From NCBI GenBank assembly GCA_044229975.1, contig JBGARZ010000002.1:544001-608000 (forward strand): a stretch of DNA of 64,000 nt, given 5' to 3'. The notes below the pieces were generated by a model. The model was not told the origin of the DNA and did not search any database. It was given only the letters and a program-made list of their open reading frames with translations. Source of the stretch: Polyangiales bacterium (lineage in GTDB: Bacteria; Myxococcota_A; Polyangia; Polyangiales; Ga0077539). How positions within the stretch are numbered: the first letter of the stretch is position 1; each line of letters begins with the position of its first letter. Shown here one piece after another: positions 1 through 64,000 of the stretch. The position numbers and the translations under genes are program-made.

Positions 1-119
1 CGCTGTTGGGTCACGCCTACGGAGCGAAGGGCGGGGCGCTGCGCTTCCGGCTGTTGGGAAGCGCCGCGGGGCTCGGGCTGGCGGTGCTCGCGTGGGCGCT
101 GCTCGTGGCGACGCGGTAG
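1..119 (+). CDS. 3' end of a membrane protein (partial, runs in from the left edge)
   Basis: Frame 3 reads LLGHAYGAKGGALRFRLLGSAAGLGLAVLAWALLVATR* with TAG at 117-119; hydrophobic C-terminal helix. Confidence 0.55.
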   Translation, partial: LLGHAYGAKGGALRFRLLGSAAGLGLAVLAWALLVATR

Positions 120-126
120 CGGCGGG

Positions 127-960
127 TCAGCCGGTCGGCTGGTCGGGCGTCACGATGGCCTTGGGACGTCGCTTGGGGACCTTGCGGGTCTGAAGCCTGG
201 GGATGTGATCACTGGCATCGAGTCCCCAGAGCGCCCCGGCGGCCTGCGCGACGTGGGCGTGGGCCTGGAGCATGAGCGTCCAGAGACGGTCGCGCAGGGT
301 GCGGGCCTCGCGCTGGGCCGGGGTGTACGTCGGGCGCTGGACGCCCTGCGGACGGATGAGCGCGACGAGCGCTGTGCCGATCGCGGCGGCGCGGGCGACC
401 TGCTCCGCGGTGACGGGCCCACCAGCGAAGACGAGGTTGTCGTTGTTGTAGAGCAGCGCGAGGTCGACGAGGTCGGTGGCGGCGTCGAGGGGGCCGCTGC
501 CACGGGCGATGCGCCTCACCTCGGCGGGCGAGCAGCGCCCGCCGAGGCTGAACGACCGAGCGCTGACCAGCAGCAGACGACGGAGCGGTCGCCCTTCCCG
601 CAGGAGGGTCGTGATGGCCCCCTCGGAACGGTCGCTGTCCCCGGCCCGGCGGGCGCAGTGGGCCACCGCGCGACCGATGGAGTCCATGGCGGCGAGGCGT
701 TCGATGTCGAGGCGGAACCCGGTCGCCTCGATGGCGTCGCGGACGGCGAGCACGGCGTCGCGACCGGTGAGCGCGTTGTGGATCGCGAGGCGAACGTCGA
801 CGTGGCAGGGACGGACGTCCGCAGCGGCGATGAGCCGGGCGGAGCCCAGGTGGCGGGCGACGTCGTCCTGGGCGCGGACGTCGTCGGGCAGGGCGTCCGT
901 GGCGCTCAGGGACGCGGCGTTGATGGTGACGGACTGCGTGGACTTGATGGTGTTCGTCAT
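127..960 (-). CDS. Hypothetical helical protein (277 aa)
   Basis: ATG with GGAGG SD upstream; protein-like composition; C-terminal RDRLWTLMLQAH...LWG...IPRLQTR. Confidence 0.75.
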   Translation of the reverse strand: MTNTIKSTQSVTINAASLSATDALPDDVRAQDDVARHLGSARLIAAADVRPCHVDVRLAIHNALTGRDAVLAVRDAIEATGFRLDIERLAAMDSIGRAVAHCARRAGDSDRSEGAITTLLREGRPLRRLLLVSARSFSLGGRCSPAEVRRIARGSGPLDAATDLVDLALLYNNDNLVFAGGPVTAEQVARAAAIGTALVALIRPQGVQRPTYTPAQREARTLRDRLWTLMLQAHAHVAQAAGALWGLDASDHIPRLQTRKVPKRRPKAIVTPDQPTG

Positions 961-1052
961 GGCGTAGCCTCCGCGCTCTTATCGAAGGCCCGAACGGGCA
1001 TGTTTCGCGACGGACGCATTTTCTTTCGCGAGAGCGCGGACGCGGCGCAGAA

Positions 1053-1221
1053 GGGCAGAACCGAGGGCCCCGCCACCGTGACGGTGGCCACGGGGGGCGC
1101 GAGCGAGGCCCGCGTCATCGGGACGGCGACGGAGGGAGGGCGCGAGCGAGGGGCGCACGACGGCGACGACGGCGACGGCGGGCGCGAGCGAGGGGCGCGT
1201 CACCATGACGATCGCGCCGGG
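1053..1221. repeat. Degenerate tandem repeat, 4 units of about 42 nt (alternating 21-mers), core GGGCGCGAGCGAGG
   Basis: Exact 14-mer at 1095, 1138 and 1180; weaker unit at 1053; spacings 42, 43, 42. Confidence 0.75.
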
Positions 1222-1264
1222 CCGGTCGATGTGCGACTCCACCCCCCGCGCGGCGGTGCGGGCG

Positions 1265-2659
1265 CTACGCCTGCCGGAAGAGCCGCTCGTAGTAGTCGAA
1301 CATCTCCTGCAGCCCCATCTGCGAGAAGAACGTCGAGTACGCCATCCAGATGGCGAGCCCGTTGAGGTCGCTGAAGAGCGGCGGCAGAAACTTCGGCGGG
1401 CGCACCACCCCATCCGCCACCCGCGACCACAACACCGGCACGTCCTCGTGCGCGACCTTCCCCACGAAGAGGAAGCGCACCAGCTCAGGCCGCGCGGCGC
1501 CGATCGCCGAGCGGATGAAGTGGTAGTTCGACACCAGGCCCTTCGTGTACGAGATGTCCTTCGTGAAGGGCGATCCGCCGCCCGTCGGGCCGCCGCGAAA
1601 CACACGCCGCGCGGCGTTGAAGCACTCCTCCTCTTCGTACCCTTCGGTGCGGTGCCACTCGAAGATGTCGAGGAAGTCCGCGCCGTCCTCGGCCTTGTCG
1701 ATGGCGATCACCCGCTCGTTCAACCGACGCGCGCGGCGCGGGTGGCTGCGGAAGGTGAGCACCTCCATCAACACCGCCAGTCCCTCCTGCACCGCGGTCG
1801 TGCGCGGCGGGCCCTTGGAGAGCCAGCGCGCCACATGCTGATTGGCGCCGTTGAGGCTCGTCGCGACGTGAACCCACCCCTCGTGAACCTCCAGGATGTC
1901 CACGTCCACCTGGCTGAAGCGCGCCCCGCCGCGGATCTTCACGTAGTCCCCGCCGGCCGCCGCGTCGGCGATGATGCCGTCGTCGATCGCCACGTTGACC
2001 GCCGATTCGCCGAAGTATCTCGTGAACCGCTCCTGGAGGATGTCGACCACCTGTGGGCCGTCGAGGTCGCGCGGCGGCTGCAGACCGAGCGTCGGTTCGT
2101 CGAGGCTGTTGAGCAGGGTGTAGAGCGTGTGCGCGATCTCGCGGACCTTGGTGTGGCCGTCGGGAAACGTGTCCTTCGGCGAGCCATAGAGGCGTCGCGA
2201 GTAGTCGTAGAACTCCGGCGTCCCCCGGACCATCAGCATGGCGCACACGTCGCGGTACTCCAGGCACGTCTCGCGGAGGATGCGCGCGAGCGCGTCGTCG
2301 GCCCCGAGCTCGCGACGGACGGCGTCGGCGAGGTCCTGGAAGTCACGACCGCGGGCGACGGGGTCGAAGCCCAGGTCGAGGCGCTGGTACCAGTCGGCGT
2401 CCAGGCGCGGTGGCTCCTTGAAGCGCGAGCGACGGAAGGTCTCCCACGCGTTGGCCTCCCACTTGAGCGCGTTGAGGATGCGAATCGGGCGCTGCGCCTC
2501 GGTCACCCGATCGGCGAGTGAAGCGACGCGCTCCTTGTACGAGCGCCACGGCCCCTCCGGTGGCGGCGGTGGGACGAGCTCGATCGCCTCGTTGGCGGGC
2601 TCCTCGCTCCGGACGCCCCGCCCTTCAGCGCGGATCGAAATCTCTCTGACGCGGGGCAT
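1265..2659 (-). CDS. QEGLA-motif protein (DUF1704 / MATCAP-like Tyr/Phe carboxypeptidase family)
   Basis: HEGWVH (HExxxH) and VQEGLA motifs, FTKDISY; start trimmed to MPRVRE, overlapping the rimI stop (TGATG). Confidence 0.85.
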   Translation of the reverse strand: MPRVREISIRAEGRGVRSEEPANEAIELVPPPPPEGPWRSYKERVASLADRVTEAQRPIRILNALKWEANAWETFRRSRFKEPPRLDADWYQRLDLGFDPVARGRDFQDLADAVRRELGADDALARILRETCLEYRDVCAMLMVRGTPEFYDYSRRLYGSPKDTFPDGHTKVREIAHTLYTLLNSLDEPTLGLQPPRDLDGPQVVDILQERFTRYFGESAVNVAIDDGIIADAAAGGDYVKIRGGARFSQVDVDILEVHEGWVHVATSLNGANQHVARWLSKGPPRTTAVQEGLAVLMEVLTFRSHPRRARRLNERVIAIDKAEDGADFLDIFEWHRTEGYEEEECFNAARRVFRGGPTGGGSPFTKDISYTKGLVSNYHFIRSAIGAARPELVRFLFVGKVAHEDVPVLWSRVADGVVRPPKFLPPLFSDLNGLAIWMAYSTFFSQMGLQEMFDYYERLFRQA

Positions 2660-3153
2660 CAACGAACACCGTAGTCCGCCCCCCGACGCCCCGCCAAGGA
2701 ACCCTCCAACCCGCACCGCATCACGAGCGCGTCTTCGCCGTCGTCGTAGTAACCGCGGCGCTCGGCCACGACCTCGAAGCCGCGCGATCGGTAGAGCGCC
2801 TGCGCGGGCGCGTTGCTGCGGCGCACCTCCAGCAACGCAGCGCGCGCACCCTCCGCAAACACCTCCACCAGAAGGCGATCGAGCAGCAGCGCAGCGAAGC
2901 CACGTCGCTGCCACTCGGGGCGCGTCGCGACGAAGTGCACCTCGAACTCATCGGCCACCAGCCACCCGTCGATGAAGGCCGCGATGCCTTCCCCTCCGGG
3001 GAGCTCTGCCACCAGCACCCGCGCCCATCCGCGCGTGAGCTCGGCGGCCAGCAGGTCTTCGGCCTCGTCGCGGCCGAAGCACGCGCGCTCGATGGTCGCC
3101 AGTCGCGGGACGTCTGCCATCACCGCGGCGCGCACGAGCGGGGCGTCAACCAT
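2659..3153 (-). CDS. rimI: Ribosomal protein S18 alanine N-acetyltransferase (GNAT)
   Basis: VATRPEWQRRGFA, LEVRRSNAPAQALY, RRGYYDDGEDALVM. Confidence 0.9.
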   Translation of the reverse strand: MVDAPLVRAAVMADVPRLATIERACFGRDEAEDLLAAELTRGWARVLVAELPGGEGIAAFIDGWLVADEFEVHFVATRPEWQRRGFAALLLDRLLVEVFAEGARAALLEVRRSNAPAQALYRSRGFEVVAERRGYYDDGEDALVMRCGLEGSLAGRRGADYGVR

Positions 3154-3829
3154 CGCGAAACCGTCGCACGCGAATGCGGCTGCCGAGCGCGCGAAAGTAC
3201 TGCCGCAGCGCCCGCGGGAGCCCGCGGCGGATGAGCTCCAGCCGCACGGCCGCGCGTCCCTCGGAGGGCGTCGCCGCGGCCTCGACCAGCGGGCGATAGC
3301 GGTCTTGTTCGAGGGCCGCGCGGAGGTCGTCGTCCGAGGGTTCGAGGAGCTCGGGCCGACGCGAGAGCAGGTACCGCTCGCTCACCACGCGCCGACGGAG
3401 GAGCGCGTCGAACTCGGCCGCGGAGGTTCGCGTCTCACGCAGGAGCCCGTTGACCCCGCCCGTCGGCGCCATCCGCGTGTCGAGGAGCTGTCGCGTCGCC
3501 GCGAGCTCCGCGGGGTCGACCGTGTCGAGGCCCGCGCGCTGCGCCTCGCGGGTCACCACCGTCTCCGCCATGAGCTGTTCGAGCACCGGGATCGACACCG
3601 ACTCGTCGACCCGGACATGGAGGGCGTCGGGCGCACCACGCGCGGCGAGCTCGGTGCGCAGCAGCAGGACGTAGTCGCTCTGGAGCACGAAGCGCGGCGT
3701 CGGATCGGACTCCGGCTCGATGGACGCGATGACCGCGTCGAGCCCGACCTCCCCGGGGGCGGTGGGGGCGCGCACCACCGCCTCGGCGCCCAGGAGCTGC
3801 GCCGCGAGGCCCCAGGCCCACAGCCCCAT
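3146..3829 (-). CDS. Exported protein, SurA N-terminal-domain-like
   Basis: LDAVIASI...VLQSD, VLEQLMAETVVTREAQRAGL, terminal IRVRRF pattern; coupled to its neighbours. Confidence 0.55.
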   Translation of the reverse strand: MGLWAWGLAAQLLGAEAVVRAPTAPGEVGLDAVIASIEPESDPTPRFVLQSDYVLLLRTELAARGAPDALHVRVDESVSIPVLEQLMAETVVTREAQRAGLDTVDPAELAATRQLLDTRMAPTGGVNGLLRETRTSAAEFDALLRRRVVSERYLLSRRPELLEPSDDDLRAALEQDRYRPLVEAAATPSEGRAAVRLELIRRGLPRALRQYFRALGSRIRVRRFRDG

Positions 3830-4531
3830 TCAGCCCTCGTCGTCGCGGCCGTCGGGCGACTCGGACGCAGCGGCCTGCCCCCGATCGCGCAGCCACTCCA
3901 GGAAGGCGAGCGCCGTCTCCAGGTCGCGCGACGGCACGCCATCGACGGCATCGCGCAGCCGACGCCGGGTGCCCTCGATGCCCATGCGCGCGCGGCGCAG
4001 CGTCTCGACGGCCTCGTCCTCGGCCGGGGTCTCGGCGCTCTCCTCGGGCGGCGGCGGCGTCCACACCGCGCGCGGAACCGCTTCGAGGTCATGGGACTCC
4101 AGCCACGCCTCCATGCACGAACGCAGACGCTCGGTGCGAAACTGGAACCACCGCTCGCGATCGGCGGGGAAGGTCAGCAGCACATCCTTGAAGCGGCGAA
4201 ACGCGCCCTTCCCATCGATGGCAGCGACGAGACGCGGGCGCAGCTCCCCTTCGGGAACGGTCGCGATGAAGCGCTCCATCCAGCGGTACTGCTCGCGCGA
4301 GGACACCGGGTCGACGCGCAGGTAGCTCGCGTCGATGGTGATGCGCTGGTGCATCGTCGGGTCGGCCACGCCGTCGACCACGCGCAGCACCTCGCCCGTC
4401 GCGCGGTGCAGGTACGAGTGCACCTCCGGCGCGTTGTTTTCGAACGCGTCCTCCAGGGCCTCCCAGGAGATCTCCAGCCGCACCTTCTCCGTCGTCTCGG
4501 ACTTCTCGGTCGGCGTCTCTTCGTCGGTCAT
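3830..4531 (-). CDS. UPF0158 family protein
   Basis: SYLHRATGEV, SSREQYRWMERFI, AIDGKGAFRRFKDVL, ERWFQFR; start trimmed to MTDEETP. Confidence 0.85.
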   Translation of the reverse strand: MTDEETPTEKSETTEKVRLEISWEALEDAFENNAPEVHSYLHRATGEVLRVVDGVADPTMHQRITIDASYLRVDPVSSREQYRWMERFIATVPEGELRPRLVAAIDGKGAFRRFKDVLLTFPADRERWFQFRTERLRSCMEAWLESHDLEAVPRAVWTPPPPEESAETPAEDEAVETLRRARMGIEGTRRRLRDAVDGVPSRDLETALAFLEWLRDRGQAAASESPDGRDDEG

Positions 4532-4538
4532 CGCTGTT

Positions 4539-6032
4539 TCAGCCTTGTTCCAGCAGGGCGCGCGCCACGGCGGACTTCCACCGCGAACGCAGCGCGGACA
4601 CCCGCTCTTCCGACATCGCGCCCGGCGCAAACGATCGCTCGACGGGCAGCGCGCCCGCGATGTCGTCGCGCGAAGCCACCAGCCCCGCGCCCAGCGCCGC
4701 GAGCATCCCCGCGCCCAGCGCGGTCGTCTCCAGCACCCGCGGTCGCACCACCGTCGTGCCGCTCACATCCGCCTGCGTCTGCATCAACAGGTCGTTGGCC
4801 GACGCCCCGCCGTCCACCCGCATCGACCCGATGGGCGCGCCCGCGTCCGCCGACATCGCCGCCACGAGGTCGCCGATCTCCAGCGCGATGCCCTCCAGCG
4901 CCGCTCGCGCGAGGTGCGCCCGCGTCGTGTCGCGACCGAGCCCGGAGATGAGCCCCCTCGCCCGCGGCGCCCAGTACGGCGCCCCGAGGCCCGTCAGCGC
5001 CGGGACAAACACCACCTCGCCCGCGTCTTCCACCTGCCGGGCGAGCGCTTCGATCTCCGACGACTCGCGGATGAGCCCGAGCCCGTCGCGTAGCCACTGC
5101 ACCGCCGCCCCCGCGATGAACGCGCTGCCCTCCAGCGCGTAGGCCACCTCGCCCGGGATGCGCCAGCCCACCGTCGTCAACAGCCGGTGCTTCGAGGGCA
5201 AGGGGTTGGGACCGACGTTCATCAGCACGAAGGCGCCCGTGCCGTAGGTGCACTTCACGTCGCCGACCTTGAAGCACCCTTGGCCGAAGAGCGCCGCCTG
5301 CTGATCGCCCGCGATGCCCGCGATGGGGATGCCGTCTGGCAGGCCGGGCACTGCCCGCGTGACGCCGACCACACCGGCGCTCGACACCACCTCGGGCAAC
5401 ACCTTGCGCGGGACGCCGAGCGCCGCGAGCAGCTCGTCGTCCCAGTCGAGGGACTCGAGCGCGAGCAGGAGCGTGCGCGACGCGTTGGAGACGTCGGTGA
5501 CGTGCGCGCCGCCCGTCAGCCGGTTGATGAGCCAGGTGTCGATGGTGCCAAACGCGAGCTCGCCTCGCTGGGCACGGGCGCGGGCTCCGTCGACGTGATC
5601 GAGCAGCCAGGCGATCTTGGTGCCCGAGAAGTAGGGGTCGAGCAGGAGACCAGCGCGCTGGTAGACGAGCGTCTCGACGCCCTTCGCACGGAGCGCATCG
5701 CACTCCGGGGCCGTGCGCCGGTCTTGCCAGACGATGGCGCGGTGGATGGGCTTGCCCGTCGCGCGGTCCCACAGCAGGGTGGTCTCGCGCTGGTTGGTGA
5801 TGCCGATGGCGCGCACCTCGGAGCCCGAGCGGTTGGACTGCGCGAGCGCCCCGGCGATGGCCTCGACGACCGTCGACCAGATCTCCTCGCCGTCGTGCTC
5901 GACCTGCCCCGGCTTCGGGAAGTGCTGCGGCACCGGGACGGTGGCGCGACCGAGCACGCGGGCCTCGGTGTCGAGGAGGAGCACCGTGGTGCCCGTGGTG
6001 CCTTGATCGATGGCAAGGATGGTCTCTGCCAT
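4539..6032 (-). CDS. glpK: Glycerol kinase
   Basis: [57 protein letters not shown]. Confidence 0.97.
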
Positions 6033-6142
6033 GGTGCTAGTGCCTCCGGGTGTATCGGTTCCGCGGGGGTGGTGGCAAGCAGCGATCGCGGCGCGAGGGG
6101 CGATCGGGCGCCACCGCGAGGCCGGTGGTACGCTCGCCGACC

Positions 6143-6748
6143 ATGATGAGCCGCGAGGAGTTCGAGAGGGTGGTGCGGGCGATGCGGGCGGAGGGTGTTC
6201 CGCTGTCGATGCCCAACCTGATGGTGCGTACCGAGCTGCCGCGGCACACCATCCAGGACTGGCTCGACGACCTCGACAAGCCGAAGAAGGAAGACGACGC
6301 GACCGCGTCGTCGAAGACCGTCGCGGGCAAGGGGGTCGACGCCATCGACCAGCTCCGCGAGAGCATCGGCGCCCTCAAGGACCGCGTCGTGAAGGACGCC
6401 GCCACGAAGGTCGTGCGCGAGAAGCTCGGCCTCGACGACGACGACGCGCCGAAGTCCCGCTCGTCGTCGAAGGCGAAGCGCGCGAAGCGTGACCTCCGCG
6501 TCGCCGCCGGCCTCGGTCTGCTCGGTGGCCCGTTCGGGCTCCTCTACGCCGCGCCGCTGCTGACCGCGGGCATCGCGAGCGCCGTCTACCTCGCGGTCGT
6601 GCTCGTGCTGCTCTTCGTCCCGCTCATCGGAACGGCCTTTCTCTTCTACCTCGTCCCGCTGGTGCATCTCGCCTGCGCGGCGCTGGGCCCCGCCTACGCG
6701 TGGCGCTTCAACCGCGTCGGCGCCCGCTCCGCCCTACTGCCCTCCTGA
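6143..6748 (+). CDS. Membrane protein with N-terminal HTH-like segment
   Basis: N-terminal [21 protein letters not shown], charged middle region, hydrophobic C-terminal third. Confidence 0.7.
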
Positions 6749-8488
6749 CCCCACCGACACCTCGGCCTCGACCCAGCCGACGCGGCACGCGCCGACCCGG
6801 ATGCGGAGCGTTCCGCGACCGCGCACCACCTGCTCCACGACGCGCGTCCCGAGGTTGCCTCGGCTGCGCTGGAAGAAGATCGACGCGTTGCCGAAGAGCC
6901 CGCGGCCCCACCCTTCGAGGTGACCGAGCGCGTGGCGCCCTTCGCCCCCCACCATCGAGACGCCGTCGCCGCGAAGGTCGAGCGACAAGGGCTCGTTGAA
7001 GGCGAGCTTCTTCGCCGAGGCGAGGCCCGCGGTGCCGAGGTACCCGTCATTGCGAACGGTCACCCGCACCAGCGTGTGGTCGCCTTCGAGGGGAACGGTC
7101 TCGACCGCGCCGATGGAGACCGAGGGCGCCAGCGCCGCGACGCGGAGGAAGGCTTGCGCGTGCTGTACGCAGACGCCGCCGAGGAGGTCGAAGGGCGGGT
7201 TCCAGATGCCGACGCGCGGGTCGACGCCGCCGATCTCCACGTCGCCGAGCTGCGGGTGCACCGTCGGTCGCCAGCGGCGGAAGATGCGCCCGGCGTTGCG
7301 GGCCTCGTCCCAGCGCGCGAGCGTGAGCAGGTCGTCGCGCGTGAGCTGGGTGTAGTGGTCGACGAAGGGCTTCTTGCGCGCGATGCCGAGCTGCTTGAAG
7401 AGGTCCCAGAGCTCGCAGACGTACGCGAGCGCGCCGCGCTGCTTGTAGGCGTAGTCGGTGAGGTCGCCGTGCAGGGGCTTGTCGGGCTGGTAGAGAAACT
7501 CCTCGTAGCCCGACACCATCGGATAGCCCGTGAGCGCCTCGCCCCACTGCCCGACCTGCCGGTAGATGGCGAGGTCTTCGACGTCCATCTTCGCGTCGGG
7601 CTCGTGCCCGGGTGGCCGGATGAACACCCCGCCGAAGGTGTGCAGGTTGAGCCACGCGAAGATCTCCGGATGGCGGCTCGCGTGCTCGACGACGGCGCGG
7701 CTCTCGGGCTCGCTCGTGGGGTGGGCGCCCGCTCCGGCCTGCTCGGGCTCGGGCATCCAGCTCCAGGGGAAGTTGCGGTTGAGGTCGGTGTCGTTGTCGT
7801 CGAGGAAGTGCGGCGACGGGACGTGGCGACCGTCGAAGTTCTCGATGAGCCCTTCGGGGTACACCTTGTAGAAGGGCCCCTCGTCGTCGATGGTGCGCGG
7901 CACCAGCAGGCCGGGGAAGTCCGCCGCGTCGACGTACTCGCCGCCCGGGTCGCGCACCCGCATGACCTGCGCGAGACCGTCGCCGTCGACGTCACAGGAG
8001 CGCCACCGCGCGTGCTGCTGGTTGGGCCGCCGGTCGCGCGGGTTGGAGCGCACGTAGCGACCGTCGGTGAGCACCGCCTCCGCGCCGTCGGGACACACCC
8101 GCGGGACGACGTGGAAGAGCACCTCCTTCAGCCGCGCGCACACGGCGGGCGAGAGGCGATGGACGGCGCCCTGGAGGTGCAGCCGGATGACGTCCTCGGC
8201 GATGGCCAGCGCCACGCTCGACCCGCACACCTCGGAGGCGTGCATGTTGCCGTCGACCCACACCGTCGGGCGCACCCGATCGGGCTCGGGGCCCACGATG
8301 AGGAGCCACAGGTCGCGCCCCTCCAACGAGCGCCCGATGGAGCGCAGCGTGACCAGCGAGGGGAAGGCCGCGGCCCAGGCGTGGAGTTGGGATTCGAGCT
8401 CGGCCTGCTTGAGGTACCGGCCGCGGAAGCCCTTGGAGACACCTTCGAGGCGAGCGATGTCGTCGTTCATGGGGCGGGTCTCCTTCAC
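6734..8488 (-). CDS. M14 family zinc carboxypeptidase
   Basis: GNMHASE (HxxE), DLNRNFP, SEPESRAV, NLHTFGG; alternative start at 8470. Confidence 0.9.
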   Translation of the reverse strand: MKETRPMNDDIARLEGVSKGFRGRYLKQAELESQLHAWAAAFPSLVTLRSIGRSLEGRDLWLLIVGPEPDRVRPTVWVDGNMHASEVCGSSVALAIAEDVIRLHLQGAVHRLSPAVCARLKEVLFHVVPRVCPDGAEAVLTDGRYVRSNPRDRRPNQQHARWRSCDVDGDGLAQVMRVRDPGGEYVDAADFPGLLVPRTIDDEGPFYKVYPEGLIENFDGRHVPSPHFLDDNDTDLNRNFPWSWMPEPEQAGAGAHPTSEPESRAVVEHASRHPEIFAWLNLHTFGGVFIRPPGHEPDAKMDVEDLAIYRQVGQWGEALTGYPMVSGYEEFLYQPDKPLHGDLTDYAYKQRGALAYVCELWDLFKQLGIARKKPFVDHYTQLTRDDLLTLARWDEARNAGRIFRRWRPTVHPQLGDVEIGGVDPRVGIWNPPFDLLGGVCVQHAQAFLRVAALAPSVSIGAVETVPLEGDHTLVRVTVRNDGYLGTAGLASAKKLAFNEPLSLDLRGDGVSMVGGEGRHALGHLEGWGRGLFGNASIFFQRSRGNLGTRVVEQVVRGRGTLRIRVGACRVGWVEAEVSVGSGGQ

Positions 8489-9756
8489 GGGTACCAGGTG
8501 GTCATGCCGAGGAGCAGCGTGTCCTGCTCGCGGGCGTTGGGGATGTAGGCGCCGTCCATGGACTGCATGACGTTGCCGCGGTGGAAGAGCGCGCCGTCGG
8601 ACTGATCGTGACGGTACTCCAGGCGCATCGACACGTTGGGGTGCGGACGCGCGTCGAGCGTCACGGTGCCGGAGCCCACCGTCGCCGCGCCGTCGAGGAA
8701 CATCCCGCTCGCCCCCTCGGGCACCACCTCGTGGAGGACGTCGGCGCGCACGGCCGCGTAGAGCCAGCGGGTGAGCTTCACGCGCCCATAGAGCGCGAGG
8801 CCCGCGAAGAGGCTGTCGCCGAAGCGGTTGCTCTCATAGCCGCCGAAGAAGTTGCCGCTCACCGAGAAGCGCTGGCCCAGCGGCCAGTGCAGCCACGCGT
8901 CGACGACGTGACGCGCGGCGGGACCCTCGGGCGCACCTTCGGGGCGCTCGACGCCGAGGCCGTACTGCACCGAGGCATAGCGCAGGGTTTCGAGGTCTTC
9001 CTCGTCGTTGTCGCGGCACCCCTCGCCTGTCGGGCGGCCCGCCCAGAACCACGTGAGGATGCCCGTCTTGCCGGGCGATCGGTCGTCGGTGATCTGGTCC
9101 CAGCCGTTGAAGACGCCGAGGGTGAGCTCGTGGCGGCAGTTGAGCGGAACCGTCACGCGAGCGCCCGCCACCTGCGACGGCGAGACGGCGAAGAGGTTGG
9201 AGGACGACCAGTTCCAGTTGTCGTGCACCGAGAGGTCTTCGATGGTGAAGGGCGCGACGTAGAGCCCCGCGTCGATGGTGACGCCGTGGCCCAGCGGCGT
9301 GCGCCACGCGACGGTGGCCTCCTGCACGATGCGCCACAGGAGGTCGCTCTCCAGCGAGCGCGTGGTCCCCTCGGGCGAGCCGATGGTCTCGGTGATGACG
9401 CCGGTCTGGAGCGCCACGCGGCCCGACACCGGGCCGAGCGCCCAGTCGGCGCTCAGCACGACGTTTTGCAGCGAGAGCAGGTCGTGGCGGCGGTCGTAGT
9501 AGCGCAGCTCGTTGGTGCCGCTCGAAGGGCGGTTGAAGTTGTACGAGTAGAAGGCCTCGATGTAGCCGCCGAAGCTCACCGAGCGCCCGCTGTCCCCCTC
9601 GGGCAACGGAGGAACGGCCTCCGGGCGGTTGGGCGTCGGCGGCGTGGCCGTCGGATCGGGCGGCGGCGCAGGCGGGCTCTGGGCGAGCGCCGTCGACTCC
9701 AGTGCACAGCAGATGGCCCACCCCCCGACGCCCACCAGCCCCCGTCGCACCGTCAT
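8485..9756 (-). CDS. Outer-membrane beta-barrel porin (BBP2/DUF1597-like)
   Basis: Signal peptide, FGGYIEAFYSYNFNRP, NWNWSSS, GVFNGWD, RLEYRHD, aromatic C-terminus; start trimmed to MTVRRG. Confidence 0.8.
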   Translation of the reverse strand: MTVRRGLVGVGGWAICCALESTALAQSPPAPPPDPTATPPTPNRPEAVPPLPEGDSGRSVSFGGYIEAFYSYNFNRPSSGTNELRYYDRRHDLLSLQNVVLSADWALGPVSGRVALQTGVITETIGSPEGTTRSLESDLLWRIVQEATVAWRTPLGHGVTIDAGLYVAPFTIEDLSVHDNWNWSSSNLFAVSPSQVAGARVTVPLNCRHELTLGVFNGWDQITDDRSPGKTGILTWFWAGRPTGEGCRDNDEEDLETLRYASVQYGLGVERPEGAPEGPAARHVVDAWLHWPLGQRFSVSGNFFGGYESNRFGDSLFAGLALYGRVKLTRWLYAAVRADVLHEVVPEGASGMFLDGAATVGSGTVTLDARPHPNVSMRLEYRHDQSDGALFHRGNVMQSMDGAYIPNAREQDTLLLGMTTWYP

Positions 9757-9858
9757 CTCGCAACCACCTCGCGGCCGACTATCGCCCACCCACGCGACGC
9801 GATGGAACTCCCTTCGCTCGTTGACAACCTCTCCGTCGCCCACGAAGCATCGCGGACC

Positions 9859-11391
9859 ATGAGAGTCCCGCTGGCGTTGTGCGTCGCCCTCCTCGGCTCG
9901 CTGTTCGCGACGGTAGCCGGTGCGCAGGTGATGCAGCCCGACGGGACGGTGGTGCCGCTGCCCGCCGACGCGCCGTCTCCCTCGTTGCAGGAGTACCTCA
10001 ACCGCCGATCGGAGACGGGCCTCGACGTGGTCCGCGACGCCGCGGTGACGCCCGAGCGCTTCGTACCGGGCTGCTCGATCCGCTTTACCGTCGTCGCGCG
10101 CGACTCGGGCTATCAGAACTCCTTCGGCTGGTACAACGTCACGCCCGGCAGCGCTCCCGCCGCGAGCGACCTCCACGAGCTCGTCGGGCCGTTGGCGGCC
10201 GAGGGCTTCACGGCGACGCTCGACTTCCGCACCAACCCCGACTGGCGCGGCGGCGAGATCGGCTTCTACCTCAGCACGCCGCAGCCCTACGTCTACTACT
10301 CGGAGCGGGCCTACCAGCCCGACCGCGACGTCTCCGGCGGCTTCGTGCACCTGCTCATCTACGACTCGCGCGCCACCGCCAACGCCTTCTATTTCGCCTG
10401 GGAAGACCTGTTCAACGGCGGCGACAACGACTTCCAGGACCTCCTGATGATCGTCGACAACCTCGTGTGCGCGGGCGGCGGCGACCGCTGCGACACGGGC
10501 GAGCGCGGGGCGTGCGCGGCGGGCATCCGGCAGTGCCGCAGCGGCGCGCTGGCGTGCGTGCGCTCGACGGGCCCGTCGCCCGAACGCTGCGACGGCGTCG
10601 ACAACGACTGCGACGGCATGGTGGACAACGGCGACGGGCTCTGCGGCGTTCGCAACGTGTGCGACCGCGGCGTGTGTCTGGAGCGCTGCACCCAGGAGCT
10701 CGGCTGCGGCTCGGGCTTCACCTGCTCCGACCGCGGAACCTGCGTCGAAGACGCCTGCGCCACCATGACGTGCCCCGACGGTCGCGTGTGCCGCGAGGGG
10801 ATGTGCCGCGCGCCGTGTGAGGGCGTGACGTGTCCGCACGGACAGGAGTGCCGCGTCGGGCGTTGCGTGGAGCCCTGCGTGGGTCTCACATGCGAGGGCG
10901 ATCAGGTGTGCGTGGAGGGCGTCTGCCAGACGCGGTGCCCGTGCCGACGATGCGCGGCGGGCGAATCGTGCTTCACCGACGGACGCTGCCGACCGACGGC
11001 GTGCGCGACGGTGAGCTGCCCGGAGGGGTTCTATTGCGCGGAGGGCGCGTGTCGCGACGCGTGCATGGGCGCGGTGTGTCCGGGCGGCGGCGTGTGTACG
11101 GCGGGGCAATGCGGCGCACCGCCGGTCGTCGACGCCGGGGTGCGGGCGGACGCGAGCCTGCCGCCGAGGGACAGCGGCGCGACGGGCCTCGACGCGGGAC
11201 GCGCGGATGCGGGACGTGATGCCGGGGTGCGGGACGTCTTCGTGATGGACACGGACTTCATCGTCGAAGAGCAGGAGGGCAACTGCTCGTGCAGCGCGCC
11301 CGGTGTTGCGGTAGGCGGGCGGGGCGGGTGGGCGCTGGGCATCGCGGCGCTGCTGGGCGCGCGGCGGCGGAGACGTCAGGCGCGGGCGTGA
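9859..11391 (+). CDS. Secreted DUF4114-domain protein with Cys-rich repeats and MYXO-CTERM tail
   Basis: GYQNSFGWYN, FAWEDL...DNDFQDL, ERCDGVDNDCDG repeat, CSC + TM + RRRR tail. Confidence 0.85.
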   Translation: MRVPLALCVALLGSLFATVAGAQVMQPDGTVVPLPADAPSPSLQEYLNRRSETGLDVVRDAAVTPERFVPGCSIRFTVVARDSGYQNSFGWYNVTPGSAPAASDLHELVGPLAAEGFTATLDFRTNPDWRGGEIGFYLSTPQPYVYYSERAYQPDRDVSGGFVHLLIYDSRATANAFYFAWEDLFNGGDNDFQDLLMIVDNLVCAGGGDRCDTGERGACAAGIRQCRSGALACVRSTGPSPERCDGVDNDCDGMVDNGDGLCGVRNVCDRGVCLERCTQELGCGSGFTCSDRGTCVEDACATMTCPDGRVCREGMCRAPCEGVTCPHGQECRVGRCVEPCVGLTCEGDQVCVEGVCQTRCPCRRCAAGESCFTDGRCRPTACATVSCPEGFYCAEGACRDACMGAVCPGGGVCTAGQCGAPPVVDAGVRADASLPPRDSGATGLDAGRADAGRDAGVRDVFVMDTDFIVEEQEGNCSCSAPGVAVGGRGGWALGIAALLGARRRRRQARA

Positions 11392-11816
11392 TGGTGGTGA
11401 TGGTGCCGCCGGTGATGGTGCCGGTGGTGACGGGCGCGCGGGCCCGGCGTGACCACGACCGGCGTGGTGGCGGTGGGTTCGACCGGTGACGCGGGCGCGG
11501 CCTGCGGCGCGGCGACGACGTCGCGCGGAGAGACGCTGGCGAGGCGGGCGTCGAGGTCGGCCACGCGGGTGACGGTGGCCTCGGCCTCGGCGGACGTCTG
11601 CTGAACGATCACCCCGGCACCGACCATCGCCCCGAGCAGGATCATCGTGGCCGCGACGGCGCCCGAGAGGTGCGCCACGGCGCCGCGCCAGCGGGACGCG
11701 GTCGGATCGACGAGCTCACGGAGGTGATCGTTTTCCGCGCGGAGGAGATCGTTCTCGCGCTGGAGGGTAGCGGCCAGGGCCAGGGCGGCGGCGCGGTCAT
11801 CGCAGTAGGCACGCAT
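11376..11816 (-). CDS. Small single-TM coiled-coil protein with His/Arg-rich C-terminus
   Basis: LQRENDLLRAENDHLREL coiled coil, one TM helix, Pro-rich linker, tail RHHRHHHRRHHHHHHARA. Confidence 0.6.
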   Translation of the reverse strand: MRAYCDDRAAALALAATLQRENDLLRAENDHLRELVDPTASRWRGAVAHLSGAVAATMILLGAMVGAGVIVQQTSAEAEATVTRVADLDARLASVSPRDVVAAPQAAPASPVEPTATTPVVVTPGPRARHHRHHHRRHHHHHHARA

Positions 11817-11877
11817 GAGGGGCGCGATCGTACACCCGCGACCGCGACGGAAGTCCAGCGCGGCGGGCCCGCGGCGA

Positions 11878-12783
11878 TCAGCCGAGCGCGAGCCCGATGG
11901 CAGTGAGCACCGAGTGCAGCAGCAGCGACCCGGCCGTTGCGCCGAGCACCGGGTTGAGCGGGCGACCCTCGACGGTGGCGACCTTGCGCGAGAGCACGAC
12001 GGCCAACGGAGCGGTGAGCAGCGGGAGCAGCATCCACGGGGAGTGCCGCACGACCGCGAGCGCGACCGGGACGGCGAGGGCCGCGACCCAGCAGGCGACG
12101 TACTCCGCGACGCCGAAGCGGCGACCGAAGCGGACGACCACGGTGCGCTTGCCGACGCGGACGTCGGTGGTGTGATCGCGCACGTTGTTGACGACGAGCA
12201 CCGCGGTGGCGAGGGCGCCGACGGGCACCGACAGCGCGAGCGCGAGCGACGGCACCGACCCGAGCGCCACGAAGGCCGTCCCGCACACCGCGACCACCCC
12301 GAAGAACGCGAACACGAACACGTCGCCGAGCCCGTTGTACCCAAGCGGATACGGCCCGCCGGTGTACGCGACGCCCGACGCAATGGACGCCACGCCGATG
12401 GCCACGATGGGCCAGCCCGCGACGGCGGTGAGGTACACGCCCGCGGCGGTGGCGAGCGCGAAGGAGACGACCATCCCGGCGCGCACCTGCGACGGCGTGA
12501 GCAGCCCCGCCTGGGTGACCCTCGTGGGCCCGAGCCGGTCGGCGGTGTCGGCGCCCTTCTCGTAGTCGAACACGTCGTTGGCGAGGTTGGTCCCCACCTG
12601 GATGAACATCGCGCCCAGCAGCGCAGCCAGCACCGCGCCCCAGCGATAGCCGACGCCGCCCGAAGCGCGCCACGCCGCGGCCGCACCGACGAGCACGGGC
12701 GAGAGCGCGGCGGTGAGCGTGGCGGGGCGCGTCGCCAGCAACCACACCCGCGGCAGCGACGGGGTCTCGACCGCGGCGTCCAT
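11878..12783 (-). CDS. menA: 1,4-dihydroxy-2-naphthoate polyprenyltransferase
   Basis: [41 protein letters not shown]...D..GKRT. Confidence 0.95.
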
Positions 12784-13502
12784 CAGTCGCGAACGCCGAC
12801 GTAGAGATGCACCACGCCGAAGGTCATGGGCTCGGCGCGCTCCACGCGAAGCCCCGCCTCGCGCATGGTCTGCGCGAACTGCTCGGCCGGGGGAAAGGCC
12901 GCGATGGAGCGCTGGAGGTAGCGGTACTCCCAGGTTCCGGAGAGGAGGGCGCCGAGGGTCGGGACGACGTGGTGGATGTGCACCCGCGCCATGGTGGCGA
13001 GCAGTCCCTGCTTGGGCTCGCTGAGCTCAAGAATGGCGACACGACCGCCGGGCTTGAGCACCCGCGCCATCTCGCGAAGCGCCGCGGGTCGGTCGACCAC
13101 ATTGCGGATGCCGAAGGCCATGGAGACGCCGTCGACCGACGCATCGGCCGCGTCGAGCTTCTCGGCGTCGCCGCGCTGCAAGGTCACGCGCTCGGCGAGC
13201 CCGGCGGCGGCGATCTTGCGGTCACCCTGGGCGAGCATCCCGGTGGATGGGTCCACGCCCACCACGGTCACGTCAGGGTGGCGACGCGCGATCATCATGG
13301 CGAGGTCGGCGGTGCCCGTCGCGAGGTCGAGCACCCGCGCGCCCGGCTTGAGTTCGAGCGAATCCACCGTGCGACGGCGCCATCGCTGGTCGATGCCCAG
13401 CGAGATGATGCGGTTCATGAAGTCGTACCGGGCGGCGATGCGGTCGAACATCTCTCCGCTGCCGCCGCGCGGATCAACCGCCAGGGTCTTCACCTCGCTC
13501 AT
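12783..13502 (-). CDS. menG: Demethylmenaquinone methyltransferase (UbiE/MenG)
   Basis: [57 protein letters not shown]. Confidence 0.93.
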
Positions 13503-14677
13503 GGCGCACCTCCGTGACCTTCGCCGCCTTCGGACTTCCGATGGTGCAGTCGCATGTGTCCGTGCTGGATGCCCTCCGCCGCCAGCGCCCGCAGCGCCGC
13601 CAGGTTGGACGCGAGGCCGACGCTCGCCAGCACCACGGAGAGCTGCCGCGCGTCGCTCACGCGGACGAGATCGAAGGCCGCGCGCACGCCCGCGTGGGCC
13701 CGCGTCGAGCCGCCGACGGTGCCCACCGCGAGCGGGAGTTCGGCCTCGCCGCGCAGGCCGCCGGGGATGCGCTTCCAGGTGCTGATGGGGCGGTAGCCGC
13801 CACCCGTCGCGGCCCACGCGTGCGCGCCTGCTTCGATGGAGCGCCAGTCCTGGCCCAGCGCCAGGGCGGCGGCGTCGAGGCCGTTCATGAAGCCCTTGTT
13901 GTGCGTGACGGCGCGGTACGGATCGAGCGACGCGAAGCGGCTCGCCCGCGCGATGCCGTCGGCGACGGCTGGGCCGCCCAGCATCGCGTCGCTCACCTCG
14001 GCATGAACGCTCACCCGCCGCCGGGACGGCAGGTTGCTCAGGATGCGGAGACCGATGATGCCGCCGATGAGCTCGTGCAGCGCCGGCGCCATCGCCTCGG
14101 CCACCGTGTCGACGGTGTTGGCGCCCATCGCGTCGCCGACGTCGACGTAGACGTGCACGACGACCACCCCTTCGGCGGCGTCGAGCACCCGCACGTCGAG
14201 GTCGCGGCACCCGAGGCCCCGCTCGACCATGCGCGGGATGGACTCGTCGCCGAGCTTGAGCAGCATGGCGCGGTGGGCCATCACCCGCGCCGCGGCCCCG
14301 TCGGTGTCGGGCGCGCCGTCGAACTGCACCTGCGCCGTCATGATGGACGCCGTCGCGTGTCCGAAGAACCCGCCCGACTCGCGCACCATGCGCGCCGCGT
14401 TGGAGGCTGCGGCCACCACGGACGCCTCCTCGACCGCCATCGGCACGACGTGGTCGACGCCGTTGACGAGGAAGTTGAGCGCGACGCCGAGAGGGAGACC
14501 GTGCACGCCGATGACGTTTTCGCTCATGCGGTCGGCCGCTTCGAGCGTGAGCCCGCCGCCGCCCGACAAGAACGCGCGCGCCTCGTCGCCGACGGGCGCG
14601 TGCCGGTCGAGCGAGTCGAGGCGCTCGCGCACCGAGCCGCGGTAGAAGCCGCTGATCCTGCTGGTGTAGTCGCCCAT
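13499..14677 (-). CDS. mvaA: Class II hydroxymethylglutaryl-CoA reductase
   Basis: ENVIG, PMAVEEASVVAAAS, DAMGAN, THNKGFMNG, GIQHGHMRLH. Confidence 0.93.
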   Translation of the reverse strand: MGDYTSRISGFYRGSVRERLDSLDRHAPVGDEARAFLSGGGGLTLEAADRMSENVIGVHGLPLGVALNFLVNGVDHVVPMAVEEASVVAAASNAARMVRESGGFFGHATASIMTAQVQFDGAPDTDGAAARVMAHRAMLLKLGDESIPRMVERGLGCRDLDVRVLDAAEGVVVVHVYVDVGDAMGANTVDTVAEAMAPALHELIGGIIGLRILSNLPSRRRVSVHAEVSDAMLGGPAVADGIARASRFASLDPYRAVTHNKGFMNGLDAAALALGQDWRSIEAGAHAWAATGGGYRPISTWKRIPGGLRGEAELPLAVGTVGGSTRAHAGVRAAFDLVRVSDARQLSVVLASVGLASNLAALRALAAEGIQHGHMRLHHRKSEGGEGHGGAP

Positions 14678-14690
14678 GGCTTTCCCCCTC

Positions 14691-15677
14691 TCAGGCTTCC
14701 GCGGCGCCCGCGCCGAGCGAGGCCATGAGCGCACTGAAGTCCGCCGGGAGCAGCGCTTGCGGACCATCCGACAACGCGCGTCCCGGATCGTCGTGGGTCT
14801 CCAGCATGACCCCGGCCGCACCCGCCGCCAACGCCGCCCTCGCGAGCGGCAACACAAGGTCGCGCCGCCCCGTGGCGTGCGACGGGTCGACCACCACCGG
14901 CAACCGGTGAACGTGCGCCAGCAGCGCCACCGCCCCGAGGTCGAGCAGGTTGCGCGTCGCCCCGTCGAAGCCGCGGATGCCGCGCTCGCAGTAGATGACC
15001 CCGGCTGCGCCGTGTTCGAGGAGGTACTCGCCCGCGAGCAGCCACTCCTCCACCGTGGCGCTCATGGCGCGCTTGAGCAGCGCCGGGCGCCCGGAGCGTC
15101 CGATGGCCTTGAGGAGCGAGAAGTTCTGCATGTTGCGCGAGCCCACCTGGAGGAGGTCGGCGTACTCGGCCACCAGCGGAACATCGGCCTCGCCGAGCGC
15201 CTCGGTCACCACGCGCAGCCCGTGTTGGTCGGCCGCGCGACGCATCCACCGGAGGGCCACCTCACCGTGACCCTGGAAGGCGTACGGCGACGACCTCGGC
15301 TTGAACGCTCCACCCCGCAAGAAGCGCGCGCCATCCGCGGCGACGCGCGCCGCGACCGCTTCGATCTGCGCCTCGGACTCCACCGCGCAGGGCCCGGCCA
15401 TCACCACGCGCGAGGCGCCGCCGATCTCGACGCCGCGCACCGACACCGTGGCCGGCGCGGCATCCACCTTCGGGTGCGCGGAGGCAGGCGCGACCACCGA
15501 GGCGACGCCCGGGATGCGCATGAGCTCGGAGGCGGCGACGGCCGACGAGGCCGCCGCGACCGAGAAGTGACTGACCCGGCGCTGATCGTCGTGGAGCGCC
15601 GTGACCCACAGCCCCGCGGCGACGAGCGCGCGCTTGACCTGATCGGTGTCCGCACCTGGAGAGAGCTGGATGATCAT
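14691..15677 (-). CDS. aroF: 3-deoxy-7-phosphoheptulonate (DAHP) synthase, type I-beta
   Basis: [47 protein letters not shown]. Confidence 0.93.
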
Positions 15678-15694
15678 CTCGTTGAACCTCCCGA

Positions 15695-16756
15695 CTACTT
15701 CTTCCGATGCACGAGGGCGCCCGCCACGTCGCTGAGCGCGCTGCGAGCCTGGCCCGCGGGCACGGCCTCCAGGCACCCGAGGGCCTCGTCCGACAGCGAC
15801 CTTGCCAGCGCCCTCGCGTCCGTCGTCGCGCCCGTGTCACGCAGCGCCGCGGAGACACGCGCCGCCAGCGACTCGTCGACCACCACGCTCGCATCGGCGA
15901 CGACCCCACGGAGCCACTCACCGAAGGCCGCGTCGCGCTCGACTGCGAGGAGCAGCGGGTACGTCAGCTTGCCCTCGCGCAGATCGCCGAACAGCGCCTT
16001 GCCCACGACGCCCGCGTCACCCGACACGTCGAGCACGTCGTCCATCACCTGGAAGGCCACGCCCACGAGGCGGCCGTAGCGCTCCAGCGCCTCGCACGCC
16101 CGAGCGTCGAGCCCGCCCGCCCGCGCCCCGGCGAGCATGGCCCAGCGGAAGAGCGAGGCCGTCTTGCCCTCGACCACCTCGAAGTACGACGCGCGCGCCG
16201 GGACGGTGCCGCGGAGCGCGAGCTGCAACGCCTCGGCGCCGAGCATCTGGTCGAGGGTGTCGAGCGCGCGGTCGAGCAGGTCGCCGTGACCCGTCGAGCG
16301 GATGCGACGCAGCGCTTCGACCAGCAGCCAGTCGCCCGCGTACACCGAGGCGATGTTGCCGTAGACCACGCGCGACGTGGGCGCCCCGCGGCGGCGGTCG
16401 CCGAGGTCGACCACGTCGTCGTGGAGGAGCGTGGCGCTGTGCACGAGCTCAGCGGCGACGGCGAGGTCGCGGGCCGCGCGGTCGAAGCCGGTGCCCGCGC
16501 GAGCGGCGAGGGCCACGCAGAGCGGGCGCAGTCGCTTGCCGCCGAGGTCGAGCAGGTGGCGCGCGGCGCCGTGCATGGGCGTGGCGCCCGGCTCGATGGA
16601 GGCGAGCGCGGCGTCGACCTCAACGAGGTCGGAGGCGATCCACAGGCGGAGCTCGGCGAGGCGAGAGGTGAGCCCGTCGTCGACGTGCGCGGCGGTGACC
16701 TCCTCGACGCGGCGTAGCGTTCCCGCGATGGCCTTGGTGTTGAGCTGGGTGTTCAT
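15695..16756 (-). CDS. Polyprenyl diphosphate synthase (hepta/octaprenyl type)
   Basis: [39 protein letters not shown]. Confidence 0.93.
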
Positions 16757-17316
16757 CCCTTGCGACCCTTCCCCACCGCGGCCGCGGTGACCTGACGACC
16801 CAGCGCCAGGAGGTTTCCGAAGTCTCCGAAGTCCGCCCGGCGCGACGCCAGGAAGGACTCGATCACCGTCTCCGCCATCGTCGCGAACGCCATCAAGCGA
16901 TTGAGCCGCTCGACCTTCGCGCGCGCCGCCGACCCGCTGGAGGTTCGCTTGAGCACCGTCTGCGCCCGGTTGAGCCGCTCGCGCACGCTCACGGCCAGGA
17001 AGCGCTCGCGCTCGTGGACCACCTTGGAAATCATCTTCCAGAAGTCCGTCTCGGCCTCGAAGAAGTCCTTGCGCTCGCCGGGCACCCACACCTTGCGGAT
17101 GACCCCCCACCGCTGGAGCTCGGTGAGCGTCATGCTCACCGCCCCCGCCGACATCTGGAGGCGCTCGCCCAGATCGGCCGCCGCGAGCGCGTCGCCGTGG
17201 AGGTAGAGCACCGTCCACGCGCGCCCGAGGGCCTTGCGAAAGCCCCAATGCTCGATGACGTCGCCGATCGCGTCGGCGGCCAGCAGCTCGGCCTCTGTCT
17301 CGGTGGTGGGCTCCAT
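16753..17316 (-). CDS. GbsR/MarR family transcriptional regulator
   Basis: WGFRKALGRAWTVLYL, LQMSAGAVSMTLTELQRWGVI, PGERKDFFEAETDFW. Confidence 0.88.
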   Translation of the reverse strand: MEPTTETEAELLAADAIGDVIEHWGFRKALGRAWTVLYLHGDALAAADLGERLQMSAGAVSMTLTELQRWGVIRKVWVPGERKDFFEAETDFWKMISKVVHERERFLAVSVRERLNRAQTVLKRTSSGSAARAKVERLNRLMAFATMAETVIESFLASRRADFGDFGNLLALGRQVTAAAVGKGRKG

Positions 17317-17325
17317 CGTCGCCTC

Positions 17326-17353
17326 TGAACTTTCAGAAGATTCTGAACGTTCA
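17326..17353. promoter_or_regulatory. Palindromic operator TGAAC-T-TTCAGAA-GA-TTCTGAA-C-GTTCA
   Basis: AT-rich near-perfect inverted repeat about 10 nt upstream of the GbsR-family start. Confidence 0.8.
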
Positions 17354-17380
17354 TGTAGTGGGGCTGAGCTCACGGGTCAA
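17352..17380 (-). promoter_or_regulatory. Putative sigma70-type promoter TTGACC-N17-TACATG for the gbsR-men operon
   Basis: -35 at 17380-17375 and -10 at 17357-17352 on the minus strand, abutting the operator. Confidence 0.55.
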
Positions 17381-17418
17381 GCGCCCCCCGTCGCCTCTCT
17401 GGTAACGTCGCGCCCCGC

Positions 17419-19515
17419 ATGGACGACCCCGCGCGCTCCCGCTCCATCGCCCGCGCCGCGCTCGCGGCGCTGCTCGTCGCCACCGCGGCCGCCTTCGCCG
17501 TCGGCCTCCGCAACGGCTTCGTCTGGGACGACGCGCAGCTCATCGTCGCCAACCCCGTGACGCTCTCGGCGTCGCTCGTGCGCGACGCCTTCACCCGCCA
17601 CTTCTGGGACACCGCGGGCTTCACCCTCGCGGGCCGCGCCCACTTCTATCGCCCGGTGATCACCCTCGCCTATGCCTTCACCCGCACGGTGTTCGGCGCT
17701 GGCCCGCTCGGATTTCACCTCGTCAACCTTGGCGTCCACCTCGCGGTCGTCGCGCTCGCCTTCGGGTACATCCGCCGCCGCCTCGACCCCGAGCTGCGCG
17801 CCGCCGATGCAGCCATCGCAACAGCCATCGGCGTCGCGGTGTTTGCGCTGCACCCGGCGCGGGCCGAGAGCGTCTCGTGGTCGTCTGGCGCGCCCGATCT
17901 GTGGGCCTCGCTCTTCGCGCTCGTCGCCCTGCGCCTCGACCCCGCTCGCCGACCGCTCGCGTCCTCCATCGCCTTCGCCCTCGCCCTCGTCTCGAAGGAG
18001 GCCGTGGCCTTCATCCCGATGGCCCTCGTCGTCGACGCGCTCTGTCTCCAAGCCCTCGAGCGCCGCCGCCCCGCCCTGCGCGGCGCCCTCACCCTCTTGG
18101 CCGTTCTCGTCGCGGTGCTCGCGGTCCGCTCCTTCGTGCTCCGCGGATCATCCGTGACCATCGGCCCACTCGCGGTCGCCGCGGCGCGGGTACTCACCTC
18201 CCTGGGCCACCTTCTCGCGCGCACCGTCGTCCCATGGCCCCTCACCGTCTGGTCCTCCCGCATCACCCACGGCGCCGCCGGAACCGTCTCCTACCCGGCG
18301 CGTGACCTCGCCCTCGGCCTGCTCTTCGTCCTCGCGCTCGCCGCGGCCGCCGTCGTGGCCTCTCGTCGCCCCTCGGCGCGCCCGCGTGTCGCCGACCTCG
18401 CCTGGTTCGCGCTCGCGCTCCTCCCCGTCGCCAACCCCGTCGAGCTCAACCTCTCGCAGCTCGTGGCCGATCGGTACCTCTACCTCCCGCACCTCTTCCT
18501 GGCGGCCGTCGTCGCGCGCGCCGTCCTCCCGGCGCTGCGATCACCCGCCCGCCTGCCCGTGATCACCGCCTCCGCTGCCGTGGCCGTCGCCCTCGCGTCG
18601 CTGGCCTTCGTGCACGCGCGGCACTTCCACGATGAGCTCGGCCTGTGGCGTCACGAGGTCGCCGTCGACCGGGTGAACCCGATGGCGCGCCTCTCCCTCG
18701 CCCGCGCCATCGCCTCGCAGCGCCGCTATGGAGAGGCCCTTGGCGAGGTGCGCCAGGCCCTCGTCGACGCCCAGTCGCAGGGCGCTCGCGCCGTGCAGAT
18801 GGACGGCGTCCTGCTCTCTGCATCGCTGCTCCTCGATGGGCTGCCCGACGCCGACCAGCGGGGCCTCGGCAGCGTCCGCGCGTTCCTCGACGGCCTCGGC
18901 AACCACCCTGGCCGGCCTGCCGTGCTCGACGCCGGCGGCCTCCGCATGCAGCTCTCGTTGCAGGGCCCAGACGCCGCGCGGGTCCGGTCCATGGACGTCG
19001 AGTGGGGCCTCGCGCTCGCCGACGCCGCAGCTCGAACCCTCGACGCCGACGCCGCCATCCTCGCCTACCGCGCGCTCATGCCGCGCCTGCCCAACCACCC
19101 GCGCCTCTACGCCGGAACGGCCGCCGCATGGGTCATGCTCGACCGCACCGACGAAGCCGCCCGCACCCTCGACCGCGCCCCGGCCTTCGTCGCACCATCC
19201 CTCGCTCGCACCCGCGCCATCCTTCGATCGCAGGCATGCGTCGACCCCGGCGTCGATCCGCGGCGGGTGCGGGTGCGCTGCGCCCTCGCGCTCGACCTAC
19301 GTGAGCACGCGCGACGGATCGCGGCGCGCAGTCCGGGGGAGCTGCTCGACGCGGAGTTCATCGTGGCGACGCTCACGGCTGACGTTCGCGATGGGCTCTG
19401 TCGTCGGGCGACGCGACGGCTCAACGAGGCGCGCGCCGAGGCACCTGGCTTCGACGCCACACAGGCCCTCGCGGTGGTCGGTCGGTGCCGCGGCTTCGTC
19501 CCGCGGGAAGAGTGA
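17419..19515 (+). CDS. TMTC-like GT-C membrane glycosyltransferase with C-terminal TPR-like region
   Basis: GFVWDD..LIVANP, FYRP, FHLVNLGVH, FALHPARAESVSW, SKE, ADRYLYLP. Confidence 0.8.
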   Translation: MDDPARSRSIARAALAALLVATAAAFAVGLRNGFVWDDAQLIVANPVTLSASLVRDAFTRHFWDTAGFTLAGRAHFYRPVITLAYAFTRTVFGAGPLGFHLVNLGVHLAVVALAFGYIRRRLDPELRAADAAIATAIGVAVFALHPARAESVSWSSGAPDLWASLFALVALRLDPARRPLASSIAFALALVSKEAVAFIPMALVVDALCLQALERRRPALRGALTLLAVLVAVLAVRSFVLRGSSVTIGPLAVAAARVLTSLGHLLARTVVPWPLTVWSSRITHGAAGTVSYPARDLALGLLFVLALAAAAVVASRRPSARPRVADLAWFALALLPVANPVELNLSQLVADRYLYLPHLFLAAVVARAVLPALRSPARLPVITASAAVAVALASLAFVHARHFHDELGLWRHEVAVDRVNPMARLSLARAIASQRRYGEALGEVRQALVDAQSQGARAVQMDGVLLSASLLLDGLPDADQRGLGSVRAFLDGLGNHPGRPAVLDAGGLRMQLSLQGPDAARVRSMDVEWGLALADAAARTLDADAAILAYRALMPRLPNHPRLYAGTAAAWVMLDRTDEAARTLDRAPAFVAPSLARTRAILRSQACVDPGVDPRRVRVRCALALDLREHARRIAARSPGELLDAEFIVATLTADVRDGLCRRATRRLNEARAEAPGFDATQALAVVGRCRGFVPREE

Positions 19516-19560
19516 ACGGCCGGGCTGTTCATCGCCGCGAGGCCGTTGCACCGTAGCGGG

Positions 19561-21081
<1,521 letters not shown>

Positions 21082-21219
21082 CGCCTCCGTGCTGCCGACC
21101 AGAAGCCTCCCGCGTGATGGTGCGCGTCGGCCCATCTTGACCTGATCGCCGCAGGCGTGGGACATCGCGGCCTCACTCGCGGTGGCTTCCGCGATTCACT
21201 GAACCTTCACGAGGTAGCG

Positions 21220-22674
21220 ATGCGGTCATCAAGTTCGTTGGTTTTCATCCTCGCGGCGCTGAGCGCGGCCGCGGGCTGCTCTGACCCGGTCGGCAGCGGC
21301 AACAACACGCCGGTGGACTCCGGCAACCCCGCCACCGATCGCGGCGCGGTCGCCGACACCGGCACCCAGACCCCGACCGATGGCGGCACGACCATGGACA
21401 CCGGCACCGTGACCCCGACCGACGGTGGCACCACCGGCGACCGTCCCGGCGTCGTCGACGCGGGCCCGCCGGTCGACCCCTGCGCCGCGGCCTCCGTCAT
21501 CGACCTCAACGCCATGGGCATGCGCTCGGGCGCGACCACCCGCATCACCCGCAGCAACGCCACGGTCGCCCGCAACAGCACCGTGCGCGCGAATTGCCAG
21601 AACAACTCGGTCGCGGTCACCGCGTTCCGCTACACCCCGACGGCGACGGGTCCGCTCGCCGTCTCGACGGACAACGCCGGCACGACGCCCAACAACTTCG
21701 ACACCGTCGCCTGGGCGTACGCCTCGTGCGCGGCGCCCACGGGCGACGCCGGCTCGGGCTCGCTCGGCTGCAACGACGACAGCGCCACGGCGCCGCGTAC
21801 GCTGACCTCGCGCTTCACCACGACGGCGCCAGTGACCGCGGGCACCCCGATCTACATCTTCGTCGGCGGGTACGGCAGCGCGACCGCCTCGACCGGCACC
21901 TTCGAGCTCTCGGTCACCGAGATCACCACGGTCGCCGTGGGCGGCGCGTGCGACCCGATGCGCGTGATGAACATCTGCGCCACCGGCTCGGCTTGCGTCA
22001 CCGCGTCGGGCGCGTCCACCTGCGTCGCTGACGGCACCGCGGGTCGCCCCTGCCGCATGGCCGAGCCGCGCTGCGACACCGGCCTCGCCTGCAGCGCGAC
22101 CTCCGCGACCGCCAGCGGCGTCTGCCGCCGCAGCATCGCCGCGGGCGGCGCCTGCGCCCCGGGGTCGACCGACCTCTGCGCGACCGGCAACGCCTGCCTC
22201 CCGACGACCGCCACCGCGGGCACCTGCTCCATGACCACCACCGCGGAGACGGAACCCAACAACACCCCGGCGGCCGCGCAGGCGACCATCACCGCCGCGC
22301 GCATCTACTCGGGCATGGCGACCAACACCGACGCCGACTGCTTCCACGTCACCATCCCGATGGGCGCGGGCCTCTTCGCGGAGAGCACCCTCCCGGCGAC
22401 CCCGACCTGCCCCAGCGGCGTCGGCGGTGGCGGCGACGCCGGCACCGGCAGCCCCGACCCCGTCATCCAGGTCTACAACCCGGCGAACACGGAGATCGAG
22501 GACCTCGACGACGCGGACGACGCCACCGGCCGCGGCCTCTGCGGCACCGTCAACCCGACGGTGGACATGAACGCGCGCAACCTCGCGGCGGGCGTCTACA
22601 CGGTCTGCATCAAGGCGTACAACACGACGCCCATCAACTACCTGCTCACCATCGGCATCATCCCCGGGGCCTGA
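21220..22674 (+). CDS. Cys-rich lipoprotein with PPC-like/ETEPNN domains
   Basis: Lipobox AAGC, LGCNDD, Cys repeats, ETEPNNT..A motif; GAGG SD upstream. Confidence 0.8.
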   Translation: MRSSSSLVFILAALSAAAGCSDPVGSGNNTPVDSGNPATDRGAVADTGTQTPTDGGTTMDTGTVTPTDGGTTGDRPGVVDAGPPVDPCAAASVIDLNAMGMRSGATTRITRSNATVARNSTVRANCQNNSVAVTAFRYTPTATGPLAVSTDNAGTTPNNFDTVAWAYASCAAPTGDAGSGSLGCNDDSATAPRTLTSRFTTTAPVTAGTPIYIFVGGYGSATASTGTFELSVTEITTVAVGGACDPMRVMNICATGSACVTASGASTCVADGTAGRPCRMAEPRCDTGLACSATSATASGVCRRSIAAGGACAPGSTDLCATGNACLPTTATAGTCSMTTTAETEPNNTPAAAQATITAARIYSGMATNTDADCFHVTIPMGAGLFAESTLPATPTCPSGVGGGGDAGTGSPDPVIQVYNPANTEIEDLDDADDATGRGLCGTVNPTVDMNARNLAAGVYTVCIKAYNTTPINYLLTIGIIPGA

Positions 22675-22698
22675 TCCCGGCGAGCGCCCTCCTCGCGC

Positions 22699-22722
22699 GA
22701 GGGTCGACCACCGTCGGCCCTC
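22699..22722. terminator. GC-rich hairpin between convergent genes
   Basis: GAGGGTCGAC-CACC-GTCGGCCCTC stem-loop; no U tract. Confidence 0.4.
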
Positions 22723-22742
22723 ACTCCCCCCTTCGAATCACA

Positions 22743-23891
22743 TCACGGCAGCGTGCGGAGACGATCCAGCATCTGGATCGCCGTCAGGTTGCGCATGTTG
22801 TAGCCGTACTGAAGTCCGGCCGCGGTGAAGTACGCGGGCTCGACGCTGCCGCCCATCGCGTACACCGACGGGTGGATGCGGTCGGACGACACCCCGCGCG
22901 ATGGCAGCGGCTGCATCGCCGCCCAGTAGTCGAGCAGCGGGATGTGCCGTGCGGCGGTGAGCGTGCGGATGGCCTCGTTGAAGCGCAGCGCGGAGGCCGC
23001 GGGGCCCGGCCCGTCGTTGCGGTCGGGGATGGTACTGACCACGGCGACGGTGCCGTTGGCCTCGATGATGTCGACGATGGTGCCGAGGTTGGCGCTGAAG
23101 GTCGTGACGGTGCCGCGGTCGATGTCGTTGGTGCCGTACATCACGATCGCCCAGGCGGGCCGCGTCGCCGCGAGCTCGCGACGGAGCGGGGAGGACGTTC
23201 CGCCAGAGAGGGCGTCGGAGGTGGTCCACCCCGCGGTGGCGCACACGCTGGCGCGGTTGAATGAGTTGCGCGCCTCACCATCCTGCCGATCGAGCGCGGT
23301 CGCACGAAACGCGCGGATGGTCGGGTCGAGCGCCGTGTAGGTGCCGAGCGAGCCCCAGCCGAAACCCACGTCGCTGAGAAAGCTCCCCGACTCGGTGATG
23401 GAGTCGCCGATCTTCGCGAACACCGTGACCCGGTTGCCCATCGCCACGCCGCGGTCGCGCACCTGGCGCACGTGGGCCACCGTCGCGAGGTCCCACGCGG
23501 GCAGCGCGACCCCGACGCCGGGGAGCGAACCGACGTCCTGGGTCGAGCCCGCGTCGCGAACGCCCACATCCGGCACGCCGACGTCCCGCACGCCCGTGTC
23601 GCGCACCCCAGCGTCGAGGGTGCCCGCATCGCGTGCTCCGAGGTCGGTCAACCCCGCGTCGCGTGTCCCGCTGTCGAGCACCCGCACGTCCACCACGGCG
23701 GTCCGATCGACGAACGCGTCGGTGCGCGACCCGCCGTCGAGCGCCGCGCCCACATCGGTGTCGACCATGGCGTCGTCCACGATGTCGACCACGTCGGGCT
23801 CCTCCAGCGGCGCCTCCCCCGGCCCGGTCGAACATCCCTCCGCGAAGCACCCCAGGGCCAGTCCGGCCGCGATCCACACTCGTCGTCGCAT
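22743..23891 (-). CDS. SGNH/GDSL hydrolase lipoprotein
   Basis: IGDSIT, YGTND, DRIHP; lipobox AEGC; D-x-G pentapeptide linker. Confidence 0.88.
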   Translation of the reverse strand: MRRRVWIAAGLALGCFAEGCSTGPGEAPLEEPDVVDIVDDAMVDTDVGAALDGGSRTDAFVDRTAVVDVRVLDSGTRDAGLTDLGARDAGTLDAGVRDTGVRDVGVPDVGVRDAGSTQDVGSLPGVGVALPAWDLATVAHVRQVRDRGVAMGNRVTVFAKIGDSITESGSFLSDVGFGWGSLGTYTALDPTIRAFRATALDRQDGEARNSFNRASVCATAGWTTSDALSGGTSSPLRRELAATRPAWAIVMYGTNDIDRGTVTTFSANLGTIVDIIEANGTVAVVSTIPDRNDGPGPAASALRFNEAIRTLTAARHIPLLDYWAAMQPLPSRGVSSDRIHPSVYAMGGSVEPAYFTAAGLQYGYNMRNLTAIQMLDRLRTLP

Positions 23892-23966
23892 GTACGCTGC
23901 CCGTCCTATATCACCGGGGCCGAAGGTTGATCGGTGCCTCCGCCGTTTCGGTGATACAACGCTGGT

Positions 23967-25310
23967 GTGTCGGCTCGTCCCTCGCGTCTCGTCGTCGGCG
24001 CACTCCTCTCGGGGCTCACCTTGCTGGGCGCGTCACGCGGCGCCGACGCCTACCCCTTCGAGCGGCGTCTCTCGCTGCGCGGCGAAGGCGCGCTCGGTCT
24101 GCTCGTCGCGTCGGCGGTGCAGGACGACTATCGCACCGGGCTCATCGTGCGAGGCACGCTCGGCGTGTCGCTCATCGACTCCCTGACGCTACAGATCTCC
24201 GCGGTGGAGGGAATCTTCCCGTCGCTGTCGCAGCCGACGTCGCTCAACACGAGCTTCCTGGGCGGGCTGCGCTTCGAGCCGCGGACGGTGCGGCCCGAGG
24301 GGCGGATGTTCGTCGACGGCAACGCAGGCGTCATCACCACCGGCTTCGAGCGGCGCTTCACCTTCGACTTCGGCGTCGGCTGGGAGTTTCAGATCTCCCG
24401 GTACTTCTACATGGGGCCGGTGATTCGCTACTCGCACATCGTCACCGAGGCCAACCCGACCACCGGGGCGAAGGAGGACGACGCGCACTACTTCAGCTTC
24501 GGCGTCTCGCTCTTCATCCGCCCCTTCCCGACGCCCATCGCGCGACGCGGCCGGCTCGTGGTGGTCGGCGCGGGCAACGAACCCGACGCCGACTACGACG
24601 GCGTGCCCGACTCCGTCGATCAGTGCCCGCAGGTGGTCGAAGACCACGACGGATTCGAGGACGAAGACGGCTGCCCCGACCTCGACGACGACAACGACAA
24701 CCTCCCCGACTCCGAAGACCGCTGCCCGCGCGCGGGAGAGACCGTCAACGGCTACGAGGACGAGGACGGCTGCCCCGACGAGCTCCCCGGCACGCGCGAG
24801 CACGTCGAGTGGAACGGCAACGAGATCCGCCTCCGGCAGCGCGTGTACTTCGCCGTCGGCCGCTGGCAGGTGCCGCCGCTCTTCAACCCGATTCTCACCG
24901 AGCTCGCGGACTTCCTCGTCGCCCACCCGGAGATCCGTCGGCTGCGCGTCGAGGGCCACTCGGACGACCGCGGCACCCGTCGCGAGGGCTTCGCGCTCTC
25001 CCTCCGCCGCGCGCAGAACATCATCGCCTTCCTCGTCAACCGCGGCGTCGCCCCGGCGCGGCTCTCGCCCGTCGGCTTCGGCGACACGACGCCCCTCGCC
25101 CGCGCCCACGACGAGGTCACCCGCGCGCGCAACCGACGCATCGAGTTCATCATCGCCGAGGGGCCGCTGGGTCGCGCGCCGCCGCTCCCGGAGGGCGTCT
25201 GGACGCCAGAGAACAGCGACAGCGTGCTGCCCCCGCAGTCCGATCCGACGCTGCCCATCGTGGCCCCGCCCGCGGACCCCGCGCCAACCACCACCACAAC
25301 GGCCCCATGA
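23967..25310 (+). CDS. OmpA family protein (beta-barrel + thrombospondin-3-like repeats + OmpA C-domain)
   Basis: DxDxDGVPD..D.CP repeats, EDEDGCPD, VEGHSD, LSLRRAQ, RNRRIEF. Confidence 0.9.
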   Translation: MSARPSRLVVGALLSGLTLLGASRGADAYPFERRLSLRGEGALGLLVASAVQDDYRTGLIVRGTLGVSLIDSLTLQISAVEGIFPSLSQPTSLNTSFLGGLRFEPRTVRPEGRMFVDGNAGVITTGFERRFTFDFGVGWEFQISRYFYMGPVIRYSHIVTEANPTTGAKEDDAHYFSFGVSLFIRPFPTPIARRGRLVVVGAGNEPDADYDGVPDSVDQCPQVVEDHDGFEDEDGCPDLDDDNDNLPDSEDRCPRAGETVNGYEDEDGCPDELPGTREHVEWNGNEIRLRQRVYFAVGRWQVPPLFNPILTELADFLVAHPEIRRLRVEGHSDDRGTRREGFALSLRRAQNIIAFLVNRGVAPARLSPVGFGDTTPLARAHDEVTRARNRRIEFIIAEGPLGRAPPLPEGVWTPENSDSVLPPQSDPTLPIVAPPADPAPTTTTTAP

Positions 25311-26356
25311 TCGGCCTCATCATCAACCCCAACTCCCGCAAGAACCGTCACCGCCGCGGTCGGGTCGCCCGCTTCGAGAAGGTGCTCGGCAAGCGCGGCC
25401 GCGTCATCGAGACGCCCTCCGTCGACGCCATCATCCCGGCGCTCAAGACCTTCGCCGCCGAGGGTCGCCGCTACTGGATCGCCGACGGCGGCGACGGCGC
25501 CCTCCACTGGATGATCAACGAGGCCATCCGCTTCTTCGGCGCCGCGCGCGCCGCCGAGGCCGCCGTGTACATGCCCACCGGCGGCGGCTCGGTGGACTTC
25601 GTCGCCAAGTACCTCGCCCTCAAGGGCGACCCGCACACCCTCGTCGGTCGCCTCGCCGACCGCGTCGCCGAGGGCCGCGACCCGGCTCCTCGCGAGGTCC
25701 CCTCGCTGCTCCTCCAGGGGCGACAGGTGGTCTACGGCGATGAGCCGACGGACTTCCGTCGCTACGGCTTCGGCAACGCGCTCGCGGGGTATGGCGCCAA
25801 CTTCTACGGCCCGCTCTACCGCGGCGAGGGCAAGCACGGCCCCGTGCAGATCGCACGGCACATCACCTCGGCCTTCGGCGCCGCCGCGCTCGGCGGGGCC
25901 TTCGCCGGGCCGCTCGCCGCCTTCAAGCCCGCGGCGCTGAAGCGCGCCGAGGAGGACTACCTCCGCCCGCTGCACGCCGAGGTTCGCATCGACGACGCGG
26001 TGCTGCGTGGCGATGACGGCCGCGCCATCGGCTCGCACACGGCGCTCAACTGCGCGTCGCTGCCGCTCAACCTCGCCGACATCATGCGGGTGTTTCCGCA
26101 GGCCGACGGGGGCCGGATGCATGTGCACGCGGGCAACGTAAGCGCGGCAGAAATGGCGCGGGTGTTCCCTGGGTTGATGACCGGTCGTTCGGTCAACCAC
26201 CTCCTGGCCAACGCCTACGATGGCCCGGCGAAGACGCTCGAAGTGACGTGCCAGGACGGCGACGAGATGACCCCCGTGATCGACGGCGAGCTCTTCTATC
26301 GCATCACGTCGCTGAGGGTCTCCATGGGACCGATGTTCCGCATGATCTCGCCGTAG
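25307..26356 (+). CDS. Diacylglycerol kinase catalytic-domain family protein
   Basis: IINPNSRK, DGGDGAL, PTGGGSVD, IDGE; ATGA overlap with the OmpA gene. Confidence 0.8.
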   Translation: MIGLIINPNSRKNRHRRGRVARFEKVLGKRGRVIETPSVDAIIPALKTFAAEGRRYWIADGGDGALHWMINEAIRFFGAARAAEAAVYMPTGGGSVDFVAKYLALKGDPHTLVGRLADRVAEGRDPAPREVPSLLLQGRQVVYGDEPTDFRRYGFGNALAGYGANFYGPLYRGEGKHGPVQIARHITSAFGAAALGGAFAGPLAAFKPAALKRAEEDYLRPLHAEVRIDDAVLRGDDGRAIGSHTALNCASLPLNLADIMRVFPQADGGRMHVHAGNVSAAEMARVFPGLMTGRSVNHLLANAYDGPAKTLEVTCQDGDEMTPVIDGELFYRITSLRVSMGPMFRMISP

Positions 26357-26391
26357 CCAACGGGGGCCGATACCGTTCATCATCACGGCGG

Positions 26392-29300
26392 GTGACGTTT
26401 CCGATCACGACGCGATTCCGGGCCATCGAGGTCCTCGGCCGAGGCGGCATGGGGGTCGTGTATCGCGCGTTCGATCACGAGGCCGGTCGCGTGGTCGCCC
26501 TGAAGACCGTGCGCCGCCCGAGCGGCGACGACCTGTACCACCTGAAGGCAGAGTTTCGATCGCTCGCCGACCTGTCGCACCCCAACCTCGTCGAGCTGCA
26601 CGAGCTCTTCGTCGACGGTGACCAGTCGTACTTCACCATGGAGGTCATCGAGGGCACGGGCATCCTCGATCATCTGTGGGGCGACGGCACCACCGCGACG
26701 GGGCCGGGCATCCCCCTCGACGGCATCGATCGCCTCGACCTCGTGCTGCCGAAGATCGTCGAGGGCATCGCGGCCATCCACCACGAAGGGCACCTGCACC
26801 GCGACCTCAAGCCCTCCAACGTGATGGTCACCTGGGAGGGCCGACCCGTCGTGCTCGACTTCGGCCTCGCCATCACCTGGCGCGACCTCGGCGCCGACCC
26901 CTCGACGTCGTCCTACGGGACCCAGTGCTACATGTCCCCCGAGCAGCTCAGCCACCAGGCGCTCGGCCCCGCGTCGGACTGGTTCGCGCTGGGCGCGCTG
27001 CTCTTCGAGGCCCTCACCGGCACCCTGCCCTTCCGCGGCACCGCCGAGGAGATCCTCGCGCAGCAGCGCCTCGGCCCGCCGTCACCGGCCGCGCTCGTGC
27101 CGTCGCTTCCTCCGCGCCTCGACACGCTCGTGCGTCGGCTCCTCGACCCCACGCCGAGCGCGCGCCCGGACTTCCTGGAGATCCTCCAGCTCCTCCAGGC
27201 GACGCCCGAGTCGCGCTCGTCGCTGCGCATGATGGTCTCCGTCGAGGCGCCCTTCCTCGGTCGTCGGCGCGAGCTCGACGCGCTCCGCGAGAGCGCCCAC
27301 GCGCTGGAGACGCAAGGGTGCTCGCTCGTGACCGTCGAGGGCGTGTCGGGCATCGGCAAGACCGAGATGCTCCGGCGCTTCCTCCTCACGCTGGAGGGCG
27401 AAGGGTCGACCCTCATCCTGCGGGGGCGCTGCCAGCCGCGGGAGTCCGTTCGCTTCAAGGCCTTCGATGGTCTCGTCGACGCGCTCAGTCGACACCTCCG
27501 ACGCATCGGCGATCGCGCCGCGGCGCTTCGCCCGCCCGACCTGCGCGACCTCCTGCGCCTCTTCCCCGTGCTCGCGCGCGTCCCTGGCTTCGAGCCCGCC
27601 GCCTCGGACGAGGCGCCCGCCGTCGACGACCCTCGCGCCGTCCGCCGCCGCGCCTTCGCGGCGCTGCGCCATGTGTTCACCGCCCTCGGCGCCACCTCAC
27701 GCGTCGTGCTCTGGATCGACGACGTTCACTGGGCCGACGAGGACAGCGCCGCCCTGCTCCGCGCGCTGCTCCAACCGCCCGCTCCTCCGCCCGTGCTGGT
27801 CATCGCGAGCTGGCAGCGCGAGCTCCGTGACGCGAGCGCGATGGTGGCCGCGCTGGAGTCCCTCGGCCGCGCATTGCCGACCGGGGCGTACACCGCGCTC
27901 TCGGTGGAGCCGCTCGGTGCGACCGACGCGCTTGCCCTCGCCCGTCGCATCATCGGCGACCGCGAGATCGACCTCGGCCTGCTCCTCGCCGAGTCCGGCG
28001 GAACGCCCTACTACCTCACCGAGCTGTGCCGCCGCGCGCGAGAGCTCCCGTCGGAGGCGGTGCGTCGGCTGCGGCTCTCGGACGTCATCGGCGAGCGCCT
28101 CGGCGCGCTGCCATCGGCCGAGCGAACCCTGCTGGAGTGCATCGCCGTCGCGGGTCGCCCGGTGCCGCGTGGGCTGCTGGTGCGAGCCGCGGGCGTGGGC
28201 GGCGCGGCGCGGCGGGCGCTGCTGCGACTCGGTGAGCTGCGGCTCGGGCGAAGTGCCTCGCTGCGAGACGGCGAGGTGGTCGAGATCTGGCACGACCGCG
28301 TGCGCGCCGCGGTGATCGCGGCATGCCCGCCCGAGCGACGCCGACAGACGCACGCGCGACTGGCCGAGGCGATGCTGGCGTCCGACGGGGCCGACCCCGA
28401 GGCGCTGGTGCTGCACCTGGAGGGCGCGGGCGACTCCGTGCGCGCCGCGGGCTTTGCGGTGGCCGCCGCCCAGCAAGCCGAAGAGGCGCTGGCCTTCGAC
28501 CGCGCGGCGACCCTCTACGCCGTCGCGCTCGCGCACCCGCCAGAGGGCACCAACGTGTCCGACCTGTGGCGACGGCGGGCCGATGCGCTGGTGTCCGCGG
28601 GTCGGGGCGGCGACGCGGCCGATGCGTTCCTTCGCGCGGCGGACTCCGCGACCGACGAAGCGGCCGACGACGTGCTCGACCTGCGTCGGCGTGCGGCCGA
28701 GCAGCTCTTGTTTTCCGGGCGCTACGAGGAGGGCCTGCGCGTGATGCTGGTGGTGCTCGACGCCGTGGGGGTGTCGCTCCCCCGGTCGCCGCGCGCCGCC
28801 ATCGTGTCGTCGCTCGTAGGACGAACCCGCTTCCTGGCGCGCACGCTCGGTCCGTCGACAGCCCGCGGTCGCACGCGCGTCTCGGCCCAGCGCCTCGACG
28901 CCCTGTGGACGGCGTGCGCCGCGCTCTCGATGGTGCAGCCCGCGCTGGCCGACGCGATGGGCGTGCAGCATCTGCTCGAATCGCTCGACCTCGGCGACCC
29001 CTCCCGCGCGGTGCGCGCGCTCGGCTACGAGGCCACGTGCGAGTCGTCGCTCGGCGGAGCCTTCTTCCGCAGCCGCTCACGCAAGCTGCTCGCCGAGACG
29101 GCGCGCCTCGCGGCCTCGACGGGCCGGCCCTACGACCGCGCGTGGTCGCTCATGGCGGACGGCACCACCGCGTGGCTGGAGGGACAGTGGGGCCGCGCGC
29201 TCGACCGCTGCGACGAGGCCCTCGCGGTGTACACGCGGGAGTGCCGCGGGGTCGCGTGGGAGACCGCCACGTCGCGCATCTACGCGCTCTCGTCGCTGGC

Positions 29301-30051
29301 GTGGTCGGGGCGCTTTGCCGACCTCGGGCGCCGCATGCCCGAGGCGCTCAACGAGGCCGAGGCCCACGGTGACCGCTTCGGCCTCGGCGGCTACTGCGTG
29401 GGACAGCAGGGGCTGCACTGGGTGGCCTCGGGTCACCTCGACGCGTGGCGCGCCTTCGCCGAGCGGGCGCGCTCGACGTGGCTGCCGGGGAGCTTCCACC
29501 TCCAGCGCTACTCGTACCTGGTGGCGGCGACGCAGGCCGACCTCGCGCGCGGCGACGGGTGGGGCGCCTTCCACCGCATCACCTCGGAGTGGGCGGCGCT
29601 GGAGGCGGCGCAGTTTCTCCGACTGGAGGTTCCGAGCGTGGAGCTGCTCCAGCTGCGAGCGAGGGCGGCGCTCTCGTGCGCGGAGGGGTCGGCGCCGACG
29701 GCGCAGGCCGGGTGGTCGCGCGCGCGCTTGCTGGCGCTGGTCGACGACGCGGCCGCGCGCATTGCGCGATGCCCGCTGCCCTTCGCGGCGCCGACGGCCG
29801 CGCTGCTGCGCGCGGGACGCGCCGTGCGGTCCGACCGGCCCGAGCGGGCGCGCGTCGAGCTCGTGGCCGCGGCCGAGGGCTTCGCGGCGGCGGGGATGGC
29901 GGCGCACCACGCGTTGGCGGCCTGGGAGCTCGCGACCATCGGCGCTCGCTCGGCGCCGACACCGGTAGAGACCGCGGCGTGGGCAGCGCGCGAGGCCATC
30001 GGCGACCTCGACGGGCTGCGGCGCGCGTTGCTGTGGGTCAGGAGTCGATAG
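26392..30051 (+). CDS. Ser/Thr protein kinase with AAA ATPase and TPR-like domains
   Basis: LGRGGMGVVY, VALK, HRDLKPSN, DFGLA, Walker A EGVSGIGKT, Walker B LWIDD. Confidence 0.92.
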   Translation: MTFPITTRFRAIEVLGRGGMGVVYRAFDHEAGRVVALKTVRRPSGDDLYHLKAEFRSLADLSHPNLVELHELFVDGDQSYFTMEVIEGTGILDHLWGDGTTATGPGIPLDGIDRLDLVLPKIVEGIAAIHHEGHLHRDLKPSNVMVTWEGRPVVLDFGLAITWRDLGADPSTSSYGTQCYMSPEQLSHQALGPASDWFALGALLFEALTGTLPFRGTAEEILAQQRLGPPSPAALVPSLPPRLDTLVRRLLDPTPSARPDFLEILQLLQATPESRSSLRMMVSVEAPFLGRRRELDALRESAHALETQGCSLVTVEGVSGIGKTEMLRRFLLTLEGEGSTLILRGRCQPRESVRFKAFDGLVDALSRHLRRIGDRAAALRPPDLRDLLRLFPVLARVPGFEPAASDEAPAVDDPRAVRRRAFAALRHVFTALGATSRVVLWIDDVHWADEDSAALLRALLQPPAPPPVLVIASWQRELRDASAMVAALESLGRALPTGAYTALSVEPLGATDALALARRIIGDREIDLGLLLAESGGTPYYLTELCRRARELPSEAVRRLRLSDVIGERLGALPSAERTLLECIAVAGRPVPRGLLVRAAGVGGAARRALLRLGELRLGRSASLRDGEVVEIWHDRVRAAVIAACPPERRRQTHARLAEAMLASDGADPEALVLHLEGAGDSVRAAGFAVAAAQQAEEALAFDRAATLYAVALAHPPEGTNVSDLWRRRADALVSAGRGGDAADAFLRAADSATDEAADDVLDLRRRAAEQLLFSGRYEEGLRVMLVVLDAVGVSLPRSPRAAIVSSLVGRTRFLARTLGPSTARGRTRVSAQRLDALWTACAALSMVQPALADAMGVQHLLESLDLGDPSRAVRALGYEATCESSLGGAFFRSRSRKLLAETARLAASTGRPYDRAWSLMADGTTAWLEGQWGRALDRCDEALAVYTRECRGVAWETATSRIYALSSLAWSGRFADLGRRMPEALNEAEAHGDRFGLGGYCVGQQGLHWVASGHLDAWRAFAERARSTWLPGSFHLQRYSYLVAATQADLARGDGWGAFHRITSEWAALEAAQFLRLEVPSVELLQLRARAALSCAEGSAPTAQAGWSRARLLALVDDAAARIARCPLPFAAPTAALLRAGRAVRSDRPERARVELVAAAEGFAAAGMAAHHALAAWELATIGARSAPTPVETAAWAAREAIGDLDGLRRALLWVRSR

Positions 30052-30610
30052 ACGACGCGCTGGAGATGAGTCCGCCTCGGCGGCGATCGGTGTCGCCCTC
30101 GATGGTGCGTACGGTCTGCTCCTGCAGCGTCACCATCTGCGAGCGCGGGTCGGACATCATCTTGCTGATGCGCACCATCAACATGTTGTCGACCATGAGC
30201 ACCGTGCGCTGGTTGGACAGCACCATGGACGCCGAGAGCTGCATCTCCCCGAGCCAAGGGCGAATGACCTGATCGAAGGCCCAGCGCGGGAGGATCACCG
30301 GCATCTCGGCCTCCATCACCGTCTGGATGTCGACGATAAGCTGCTGGACCTCTTCCTCCGAGAAACCCCGTGCCTTGACGCGCTCCTCCTTCCGGAGCGA
30401 CAGCACCTGCAGGCGCCCGCTGCGGCCCGACGGCAGGTCGATGCTCGCGCTGAGCTCCTTCGGATCCGGATAGTCCTTCCTGAGCGAGGCCTTGAGCATG
30501 TCGGCGTTGGCGCGCTTGTTGGCTACGGCGTCGGTGGCGACGTGACCGACGATCGTCACCAACCTCCCGATGGCGACGGCGAGCTTCTCAATCGGGGCGG
30601 CGATGGCCAT
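30038..30610 (-). CDS. Hypothetical protein (190 aa), last gene of the operon
   Basis: ATG (MAIAAPIEK) overlapping the oxidoreductase 3' end, GAGGA upstream; Met-rich, helical. Confidence 0.65.
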   Translation of the reverse strand: MAIAAPIEKLAVAIGRLVTIVGHVATDAVANKRANADMLKASLRKDYPDPKELSASIDLPSGRSGRLQVLSLRKEERVKARGFSEEEVQQLIVDIQTVMEAEMPVILPRWAFDQVIRPWLGEMQLSASMVLSNQRTVLMVDNMLMVRISKMMSDPRSQMVTLQEQTVRTIEGDTDRRRGGLISSASSIDS

Positions 30611-33600
30611 TGGGTTCCTCGTCCAGGTCGAGTTGTCGCGGCAGGAGCGCCTCGGGAATCGCGTCGATGCCGAGGATCTCCACCAGGTGGGGATACCCGT
30701 CGACGAAGAGCTGTCGGTCGATCTCACGCAGGTCGACGAAGTCCGGTAGTTCCATCTCTTCAGGGTTCCAGATCTTGCAGCGGTCACCGGGCGCGCCGGA
30801 GACGCGCAGGATGGCGTTGACCGCGTGCCGCGCCGACTCGTTGGCCGCCTCCATGGTGGTGAGCCGCGTGAAGGTCTTCATGTACGTGCCGGCGAGCACC
30901 CAGCGCCCGTTCTGCATCGCGTAGCCCTTCGCCTGGTCCTGCGGGTCGATGCGCCCGGGTCGCAGCTTCCACTCACCGGGTCGGTTGATGAGGTAGGGCG
31001 AGAGGTTCTTGGCGATGCCCTGTCCATCACCCAGGTCGCGGAAGAAGATGATGCTCTCGTCGAGGTGGTAGCAGCTTGGCAGGAGGTTTCGCGCGCCGCC
31101 GACCAACACATCGAGGGCAGCCTCGCCGGAGGCGCCCTTGGGCTTCGCGCCGCGCGTGCCGAACCGCGGAGGAGACCGCTTGCCGAAGCCCAGCGGCATC
31201 TTGCCGAGGTTGCCGCCGACGCTGCCGTCGCTCGCGGCTTCGCTCGTCACGCGCCGCAGCCCCTGGGTGTCCACCGCGATGCTCTCGCGAACCTGCTCCC
31301 ACACCGTGTGGGCGATCTGGTCGGCGGTGCACTTCCACCCCTTCAACGAAGCGGTGGTGGAAGGCGCGTAGCCGGGCATCGTGCTCGGGATGGTGACGTC
31401 TGCCTCGCGGTGCAGCGCCCCGATGTCAACCGACACGATGCCCCGGTAACCGTAGACGCCCGTCGGACGTCGCCGCCAGAAGTGGGCCTGCGAGATGGAC
31501 GACAGCCGCCACGGCGCGTCCATGTAGAGGGTGTGCTCCTGCCCGAACTGGATGTTGTTGTCGAAGAGGTACTGCACCCCGGTGAGGTGACGCAGCGGCC
31601 CGAGCCCGACGTCACGCGGCGTCTTGGCCTTCGCGATCTCGGACTGCCATTCGATGAGCGCCGCGATGTCGGACGAGCTGCGCAGCGCCTTGAGGACGCG
31701 CTCCTGTTGCTGGATCTGTTCGGGCTTGAGTGTCGGCGTCGAGGCAAGGGCGACGGACTCCTTGAGCAACGCCTCGCGCTTCGCAACGCGCTCCCGCACG
31801 CCCTCCATGGCTCGCTCGAACTTGCGCGCGAGCCCGAAGCCCTCGTCGTCCTTCGCGTCCTCGACGCGCGTGTCCGGGACGAGCGGCGGAGCGGTGCCCT
31901 GAAGCGTCTGGTCAGACCGCCTCAGGTTGAACTCCGGGACGTCGAGCATCGCCGTCAGCGGCGTCGCGACGACGAAGTAGTGACTGCGTAGCTCGGTGTC
32001 GAAATTCTCCAGCGGCATCGGCTGACCGTCGATGAGCACCGTGGGCAGGAGCACGTCGGCCATGTGCAGCTCTGCGACGTCGCTCGGCGGCTGGAAACCC
32101 ACGAGCGACCCACGGAGGAACTTCACTCCCCGGTAGATCAGATAGTCGCGCCAGGGGTCGAACCACGCGACGGAGGTCGGGCCGTTGAGCGTCGCGTCGG
32201 TGATGGTGCGCCCGGCGAGCTGGTCGATGAGGAGCTGCGTCACGCAGTTGCCCTGGGTGCGCGTCTCGCTCTCGCTCGCGGTCATCGCGCCGAGCACCTC
32301 GGGGCCGAGCTCCATGTGCCTCCGGCACGTCTTGGTGAAGCGCTCGCCCTCGATGAAGTCCCACCAGGTGAGGTCTTCGAACTCCGCCGCCCGCCGCTCG
32401 GTCGACGAGGTCATGTACTGGAAGAGCTTGGTGCTGATGCGGGAGACGTCCTGCGCGCTGTACCCGAGCTCGCGCACGAAGCTCTCCAGCAGCTTCAGCG
32501 TCTGCTGGATCGACCGCGGCGGCCGACGCGGGAAGCTCACGAGCCGCTGCCGGGTGGCCTTGCCGTCGCCGCTCGCCGCGATGGGCTCGGGCGCATCGTC
32601 GTCGTCGTCCTCGCGCGGCTCGTCCTCGCCCTCGTCGCGACCGCTCGGGGCAGCCTTCGGCGCCGGGGCGGCCTCCTTGTCGTCGCCGTCCTTGTCGGTC
32701 GACACCGCAAGCCACGTGGCCTCGGTCGACACCAGGTTGTCGAACACGGTTCGCACCGCCGGGCCGAAGCGATCGACGCCGGGCTGGAGAATCGGCGTAC
32801 GGCGCATCGTATCGAAGAGGTGTCGATAGAAGCCCGGGAAGTATCGGAAGCCGTGCTCACCCGGCACGACGCCCCGACCCTTCACTCGCACCTCGACGCG
32901 GAAGGTCTCCAGCGTCTCGACCCAGAGGATGTCTTCCTCCCGTGTTGCGTCGGCCCACCTGGCGTAGGCGTCCTCGGCTGCGTCCTTCCCACGCAGTTGG
33001 CGCTCCTCACCGATGGCAACGTTGAGCCGTCGCTTGATCTCATCGCGCACGTCCTCCGCGTCCTTGCGGATGCTCGCAGCGGCGCCCGCGGTATCGGCAA
33101 GGTCCGAGTGCTTCATCGGCCCTAGGAGCACAACCGACAGCGCCTGATAGCCGGCACCCCGCGTCGCTTCGCCCACGCGCCGGACAAAGCCCGTGAGCTC
33201 GGCGACGATCGGCTCCCACAACTGCGGGACGGCTTCCGTCGAGGTGGGGCTCACCTTCGCGATCTCTTCGACCGTGAACTCGAACGACGGGTGGCGCACG
33301 AATGGCAGCGCCCGCGCGATGCGCCCCTCGTCCTCCGGTGGCGTGGGCTTCGGCTTGCCCGCCTGCTTCGCCTCCTCCGCCGCCCGCGCCTCGCCCGCCT
33401 TCCGCGCGTCGGCCCTCTCCCGCGCCTCCCGCTCGGTCTCGCCGGTCGGGATGTACGCCCACTGCGTGCGCGCCAATCCCCCCACCGCAGGCAGGTCGTC
33501 GTCCCAGGAGTCCTCCGCGGGCTCGACCAGGTACACCTCGTACCCGCGCTCGATGCACTCGTGCGCGACCGACAAGCCAGTGATGCCGCCGCCGAAGACC

Positions 33601-33641
33601 CAGACCACCGAGGTCGAGTTCCGTCTCGTCTCTTCGCTCAT
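30588..33641 (-). CDS. FAD-dependent oxidoreductase (phytoene desaturase/HpnE-like superfamily) with large insertions, 1017 aa
   Basis: VFGGGITGLSVAHE Rossmann motif, VGGLAR, PGEHGFRYFPGFY, LNGPTS..WFDPW, LAGTY...TMEAANESAR. Confidence 0.85.
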   Translation of the reverse strand: MSEETRRNSTSVVWVFGGGITGLSVAHECIERGYEVYLVEPAEDSWDDDLPAVGGLARTQWAYIPTGETEREARERADARKAGEARAAEEAKQAGKPKPTPPEDEGRIARALPFVRHPSFEFTVEEIAKVSPTSTEAVPQLWEPIVAELTGFVRRVGEATRGAGYQALSVVLLGPMKHSDLADTAGAAASIRKDAEDVRDEIKRRLNVAIGEERQLRGKDAAEDAYARWADATREEDILWVETLETFRVEVRVKGRGVVPGEHGFRYFPGFYRHLFDTMRRTPILQPGVDRFGPAVRTVFDNLVSTEATWLAVSTDKDGDDKEAAPAPKAAPSGRDEGEDEPREDDDDDAPEPIAASGDGKATRQRLVSFPRRPPRSIQQTLKLLESFVRELGYSAQDVSRISTKLFQYMTSSTERRAAEFEDLTWWDFIEGERFTKTCRRHMELGPEVLGAMTASESETRTQGNCVTQLLIDQLAGRTITDATLNGPTSVAWFDPWRDYLIYRGVKFLRGSLVGFQPPSDVAELHMADVLLPTVLIDGQPMPLENFDTELRSHYFVVATPLTAMLDVPEFNLRRSDQTLQGTAPPLVPDTRVEDAKDDEGFGLARKFERAMEGVRERVAKREALLKESVALASTPTLKPEQIQQQERVLKALRSSSDIAALIEWQSEIAKAKTPRDVGLGPLRHLTGVQYLFDNNIQFGQEHTLYMDAPWRLSSISQAHFWRRRPTGVYGYRGIVSVDIGALHREADVTIPSTMPGYAPSTTASLKGWKCTADQIAHTVWEQVRESIAVDTQGLRRVTSEAASDGSVGGNLGKMPLGFGKRSPPRFGTRGAKPKGASGEAALDVLVGGARNLLPSCYHLDESIIFFRDLGDGQGIAKNLSPYLINRPGEWKLRPGRIDPQDQAKGYAMQNGRWVLAGTYMKTFTRLTTMEAANESARHAVNAILRVSGAPGDRCKIWNPEEMELPDFVDLREIDRQLFVDGYPHLVEILGIDAIPEALLPRQLDLDEEPNGHRRPD

Positions 33642-34078
33642 CGCCCCGCTGCCTCCCTTTCCGCGCTCGTAGATACAACGTCCCCGCGAAACGCGTCCAT
33701 CATCCAAGGAAACGAAGGGCTCCGAACCGCCCCGCGCAGAAACTCCAGCAGCCCGTCGTGGAAGGCCGCGAGGTCGGCCACGCGCCCGCGCAGCACCGTC
33801 TGCCCGAGCACCACGGACGTGACGAGCGAGCGCTCGGCATCGACCAACGCGACGATCTCGCGCCGCGTCGTGGTCAGCGTCACCGCGGGTGCGACGGGCT
33901 CGTCTCGCAGCCACACCCGCGCGCCGTCGCTCTGCACCGCGGTCACCTCGCCGTCGACGGTGATGGTCACCTCGCGCACCCCGAGCGCCGCCGCCATGCG
34001 CGCGTGCGCCCACGGCAGTTCTGCCAGGAGCGTGCGCAGTCCACGGTCGACCCACTCCCGAAACGGCGCCCTCGTCAT
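33638..34078 (-). CDS. SCP2 sterol/lipid-binding-like protein
   Basis: 146 aa; pattern VTLTTTRREIVALVDAERSLVTSVVLGQTVLRG resembles the SCP2 C-terminal half. Confidence 0.55.
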   Translation of the reverse strand: MTRAPFREWVDRGLRTLLAELPWAHARMAAALGVREVTITVDGEVTAVQSDGARVWLRDEPVAPAVTLTTTRREIVALVDAERSLVTSVVLGQTVLRGRVADLAAFHDGLLEFLRGAVRSPSFPWMMDAFRGDVVSTSAEREAAGR

Positions 34079-34086
34079 CGCCCCGC

Positions 34087-35133
34087 CTACGCCCCCAGGA
34101 ACTCGAAGATCGCCCGGCCCCGCATCGCCACGTGCTCGCCCCGCACGCGCCCCTGCACGGTGACATCGCCGCTCACCTCGTGGATGACCGTCACGCCCGG
34201 GTCGTGGTCGTTGGGGATCACCACGGCCGCGACGTCCTCGGCGTCGAAGCGGAAGGTCACCTCATCGCCGTCTCCGCGCGCGGTCACCACCAGCGACTTC
34301 GGAACGTCGGTGACCGTCCCTGGCGTCACGAGCGCCATCGCCCGCGGCAGCTTGAAGACCCTCGACGCGCGCAGAAACCCGACGCGCTCCACGGTCACGT
34401 CCGCCGCCCGCATCACGCGATGCTGGAAGAGCCCGCGCCAGAGGAAGAGCGCCTGCATGTACGCCCGCGTATGGGCGCGATCGCTCAGCCGCACGAACAC
34501 CATGCTCCACGGGTTGTCCTCGCACGCCTCGGGCAGTCCGTAGCCCCACTCCCACGCGAAGTCCCTGCCCCACGCGAAGTGCCCCCAGTTGTGGTCGTGG
34601 TAGGCCCGCGCCCGGTCGATGCGCGTGACCCTCTCCCCGATGCGCACCTCGCCGCTCGCCACCATGCGCGGCAGCACCATCCAGTTGATGGGCGGCCCCG
34701 GGTCGAGGACGATGTTGTGCGCGAGCGAGGGCACACACCCCGGCTCCAGCCGCAGCGAGATGGCGATGGGGCGGTGGCGCAGCTTCACCTCGATGACGTA
34801 GCGGTCGTCCTCGAAGGCCACGCGGTTGCCGCCGAAGCCCATGTGCAGTCCACCGCCCGCGACCTCCACCTCCGCGGGCTCGAACAGCTCCACGTCGCCG
34901 TCCCACGTGTGGTCGCGCACGAGCACCACCACCCGCGCAAACTCCTGGCCTCCCGGCGCTCCGTCGCGCACGTCGTCGACGAGGCTGAAGTTGACCAGCA
35001 CGTCGAGGCCCGGGGCATACACGCAGAAGTGCCACCACTCCTTGTGACCCGAGGCGCCGCCTTGCGCGAAGGGCGAGCGACGCAGCCAGTCGGCGTCGGC
35101 GACCGCCTTCGACAGCAGCTTCAACGCAGCCAC
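34087..35133 (-). CDS. CrtC/AttH/tocopherol-cyclase-like beta-rich protein
   Basis: KEWWHF near the N-terminus, YHDHNWG..., WEWG. Confidence 0.7.
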   Translation of the reverse strand: MAALKLLSKAVADADWLRRSPFAQGGASGHKEWWHFCVYAPGLDVLVNFSLVDDVRDGAPGGQEFARVVVLVRDHTWDGDVELFEPAEVEVAGGGLHMGFGGNRVAFEDDRYVIEVKLRHRPIAISLRLEPGCVPSLAHNIVLDPGPPINWMVLPRMVASGEVRIGERVTRIDRARAYHDHNWGHFAWGRDFAWEWGYGLPEACEDNPWSMVFVRLSDRAHTRAYMQALFLWRGLFQHRVMRAADVTVERVGFLRASRVFKLPRAMALVTPGTVTDVPKSLVVTARGDGDEVTFRFDAEDVAAVVIPNDHDPGVTVIHEVSGDVTVQGRVRGEHVAMRGRAIFEFLGA

Positions 35134-35438
35134 TCGGAGGTGCGGGCCCGCGACGTGACCGGCCCCGCCGGAGTGTCGGTGCGGGGGCGAGCGATGGCCT
35201 CCCCGAGGATTCGGCGCAGCGTGGCGCGCAACGAGGCGAGGCCCAGGACGAAGGCGATGAGCTCGGCGTCGCGCGGGCCGGGTTCGCTCGTCGATGGCGT
35301 CGCGTCGCGCGGGGCGAAGGCGTCGACGAGCGCGTCGAAGCGACGACCGTAGGACTCCAGACCCAGCAGGAGATGGAGCCAGGCGTTGCGGGTCACGAAC
35401 TCGTCGCCGTGGTGCTGGGTCTCGGTCGCGCGGTTCAC
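35121..35438 (-). CDS. Hypothetical protein (105 aa)
   Basis: GTG start overlapping the upstream stop (GTGA); fills the operon gap. Confidence 0.55.
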   Translation of the reverse strand: MNRATETQHHGDEFVTRNAWLHLLLGLESYGRRFDALVDAFAPRDATPSTSEPGPRDAELIAFVLGLASLRATLRRILGEAIARPRTDTPAGPVTSRARTSEWLR

Positions 35439-35821
35439 GTCGCGTCGTCGTCGGGGTGGAGGCGGAAGAGGCGGGTCAGCATCGGTTCGAGGTCGGGCAC
35501 CGTGGCCGCCTTCGCGAGGGCGTCCATCAGCCTCGACGGGAGCGCCGTGGTGGGCTTCTCTTCCAGCACGTTGAGCGTGCCGACCTCCCACACGACACGC
35601 CCGCGCCGGATGAGCTCGGAGCCCGCGAGGCGGTCGCGGAGCGCGGCTCCGTCGGGCGTCTCCGCGAAGGCGCGACCCTCGGAGACCATCGCGGCGAAGA
35701 GGGCCTGCGCCGAGACCGGGTACCGCAGGATGAGCTGCTGGGCCTGACGCAACGCCGCGAAGAGGCCGTCCTCCTCGTGCACCTCGAACTCGATCACCTC
35801 GTCGGGGTCGGACGCAGACAC
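35435..35821 (-). CDS. Hypothetical protein (128 aa)
   Basis: Protein-like sequence (LILRYPVSAQALFAAMVSEGRAFAETPDG); coupled to its neighbours. Confidence 0.75.
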   Translation of the reverse strand: MSASDPDEVIEFEVHEEDGLFAALRQAQQLILRYPVSAQALFAAMVSEGRAFAETPDGAALRDRLAGSELIRRGRVVWEVGTLNVLEEKPTTALPSRLMDALAKAATVPDLEPMLTRLFRLHPDDDAT

Positions 35822-35825
35822 CGGG

Positions 35826-36629
35826 TCAGCCGTCGAGGTCGAAGCGCAGCGCGACGCGGATCACCTTGCCGACCTCGCCGTTGCGCGTGGGCAGGCGATA
35901 CTCCCCCGTCGCCTCGGCCTGCGGATTCATGAGGGCGAGGGTCTCGGGCTTCCACGAGATGCGAAGCCGCAGCGGCAGCACTCCGCCTGGCGGGACCTTC
36001 ACCGGCTCGCGCAGCACCTCGACCCGCAGGAGGTCCTTGTCCACGCCGGGGCTCCCCGACCAGTCCATCTTGATGGTCTCGATCGCGAAGCGCTGCGTCG
36101 GCTCGGTCTCGCTCGGGGGTGGCAGCTCGGGCTTCGGCCATGCCTCGCGGGTGAGGTTCTTCGCGCGAAACTGCCGGATGACCTCGCAGCGGTCGGTGAG
36201 CGGCTTGTCCTCCGGGCGCTCCTTCCGGTCGGCCTCGACGGCCTTCACCGGAATGGTGAGCGACAGCACCTCGCCGCGGTTGCCCCGCACCGGAAACCCG
36301 AGGAGGTCACCGACGCGCTCCTCCAGGCGACCCATGTGGCGGCCGCGCATGTCGATGAGCGAGTCGAGGGTTCGCACCTGGAGGCGCGCGATGTCGAAGA
36401 AGAGGTCGCCCGCGCGTCGGAGGTCATCGAGCTTGGGGAGCAGTGACGTGACCCGGAGCTTGCGCTCGGACGACCCGCTGCCCGGCACCTCGTCGAGCGC
36501 ATCGGCCGCGCGCCGCACCGCCTCCTTCCCGTCGTGGATTCCCTTGAGGATATCCACCGCGGTCACGATGGACCGGCTCTTCACGGCGTTGAGAAACTCC
36601 GCCTGGGGATTGAGGTTCGTCGCGCTCAC
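35826..36629 (-). CDS. Hypothetical protein (267 aa), first gene of the operon
   Basis: GTG start with AGGGA upstream; helical N-half, beta-rich C-half. Confidence 0.65.
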   Translation of the reverse strand: MSATNLNPQAEFLNAVKSRSIVTAVDILKGIHDGKEAVRRAADALDEVPGSGSSERKLRVTSLLPKLDDLRRAGDLFFDIARLQVRTLDSLIDMRGRHMGRLEERVGDLLGFPVRGNRGEVLSLTIPVKAVEADRKERPEDKPLTDRCEVIRQFRAKNLTREAWPKPELPPPSETEPTQRFAIETIKMDWSGSPGVDKDLLRVEVLREPVKVPPGGVLPLRLRISWKPETLALMNPQAEATGEYRLPTRNGEVGKVIRVALRFDLDG

Positions 36630-36728
36630 TGGTGGTCCCTTCCCTGGAGAGCCTGGAGATGTATCCCAGCGCACCGTGGCTGAGAAGCCCCGCGCGCACG
36701 ACCCTGGGAGTGTGGTACGCGACCCGCC

Positions 36729-39700
36729 ATGCGTGTGCCCAGACCAGGCTTGTTCGTCGTCACGGCCGCACTGGCCGCCACCCTCTTCACCCCGTCGGCG
36801 CGGGCCGTGTGGCCCCCGACGGCCGACATGACCGCGGACGACCTCTCGCGCCCCGAGAACTGGCCCAACGATCCGGGCTACGCCTACAACAGCCGCGGGG
36901 ATGGCCAGTGGCAGTGGTGGAGCTGGGTGCCGCAGGTCACCCGCATGGTCGCCAACTTCCGCGTCCAGGAGATCGCGATGGGCGCGGGCAACAACGTCGA
37001 CCGCGCGTGGGGCATCTCCATCGGCGACCCGCGGGTGCTCATCGCGGTGCTCGACTCGGGCATCAACTGGGACAGCGACGACCTCGTCAACAAGGTCGCC
37101 CTCAACACCGCCGAGCTCCCGATGCCGATGGGCGCCACCAGCCATGACGCCAACGGCGACGGCGTGGTCAGCCCGGCCGACTACCTCAACGACACGCGCA
37201 TCACCTGTGGCGTCGCGGGCATGCCCCGCAACCAGTTCTCGTGCCGCGGCTCCGACGGGATGCCCAACGACCCCAACGCCAACGGCATCCTCGATGGCGG
37301 CGACCTCATCCGGGTGTTTTCCGACAGCACCGATGCGGACAACAACGGCTACGTCGACGACATCGCCGGCTGGGACTTCATGCATGACGACAACGACCCG
37401 GCGGACGACACCCGCTTCGGTCACGGCACCGGCGAGGCCCGCGACTCCACCGCCGAGGGCAACAACATGCGCGGCGGCATCGGCGCCTGTCCGCGCTGCC
37501 GCTTCATTCCGACCCGGGTCGGCGACAGCTTCATCACGGACGTCCAGGACTTCGGCCAGGCCGTCGTGTACGCCGTCGACCGCGGCGCCAGCGTGGTGCA
37601 GGAGGCCCTCGGCACGCTCAACAACTCCCGCTTCTCACAGGCCGCCGTCGACTACGCGTACCGCAACAACGTGGTCGTGATGGCCAGCGCGGCGGACGAG
37701 AACTCGCGCCACCACAACATGCCGGGCACGCAGAACCACACCGTCTACGTGCACGCGGTGACCTTCGACTCGGCCAACATCAACGCCGCGACGACCTTCA
37801 TCAACTTCAACAACTGCACCAACTACGGCGCGCAGCTGGTGCTGTCGGTGGGCGGCGAGGGCTGCTCGTCGGCCGCCACGGGCTACTCGTCCGGCATGGC
37901 CGGGCTCATCTACTCCGCGGCGCTGGAGCGCAACCTCACCCCGGCCCTCTCGGCCGAAGAGGTCAAGCAGCTGCTCATCACCACCGCGGACGACATCAAC
38001 GTCCCGGAGAGCCAGCCCACGCACCCGATGTGGGACCGCACCAAGTACCCCACGGGCCCCGGCTGGGACCAGCGCTCGGGCTACGGCCGCACCAACGCCC
38101 GCCGGGCGCTGGAGCGCGTGCGCGCCGGACAGATTCCTCCCGAGGTCGACATCGTGTCGCCGCGGTGGTTCACGGTGTTCGACCCCGACCGCGCGCCGCA
38201 GCAGACGCTGCGCATCGAGGGCCGCATCGCCGCCCGCCGCGCGCCGCGCTTCGACTACACCATCGAGTACGCCACCGGGATCGAGCCCGCCGACACCGCC
38301 TGGGTCATGGTGCGCCGCGAGACCAACGTCACCGCCGCCGTCACCAACACCCTCGGTGAGATCGACCTCCGCACGCTCACCATCAACAACCCCGGTGAGA
38401 TCGAGAACCGCTACACCCTCACCGTCCGCATCCGCGTGACGGCCCACTACGACTCGCCCATCGGCGACGTGACGGGCGAGACGCGACGGGCGTTCTATGT
38501 GCACCGCGACCCGACGGTGCTCCCGGGCTTCCCCATCGACCTCGCGTCGGGCGGCGAGAGCTCTCCGCACCTCGTCGACCTCAACGGCGACGGCTCGCGC
38601 GAGATCATCTTCGCCACCGCCGACGGCGACGTGCACGCCTTCGGCGGCAACGGCGTCGACATCGCCGGCTGGCCCGCCCACACCGGCCGCGTGCAGGGCT
38701 ACGACCCCGCGCGCATGCCCAACTACCTCGGCGCGCGCGCGTTCCAGCCGGTCGCCGGCGGCCCGGCGCCGCTCGATGCGTCGCTCATCCGCGAGTCCAT
38801 CCTCGCCACGCCCGCCATCGCCGACCTCGACGGCGACATGCGCCCCGAGGTCATCGTCGGTACCTACGCCGGGACCATCCACGTCTTCCGCGCGGACGGC
38901 ACCGCCTACGGCCACGGCTTCCCGTACACCCTGCCCGACGTGCCGAGCTCGGCCACCTCGCCGGAGCGCATCCAGGCGCGCGGCATGTTCGGCGACCCGG
39001 TGATCGCCGACCTCAACAACGACATGCGCCCGGAGATCATCTTCGGCGCCTTCGACGGCAAGGTCTATGCGCTCGACGCGATGACCGGCGCCGTGCGCCC
39101 GGGCTTCCCGGTGGTGATCCACTTCCCCGAGGAGGGAACCAACTTCAACCGCGTCTTCGGCAGCGTCGGCATCGGCGACATGGACGGCGACGACCGCCCC
39201 GACATCGTCTCGGTGTCGAGCGAGGGCCTCCGCGGCGACAACAACCAGGGCGCGGTCTACGTCATCTACGGCGACGGCAACCTGCACGCGGGCGGACCCT
39301 TCCACCCCAACTGGCCGATCCCGTACCTGTCGTTCAACTTCTTCCCGCTCATTGGTGAGGGTGTCTCTTCGTCGCCCGCCATCGCCGACCTCGACAACGA
39401 CGGTCGTGATGAGCTCGCGCTCGTCGGCACCGGCAACGGCGTCATCACCCTCGCCCGCGGCGTCCAGCCTCCGCACGTCGCCCGCCCGGCGCCGCAGACC
39501 CTCGCGCAGGGCGTCTCGATCCGCAGCGCGATGCGCGGCCGCCTCACCAACGTCAACGGGTCGCTCGTGTCGTTCATCCCGGCGTTCTCGCTCGGAACCT
39601 TCGGCGACATGACCAACGACGGCGTGCCCGACTTCATCATCACGGGTGCGAGCCTCAACCTCGCGATCAACCTCGCGGGCGGCGGTCGCGCCTTCCCCAT

Positions 39701-40385
39701 CGACCACCTCGCCGGTGGCTTCGATGGCACCACGGGCAACGCCCTCCCCGGCTTCCCGCGGCTCCTCGAGGACTACACGTTCTTCTACAATCCCTCGATG
39801 GCGGACGTCGGCGGCGACGCCTACCCCGAGGCGCTCATCGGCACCGGCGGCTACTACCTCCACGGCTTCGACGGCTGCGGCCGCGAGCCCGACGCGTGGC
39901 CGAAGTTCACCGGCCAGTGGATCATCGCCAACCCCGCCGTCGGCAACATCCGTGCTGAAGGCCGAAACGACGTCGTCGCGGGCACACGCTCGGGCTTCCT
40001 CTGGGCGTGGAGCACCACGACGCAGGCCGCCACCGCCAGCGTGCAGTGGCCCTCGCACCGCCACGACCCGGCCAACACCGGCAACTGGGGCACCGCGCTC
40101 AACCAGGGCGTGCGCCGCGTTCCGGGGCTCGGTCCCCTCGACTGCCCGCTGCCCCCGATCGAAGACGCCGGGACTCCCACCGAAGACGTGGGCACCGTCG
40201 TCGCCGACGCGGGCACGGTCACCACCGACGCCGGGACGCCCGCCGCCGACGCTGCGACCACCACCCCGCCGACCATCGAAGGGGACGGCTGCGGATGCCG
40301 CACCAGCCCCACGGGCACGCCCCGCGCGGGCCTGATCGCCCTCGGTCTCGCGATGCTCGCCGTGCGCCGTCGCCGCCGCGGCTGA
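36729..40385 (+). CDS. Secreted S8-family serine peptidase with FG-GAP/VCBS repeats and MYXO-CTERM (paralogue 1)
   Basis: IAVLDSG, DNNGYVDDIAGWDF, GHGT, GYGR, DLNGDG repeats, GCGC-TM-RRRRR. Confidence 0.88.
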   Translation: MRVPRPGLFVVTAALAATLFTPSARAVWPPTADMTADDLSRPENWPNDPGYAYNSRGDGQWQWWSWVPQVTRMVANFRVQEIAMGAGNNVDRAWGISIGDPRVLIAVLDSGINWDSDDLVNKVALNTAELPMPMGATSHDANGDGVVSPADYLNDTRITCGVAGMPRNQFSCRGSDGMPNDPNANGILDGGDLIRVFSDSTDADNNGYVDDIAGWDFMHDDNDPADDTRFGHGTGEARDSTAEGNNMRGGIGACPRCRFIPTRVGDSFITDVQDFGQAVVYAVDRGASVVQEALGTLNNSRFSQAAVDYAYRNNVVVMASAADENSRHHNMPGTQNHTVYVHAVTFDSANINAATTFINFNNCTNYGAQLVLSVGGEGCSSAATGYSSGMAGLIYSAALERNLTPALSAEEVKQLLITTADDINVPESQPTHPMWDRTKYPTGPGWDQRSGYGRTNARRALERVRAGQIPPEVDIVSPRWFTVFDPDRAPQQTLRIEGRIAARRAPRFDYTIEYATGIEPADTAWVMVRRETNVTAAVTNTLGEIDLRTLTINNPGEIENRYTLTVRIRVTAHYDSPIGDVTGETRRAFYVHRDPTVLPGFPIDLASGGESSPHLVDLNGDGSREIIFATADGDVHAFGGNGVDIAGWPAHTGRVQGYDPARMPNYLGARAFQPVAGGPAPLDASLIRESILATPAIADLDGDMRPEVIVGTYAGTIHVFRADGTAYGHGFPYTLPDVPSSATSPERIQARGMFGDPVIADLNNDMRPEIIFGAFDGKVYALDAMTGAVRPGFPVVIHFPEEGTNFNRVFGSVGIGDMDGDDRPDIVSVSSEGLRGDNNQGAVYVIYGDGNLHAGGPFHPNWPIPYLSFNFFPLIGEGVSSSPAIADLDNDGRDELALVGTGNGVITLARGVQPPHVARPAPQTLAQGVSIRSAMRGRLTNVNGSLVSFIPAFSLGTFGDMTNDGVPDFIITGASLNLAINLAGGGRAFPIDHLAGGFDGTTGNALPGFPRLLEDYTFFYNPSMADVGGDAYPEALIGTGGYYLHGFDGCGREPDAWPKFTGQWIIANPAVGNIRAEGRNDVVAGTRSGFLWAWSTTTQAATASVQWPSHRHDPANTGNWGTALNQGVRRVPGLGPLDCPLPPIEDAGTPTEDVGTVVADAGTVTTDAGTPAADAATTTPPTIEGDGCGCRTSPTGTPRAGLIALGLAMLAVRRRRRG

Positions 40386-40464
40386 TCGCCTCGTCTCCCT
40401 CCTACCGACTCTCGTTCAACTCCCCCTCGCGCCTCGCGCAAACCTTCCGGTAGCATCCGCCGCG

Positions 40465-43400
40465 ATGCGCCCCTATCGCCGTTGGTTGTCTCGTGGGCTG
40501 GGCCTCGCGCTCGGCCTCGGGACCTTGCTCGCCACGCAACGAAACGCGGAGGCCGTCTGGCCGCCGCGCCCGGAGATGACCGCCGCCGACCTGTCGATGA
40601 TGGCCAACTGGCCCAACGACCCCGGCTACGCGGGGCAGTGGGAGCACTGGTCGTGGGTGCCTGGAGCGAACCTCACCTTCCCGAACTTCCGCACCGCGGA
40701 GGCGACGATGGGGACGGGCAACAACACCGACCGCGCGTGGGCCATCTCGGTGGGAGATCCGCGGGTGCTCATCGCGGTGCTCGACTCGGGCATCAACTGG
40801 GACAACGACGACATCGTCAACAAGATCGCCCTCAACACCGCCGAGCTCCCGATGCCCGAAGGGGCGACGAGCTACGACAGCAACGCCGACGGCGTGGTGA
40901 ACATCCTCGACTACCTCCGCGACTCGCGCGTGACCTGCGGGACGGGCGCCGTCGCGATGCGCAACCCGCGTCAGTGCCGCGGCACCGACGGGATGCCCAA
41001 CGACCCCAACGCCAACGGCGTGCTCGACCCGGGCGACCTCATCCGGGTGTTCTCCGACCGCACCGACGCGGACAACAACGGCTACGTCGACGACATCGCG
41101 GGCTGGGACTTCTTCCAGGACGACAACGACCCGGCCGACGCCACGCGCTTCGGCCACGGCACCGGCGAGATGCGCTGGAGCGCCGCGGAGACCAACAACG
41201 GCATCGGCGACGCCGGCGACTGTCCGCGCTGCATGCTCGTCCCCATCCGCGCGGCCGACAGCTTCATCGGCGAGGTCGACGACTTCGCGCAGGGCGTCGT
41301 GTACGCCGTCGACCGCGGCGCGCGCGTGGTGCAGGAGGCGCTCGGCACGCTCGACAACAGCACCTTCGCGCGCCGCGCCATCGACTACGCGTACGCCCAC
41401 AACGTGCCCGTCATCGCGAGCGCGGCGGACGAGAACTCCCGGCACCACAACGTGCCCAGCACCAACAACCACACGCTGGTGGTGCACGCCATTCGCTACG
41501 ACGGAGAAAACGTCCAGCGCAGCACGACCTTCCTCAACTTCAACAACTGCACCAACTACGGCGCGCAGCTGATGCTGTCGGTGTCGGGCACCGGATGCTC
41601 GTCCGAGGCGACGGGCCACACCGCGGGCCACGCCGGGCTGCTGCACTCGTACGCGTTGGAGCACAGCCTCACGCCCGCGCTCTCGGCCGAGGAGATCTAC
41701 CAGCTCCTGCGCACGACCACCGACGACATCAACGTGCCGGAGAGCCAACCCACGCACCCGATGTACGACAACAGCAAGTACCCGTCGCTGCCGGGGTGGG
41801 ACCAGCGCTTCGGCTACGGTCGTACCAACGCGCGGCGCGCGATGGAGTCGCTGCGCGACGGGAAGATCCCCCCCGAGGTCGACATCGTCTCGCCGCAGTG
41901 GTTCACCAACTTCGACCCCGACCGCGCGCCCCAGCAGACGCTGCGCATCGAGGGCCGCATCGCCGCCCGCCGCGCGCCGCGCTTCGACTACACCGTCGAG
42001 TACGCAACCGGCGTCGAGCCCGCTGACACCGCCTGGGTGATGGTGCGCCGCGAGACCAACGTCACCGCCGCCGTCACCAACACCCTCGGCGAGATCGACC
42101 TCCGCACGCTCACCATCAACAACCCCGGCGAGCGGTCCGATCGGTACACGCTCTCGGTGCGCATCCGCGCCGTGGCCCACTACGACTCGCCCATCGGTGA
42201 CGTACTGGGCGAGACGCGGCGTGCGTTCTTCGTGCACCGCGACAACACCGTGGTGCCGGGCTTCCCGATCGACGTGGGCGGCTCGGGCGAGAGCTCGGCC
42301 AAGGTGGTCGACCTCAACGGCGACGGCTCGCGCGAGATCATCTACGGGACGGCCGACGGCGAGCTGCACGCCATCCGCGGCGACGGCACCGAGCTCGCGG
42401 GCTTCCCGGCGCACACGGTGCCGCTCTACGGCATGAACAGCGCGCACGCGACCAACTACCTCGCCAGCGCGGCGTACTCGGGCACCACGCCCGCCATCGA
42501 CCCGGCGACGATCTACGACCCCATCGTGGCCACGCCCGCGGTCGCCGACCTCGACGGCGACGGCACCGTCGAGATCGTGGTGTCGACCTATCACGGCACC
42601 GTTCACGTCTTCAATCACGACGGCACGGCGTACGGCCACGGGTTTCCCTACGCGCTGCCCGACGTGACGAGCGCGATGACGGCGCCGGACCGCATCCTCC
42701 AGCGCGGTCTCTTCTCGTCGCCGGTGCTCGCCGACCTCGACAACGATAGCCGCCTCGACATCGTGTTCGGCGCGATGGACGGGCACGTCTACGCGCTCAA
42801 CGGGATGACCGCCGCGGTGAAGCCGGGCTTCCCGGTGGAGATCCACTTCCCCGAGGCGAACACCGAGTACAACCGCATCTTCGGCAACGTCGGCATCGGC
42901 AACTTCAACGGCGACAACATCCCGGACATCGTCGCGGTCTCCAGCGAGAAGCTGCGCGGCGACAACAACACCGGTGCCATCTACATCGTGCACGGCGACG
43001 GCAACCTGCACGCGGGCGGACCGTTCCACCCCAACTGGCCCATCGCGATGACGTCGTTCAACTTCTTCCCGCTGGTGGGAGAGGGCATCTCCGGCGCGCC
43101 GCCCATCGCGGACATCGACGGCGACGGCCGCGACGAGCTGGTGCTCACCGGCAACGCGCTCCCGACCATCGCCTTCGCGCGCGGGGTGCAGGCGCCCCAC
43201 GAGCGGCGCCCGGCGCTCAACACCCTCGCGGTGCAGGCCCTCGCGCAGACCTCGCGCCGCGGCCCGCTCACCAACAACACCACGCAGATCGTGTCCTTCG
43301 CCAACGTGTTCAGCATGGGCGCGTGGGGCGACATGGACGGCGACCAGAGCCCCGACTACGTGATCTCCGGCGCCGAGCTCAACCTCGCCATCAACCTCGG

Positions 43401-44121
43401 CGGCGGCGGTCGGGCGCGCCCCTTCTTCCACCTCGTGGGCGCCTTCCGCGGCCGCGACGGAACCGTCCTCCCCGGCTTCCCGCAGCTCATCGAGGACTAC
43501 ACGTTCTTCATGAACCCCGCGATCGCGTCGGTGAACGGCGACCCGTACCCCGAGCTCATCCTCGGCACGGGCGGCTACTACCTCGAAGCCTTCGACGCCT
43601 GCGGCCGCGTGCCGAGCGGTTGGCCGAAGTTCACCGGCGGCTGGATGATCCCCTCGCCCGCCCTCGGCGACCTCAACGGCGACCACACCGTGGAGGTCGT
43701 GAGCGGCACGCGCTCGGGTCAGCTCTGGGCCTGGCGCACCGAGGCCGACGACCGCACCGCCAACGTGCAGTGGGAGAGCTTCCGCCACGACAACCGCAAC
43801 ACCGGCAACTACGGCTCGCCGCTGTCCCTCGGCGTGCGCGGCGTCGGCGACGCCGGCGTGGTGCAGTGCCCGATCCCGGTGACGCCGGACGCGGGCACCG
43901 AGGAGGAAGACGCCGGCGTGGTGGCGCAGGACGTCGCCGTGGTGGCGACCGACGCGGGTACGACGACCGCCGACGCGGGCAGCGCGCCGACCCCGGCGAC
44001 CTCGGGCGGCGGCTGCGGCTGCCGTACGACGGGCACGGCCCCGACCGGTCGTGGTCTGACCGCGCTCCTCGGGCTCGGCCTTGTCGCCGCGCTCCGTCGC
44101 CGCCGTCGCCGCGCGGACTGA
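40465..44121 (+). CDS. Secreted S8-family serine peptidase with FG-GAP/VCBS repeats and MYXO-CTERM (paralogue 2)
   Basis: Same architecture and same length (1218 aa) as the upstream gene. Confidence 0.88.
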   Translation: MRPYRRWLSRGLGLALGLGTLLATQRNAEAVWPPRPEMTAADLSMMANWPNDPGYAGQWEHWSWVPGANLTFPNFRTAEATMGTGNNTDRAWAISVGDPRVLIAVLDSGINWDNDDIVNKIALNTAELPMPEGATSYDSNADGVVNILDYLRDSRVTCGTGAVAMRNPRQCRGTDGMPNDPNANGVLDPGDLIRVFSDRTDADNNGYVDDIAGWDFFQDDNDPADATRFGHGTGEMRWSAAETNNGIGDAGDCPRCMLVPIRAADSFIGEVDDFAQGVVYAVDRGARVVQEALGTLDNSTFARRAIDYAYAHNVPVIASAADENSRHHNVPSTNNHTLVVHAIRYDGENVQRSTTFLNFNNCTNYGAQLMLSVSGTGCSSEATGHTAGHAGLLHSYALEHSLTPALSAEEIYQLLRTTTDDINVPESQPTHPMYDNSKYPSLPGWDQRFGYGRTNARRAMESLRDGKIPPEVDIVSPQWFTNFDPDRAPQQTLRIEGRIAARRAPRFDYTVEYATGVEPADTAWVMVRRETNVTAAVTNTLGEIDLRTLTINNPGERSDRYTLSVRIRAVAHYDSPIGDVLGETRRAFFVHRDNTVVPGFPIDVGGSGESSAKVVDLNGDGSREIIYGTADGELHAIRGDGTELAGFPAHTVPLYGMNSAHATNYLASAAYSGTTPAIDPATIYDPIVATPAVADLDGDGTVEIVVSTYHGTVHVFNHDGTAYGHGFPYALPDVTSAMTAPDRILQRGLFSSPVLADLDNDSRLDIVFGAMDGHVYALNGMTAAVKPGFPVEIHFPEANTEYNRIFGNVGIGNFNGDNIPDIVAVSSEKLRGDNNTGAIYIVHGDGNLHAGGPFHPNWPIAMTSFNFFPLVGEGISGAPPIADIDGDGRDELVLTGNALPTIAFARGVQAPHERRPALNTLAVQALAQTSRRGPLTNNTTQIVSFANVFSMGAWGDMDGDQSPDYVISGAELNLAINLGGGGRARPFFHLVGAFRGRDGTVLPGFPQLIEDYTFFMNPAIASVNGDPYPELILGTGGYYLEAFDACGRVPSGWPKFTGGWMIPSPALGDLNGDHTVEVVSGTRSGQLWAWRTEADDRTANVQWESFRHDNRNTGNYGSPLSLGVRGVGDAGVVQCPIPVTPDAGTEEEDAGVVAQDVAVVATDAGTTTADAGSAPTPATSGGGCGCRTTGTAPTGRGLTALLGLGLVAALRRRRRRAD

Positions 44122-44150
44122 ACGCTCCTCCCTCTCCCTTCCCTCTCCCG

Positions 44151-44951
44151 TTGTTCGTCCTCGACAAGCCCGTCGGCCCCACCGCGGCGCAGGCCCTCAC
44201 TGCGCTGCGGTCGGTCGACCCTTCCCTCGCGGGCGTGAAGCTCGGTCACGCGGGTCGCCTCGACCCGATGGCCGAGGGGCTGCTCACGGTGCTCGTCGGC
44301 GACGAGACCCGCGACGTCCACGCCCATCGTGCGCAGCCGAAGACCTACGAGATCGACGTGCTCTTCGGCGTCGCGACGGACTCCTTCGATGAGCTCGGGC
44401 TGGTCACCGCGCTCGCGCCCGCAGCGATCTATGGTGGCGTGATCGAGCGTGCATGCGCGGACTTCGTGGGGCCGTACGCGCAGCGCTACCCGCCGTTCTC
44501 CCAGGCGCGGGTCGAGGGGCGTTCGCTCATCGCGCTCAGCCGCGCCGGGGTCGTCGTCGAGCGGCCGACGGCGGCGCGAGAGCTGTACGAGGTCGCGCTC
44601 CTCGCAGTGCAGAGCGTGGACGGCGCTGCGGTGAGCGAGCGGGCGCAACGCAGAGTGGCGCTCGTGCGCGGCGACTTCCGACAGCAGGCCATCGCGGACC
44701 GTTGGGTCGCGGCGATGGAGGAGCACCGGGCGTCGCGCTTCACCGTCGCCTCGCTGCGGGTGCACTGCTCGGCCGGGACGTACATGCGCGCGTTGGCCGA
44801 CGACCTTGGCGCGGTGATGGGTGCGCACGCGATCGCGTCACGCATCCGGCGAACCCGCGCGGGTGATCTCACGCTCGACGGAGCGCGGACCTTGGAATGC
44901 GCCGCGCTTGGGGACGTTGACCCTCCAGGAAGAAGGAGGTGGTCCCCATGA
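44151..44951 (+). CDS. TruB-like pseudouridine synthase (short, no PUA domain)
   Basis: LDKPVG, GHAGRLDPMAEGLL, KTY, G..TDSFD, YPPFS, CSAGTYMRALADDLG; start uncertain (TTG at 44151). Confidence 0.8.
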   Translation: MFVLDKPVGPTAAQALTALRSVDPSLAGVKLGHAGRLDPMAEGLLTVLVGDETRDVHAHRAQPKTYEIDVLFGVATDSFDELGLVTALAPAAIYGGVIERACADFVGPYAQRYPPFSQARVEGRSLIALSRAGVVVERPTAARELYEVALLAVQSVDGAAVSERAQRRVALVRGDFRQQAIADRWVAAMEEHRASRFTVASLRVHCSAGTYMRALADDLGAVMGAHAIASRIRRTRAGDLTLDGARTLECAALGDVDPPGRRRWSP

Positions 44952-45259
44952 ACCACGACACCCGACGAAGCTTCTCGATCATCGCTCTTGGCGCCGCGCT
45001 CCTGGTCCCCGCGGTGGCAGCGGCCGATCCGCCGCCCAACGGCGGGCCGCCCGGCGGTCGCGGCCACGGTCCTCCGCAGGCCGCGTTCGACGCGTGCGCC
45101 AATCGCACGGCGGGGGCTGCCTGCTCGGTGCAACTCCCCGATCGCACGCTCGAAGGGACGTGCGCGACCTTCGGCGACGGCAGGCTCGCGTGCCGACCCG
45201 ACGGCATGCCACCGCACGGCGGACCTCCGCCTGGCGGTGGAGCGTCACCGCAGCCGTGA
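44948..45259 (+). CDS. Small secreted 4-Cys protein
   Basis: AGGAGG SD, signal peptide, PPQAAFDAC...C...GTC...LACRP. Confidence 0.75.
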   Translation: MNHDTRRSFSIIALGAALLVPAVAAADPPPNGGPPGGRGHGPPQAAFDACANRTAGAACSVQLPDRTLEGTCATFGDGRLACRPDGMPPHGGPPPGGGASPQP

Positions 45260-45338
45260 CCAGCGACTCCGTGGCGGGAGTCTGCGGTCGGCCGGAATGT
45301 GAGGGGGAAGAGAGAAGCGGGTGGGCGGCGCTGACAGG

Positions 45339-45596
45339 TCAGCGATTGGTCGACTTGATCGTGCTCTCGAGCATGCCGAACACGCTCGCGTAGGTCTCGC
45401 CGCGACCCGCCTCGCGAATGCGAACCGTGAGCGCCTGCTCCTTCTCGTTGAAGGACATGTCCGCGAACAGGTTGGCCGAGCGGAGCGTGCCGGTGTCGCT
45501 GTAGGGCGGCGAGAAGCCCTTCGACCGGAGGTTCTGGATCAGGAGCTCGAAGTCGGTGCGCTTGACCTTGTCCCACTGCTTGATGTTCGACGGCAT
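45339..45596 (-). CDS. Hypothetical protein (85 aa)
   Basis: GAGGAGG SD before ATG (MPSNIKQW); typical codon usage. Confidence 0.75.
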   Translation of the reverse strand: MPSNIKQWDKVKRTDFELLIQNLRSKGFSPPYSDTGTLRSANLFADMSFNEKEQALTVRIREAGRGETYASVFGMLESTIKSTNR

Positions 45597-45689
45597 GTGA
45601 TGTCCTCCTCGGGCGGCCTTTGTAGCCGTCGCGGAAGCTATCACGGCCCCATCAACCGCTCCAAGGGCCAGCACTGCGGCATTTCGCGC

Positions 45690-46811
45690 TCACCCCCACA
45701 GAGCATCTTCGACGACCTCGGCTTGCGCCTCCCACCGCCACGCGAGCGCCCGCTCTCTCGCAGTCGCTACGCCGTCTGGGTGTTGCGCCCACGCGATCGC
45801 GACCGCCGCCGCGAGGCTCGCCCCCGACGCGTCGCCGTCAAGCACCACGCCCGCATCGCCGACCAGCCACCTCACGCCACCGCTCGCGGTCGCCACCACG
45901 GCGGCACCTGCACCCATCGCCTCCAGCAGCGCGACCGGCGCGCCCTCCCCGCGCCCACCCGCGACCTCGCCCGCGGTGTGTAGAAACACCCTCGCCCGAC
46001 GGAGCCACGCGTCTCGCTGCTCCGCGCCGACGGCCCCCTCGAAGCGCACGTCGACCCCGCGCGCCCTCGCCTGCGCCTCCAGCGAAGGCCGCTCTGGGCC
46101 GTCGCCGAGAACCACCCAAGGCAGCGACAGCCGCGCCATCGCGTCGAGCGCCCGCTCGTAGCGCTTCACGGGCACCAGGCGGCCGACGCTGAGCACCACG
46201 TCGCGCTCGACCGCGTCGCCCACCGCGGGCCAGAAGCCCATTGGGGCCACGACCGCAGGTCGCGCGAGGCGCACGCCTTCGGTGAGCGACATCATACCGG
46301 GCCAGGTAAGGCGCCACGCCGTCGCCTGCGCGAACACCGCCCGCCGCGCCGCCAGCGGCAGCCGTCCGAGGAGCCACCCGTCGGTCCCATGAACGATGGC
46401 CAGGTGCGGACGCCCGCCCCGCAGCGCGCCCGCGATGAGCGCCGACGGCAGCGCGAAGTGGCTCACCCAGCCGTCCACCGAAGAGGCGTGCCGCGCCGCC
46501 AGCGCCCCGAGCGCGGCAACCGTTCGACCGGCCCGCAACCACGCCACCGCGTCGGGCACTCGCCCGCCCAGCGAGAGGCGCTCCGGCGCACCGCCGCCCG
46601 CGAAGACACCACCCTCGCAGTCCTCCACCGACTCGACCCGCACGCCCCCCGCCCGCAGCGGCACCCGCCCGCGGGGAACGCTCCCCAGCAGCACCACCCG
46701 CACCCCGCGCGCGGTCAGCGCCGACGCCATCTCGCGCACGAAGGCTCCCGCCGACGGGTCTCCATCGTGGGGCAGGCTCGTCGTCAACATCGCGACGGTT
46801 CGCGCTCGCAT
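45690..46811 (-). CDS. Glycosyltransferase family 4
   Basis: HGTD, VGRLVPVK, GDGPER, EGAPVALLEAMGAG. Confidence 0.88.
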   Translation of the reverse strand: MRARTVAMLTTSLPHDGDPSAGAFVREMASALTARGVRVVLLGSVPRGRVPLRAGGVRVESVEDCEGGVFAGGGAPERLSLGGRVPDAVAWLRAGRTVAALGALAARHASSVDGWVSHFALPSALIAGALRGGRPHLAIVHGTDGWLLGRLPLAARRAVFAQATAWRLTWPGMMSLTEGVRLARPAVVAPMGFWPAVGDAVERDVVLSVGRLVPVKRYERALDAMARLSLPWVVLGDGPERPSLEAQARARGVDVRFEGAVGAEQRDAWLRRARVFLHTAGEVAGGRGEGAPVALLEAMGAGAAVVATASGGVRWLVGDAGVVLDGDASGASLAAAVAIAWAQHPDGVATARERALAWRWEAQAEVVEDALWG

Positions 46812-46884
46812 CGGGGTCGATGCGCTACCACGAGATCGCGCTCCCCCTCCCGGTGACCCCCGCGGTCGGTCTATAAACGCGTCC

Positions 46885-48252
46885 ATGTTCACCAAGGTCC
46901 TCATCGCCAACCGGGGCGAGATCGCCGCCCGCATCGCCCGCACCTGCCGCCGCCTCGGGGTCGCCACCGTGGGCATCCACTCCGAGGCCGACGCCGACGG
47001 ACTGCACCCCGCCGCCATGGACGAGAGCCACCTCGTGGGCCCCGCCCCGGTGCGCGAGAGCTACCTCAACGTCGCGGCCATCATCGACGTCGCGAAGCGC
47101 ACGGGCGCCCAGGCGGTGCACCCCGGCTACGGCCTCCTCAGCGAGAAGGCCCACTTTGCGCGCGCCGTCATCGACGCGGGCCTCGTCTGGATCGGCCCGT
47201 CGCCCGCCACGCTCGACGTGCTCGGCGACAAGATGAAGTCGCGCGCGACGGCCATCGGCGCCCACGTCTCGCCCGTGCCCGGCGCGGACGCACCGGTGGA
47301 GTCGGTCGAGGCGGCGGAGGCGGTGCTCGCGCGCATCGGGTTCCCGGCGCTGGTGAAGCCCGTCGGGGGCGGCGGTGGCATCGGGATGCAGGTGGTGCGC
47401 GACGGCGCTGGGGTCGAGCGCGCGATGAAGTCGGCGTCCGACCGGGCGCTGGCCTCCTTCGGCGACGCGCGGGTGTACGTCGAGCGCTTCGTCGAGCGGC
47501 CGCGGCACATCGAGGTGCAGATCTTCGGCGACTCGCACGGCGACGTGGTGGCGCTCGGAGAGCGCGAGTGCTCGCTCCAGCGGCGGCACCAGAAGATCGT
47601 CGAAGAGTCGCCCGCGCCGGCCTTCCACGGCGAGGAGGGCGCTCGCTATCGCGCGCAGATTCTCGATGCGGCGGTGCGCATCGGGCGAGCGGCGAGCTAC
47701 GTCGGCGCGGGGACCTGCGAGTTCATCTGGGACGAGTCGCGCAAGGAGTTCTACTTCCTCGAGGTGAACTGCCGCATCCAGGTGGAGCACGCGGTGACCG
47801 AGATGGTGACGGGCCTCGACCTCGTCGAACATCAGCTCCGCGTGGCGCTGGGCGAACGACTGCCCGAGGCGATGCGCAACGTGACGCTGAGCGGCCACGC
47901 GATCGAAGCGCGGCTCTACGCGGAGGACCCGGCGAAGGGCTTCATCCCGAAGCCGGGCGACGTCACGACGCTCACGTGGCCCGAGGGGATGGGCGAGAGC
48001 GTGCGCATCGACGCGGGTGTACGCGCGCCCGGGAAGGTGACGCCGTACTACGACCCGATGATCGCGAAGATCATCGCGCACGCACCGACGCGGGCCGAGG
48101 CCATCGCGAAGCTGGGCGAGGCGCTCGCGCAGGTGGAGGTCGCGCCGCTGGTGACGAACCTCACGTTCTTGAAGGCGGTGCTGAAGTCGGATGAATTCGC
48201 GGCGGGTGCCTACGACACGACGTTCGCGGAGATCTTCGCCAAGCGGAAGTGA
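46885..48252 (+). CDS. Biotin carboxylase (acyl-CoA carboxylase alpha/AccC-like, no BCCP domain)
   Basis: KVLIANRGEIA, HPGYG, GGGGIGM, RHIEVQ, ERECSLQRRHQK, FLEVNCRIQVEH, YYDPMIAK. Confidence 0.93.
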   Translation: MFTKVLIANRGEIAARIARTCRRLGVATVGIHSEADADGLHPAAMDESHLVGPAPVRESYLNVAAIIDVAKRTGAQAVHPGYGLLSEKAHFARAVIDAGLVWIGPSPATLDVLGDKMKSRATAIGAHVSPVPGADAPVESVEAAEAVLARIGFPALVKPVGGGGGIGMQVVRDGAGVERAMKSASDRALASFGDARVYVERFVERPRHIEVQIFGDSHGDVVALGERECSLQRRHQKIVEESPAPAFHGEEGARYRAQILDAAVRIGRAASYVGAGTCEFIWDESRKEFYFLEVNCRIQVEHAVTEMVTGLDLVEHQLRVALGERLPEAMRNVTLSGHAIEARLYAEDPAKGFIPKPGDVTTLTWPEGMGESVRIDAGVRAPGKVTPYYDPMIAKIIAHAPTRAEAIAKLGEALAQVEVAPLVTNLTFLKAVLKSDEFAAGAYDTTFAEIFAKRK

Positions 48253-48455
48253 GCGGTGTTCGGGTGAGCCCTGACGACGAGTCGGCGCTCGAACGTCGGG
48301 TGGTCGCGGCCGCGACCGCCGCGCTTGAGGCGCGCAATGTCGTGACCGCCGTCGACGTGCTGGTGGACATCGGGTGGCTCGCCCAGAGTCGGGTCGACGA
48401 CTGGCGACGTCGCAAGCTCAAGGCGCCCGCGAAGGCTACGACGGAGGGGAGCTGA
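48249..48455 (+). pseudogene. Probable truncated remnant (N-terminus resembling DUF2293-containing proteins)
   Basis: LERRVVAAATAAL...VTAVDVLVDIGWL...VDDWR, then an abrupt end at 68 aa; family match recalled, not searched. Confidence 0.4.
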
Positions 48456-48489
48456 TGCCCCGGAAGGTCTTCCGGTAGCTCCGGGTGTC

Positions 48490-50193
48490 TCAGTGCTGCC
48501 CGGAGTGGGCGACGCTCTGGAGCGCCGGCGTGGCCAGCTCCTCGCAGCGCGCGTGGATCGGCGGAGTCGCTGCCGCCGTCGCGGTGAGCTCGCGCACGGT
48601 GTGGCCTTCGAGGTCGACGACCCTCACCGGACCAAAGGTCCGCAGCACCTCCTGCAACGGCTGATGCGCGCGCGGCGCCGCTCCGTCGGGCCGCGTCTGG
48701 CACGCCTGGATCTGCTGCGCGAAGGTCGCCTCCGGCGGGAGCTGCGCCGCGGCCGCGCAGGGCGGCCCCACGTCGACGGGCGCATCGGCGGTGCCCACGA
48801 CCACCACGAGCGCCTGCTCGGGGTGCACGTAGCGCCGCGCGGTGGCGAGCGCTGCGGCGGGGTCGACGGCCGCGATGCGCGTGCGGAGCGTGTCGTAGTA
48901 GTCGGCGGGCAGGCCGAAGATCCGCATGCTGGAGACGAGGTCGGCGACGTTGCCCGGCGTCTCGATGGAGAGCGCGAAGCTGTCGGTGAGGTACGAGCGC
49001 GTCATCGCCACTTCGGGGTCGGGCGCGGCCTCGGTGGTGACGCACTCGATGTGGCGGAAGAGCGCGTGCATCGCGTCGCCGGTCACCGCGGTGCGCACCT
49101 GGCCGCCCGCGAACCAGTTGCTCGTGCCGACGTTTTCTCCCATGCGGGAGTACACGCCGTAGGAGAGCGAGCGCAGCTCGCGCAGGTCCATGAAGAGGCG
49201 CGACGAGACGCCGCCGCCGAGCACCTGGTTGGCCACGGTGAAGGGCACCCAGTCGGGGTCGGCGCGGCGCAGTGAGCCGTTGCCGATGCGAATGACGCTC
49301 TGCGGAGACTCCGGCCGGTCGACCAGAACGATCTGGCGAGCGGTGCGCGGCTCGAGCTGGGGGATGGTCACCGCCGGGGCCGTGCCGCGGCGGAGCGTGC
49401 CGAGGGTGCGACCGAGCAGCGCGTCGAAGGCCGCGGGCTGCACATCGCCCACCGCCGTCAGGAACATGTTGCCCGCCACGAAGCGCGCGCGGTGGAAGTT
49501 CACGAGGTCGAGGCGCGTGAGGCGGCGGAGCACGTCGGCCGTCGTATCGATGCGACCGTAGGGGTGCGCCGCGCCGTACACACCTTCGTAAAACGCCCGG
49601 CGCGTGAGCCAGCCCGGATCGTTGCGCGACTGCTGGAGGCGATCGTTTTCACGACGCTTGAGCTTGTTGATCTCCACCTGCGGGAAGGTCGGGTGACCCA
49701 CCACGTCGGCGAGCAGCGAGAGCGCCGTCTCGGCGTGGTCACGCAACACCGACACCGAGAGGATGGTGACGTCCGCGGTGGTCGACACGCTGATCGAGCC
49801 GCCGACGAATTCGATGGTCTCGGCGATCTGCGCGCTGCTGCGGGTGGTGGTTCCTTCGCGGAGCATGTCGCCGGTGAACGACGCGAGGCCCGGGAGGTTG
49901 GCGGGGTCCGTGGCCGATCCGGCACCGACGACGAGTCGGAGGTGGAGCACCGGGAGCGTGTGGTACTCGACGAGCTGCACGGCGAGCCCGTTGGTGAGCG
50001 TGGTCGCGCGCACCGGCGGGAGGTGCACGTCACGCGCGGGGCCGGGGTTGGGCACCGCAACGCGCACGGGCGCAGCGGCAACGCCCGCATCGGCATCGGC
50101 CACGGGCTGGGTCGGCGCGGTGACGGGAGTGTTGGTCCTCGTGCTGCTGCACGCGGAGAGAACGAGGGCGAGGGCGAGGGTTGAGCGGCGCAT
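48490..50193 (-). CDS. M16 (insulinase) family protein, non-catalytic lipoprotein subunit
   Basis: Lipobox LSAC, TLTNGL, no HxxEH, VLGGGVSSRLFMDLRELRSLSYG. Confidence 0.88.
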   Translation of the reverse strand: MRRSTLALALVLSACSSTRTNTPVTAPTQPVADADAGVAAAPVRVAVPNPGPARDVHLPPVRATTLTNGLAVQLVEYHTLPVLHLRLVVGAGSATDPANLPGLASFTGDMLREGTTTRSSAQIAETIEFVGGSISVSTTADVTILSVSVLRDHAETALSLLADVVGHPTFPQVEINKLKRRENDRLQQSRNDPGWLTRRAFYEGVYGAAHPYGRIDTTADVLRRLTRLDLVNFHRARFVAGNMFLTAVGDVQPAAFDALLGRTLGTLRRGTAPAVTIPQLEPRTARQIVLVDRPESPQSVIRIGNGSLRRADPDWVPFTVANQVLGGGVSSRLFMDLRELRSLSYGVYSRMGENVGTSNWFAGGQVRTAVTGDAMHALFRHIECVTTEAAPDPEVAMTRSYLTDSFALSIETPGNVADLVSSMRIFGLPADYYDTLRTRIAAVDPAAALATARRYVHPEQALVVVVGTADAPVDVGPPCAAAAQLPPEATFAQQIQACQTRPDGAAPRAHQPLQEVLRTFGPVRVVDLEGHTVRELTATAAATPPIHARCEELATPALQSVAHSGQH

Positions 50194-50212
50194 CGTTGGG
50201 TTCCTCGTTGGG

Positions 50213-50340
50213 TCAGCGGGCAGCGGGAGCGGTGGGGCGCGCGGGTGCGGCGGGACGAGCGGGCGCAGCGGGTCGCGCGGGTGCAGCGGCGGGACGTGCG
50301 GGCGCAGCGGCGGGAGCAGCAGCGGGTGCCGCGGCGCGCG
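50213..50340 (-). repeat. Coding tandem repeat (AAPA/AAPARP) at the M16 C-terminus
   Basis: AAAPAAAPAAAPARPAAAPARPAAPARPAAPARPTAPAAR. Confidence 0.7.
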
Positions 50341-51655
50341 GGATCACGTCGAGCACGGTGCGATTCTCGGGGCGGAAGTACTGAGCGGCGACGCGCTGCA
50401 CGTCGGCCGGGGTGACCGCGAGGTAGCGATCGAGCTCGGTGCGGAGCAGCGCGGCGTTGCCGTCGTACATCTCGAACTCGGCGAGGCGGCGCGCGCGGGC
50501 GAGGTTGCTCTGGATGCCGAACACGAACCCGCGGCGGTAGAGGTTGCGGGCCTTGTCGAGCTCGCGCGCCGTGATCCCGTGCGAGGCGATGTCGGCGATC
50601 TGGCGGTAGATGACCTCGCGCGCCTCGGCGGGCTGATGGCCGCTGGCGAGCACGCACCACACGGTGAGCACGTCAGGGCCGCGGCGGTCTTCGGTGTCGA
50701 CGGAGATCTCGCTGGCGATCTCGCGGGTCTTCACCAGCTCCTGATAGAGCCGCGAGCTCTCGCCGCTCGCGAGCACCGTCGCGAGGATGTCGAGGGGGTA
50801 GTGGTCGGGCGTCCGCCGCGGGGGGATGTGATACGAGAGGTGGAAGGCGGGCAGCGGGGCGAGGCGGTCTTCGATCGTTCCGGTGCGCTCCTCGGTCTGC
50901 GCGGTGAAGCCAGGGTCGGTCCACGCGGGGGCGTGGCGCGCGGGGATGGCGCCGAAGTGCTGGCGAACGAGCGCGAGCGCGGCCGCGGGCTCGAAGTCCC
51001 CGGAGAGCGCGATGACGGCGTTGTCGGGCGCGTAGTAGCGATCGTGGAAGGCGCGAACGTCTTCGAGCGACGCGCGCTGGAGGTCGGCCATGTCGCCGAT
51101 GACGCTGTGCTCGTAGGGCCAGTAGCCGCGAAACGCGAGCGTGTCGCGCTCGATGAACGACAGCGCGTAGGGGCGGTTTTCGTAGGACTGCCGTCGCTCT
51201 TCCATCACGGTCTGCCGCTGGTTTTCGAAGTTCTCGGCGGTGATGGCGAGCGAGCGCATGCGGTCGGCTTCGAGGAAGACCCCGACCTCCAGCGCGTTGC
51301 TCGGCAGCGTCTCGAAGTAGTTGGTGCGGTCTTCCGAGGTGGTGCCGTTGAGCGAGCCGCCCTGCGTGCTGATGAGGCGGAAGTGCTCGCCCTTGCCGAC
51401 GTTGGCGCTGCCCTCGAACATCATGTGCTCGAAGAGGTGCGCGAAGCCTGAGCGCCCGCGCTCCTCCACCCGCGCGCCGACGTCGTAGTAGACCGCGATG
51501 GCCACCGTCGGGGACGTGTGGTCGGGGCTCATCACCACCCGCAGCCCGTTGTCGAGGCGCTCGACCTGCACCGGAACGGGGAGTTCCTGCCCCTGGGCGA
51601 CGCCGGCGGAGGTGATGCACCCCGCGGCCAGCCACGTCGCGACCCTCGTGCCCAT
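50213..51655 (-). CDS. M16 family zinc peptidase, catalytic subunit
   Basis: LDNGLRV, GFAHLFEHMMFEGS, NGTTSEDRTNYF, YYAPDNA; alternative GTG start at 51670. Confidence 0.92.
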   Translation of the reverse strand: MGTRVATWLAAGCITSAGVAQGQELPVPVQVERLDNGLRVVMSPDHTSPTVAIAVYYDVGARVEERGRSGFAHLFEHMMFEGSANVGKGEHFRLISTQGGSLNGTTSEDRTNYFETLPSNALEVGVFLEADRMRSLAITAENFENQRQTVMEERRQSYENRPYALSFIERDTLAFRGYWPYEHSVIGDMADLQRASLEDVRAFHDRYYAPDNAVIALSGDFEPAAALALVRQHFGAIPARHAPAWTDPGFTAQTEERTGTIEDRLAPLPAFHLSYHIPPRRTPDHYPLDILATVLASGESSRLYQELVKTREIASEISVDTEDRRGPDVLTVWCVLASGHQPAEAREVIYRQIADIASHGITARELDKARNLYRRGFVFGIQSNLARARRLAEFEMYDGNAALLRTELDRYLAVTPADVQRVAAQYFRPENRTVLDVIPRAAAPAAAPAAAPARPAAAPARPAAPARPAAPARPTAPAAR

Positions 51656-51937
51656 TCGACCTTTGACCACCGCGATCCTCCGTTCAACCGCGCCGGGCGC
51701 GCGGCGACGGCGGGAGTAGCACCGGCGAGAGACAACCTTCAAGCGCAGACGCCCCTCCGCCCACGCCTCGCCCCGACAGCTTTCCCGATCCTGAACAAAC
51801 CATGAACCTACCTGCGACCCGAAACCGGAATCGCGCCTCCAACGTAGGGATTCGAGACCTAGGCGGACCCTCGACACGGCGACCGCCGAGCTCAACACAG
51901 GACGTACGACCACAACCGCACGCGAGGAGAACATTCC

Positions 51938-52219
51938 ATGGCGAGCAACGAGACGACGACAGAACGTTCGGCCGGCAACGGGGGTTCGGGGGAATCAACA
52001 GGGGACACGACCGCGGCGGCACCGCGGAAGAAGCAGCGACGCGGCTTCGCGGCGATGGACCCATCGAAGCAGAAGGAGATCGCGAGCAAGGGAGGCAAGG
52101 CGTCCCACGCCCATGGCACCGGCCACGAGTGGAACGCCTCCAGCGCCCGCGACGCTGGCCGCAAGGGTGGCCTCGCCTCTCACGGCGGCCGCGGCAAGGA
52201 TCACCGCAACCCCGTCTGA
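51938..52219 (+). CDS. KGG-repeat general stress protein
   Basis: RGFAAMDPSKQKEIASKGGKASH, ARDAGRKGG; GAGGAG SD. Confidence 0.92.
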   Translation: MASNETTTERSAGNGGSGESTGDTTAAAPRKKQRRGFAAMDPSKQKEIASKGGKASHAHGTGHEWNASSARDAGRKGGLASHGGRGKDHRNPV

Positions 52220-52227
52220 CCTGTCCG

Positions 52228-53280
52228 CTACGACTCCCCTTCCCGAGCTTCGATCGACTCGACGGCCCATGCCGCCATCCGTGATGACGCATCGCTGCCC
52301 CGCGCCGCGTGTTCGCGGAGCACGGGCAGATGGCGGCGTGTGCCGACGTTTCCGAGGACCATGGCGGCGTTGCGCGCCATCCGCTCCCAGCCGGGGCGCG
52401 CGAGCGGCGAGCCTTCGGCGAGGTCGCTCCATGCTTCGGCTGTCATCGTGAGAATCGCGGCCGGGTCGACGTCTCGCCAACGCGGGTCGGGCGCAAACGC
52501 GACCGTGCCCTCGCGAGGAGGTGGGGCCGTGCGGTTGAAGGGGCACACGTCCTGGCAGTCGTCGCAGCCGAAGATGCGATCGCCAACGCCCGCTCGCAGC
52601 GACGGATCGATGTCGCCGCCGTGCTCGATGGTGAGGTAGCTGATGCACCGACGCGCATCGAGCACCTGCGGCGCGACGAGGGCGGCCGTGGGACAGCCGT
52701 CGAGGCAGCGGGTGCAGGTTCCGCAGCGCTCTTCCATCGGTGCGTCGGGCGGCAGCGTGAGGTCGGTCACCACCTCGCCGAGCATCAGATAGCTTCCGAG
52801 TCCGGGCGCGATGATGCAGCCGTTGCGGCCGACGAAGCCGACCCCGGCGCGGCGAGCCCAGGCCCGTTCGAGCACCGGCGCGGTGTCCACCATCGGTCTC
52901 GCCTCTGCGCCGTACTCGCGTCGCAACCAGGCTGATAGCTTGCGGAGCTTCTTGCGGAAGAAGTTGTGGTAGTCGCCGCCGCGCGCGTACCGGGCGATGG
53001 TGGCGCCGGGCATGGGCGAGCGCTCGTCGCCGCGGTGGTAGGAGAGCGCGCAGACGATGACCGTGCGCGCGGTGTCCAGGATGCCTGGTCCGCGCACGTC
53101 GCGTCGGACGTCGGCGTTGTCGGCGAGCCAGGACATCTCGCCGTGATGTCCAGCGGCGATCCAGGCGAGGTAGCGGTCGTGGTCATCGACGAGGGCGCCG
53201 ACCTCCGCGAAGCCGACGCGGTGGAAGCCCAGCGACCTCGCGCGGGCCCGCACGGCGTCGCGACGATCGAAGTCGGTCAC
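52228..53280 (-). CDS. queG: Epoxyqueuosine reductase
   Basis: ARYARGGDYH, VDTAPVLER, CGTCTRCLDGCPT, CISYLTIE, FGCDDCQDVCPFN. Confidence 0.95.
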   Translation of the reverse strand: MTDFDRRDAVRARARSLGFHRVGFAEVGALVDDHDRYLAWIAAGHHGEMSWLADNADVRRDVRGPGILDTARTVIVCALSYHRGDERSPMPGATIARYARGGDYHNFFRKKLRKLSAWLRREYGAEARPMVDTAPVLERAWARRAGVGFVGRNGCIIAPGLGSYLMLGEVVTDLTLPPDAPMEERCGTCTRCLDGCPTAALVAPQVLDARRCISYLTIEHGGDIDPSLRAGVGDRIFGCDDCQDVCPFNRTAPPPREGTVAFAPDPRWRDVDPAAILTMTAEAWSDLAEGSPLARPGWERMARNAAMVLGNVGTRRHLPVLREHAARGSDASSRMAAWAVESIEAREGES

Positions 53281-54359
53281 CTCGCGACGCGGGCCACGGC
53301 GCGCACCACCGTCGGCTCGTCGTCCTCGAAGACGGCGGCCCGCGGCGCGGCGAGCGAGGCAACTGAGGCGGAGGCACCGCGCGGGTCATCGGTGCCGTCA
53401 CGCACCAGCGACAGGGCGCCCGCGCTGGTGACGGTCTCGACCTCGTCCATGAACTGATCGACCCGCGCCGCGCCGAGCTGACCGGCTACGAGCAGCTCGT
53501 TTCGCAGGGCGGGGTTGCCCTTCACCATGCCCGCGAGCGCGCCAATGGAGTCGAAGGTGCGGTGCAGGTCATTGACCGCGCCGGCCATGCTGCGCTCCAT
53601 GCGGGACATGCGGCGGCGGAGGTCTTCGGTCTCGTTCTGGATGGCGGCGAGCTCGCTCGTGGTGCGCTCGACGTGGTGGATGAACGTGTCGCGCTCGCGC
53701 CGCAGGTCGAGCACCTCTCGCACGAGCACTTCGGGCGCCTGGGCGTCGGCCAGCGCCACCTGACGCGGCAGCCACACGACGAGCGTGCCGCCGACGAACA
53801 CCGCCGAGCCGCCGAGCTGCGACGCCTCCTGGCTCACCCACCGGCCCTCTTCCGCGAGCACTGCGGCGCTGGTCGCGTCGTCTTCCCACGGAAACTCCAG
53901 GCCCACGCGCTCGGCCTCGATGCGAACACCCAACGTCACCCAGCCGTCGGTCTGCACCGCCGCCGCCCGCTCGATGAGGAAGGCCATGATGCGCCGCAGA
54001 CCGCCGCCGTCGACGAGCACCACCGCCGAAGGCGCGCGGCACTCGATGCGCAACCGAACGGGGCCCTCGCCGTACTCGTCGGCGAGCTTCCACGCGAGCG
54101 CCACCACATCGATGGAGGTCGACTGCGCCGCGCTCCGTTGCAGCACGCCACCGTAGAGCGCGTGCAGGTGGAAGAGCGCCGTGTGCAGCGAGCGCACCGC
54201 GTCGCGCAGCGCACCGAAGCTCGGCCCGTGGTCTCCGCCCATCGCGCGCAGCTCGGAGGAGATGCGATCAGCCGCCCCGTGAGCCGCCGACAGCAGCGGC
54301 CGCGTCATCTGGACGCGCGCGTCGTCTCCGTCCCGATCGTCACTGTCATCGCGAGCCAT
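53277..54359 (-). CDS. Degenerate histidine-kinase-like protein with coiled coil
   Basis: HATPase-like segment lacking N/G boxes, then a heptad coiled coil and a DHp-like helix without His. Confidence 0.55.
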   Translation of the reverse strand: MARDDSDDRDGDDARVQMTRPLLSAAHGAADRISSELRAMGGDHGPSFGALRDAVRSLHTALFHLHALYGGVLQRSAAQSTSIDVVALAWKLADEYGEGPVRLRIECRAPSAVVLVDGGGLRRIMAFLIERAAAVQTDGWVTLGVRIEAERVGLEFPWEDDATSAAVLAEEGRWVSQEASQLGGSAVFVGGTLVVWLPRQVALADAQAPEVLVREVLDLRRERDTFIHHVERTTSELAAIQNETEDLRRRMSRMERSMAGAVNDLHRTFDSIGALAGMVKGNPALRNELLVAGQLGAARVDQFMDEVETVTSAGALSLVRDGTDDPRGASASVASLAAPRAAVFEDDEPTVVRAVARVAR

Positions 54360-54380
54360 GAATTGCGCTCCAGTGCCGCT

Positions 54381-55889
54381 ATGATTCACGACTCGCACGC
54401 AAACGCCAAGACGTCGTTGACGCCAAATCTCACGAGGCTCCCGCTGACTCCGTTCTGTCCGCCCGCGCCGACACCGCTTCGCCTCGCGGTCATCGCCCTC
54501 CTGACGCTTCTTTGCGTGGTGACGGCGGCCTCGGCGCACCCCCTCGGGATGTCGTCGATCAACCGCTACGCCGGGGTGCGGTTGCACGCCGAGCACCTGG
54601 AGCTCGATTACCTCCTCGACTACGCCGAACTCCCTGCCTGGAGGGAGATCGAGACCCTCGACACCGACCACGACGAGCGCGTGACACCCGCCGAGCGCGA
54701 CCGCTACCTCGACCAGGTCGCGGCCCAGGTGCTGGCCTCCCTCACCCTCGTCGTCGACGGCGTGGCCGTGACCCCCACCGTCGCCGCCCGCAGCCTCGAC
54801 GCCCCGCCCGGCCAGAACGGTCTCAGCACCCTCCGCATCGCCCTCGAACTCCGCGCGCCCCTTCCCCCGATCGCGGGCGTGCGGAATACCAATGTTCGTA
54901 TTCACGACGACCTGTACGCGCGGCGCGACGGCTGGCGCGAGCTCGGCGCCCTCCCCTCTCCCACCGCCACGCTGCGCTCGTCCACCCTCCCCGCGTCGAC
55001 CACGGGCGCTGGTCCGCAGCTCGCGTACCCCGTCGACCCGCGCAACCCGACCGCCGTCCGCGCCGCGATGCCACGCCAGGACGACGCGACCTTCGTCTTC
55101 GAGCGCCACCCTCCCGACGACTCCGCGAGCGCTGCTACGGCGCGGCCGCGGATGCCCACCGGGGAAGGCGATCCGAGCGGTCGTCGCCTCGCGGGGCTGT
55201 TGCGATCCGTCGATCGTACCTGGGGCTTCGCGCTCTTCGCCCTCGCCCTCGCCTTCGGGTTGGGAGCGGGACACGCGCTCTCGCCAGGTCACGGCAAGAC
55301 GCTCGTCGCGGCGTGGATGGTGGGCGACCGCGGCCGACCGCGCGACGCCGTGGTGCTCGGCTTCACCATGGCGGCGACGCACACGCTGTCGGTGTTCGTG
55401 CTGGGGATGTTCGCGCTGCCCCTGGAGGCGCGCATCGGCAGCGACAAGCTGCTCCGCACGCTGGAGCTGGTCGCTGGAACGCTCGTCGTCGGCCTCGCCG
55501 TGACGCAGCTCCCTGCGCGTTGGCGACGGTGGCGAGCTGGTCCCGTGGAGGTCGCGCCCGGCGAGACGACAGCACCCGCGGTGCCCACCACACGATCGAT
55601 CGTGGCGATGGGCGTGAGCGGCGGGATCGTTCCGTGTCCAGGGGCGCTGGTGGTGCTGCTGACGGCGGTGGCGCTGCACCGGGTGGCCTTCGGCCTCGGG
55701 CTGCTGGTGGCGTTTTCGCTCGGGCTCGCTTCGGTGCTGACGGCCATCGGGCTGTCCATCGCCTACGCCCAACGTCGCGTGACGACGCGATGGCGCACCC
55801 CACGGCTGATGCTGCTGGTGCCCGTGCTGTCGTCGGTCGTGGTGCTCTCGCTGGGTGCGCTGCTCGCGGCGCGTGCGCTGGCGCGCTGA
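54381..55889 (+). CDS. Nickel/cobalt transporter (RcnA/HoxN-like) with an N-terminal exported domain
   Basis: AHPLGMSSINRY, GAGHALSPGHGKT, GIVPCPGALVVLL; start uncertain. Confidence 0.8.
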   Translation: MIHDSHANAKTSLTPNLTRLPLTPFCPPAPTPLRLAVIALLTLLCVVTAASAHPLGMSSINRYAGVRLHAEHLELDYLLDYAELPAWREIETLDTDHDERVTPAERDRYLDQVAAQVLASLTLVVDGVAVTPTVAARSLDAPPGQNGLSTLRIALELRAPLPPIAGVRNTNVRIHDDLYARRDGWRELGALPSPTATLRSSTLPASTTGAGPQLAYPVDPRNPTAVRAAMPRQDDATFVFERHPPDDSASAATARPRMPTGEGDPSGRRLAGLLRSVDRTWGFALFALALAFGLGAGHALSPGHGKTLVAAWMVGDRGRPRDAVVLGFTMAATHTLSVFVLGMFALPLEARIGSDKLLRTLELVAGTLVVGLAVTQLPARWRRWRAGPVEVAPGETTAPAVPTTRSIVAMGVSGGIVPCPGALVVLLTAVALHRVAFGLGLLVAFSLGLASVLTAIGLSIAYAQRRVTTRWRTPRLMLLVPVLSSVVVLSLGALLAARALAR

Positions 55890-55908
55890 CCTCTGCTATG
55901 GCGCCGCC

Positions 55909-56571
55909 ATGAGCCTTGCCCGCACGCTCGAACCCGAGGCGATGGACACCCCCGAGGAGACCGACGCCTACGACGCCATGGACCACGGCGCCGTCAACCG
56001 CGCCTTCGTCACCGACCTGCTCGCGGTGGCGCCCGCTCCCGTTCGCGTGCTCGACCTCGGCGCCGGCACCGCGCTCATCCCCATCACGCTCGCCCACGCT
56101 GCCCCGAGCGCTCGCATCACCGCGGTCGACCTCGCGGCCACCATGCTCCGCCGCGGTGCCGAGCACGTCGCGCGAGAGAAGCTCACCGCGCGCATCGGTC
56201 TCGTCGTCGCGAGCGCCACGGCCCTGCCCTACGCCCGCGGCGCCTTCGACGTGGTGGTGTCCAACAGCCTCGCGCACCACATCCCCGAACCCGCGCTCTT
56301 CTTCGCGGCGGTGGCCCACGTCGCTGGAGACGGCGCGGTGTTTGTTCGCGACCTCGCGCGGCCCGACTCGTCGGACGCTGTCGATGCGCTGGTCGAACGC
56401 TACGCCGCGGGCGAGACCGAGCCGGCACGCGAGCTCTTCCGCGCGTCGTTGCACGCGGCGCTCACCGTGGATGAAGTGCGTGTCATGGCCGACGCGGCCG
56501 GGCTCGCCGACGCGACGGTCGCCATGAGCAGCGACCGCCACTGGACGCTCTCGCGACCCGCCAGGGTCTAG
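55909..56571 (+). CDS. Class I SAM-dependent methyltransferase
   Basis: LEPEAMD...YDAMDH, VLDLGAGTA, SNSLAHH, RDLARP, SDRHW. Confidence 0.88.
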   Translation: MSLARTLEPEAMDTPEETDAYDAMDHGAVNRAFVTDLLAVAPAPVRVLDLGAGTALIPITLAHAAPSARITAVDLAATMLRRGAEHVAREKLTARIGLVVASATALPYARGAFDVVVSNSLAHHIPEPALFFAAVAHVAGDGAVFVRDLARPDSSDAVDALVERYAAGETEPARELFRASLHAALTVDEVRVMADAAGLADATVAMSSDRHWTLSRPARV

Positions 56572-59222
56572 GCTTCGGCGGCGGGCGGCGCGACGTCGCA
56601 GTCGACGATCTCGAAGAGACCATCGGCGAGGTCGGCCTTCGCGATGAGCGTGACGGCGGGCGCGCGCACCGAGATGGCGAGGTCAGCGAGCGCGGGCGCG
56701 AGGCGCGCGGCCGTGATGGGGCTCACCGCGACGGAGAGCCGCAGCACCATGCGACCGACGCTCGCACCGAGCTCGCTCTTGCGGCGGTTGATGGCGTTCA
56801 TGGCGGCGGTGGCGAGCGAGAGGAGCTCGGGGTCGGCCGGCGCTTCGACGTCGGCGAAGTCACGCGACGAGGGCCACGGCGCGCGGTGCACCGACGGGTG
56901 CCCGGTCTCCACCGCGAACACCCACGACCAGACCTCTTCGGTGATGTACGGCAGCACCGGCGCGAACAGACGCAGCAGCACGCTCAGGCCCAACCGCAGC
57001 GCCGCGACGGCCGACCCGCGCGCGGCGGCGTGTTCGTCGCCGTCGGTGCGGGCGCGGCCCTTGGCGAGCTCAAGGTACGAGTCGGTGAACCACTGCCAGA
57101 AGAAGGCTTCGGTGCGCTCCAGAGCGCGGGCGTAGTCGAGGTCGTCGAAGTCCGCCGAGGTGGCGCGCGCCAGCTCGCTCAACGCGTGCACGAATGCGCG
57201 ATCGAGCTCCGACGTGATCGGGTGCGCCTCGGCCTTCTGCGAGAGCACGTACTTGCCCGCGTTGTAGAGCTTGGTGACGAGGCGCCGGCCGACCTTGAAC
57301 ACCTTCTCGTCGAAGGCCGTGTCGGTCCCGAGTCGCGCGCACGCCGCCCAGTAGCGGACACCGTCGGCGCCGTACTGCTCCAACAGGTGCATCGGCGTGA
57401 CGACGTTGCCCTTGCTCTTGGACATCTTCTTGCGCTCGGAGTCGAGGATCCATCCCGAGATGGCGACGTGCTTCCACGGGATCGTCCCCTCGTGGAGCAT
57501 CGCCTTCGCGATCGTATAGAACGCCCACGTCCGGATGATCTCGTGGCTCTGCGGGCGCAGATCCGAAGGGAAGAGCCGCGCGTGGCGCTCGGCGTCGACG
57601 CCCCACTGCGATCCGATTTGCGGCGTGAGCGAGCTCGTGAACCACGTGTCGAACACGTCGGCCTCGGCGGTGAACCCGTTGGGTTGATCGCGCTGCGAGG
57701 CGCGGTAGCCCGCGGGCAGATCCACCGTCGGATCGACCGGGAGCTGCGCGCGCGGCGCGATGATGGGGCGCTCGTAGAGGGGCTGTCCCTGGGCATCGAG
57801 CGGGTACCACACCGGAAACTGCACCCCGAAGTAGCGCTGCCGTGAGACGCACCAGTCGAACTGGAGGTTCTCCGTCCAGTTGCGATAGCGGAGGCGCATG
57901 AACTCGGGGTGCCACTCGACCTTGTCACCGTACGCGAGCAGCTCTTCCTTCTTGTCCAGCAGCCGCACGAACCACTGCCGCGTGGTGATGAACTCCAGCG
58001 GCTGGTCGCCCTTCTCGAAGAACTTCACCGCGCGCTCGATGGGCTTCGGATCGCCCTCCAGCGGCGCGCCCATGCCCTCGCGAGCGGCGTGTTCGGGGCG
58101 TCGCAGCATCTCCACGACGACGGTGCGGGCCTGCTTCACACCGCGGCCGACGAGCGTCGCGTAGGCGGCGTTGGCGGCGGCCGGGTCGCGGCTCTCGAAG
58201 GTCGCGTCGCCGAAGGTGACGGGGATGAGCCGACCGTTGCGACCGATGATCTGACGGAGCGAGAGGCGCTGCTCACGCCACCACTGCACGTCGGTCTGAT
58301 CGCCGAAGGTGCACACCATCAAGATGCCAGTGCCCTTCTCGCGGTCGACGAGGGTGCTCGGGAAGATGGGGACCGGCGCGCGGAAGATGGGCGTGAGCGC
58401 CGTGCGGCCGAAGAGGTGTTGGAAGCGCGGGTCGTCGGGGTGCGCCGTGACGCCGACACACGCGGCGAGCAGCTCGGGGCGCGTGGTGGCGATGGTGAAG
58501 CGCTCGTCGCCGCCCTCCACCGCGAAGGTGATGTTGTGAAACGAGCCCTGGGTGGGGCGGTCTTCGAGCTCGGCCTGCGCGATGGCCGTCTGGAAGTCGA
58601 CGTCCCACATGGTCGGCGCCTCGGTCGAGTAGAGGTGGCCCTTGTCGTAGAGGTCGAGGAAGGAGATCTGCGCGACGAGACGGCTGTGGTCGTCGATGGT
58701 GGCGTACTCCTGACGCCAGTCGACCGAGAGGCCGAGGCGCGTCCACAGGGCCTTGAAGACCTTCTCGTCCTCGTGCGTGAGCGACTTGCAGAGCTCGATG
58801 AAGTTGGGGCGTGAGATCTCGCGCGGAGCGACCTTGTCCTTCTTGGAAGGCTCGGGGGCGGCCTCGACAACGAGGCCCGGCTCGTAGGGGACGTGGACGT
58901 TGGTGCGGACGTTGAAGTGGTTCTGCACGCGGCGCTCGGTGGGCAGGCCGTTGTCGTCCCAGCCCATCGGGTAGAAGACGTTGAGCCCGCGCATGCGCCG
59001 CTGCCGCGCGATGACGTCGGTGTGCGTGTAGCTGAACATGTGCCCCATGTGCAGCGAACCGGAGACGGTGGGCGGGGGCGTGTCGATGACGAAGGTCTCC
59101 TCGCGCGGTCGCGAGGGGTCGTAGTGGTAGACACGCTCGGCCTCCCAGCGGGCGGCGAGGCGGGTCTCTGCTTCGTTGGGTTCGAAGTGCTTGGGGAGAG
59201 CGTCGGGGTCGATGGTCTTCAT
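56568..59222 (-). CDS. valS: Valine--tRNA ligase
   Basis: IDTPPPTVSGSLHMGH, GWDDNGLPTERRVQ, ATTRPELL, DWCVSRQR, KMSKSKGN. Confidence 0.96.
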   Translation of the reverse strand: MKTIDPDALPKHFEPNEAETRLAARWEAERVYHYDPSRPREETFVIDTPPPTVSGSLHMGHMFSYTHTDVIARQRRMRGLNVFYPMGWDDNGLPTERRVQNHFNVRTNVHVPYEPGLVVEAAPEPSKKDKVAPREISRPNFIELCKSLTHEDEKVFKALWTRLGLSVDWRQEYATIDDHSRLVAQISFLDLYDKGHLYSTEAPTMWDVDFQTAIAQAELEDRPTQGSFHNITFAVEGGDERFTIATTRPELLAACVGVTAHPDDPRFQHLFGRTALTPIFRAPVPIFPSTLVDREKGTGILMVCTFGDQTDVQWWREQRLSLRQIIGRNGRLIPVTFGDATFESRDPAAANAAYATLVGRGVKQARTVVVEMLRRPEHAAREGMGAPLEGDPKPIERAVKFFEKGDQPLEFITTRQWFVRLLDKKEELLAYGDKVEWHPEFMRLRYRNWTENLQFDWCVSRQRYFGVQFPVWYPLDAQGQPLYERPIIAPRAQLPVDPTVDLPAGYRASQRDQPNGFTAEADVFDTWFTSSLTPQIGSQWGVDAERHARLFPSDLRPQSHEIIRTWAFYTIAKAMLHEGTIPWKHVAISGWILDSERKKMSKSKGNVVTPMHLLEQYGADGVRYWAACARLGTDTAFDEKVFKVGRRLVTKLYNAGKYVLSQKAEAHPITSELDRAFVHALSELARATSADFDDLDYARALERTEAFFWQWFTDSYLELAKGRARTDGDEHAAARGSAVAALRLGLSVLLRLFAPVLPYITEEVWSWVFAVETGHPSVHRAPWPSSRDFADVEAPADPELLSLATAAMNAINRRKSELGASVGRMVLRLSVAVSPITAARLAPALADLAISVRAPAVTLIAKADLADGLFEIVDCDVAPPAAEA

Positions 59223-59360
59223 GGTGTTCCGTGAGGGGCGCGGAAGTTATCACCGCGCGTCCGGTGGTGTGAGCGCGGCCACCGCCCGCCTGCGCCTCGC
59301 TTGCGAAGCCGTGCGCGAGCCGTCATCGTGCGCTCCGAATTGGAGTACGAGCGAGCAACG

Positions 59361-60347
59361 ATGCTTCCGACGAGATCCCTCCCCGGCTTGATGTTGCTGA
59401 TCGTTCTCGCAGGCTGCGCCACGCAGAGCGCCCAGGGGGACGACGGCCTCGGCAATGACGTTCCGACCAAGCCCGAAGACAGCGGCGAGCCCACCGTCGA
59501 CGTCACCGTCCCCGACATGGACTCTGGTCAACCGGACGACAGCGCGACCGACCCCGACACCGGCTCGAAGGAGGCCGACACCGGGACGCCCATCACCGAC
59601 CGGGGCGGCAACGTGACCGACACCCAGGTCGCGCGCGACGAGGGCTTGCCGACCGATCGCGGCACCGCCAACTGCGCCGCGCAGTCCAACTGCACCGCCT
59701 GCACGGCCTTTCCCTCGTGCGGCTGGTGTGCGGTCACCGGGCGCTGCGTCGACGGAACCGCCACCGGCCCCGTCGGCGGAACCTGCGCGATGGGCTGGGC
59801 GTGGATCGCCTCCGCCTGCACCTCGGTCGATCCGTGCGCGGCATCGACAACGTGCACCACCTGCGCGACCCAGGCGGGCTGCGGCTGGTGCGGCGCCACC
59901 GGCCGGTGCGTAACCGCCAACACCGCGGACACAGGACCCGCGACGGGCGTGTGCGCCTCCGCGTGGGCGGGCACCACCGCGGCGTGCACCGTTGCGCCGC
60001 CCGACCCGTGCAACGCCAACACCGACTGCTACTCGTGTGGCCAGGCGAGCGCTTGCGGCTGGTGTCGCGCGACCAACCGCTGCATGACGGGCACGTCCAC
60101 CGGCCCCAATCCCATCTACGGCGCGTGCACCAACTGGGCGTTTCTCTCCAGCCAGTGCACGCCCGCGGTGACCGACCCATGCCGCACCAGCAACGGCGAT
60201 TGCAGCAGCTGCGTGGGCCGGAGTCAGTGCGGGTTCTGCCGCGACACGAACACCTGCCACACCGGTAGCTCCGGCGGTCCGACCGACCGCGCCTGCCGCA
60301 GCGGGCGCTGGTACTGGGACCCGTTTCTCGGCATCTGCTTCTCGTAG
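59361..60347 (+). CDS. Cys-rich lipoprotein with four PSI-like (CGWC) repeats
   Basis: Lipobox LAGC; 4 x C..C..C....CG(W/F)C.....C. Confidence 0.8.
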   Translation: MLPTRSLPGLMLLIVLAGCATQSAQGDDGLGNDVPTKPEDSGEPTVDVTVPDMDSGQPDDSATDPDTGSKEADTGTPITDRGGNVTDTQVARDEGLPTDRGTANCAAQSNCTACTAFPSCGWCAVTGRCVDGTATGPVGGTCAMGWAWIASACTSVDPCAASTTCTTCATQAGCGWCGATGRCVTANTADTGPATGVCASAWAGTTAACTVAPPDPCNANTDCYSCGQASACGWCRATNRCMTGTSTGPNPIYGACTNWAFLSSQCTPAVTDPCRTSNGDCSSCVGRSQCGFCRDTNTCHTGSSGGPTDRACRSGRWYWDPFLGICFS

Positions 60348-60408
60348 ACCCGACGCGCGACCCGCCCGTCTCCAGCGAACCCCAACCCCACCGCTGGAGG
60401 TCTCCCCG

Positions 60409-61830
60409 ATGGCTCGTCGCTCGACCTTTCTCCTCGTCCTCTCCCTCGTGGCGCCCGCGTGCGCCTCCACCGCCAACGCCCAGAACGCCACCCTCGTCAC
60501 CCGCACCGGCACCCTCGCCAACCACACCGCCGTCGCGGGCAGCACCGTGGAGTGGTTTCAGGGCGCGCCCGTGCGCTCGCGCGTCGTCGTCGGCGCCGAC
60601 GGTGAGACCTACGTCGGCCTCTGGATCGACGCGCCCACCGTCCAGACCGGGGCTCAGCGACTGCCGCTCGACGTCGCCCTCGTCGTCGACACGTCGGGCT
60701 CCATGAGCGGCGCGAAGATCAACTCGGCTCGCCTCGCGGCCGCGAGCTTCATCGACAACCTCGCCCAGGGCGACATCGTCTCGCTCTACTCGTTCTCCGA
60801 TGGCGTGCAGGAGCTCTCGCCTCCGGTGGTCGTCGACGACGCCACCCGCGCCGCGCTCCTCGCCCGCGTGCAGCGACTCTATGCGAGCGGCGGAACCAAC
60901 CTCTGGGGCGGCCTCCAGGCAGGTCAGGCCGCGACCGCGATGGCCCCTGCCTCGCACCCCGTGCGCCGTGTGGTGGTCATCTCCGACGGTCGCGCCAACG
61001 TTGGCCCGTCGTCGGCTGGTGAGTTCGGTGATCTCGCCGCGGGCTCCACGGAAAACGGCACCCAGATCACGGCCATCGGCGTCGGCCTCGACTACGACGA
61101 GAACACCCTCGGCGCCCTCGCCGTGCGCAGCGCCGGGCGCCTCTACCACCTCGAACAGCCCGAGCAGATGGCGATCATCCTCCAGGACGAGCTCCAGATG
61201 CTGTCGCGCACCGTCGCCACCAACGCGGTGATCGAGTTTGTCCCCGCCGAGGGCGTGGTGGTCGAACCCACCGATCAGCTCCGCGTCGACCGCTCGGGCG
61301 TTGGCATCCGCATCCCCGTCGGCAGCCTCTACTCCGCGCAGCATCGCGAGGTGCTCCTGCGCGCGCGGGTCGCTGGCGCCAACACGGGCACCCGCGACAT
61401 CGGCAACGCCCGGCTCGTCTACCGTAGCCCCGGCGCCTCGGCCGCACCGCAGCAGTCGCGCGTGGTGCCCATCTCGCTGGAGTTCGTTCGCAGTGATGCG
61501 GACTCGGCGCCGACGGCCAACGAGCGCGTGACGGCCATGGTGACCCGCTTCGAGGCCGCGCAGTCGCAGATGCGCGCCGCGCAGGCACTCGCCGAGGGCA
61601 ACGCCGCTCGCGCCGAGGCCGAGCTCCAGCGAGCCGAGGCGAACCTCCGCACGGCCGCGAGCGTTCACTTCAGCGACGAGCGCGTGCAGGGGCAACTGTT
61701 GCAGCAGGCCCAGGGGGTCTCCGCCGGTCGCGCCGCCGTCCGCCGCGCGCAGGCCGCGCCGTCGCCCTCCACCATGCGGGGCGCTTCGCTGCAAAACCGT
61801 TCGTCCGCGATGGACGCCTACGGCTACTGA
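60409..61830 (+). CDS. VWA domain-containing exported protein
   Basis: VVDTSGSM MIDAS, GGTN, ISDGRAN, IGVGLDYDE; GGAGG SD. Confidence 0.9.
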   Translation: MARRSTFLLVLSLVAPACASTANAQNATLVTRTGTLANHTAVAGSTVEWFQGAPVRSRVVVGADGETYVGLWIDAPTVQTGAQRLPLDVALVVDTSGSMSGAKINSARLAAASFIDNLAQGDIVSLYSFSDGVQELSPPVVVDDATRAALLARVQRLYASGGTNLWGGLQAGQAATAMAPASHPVRRVVVISDGRANVGPSSAGEFGDLAAGSTENGTQITAIGVGLDYDENTLGALAVRSAGRLYHLEQPEQMAIILQDELQMLSRTVATNAVIEFVPAEGVVVEPTDQLRVDRSGVGIRIPVGSLYSAQHREVLLRARVAGANTGTRDIGNARLVYRSPGASAAPQQSRVVPISLEFVRSDADSAPTANERVTAMVTRFEAAQSQMRAAQALAEGNAARAEAELQRAEANLRTAASVHFSDERVQGQLLQQAQGVSAGRAAVRRAQAAPSPSTMRGASLQNRSSAMDAYGY

Positions 61831-61912
61831 GCGCTGACGCGGCGCGGTCGGTGCGAGGGCGTTCGGGCGAGGAGTTCCCTCGCGGTCCGCGTCGTGCCAC
61901 GCTCGGACGCCC

Positions 61913-63322
61913 ATGGGAGTCGCGAGGCAAGTAGTGGGGCTCCTTGCGATGACCGCGGCGCTGGTCGGCGGGTGCGCGGTCGGCAGCGACACCGGAGACA
62001 GCCCGCCCGACTCCGGCGCCGAAGAGGCCGCCGTCGAGTGGGACGCGAAGGATGAGCCCGTCGAACCAGAGGACGCGGGGATCGATGTGCCCAAGCCCAT
62101 CGACGTGCTCACCATCGACGACCGCGGCTTCGACGCGAGCGCGGATGGCGGCGGTCAGGGCGTCGACGTGCAGCCCGATGCAGTGTTCATCGACAGGCCG
62201 ATGGACATCCCCACCGACGCTGGTTTCGATGCGGGCTTCGACGTCAGGGAGGCCGCGGTCGACAGCGGCACCACCACCACCGATGCAGGTGGGCGACAGT
62301 GCCCCACCGGGATGTTCGTCACCGGGATCGCTACGGGCGGCGCGCTCGTCTGCTCCGACCTCGCCGATGCTGTACGGCGCTACGTCGATGGGAGCTGCCG
62401 GGTGCACCTCGGATGGCAGGACTCATGTAACGGCTGCTCGGGTCCTCCGACGAAGTGGGGATCGGTCGGCGCGTCGACGTGCGCGATCGGACGCGGGGCC
62501 GACAACTCGTGCATCGCCGCGCCGGCTGGCGCTGCGCCGGTGCAGCTCCTTGGCGTGAACCCCGACGGCGACCTCGACGACAACGACGTCCTCTACGCGG
62601 GCATCACGTGCTCGGCGCCCGCGGTCCCGGCGCGCTCCGGTGGTTGCCCGGCGGGGCAGTTTGCGACCGGCTTCGACGCGTCGGGACAGCCGCTCTGTGC
62701 CGCGCCCGACCCGGCCGCGCGCACCGCGATCGGGCGCGACTGCTTCCTCTACGGCGGCTGGAGGGACGAGTGCCCCGCGTGCACCGTCACGCCGCCCACC
62801 AAGTGGGACCGCGTGAACGACACGCGCTGCGACAACCTCGTGGGCCCCAACGGCGACACCTGCACGCTGCCATCACTCGGCGGCACCACGGTTCGCATGC
62901 TCGGGCTCGACTTCGACGGCGACGTGAACAACGACGACCAGATCTACATGGGCCTGCGCTGCGAGGCGTCGGGCGGCACGCAAGGGAGCGGCGCCGTCAC
63001 TGGCTGCCAGCGCGATGAAGCGGCCTATGGGATCGGTAGCAACGGCGCGCTGCTCTGCGCGCCCGTCGCTCCGGCGGTGCACACATACTTCGCGTCGAGC
63101 TGCTACCTGTACCTCGGCTGGCAGGACTCGTGCGGCGGCTGCACCCGGCCGCCGGTGAAGTGGGGGCGCGTGAGCCCGACGATGTGCTCCAACGGAGCGG
63201 GCGCCAACAACACCTGCACGACGCAGACGCTCGGGGGCACGTCGCTGCCGATGTTCGGCCTGAACTTCGACGGCGACGTCGATGACAACGACCTGCTCAA
63301 CCTCGGGATGCACTGTTTCTGA
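61913..63322 (+). CDS. Cys-rich lipoprotein with three tandem repeats of about 115 aa
   Basis: Lipobox VGGC; 3 x GW(Q/R)D.C..C...P.KW...DGD..(D/N).D. Confidence 0.8.
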   Translation: MGVARQVVGLLAMTAALVGGCAVGSDTGDSPPDSGAEEAAVEWDAKDEPVEPEDAGIDVPKPIDVLTIDDRGFDASADGGGQGVDVQPDAVFIDRPMDIPTDAGFDAGFDVREAAVDSGTTTTDAGGRQCPTGMFVTGIATGGALVCSDLADAVRRYVDGSCRVHLGWQDSCNGCSGPPTKWGSVGASTCAIGRGADNSCIAAPAGAAPVQLLGVNPDGDLDDNDVLYAGITCSAPAVPARSGGCPAGQFATGFDASGQPLCAAPDPAARTAIGRDCFLYGGWRDECPACTVTPPTKWDRVNDTRCDNLVGPNGDTCTLPSLGGTTVRMLGLDFDGDVNNDDQIYMGLRCEASGGTQGSGAVTGCQRDEAAYGIGSNGALLCAPVAPAVHTYFASSCYLYLGWQDSCGGCTRPPVKWGRVSPTMCSNGAGANNTCTTQTLGGTSLPMFGLNFDGDVDDNDLLNLGMHCF

Positions 63323-63396
63323 CCATCGACTGCGAGGCGCGTCGAATCAGCCGCTCACCGCGGATCGCATCATCGTCGTTCGGGTACCCTGGGCGC

Positions 63397-64000
63397 GTGG
63401 GTCCCGCTGCCTCCGCACGACGGCTGATGCTCGCCTTCGCCCTCGCGGTGATCGGGTGCGTACGCGACGACTGGACGACGGTGTCGCGTCGAGACGCGGG
63501 CTCGGACACCGTCACGAGCGCGACGCTCGACGTGCCGCCCGACGAAACAGGGAGCGGCTGCCGCTGCTGTCGAGGAGCATCGAGTTGCGGCGGCGCGTGT
63601 GTCGACGCCCTCGCACACCTGTACCGCGGCGAGGGCGACGCGTTCGATAGCGTCGGGTCAGAGCACGCGACGCGGAGCAACGCGGGCTTCGCGAGCGGTC
63701 ACGACGGGCAGGCGTTCACCTTCGGAGGTGGTTTCGCGCGGCCGCTGCAGTACGTGACCCTCCCGCCCGGGGTGCTCGACTTCGACGACGGAGATTTCAC
63801 GGTCTCGCTGTGGTTCAAGTCGACGCTCCACGGCGACCTGATCTCGAAGCGCGCCGCATGCTGGGGTGGTCTCCCGTTTACCGGGTTGGACCTCCGACTC
63901 GATAGCGCGGGTGAGGTCTTGATCGACGCCTGGACCCAGACCCACCGGTTCGAGCACCGCACCATGGCCGGGCTCAACGACGGGGTCTGGCACCACGTCG
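63397..64000 (+). CDS. LamG-like jellyroll lipoprotein (partial, runs off the right edge)
   Basis: Manual translation: lipobox VIGC, YRGEGDAFDSVG, GQAFTF, DFTVSLWFK, LNDGVWHHV; absent from the ORF track because it has no stop in the window. Confidence 0.8.
   Translation, partial: MGPAASARRLMLAFALAVIGCVRDDWTTVSRRDAGSDTVTSATLDVPPDETGSGCRCCRGASSCGGACVDALAHLYRGEGDAFDSVGSEHATRSNAGFASGHDGQAFTFGGGFARPLQYVTLPPGVLDFDDGDFTVSLWFKSTLHGDLISKRAACWGGLPFTGLDLRLDSAGEVLIDAWTQTHRFEHRTMAGLNDGVWHHV

Follow-up and report, generated by a model that had tools for sequence, protein, structure and literature searches.

What do seven closely packed genes in a Polyangiales genome make, and do they make it by themselves? 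In the window, the whole 64,000-nucleotide stretch of DNA that was analysed, the original prediction had singled out these genes (G1-G7) as an operon in which a hydratase/cyclase, a lipid carrier and a desaturase act on a prenyl or long-chain lipid, and that overall interpretation is supported by our analysis. We propose, with a probability of roughly 0.6, that G1-G7 form the processing part of a conserved isoprenoid pathway, its dedicated synthase being encoded elsewhere in the genome, and that the pathway makes a modified isoprenoid lipid from a C20-type prenyl diphosphate.

Seven genes and the module to which they belong

The seven minus-strand open reading frames match the earlier description exactly in coordinates, sizes and spacing, and the sequence motifs quoted there are present in the window proteins. 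From G1 to G7 the junctions are a gap of 4, overlaps of 4 and 13, a gap of 8, and overlaps of 4 and 23 nt. The features are as follows.

G1, 35826-36629, minus strand: 267 aa, optional accessory protein, no Pfam family
G2, 35435-35821, minus strand: 128 aa, core all-helical protein of a family without a name
G3, 35121-35438, minus strand: 105 aa, core small protein with hydrophobic segments
G4, 34087-35133, minus strand: 348 aa, double beta-barrel of the AttH/CrtC/tocopherol-cyclase type
G5, 33638-34078, minus strand: 146 aa, predicted SCP2-like lipid-binding protein
G6, 30588-33641, minus strand: 1017 aa, FAD-binding oxidoreductase of the HpnE/phytoene-desaturase superfamily
G6 hypervariable insert, 32868-33464, minus strand: aa 60-258, following the FAD loop and preceding the EHG motif
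G7, 30038-30610, minus strand: 190 aa, lineage-restricted accessory reading frame of no family
Convergent Ser/Thr kinase-AAA (STAND) protein, 26248-30051, plus strand: about 1220-1270 aa, module neighbour

All seven genes are single-copy in the 10-Mb genome, with a GC3 of 0.86-0.94. Compared with the related locus L002, identity is higher at the second than at the third codon position in 7/7 genes and synonymous changes are many, the margin being narrow for G7 (0.67 versus 0.62). A promoter and terminator scan gave no signal beyond chance. The 3' end of G7 overlaps the stop of the kinase gene by 14 nt; this convergent gene, part of the conserved neighbourhood, had been overlooked in the earlier description, and its true start is probably near 26390.

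Related loci (n = 62) were found in Myxococcota, Binatia, Acidobacteriota, Anaerolineae and actinomycetes. Across them (L001-L062), as counted with profiles made from those same loci, G3 and G4 are present in 62, G2 and G5 in 61, a polyprenyl-diphosphate synthase (IDS) in 55, G6 in 50, G1 in 37 and G7 in 7; the other 18 of the 80 loci (L063-L080) lack the module and hold distant relatives of G4, and they are excluded from these counts. The order IDS-(G1)-G2-G3-G4-G5-G6 is fixed across phyla, and the IDS gene shares the module's strand in 49 loci; in 6 more it is an immediate neighbour on the opposite strand. Among 15 separately fetched loci, one of which (L130) repeats L038, 11 have a strong G4 match, and all 11 carry IDS, G2, G3, G5 and G6. 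In those Anaerolineae and Sphingomonas genomes that have the other module genes, a single-query search detected no G6. The co-occurrence test suggested with the original prediction is thus borne out, with a prenyl synthase in 55 loci. The seven genes make up the greater part of a conserved module but not the whole of it: the IDS is detached, the STAND kinase is linked, G7 is confined to the closest lineage and G1 is optional. Our literature searches retrieved no description of the module; PMC10152446 (nannosterol) and PMC4558948 concern other clusters.

A prenyl synthase on another contig

The window contains no copy of the IDS gene. Its orthologue in this genome lies on contig C2 (G000 C2:75745-76950) and matches the IDS at E 1e-172, whereas two other synthases of the genome match at 1e-28 and 6e-26. 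Although IDS and G4 sit on different contigs, they occur together in the genus: both are present in 5/9 genomes and neither in 4/9. Among 41 relatives, G4 is found in 13 genomes, all 13 with IDS, and IDS in 15; one relative with an IDS match and no G4 has that match at a contig end in an 1850-contig assembly, and in another it is part of a different operon. These co-presence counts come from kin genomes and are not independent.

The detached IDS matches the trans-isoprenyl diphosphate synthase model PF00348 (E 2.9e-59), and its Asp-rich motifs DDxED and DDxL, invariant in 49/49 sequences, are both intact in the C2 orthologue. Its nearest solved relatives are the GGPP synthases 1wmw (E 8e-74) and 1wy0. 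Among NCBIfam models, none of which it matches above cut-off, the best is the short-chain IdsA. An Ala stands five positions ahead of the first Asp motif, and Ala there can permit chains longer than C20. On its sequence, the detached IDS likely makes GGPP, a chain length that is read from its nearest relatives only. As to the substrate, the prenyl part of the original prediction is supported, more specifically as a prenyl diphosphate product than as a long-chain lipid.

The window also has a prenyl synthase of its own, at about 15695-16600 on the minus strand among quinone-type genes, which had been overlooked. It is rejected as the partner of the module because of that gene context and because it matches the IDS at E 6e-26, against 1e-172 for the C2 orthologue.

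The proteins encoded by G4, G5 and G6

The assignments originally made for these three proteins stand: that of G4 by structure, that of G5 weakly and through homologues only, and that of G6 by way of compact relatives. The predicted model of G4 (pLDDT 93) is a tandem beta-barrel over its whole length and belongs to the AttH/CrtC/tocopherol-cyclase structural superfamily (Z 23-28). It aligns with AttH (2ich) over 287 residues (Z 27.9, rmsd 3.2 A), followed by kievitone hydratase (Z 25), 25-phosphosteroid lyase (Z 24) and the Diels-Alderases CghA, Fsa2 and Phm7 (Z 24), the next fold reaching only Z 9. Since Diels-Alderases have this same fold, the fold does not fix the chemistry. While G4 shares the double barrel with these proteins and with NE1406 at Z 23-28, and by weak Pfam matches with tocopherol cyclase, it differs from AttH-fold enzymes in its 10-15% identity, its own invariant His-Asp-His motif and its fixed link to a prenyl synthase; it is a distinct family within the AttH fold.

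The invariant residues of G4 are E32, W33, W151, Y178, H179, D180, H181, W194 and W196. Five of them, W151-Y178-D180-W194-W196, are invariant in 53/53 family members with a spacing of 27/2/14/2, and two reports give W241-Y266-D268-W283-W285 for CrtC, with a spacing of 25/2/15/2 (PMC4717167, PMC12402844). The equivalence of the Tyr-x-Asp and flanking Trp residues is read from this spacing and not from an alignment, because the only PF07143 match elsewhere in the genome is an AttH-like paralogue, not CrtC. The equivalent of CrtC His239, two residues before the conserved Trp, is missing, position 149 being Ile or Leu in 52/53 sequences. We predict that G4 is a protonating enzyme whose acid and tryptophan residues resemble those of CrtC.

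Could the locus instead be a carotenoid-tailoring cassette, in which the IDS is CrtE, and G4 and G6 are a divergent CrtC and CrtD acting on a C40 chain from a phytoene synthase elsewhere? The residue spacing of G4 and the superfamily membership of G6 fit this, and the crtE/crtC/crtD set likewise combines a GGPP-type synthase, an AttH-fold protonating enzyme and an FAD enzyme of the desaturase superfamily, the CrtC of Rubrivivax gelatinosus sharing Tyr-x-Asp and Trp-x-Trp with G4. Furthermore, the genome has two squalene/phytoene-synthase matches, on contigs C14 and C36, the phytoene-synthase match on C14 adjoining a desaturase. Given that phytoene synthase is absent from the conserved neighbour clusters, as inspected by eye rather than scanned with its Pfam model, that the CrtC model PF07143 is matched by just 3/53 G4 family members at E<=0.1 (best E 0.002) and not by the window G4, and that SCP2, G2 and G3 are not known as parts of crt clusters, we consider tailoring of carotenoids quite unlikely. 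The module also differs from the crt set in lacking crtB and crtI and in adding an SCP2 protein, G1-G3 and a STAND kinase, and G6 is nearer to HpnE/PDS than to CrtD and about twice its size.

The tocopherol-cyclase likeness of G4 raises another alternative, namely a chromanol or meroterpenoid pathway in which G4 closes a ring on a prenylated quinol drawn from host quinone metabolism. Weak matches to Tocopherol_cycl (PF14249) are seen in 30/53 G4 family members, with a best E of 3.8e-4, and SCP2 domains serve quinone biosynthesis, UbiJ being among the top PDB matches for G5. However, no curated cut-off is shown to be reached by these matches, the window G4 has none, and the module is without a conserved aromatic prenyltransferase or methyltransferase; we give such a pathway only a slim chance.

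Single-sequence scans of G5, as of G1, G2, G3 and G7, against Pfam, NCBIfam and PHROG gave nothing useful, and the window G5 does not match SCP2 (PF02036). Its family does so in 24/54 members at E<=0.1 (best 3.2e-5), and the top PDB matches of the family profile are SCP2 and UbiJ (E 0.09-0.25), which weakly suggests an SCP2-like protein through its homologues.

G6 has an N-terminal FAD loop, an EHG-type motif and a C-terminal ME(G/A)A motif. Through residues 255-560 it leads to relatives of about 540 aa with PF01593 (E 1e-30 to 1e-24), and these compact relatives score best against HpnE, phytoene desaturase and zeta-carotene desaturase models. As judged through them, G6 is a distant member of the HpnE/PDS/ZDS flavoprotein superfamily, much enlarged by insertions. 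It falls outside HpnE and outside the known desaturase families: on the HpnE model TIGR03467, for which the cut-off is 283 bits, the compact relatives score 69-95 and the window G6 14.7. While those best scores to HpnE recall the HpnCDE squalene pathway, the module differs from it in lacking hpnC, hpnD and shc and in the large G6 inserts, and neither the locus nor the conserved neighbour clusters have an hpnC/hpnD-type synthase. Indeed, as first described, the window holds no crtB, hpnCD or shc, the two synthase matches and one partial squalene-cyclase-domain match (C10) all lying outside it; with the required genes on other contigs and absent from the neighbour clusters, the locus is neither a standard carotenoid nor a standard hopanoid cluster.

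The G6 insert ranges from 13 to 740 aa across homologues; it resembles OmpA in some of them and is WD40 in two. Among 12 inserts selected by eye as likely OmpA-like, and so not giving a frequency, 8 matched, 3 of them above the cut-off. The window insert could not be linked to the OmpA-like ones (E 0.02-0.035) and is not recognisable.

A carrier, a sterol-type lyase and a dehydrogenase could also be combined into a unit that degrades isoprenoid or sterol side chains, with G4 phosphosteroid-lyase-like, G5 a sterol carrier and G6 the dehydrogenase. The structural neighbourhood of G4 to 25-phosphosteroid lyase, whose lyase role is given in PMC11061730, is in its favour. With a conserved biosynthetic synthase with intact motifs in the module, and conserved neighbours that include no transporters, CoA ligases or beta-oxidation genes, degradation is very improbable indeed.

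A proposed pathway and its linked kinase

We return to the preferred reading, a biosynthetic pathway from a C20-type prenyl diphosphate. First, the detached IDS would make GGPP. Asp180 of G4, in its tryptophan cage, would then protonate a prenyl double bond as in CrtC, with a tertiary alcohol the most likely outcome and phosphate elimination or ring closure the other outcomes known for the fold. G6, with FAD, may desaturate or reduce the chain after G4; such a pair of hydratase and flavoprotein would resemble CrtC/CrtD or HpnC/HpnE. G5 would carry the insoluble intermediates. In the weakest step, G2, G3 and the optional G1 would probably be non-catalytic scaffold or lipid-surface proteins. Finally, the STAND kinase, which is linked to the module, may regulate the pathway.

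A prenyl diphosphate is normally committed by a phytoene or squalene synthase, a terpene cyclase or an aromatic prenyltransferase, and the module has none of them. A diphosphate-removing step is missing because the conserved neighbours include no phytoene synthase, terpene cyclase, UbiA prenyltransferase or phosphatase; removal would fall to G4 or a host phosphatase. Since a dedicated prenyl synthase is present without the usual committing enzymes, another component would do that step, the candidates being G4 or the nameless G2 and G3 families. The module would assign a function to several such families, including the enlarged HpnE-like flavoproteins.

G1 has a helical N-terminal region and an Ig-like C-terminal domain, its best PDB match being FAP47 across the C-terminal half (E 2.7e-4), and its family always stands directly before G2. 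A phasin identity for the helical part was rejected (Pfam support in 0/33 members). The G2 family comprises 471 clusters at 50% identity, with G49, G58 and P95 invariant. Its model (pLDDT 75, pTM 0.53) has no Foldseek match, a best wide-search Z of 4.1 and a best ESM Atlas score of 0.80; profile matches to vinculin (E 0.01, 37 positions) were judged to be chance. G3, poorly conserved (column identity 24%), has two repeated Leu/Gly-rich hydrophobic segments and is likely an amphipathic hairpin.

Of 40 scorable loci, 25 have the kinase directly downstream and 5 have it at another place in the locus; when three paralogues are compared, the window's kinase is the nearest to 40/41 kinase reading frames. 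A different STAND protein heads the actinomycete form of the module and a parallel IDS-flavoprotein operon. Together with the patchy spread (9/301), the variable G6 insert and four G6 copies in locus L045, this linkage would suit a sensing or conflict module, in which the lipid serves as a signal or for defence, with the kinase a switch and the G6 insert an adaptable sensor or anchor. However, the kinase is missing from 10/40 loci, its convergent orientation means that it is not co-transcribed with the module, and myxobacteria are rich in such kinases. Such a role is compatible with the preferred reading and differs from it in purpose; we hold it to be improbable.

A bolder version of the biosynthetic reading, unlikely on present evidence, is a new class of terpenoid pathway in which the AttH/CrtC-fold G4 commits GGPP by diphosphate elimination or cyclisation inside a protein compartment switched by the STAND kinase. 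The compartment would be an encapsulin-like shell in actinomycetes and a G1/G2/G3 coat in myxobacteria. Actinomycete loci have a 258-aa, encapsulin-sized reading frame directly before IDS, as Family 2 encapsulin operons have polyprenyl-transferase or terpene-cyclase cargo (PMC8346489). Unlike those shells, it has no Pfam, PHROG, NCBIfam or PDB match, and a profile comparison with nine Family 1 shells gave a weak collinear alignment of 196 columns (E 0.014, probability 3%), the controls reaching E 0.38-0.82. No such gene occurs in the myxobacterial loci, and no Family 1 encapsulin is matched in this genome. The module may reveal a new shell-protein lineage. Its carriers include the cultured, non-pathogenic myxobacteria Sorangium (L007), Corallococcus (L031), Vitiosangium (L036) and Pyxidicoccus (L045), which makes it directly accessible to lipidomics.

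A conserved unit larger than the seven genes

The seven minus-strand ORFs of the original prediction (30038..36629, here G1 to G7 in order of transcription) were confirmed exactly in their lengths and junctions. Each is single-copy in the genome (10.0 Mb, 93% complete), and their divergence from a relative's locus is of the coding type. The seven genes make up most of a conserved unit, which is larger and includes a polyprenyl-diphosphate synthase (IDS) in 55 of 62 related loci. We put the probability that G1-G7 and an IDS now detached from them form an isoprenoid-lipid module at about 80%.

A single scan of genome contigs with G4, the 348-aa AttH/CrtC-fold protein, returned 80 loci. The counts exclude 18 distant loci in which the module is missing; the 62 close relatives are named as Myxococcota, Binatia, Acidobacteriota, Anaerolineae, actinomycete, acidimicrobium and Sphingomonas. 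The gene-neighbourhood search proposed with the original prediction found the module genes and a prenyl synthase together elsewhere: by profiles built from those same 62 loci, G3 and G4 occur in 62, G2 and G5 in 61, IDS in the 55 already mentioned, the flavoprotein G6 in 50, the G1 family in 37 and G7 in 7. Among 15 separately fetched loci (one of which, L130, duplicates L038), 11 carry a strong G4, and all 11 have IDS, G2, G3, G5 and G6 in unchanged order. Several loci without G6 are truncated by contig ends, and three Sorangium genomes have G6 away from the locus but still in the genome; with one query, it was not found in the Anaerolineae and Sphingomonas genomes. The module is patchy, occurring in 9 of 301 sampled genomes of its own phylum and 7 of 301 of an actinomycete class.

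Variant loci were also seen. In three Sorangium loci (L033, L035, L037), the position after G5 is occupied not by G6 but by a CHAT-STAND-WD40 gene and one with weak similarity to peptidase C25. The Anaerolineae and Sphingomonas forms (L051:287-2320, L055:5173-7201, L058:6585-8667) have no adjacent G6 and three additional upstream ORFs, Ig-like or Cys-rich and with no Pfam match; in L058, IDS adjoins an acyltransferase and IspH. Distant forms (L119, L120, L122) retain only G4, G5 and IDS of the module; two of them share unnamed ORFs of 590-720 and 240-290 aa beside these genes, and L120 has an IspH-like gene nearby.

The detached prenyl synthase

IDS is the first gene of the operon in 49 loci. 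In 6 others, including five close relatives of the window, it lies next to the operon on the opposite strand; it is not in the neighbourhood of the window or of its four closest loci. The genome's orthologue is on another contig (C2:75745-76950, E 1e-172, against 1e-28 and 6e-26 for the two other synthases). Among 41 relatives, which are not independent and whose assemblies are incomplete, IDS occurs in 15 and G4 in 13, and all 13 G4 genomes have IDS; of the two further IDS genomes, one is a fragmented assembly with the gene where a contig ends, and in the other it belongs to a different operon. Within the genus (9 genomes), IDS and G4 occur together in 5 and are both missing from the other 4, despite lying on different contigs. 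Such co-occurrence is the pattern expected for a partner still in use. Both Asp-rich motifs of IDS are invariant. Its closest solved proteins are GGPP synthases, which makes GGPP, and so its chain length, the likely product.

Elsewhere in the window, a quinone-type run (12783-17373, minus) comprises a MarR regulator, a polyprenyl synthase (~15695-16600), a DAHP synthase and a UbiE/MenG methyltransferase. A parallel operon at two other loci (L138:5322-12672, L139:4283-16984) encodes an HpnE-like flavoprotein, a protein of 230-250 aa, an IDS related to the one on C2 (47-49%) and a 1200-1350 aa acetoacetate-decarboxylase-like protein; it lacks G2-G5, and in L139 a STAND-GAF-histidine kinase precedes it. 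This operon may be a sister system that uses another beta-barrel enzyme.

Proposed chemistry

We observed which genes the module contains, their linkage and co-occurrence, and the folds and motifs of their products; on the chemistry, we consider one route somewhat better than an even bet, in which IDS would make GGPP, G4 would protonate the prenyl substrate, G6 would carry out an FAD-dependent redox step and G5 would carry the pathway lipid, each of these reactions being one that we infer. The module corresponds gene-for-gene to no pathway known to us, and no published description was found in the literature searched, which covered few subscription papers and no supplements. We regard the module as a variation on isoprenoid gene clusters, with new chemistry a real possibility.

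The predicted structure of G4 is confident (pLDDT 93) and matches AttH, kievitone hydratase, fungal pericyclases and 25-phosphosteroid lyase (Z 23-28; next fold 9). For CrtC, Asp268 has been proposed as the residue that protonates the terminal prenyl bond, with His239, Trp241 and Tyr266 essential (PMC4717167); Trp110, Trp283 and Trp285 stabilise the cation, and short terpenes are also hydrated, geranylgeraniol poorly (PMC12402844). W33, W151, Y178, D180, W194 and W196 are invariant in the G4 family. Since these Trp, Tyr and Asp residues are spaced nearly as in the CrtC described there, whereas an equivalent of His239 is missing and G4's own invariant His pair flanks the Asp, G4 probably works like CrtC, yet is not a CrtC.

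G5 (146 aa) is probably SCP2-like, the homologue evidence being weak and consistent. G6 (1017 aa) groups with flavoproteins of ~540 aa whose top models, with scores well short of cut-off, are HpnE and the phytoene and zeta-carotene desaturases. Between its FAD loop and EHG motif lies an insert that ranges from 13 to 740 aa in 49 copies of G6, OmpA-like in 8 of 12 hand-picked homologues, WD40 in two homologues and with no recognisable domain in the window's copy. A Pyxidicoccus locus (L045:11332-21020) carries four tandem G6 flavoproteins with differing inserts.

An AttH-like lipocalin gene also lies immediately 5' of a phytoene-desaturase-like flavoprotein gene ~36 kb before the window (C38:504356-507968, minus; L131), and Nocardia L079 has a similar pair, its flavoprotein with a weak Tat-signal match; the pairing of an AttH-fold gene with a flavoprotein gene may thus recur as a two-gene unit.

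G2 belongs to a tight, all-helical unnamed family (471 clusters) for which structure searches gave no match. G3 has two Leu/Gly hydrophobic segments, the membrane-helix hydrophobicity threshold being reached by 14 of 57 members. G1, optional in the module, combines a helical region with an Ig-like domain, and G7 is confined to the nearest lineage. Their few conserved polar residues suggest structural roles, the weakest part of our model.

The linked kinase, a candidate shell and flanking genes

Two further genes adjoin the module:

26248-30051, plus strand: Ser/Thr kinase-AAA gene (STAND kinase), convergent on the operon
L057:7339-8115, also in L059, L116, L117 and L118 (five actinomycete loci): 258-aa encapsulin-sized ORF directly 5' of IDS

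The kinase gene, a putative regulator of the module, lies directly 3' in 25 of 40 scorable loci; 5 more have it at another place in the locus, and 10 lack it. Of 41 kinase ORFs, which were selected using the window's copy, 40 are closer to that copy than to either of the genome's two other paralogues.

At least 349 unnamed proteins make up the family of the 258-aa ORF, and in 3 of 3 actinomycete loci examined a STAND protein gene lies 5' of it (AAA-GAF-cyclase domains in the one scanned). We regard a putative shell protein as only a lead because the alignment to Family 1 encapsulins, collinear end to end, is weak (E 0.014, probability 3%) and Pfam, PHROG, NCBIfam and PDB gave no match. Polyprenyl-transferase cargo is known for Family 2 encapsulins (PMC8346489).

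Divergent from the operon, two tandem 1218-aa subtilase/FG-GAP proteins are encoded at 36729-44121 (plus), the first with a MYXO-CTERM tail, which points to a myxobacterium; one such gene likewise adjoins the operon in L001-L004. On the other side, an OmpA-family gene and then a diacylglycerol-kinase-like gene (23967-26356, plus) lie 5' of the STAND kinase, and the OmpA-family gene is also present in L001 and L002.
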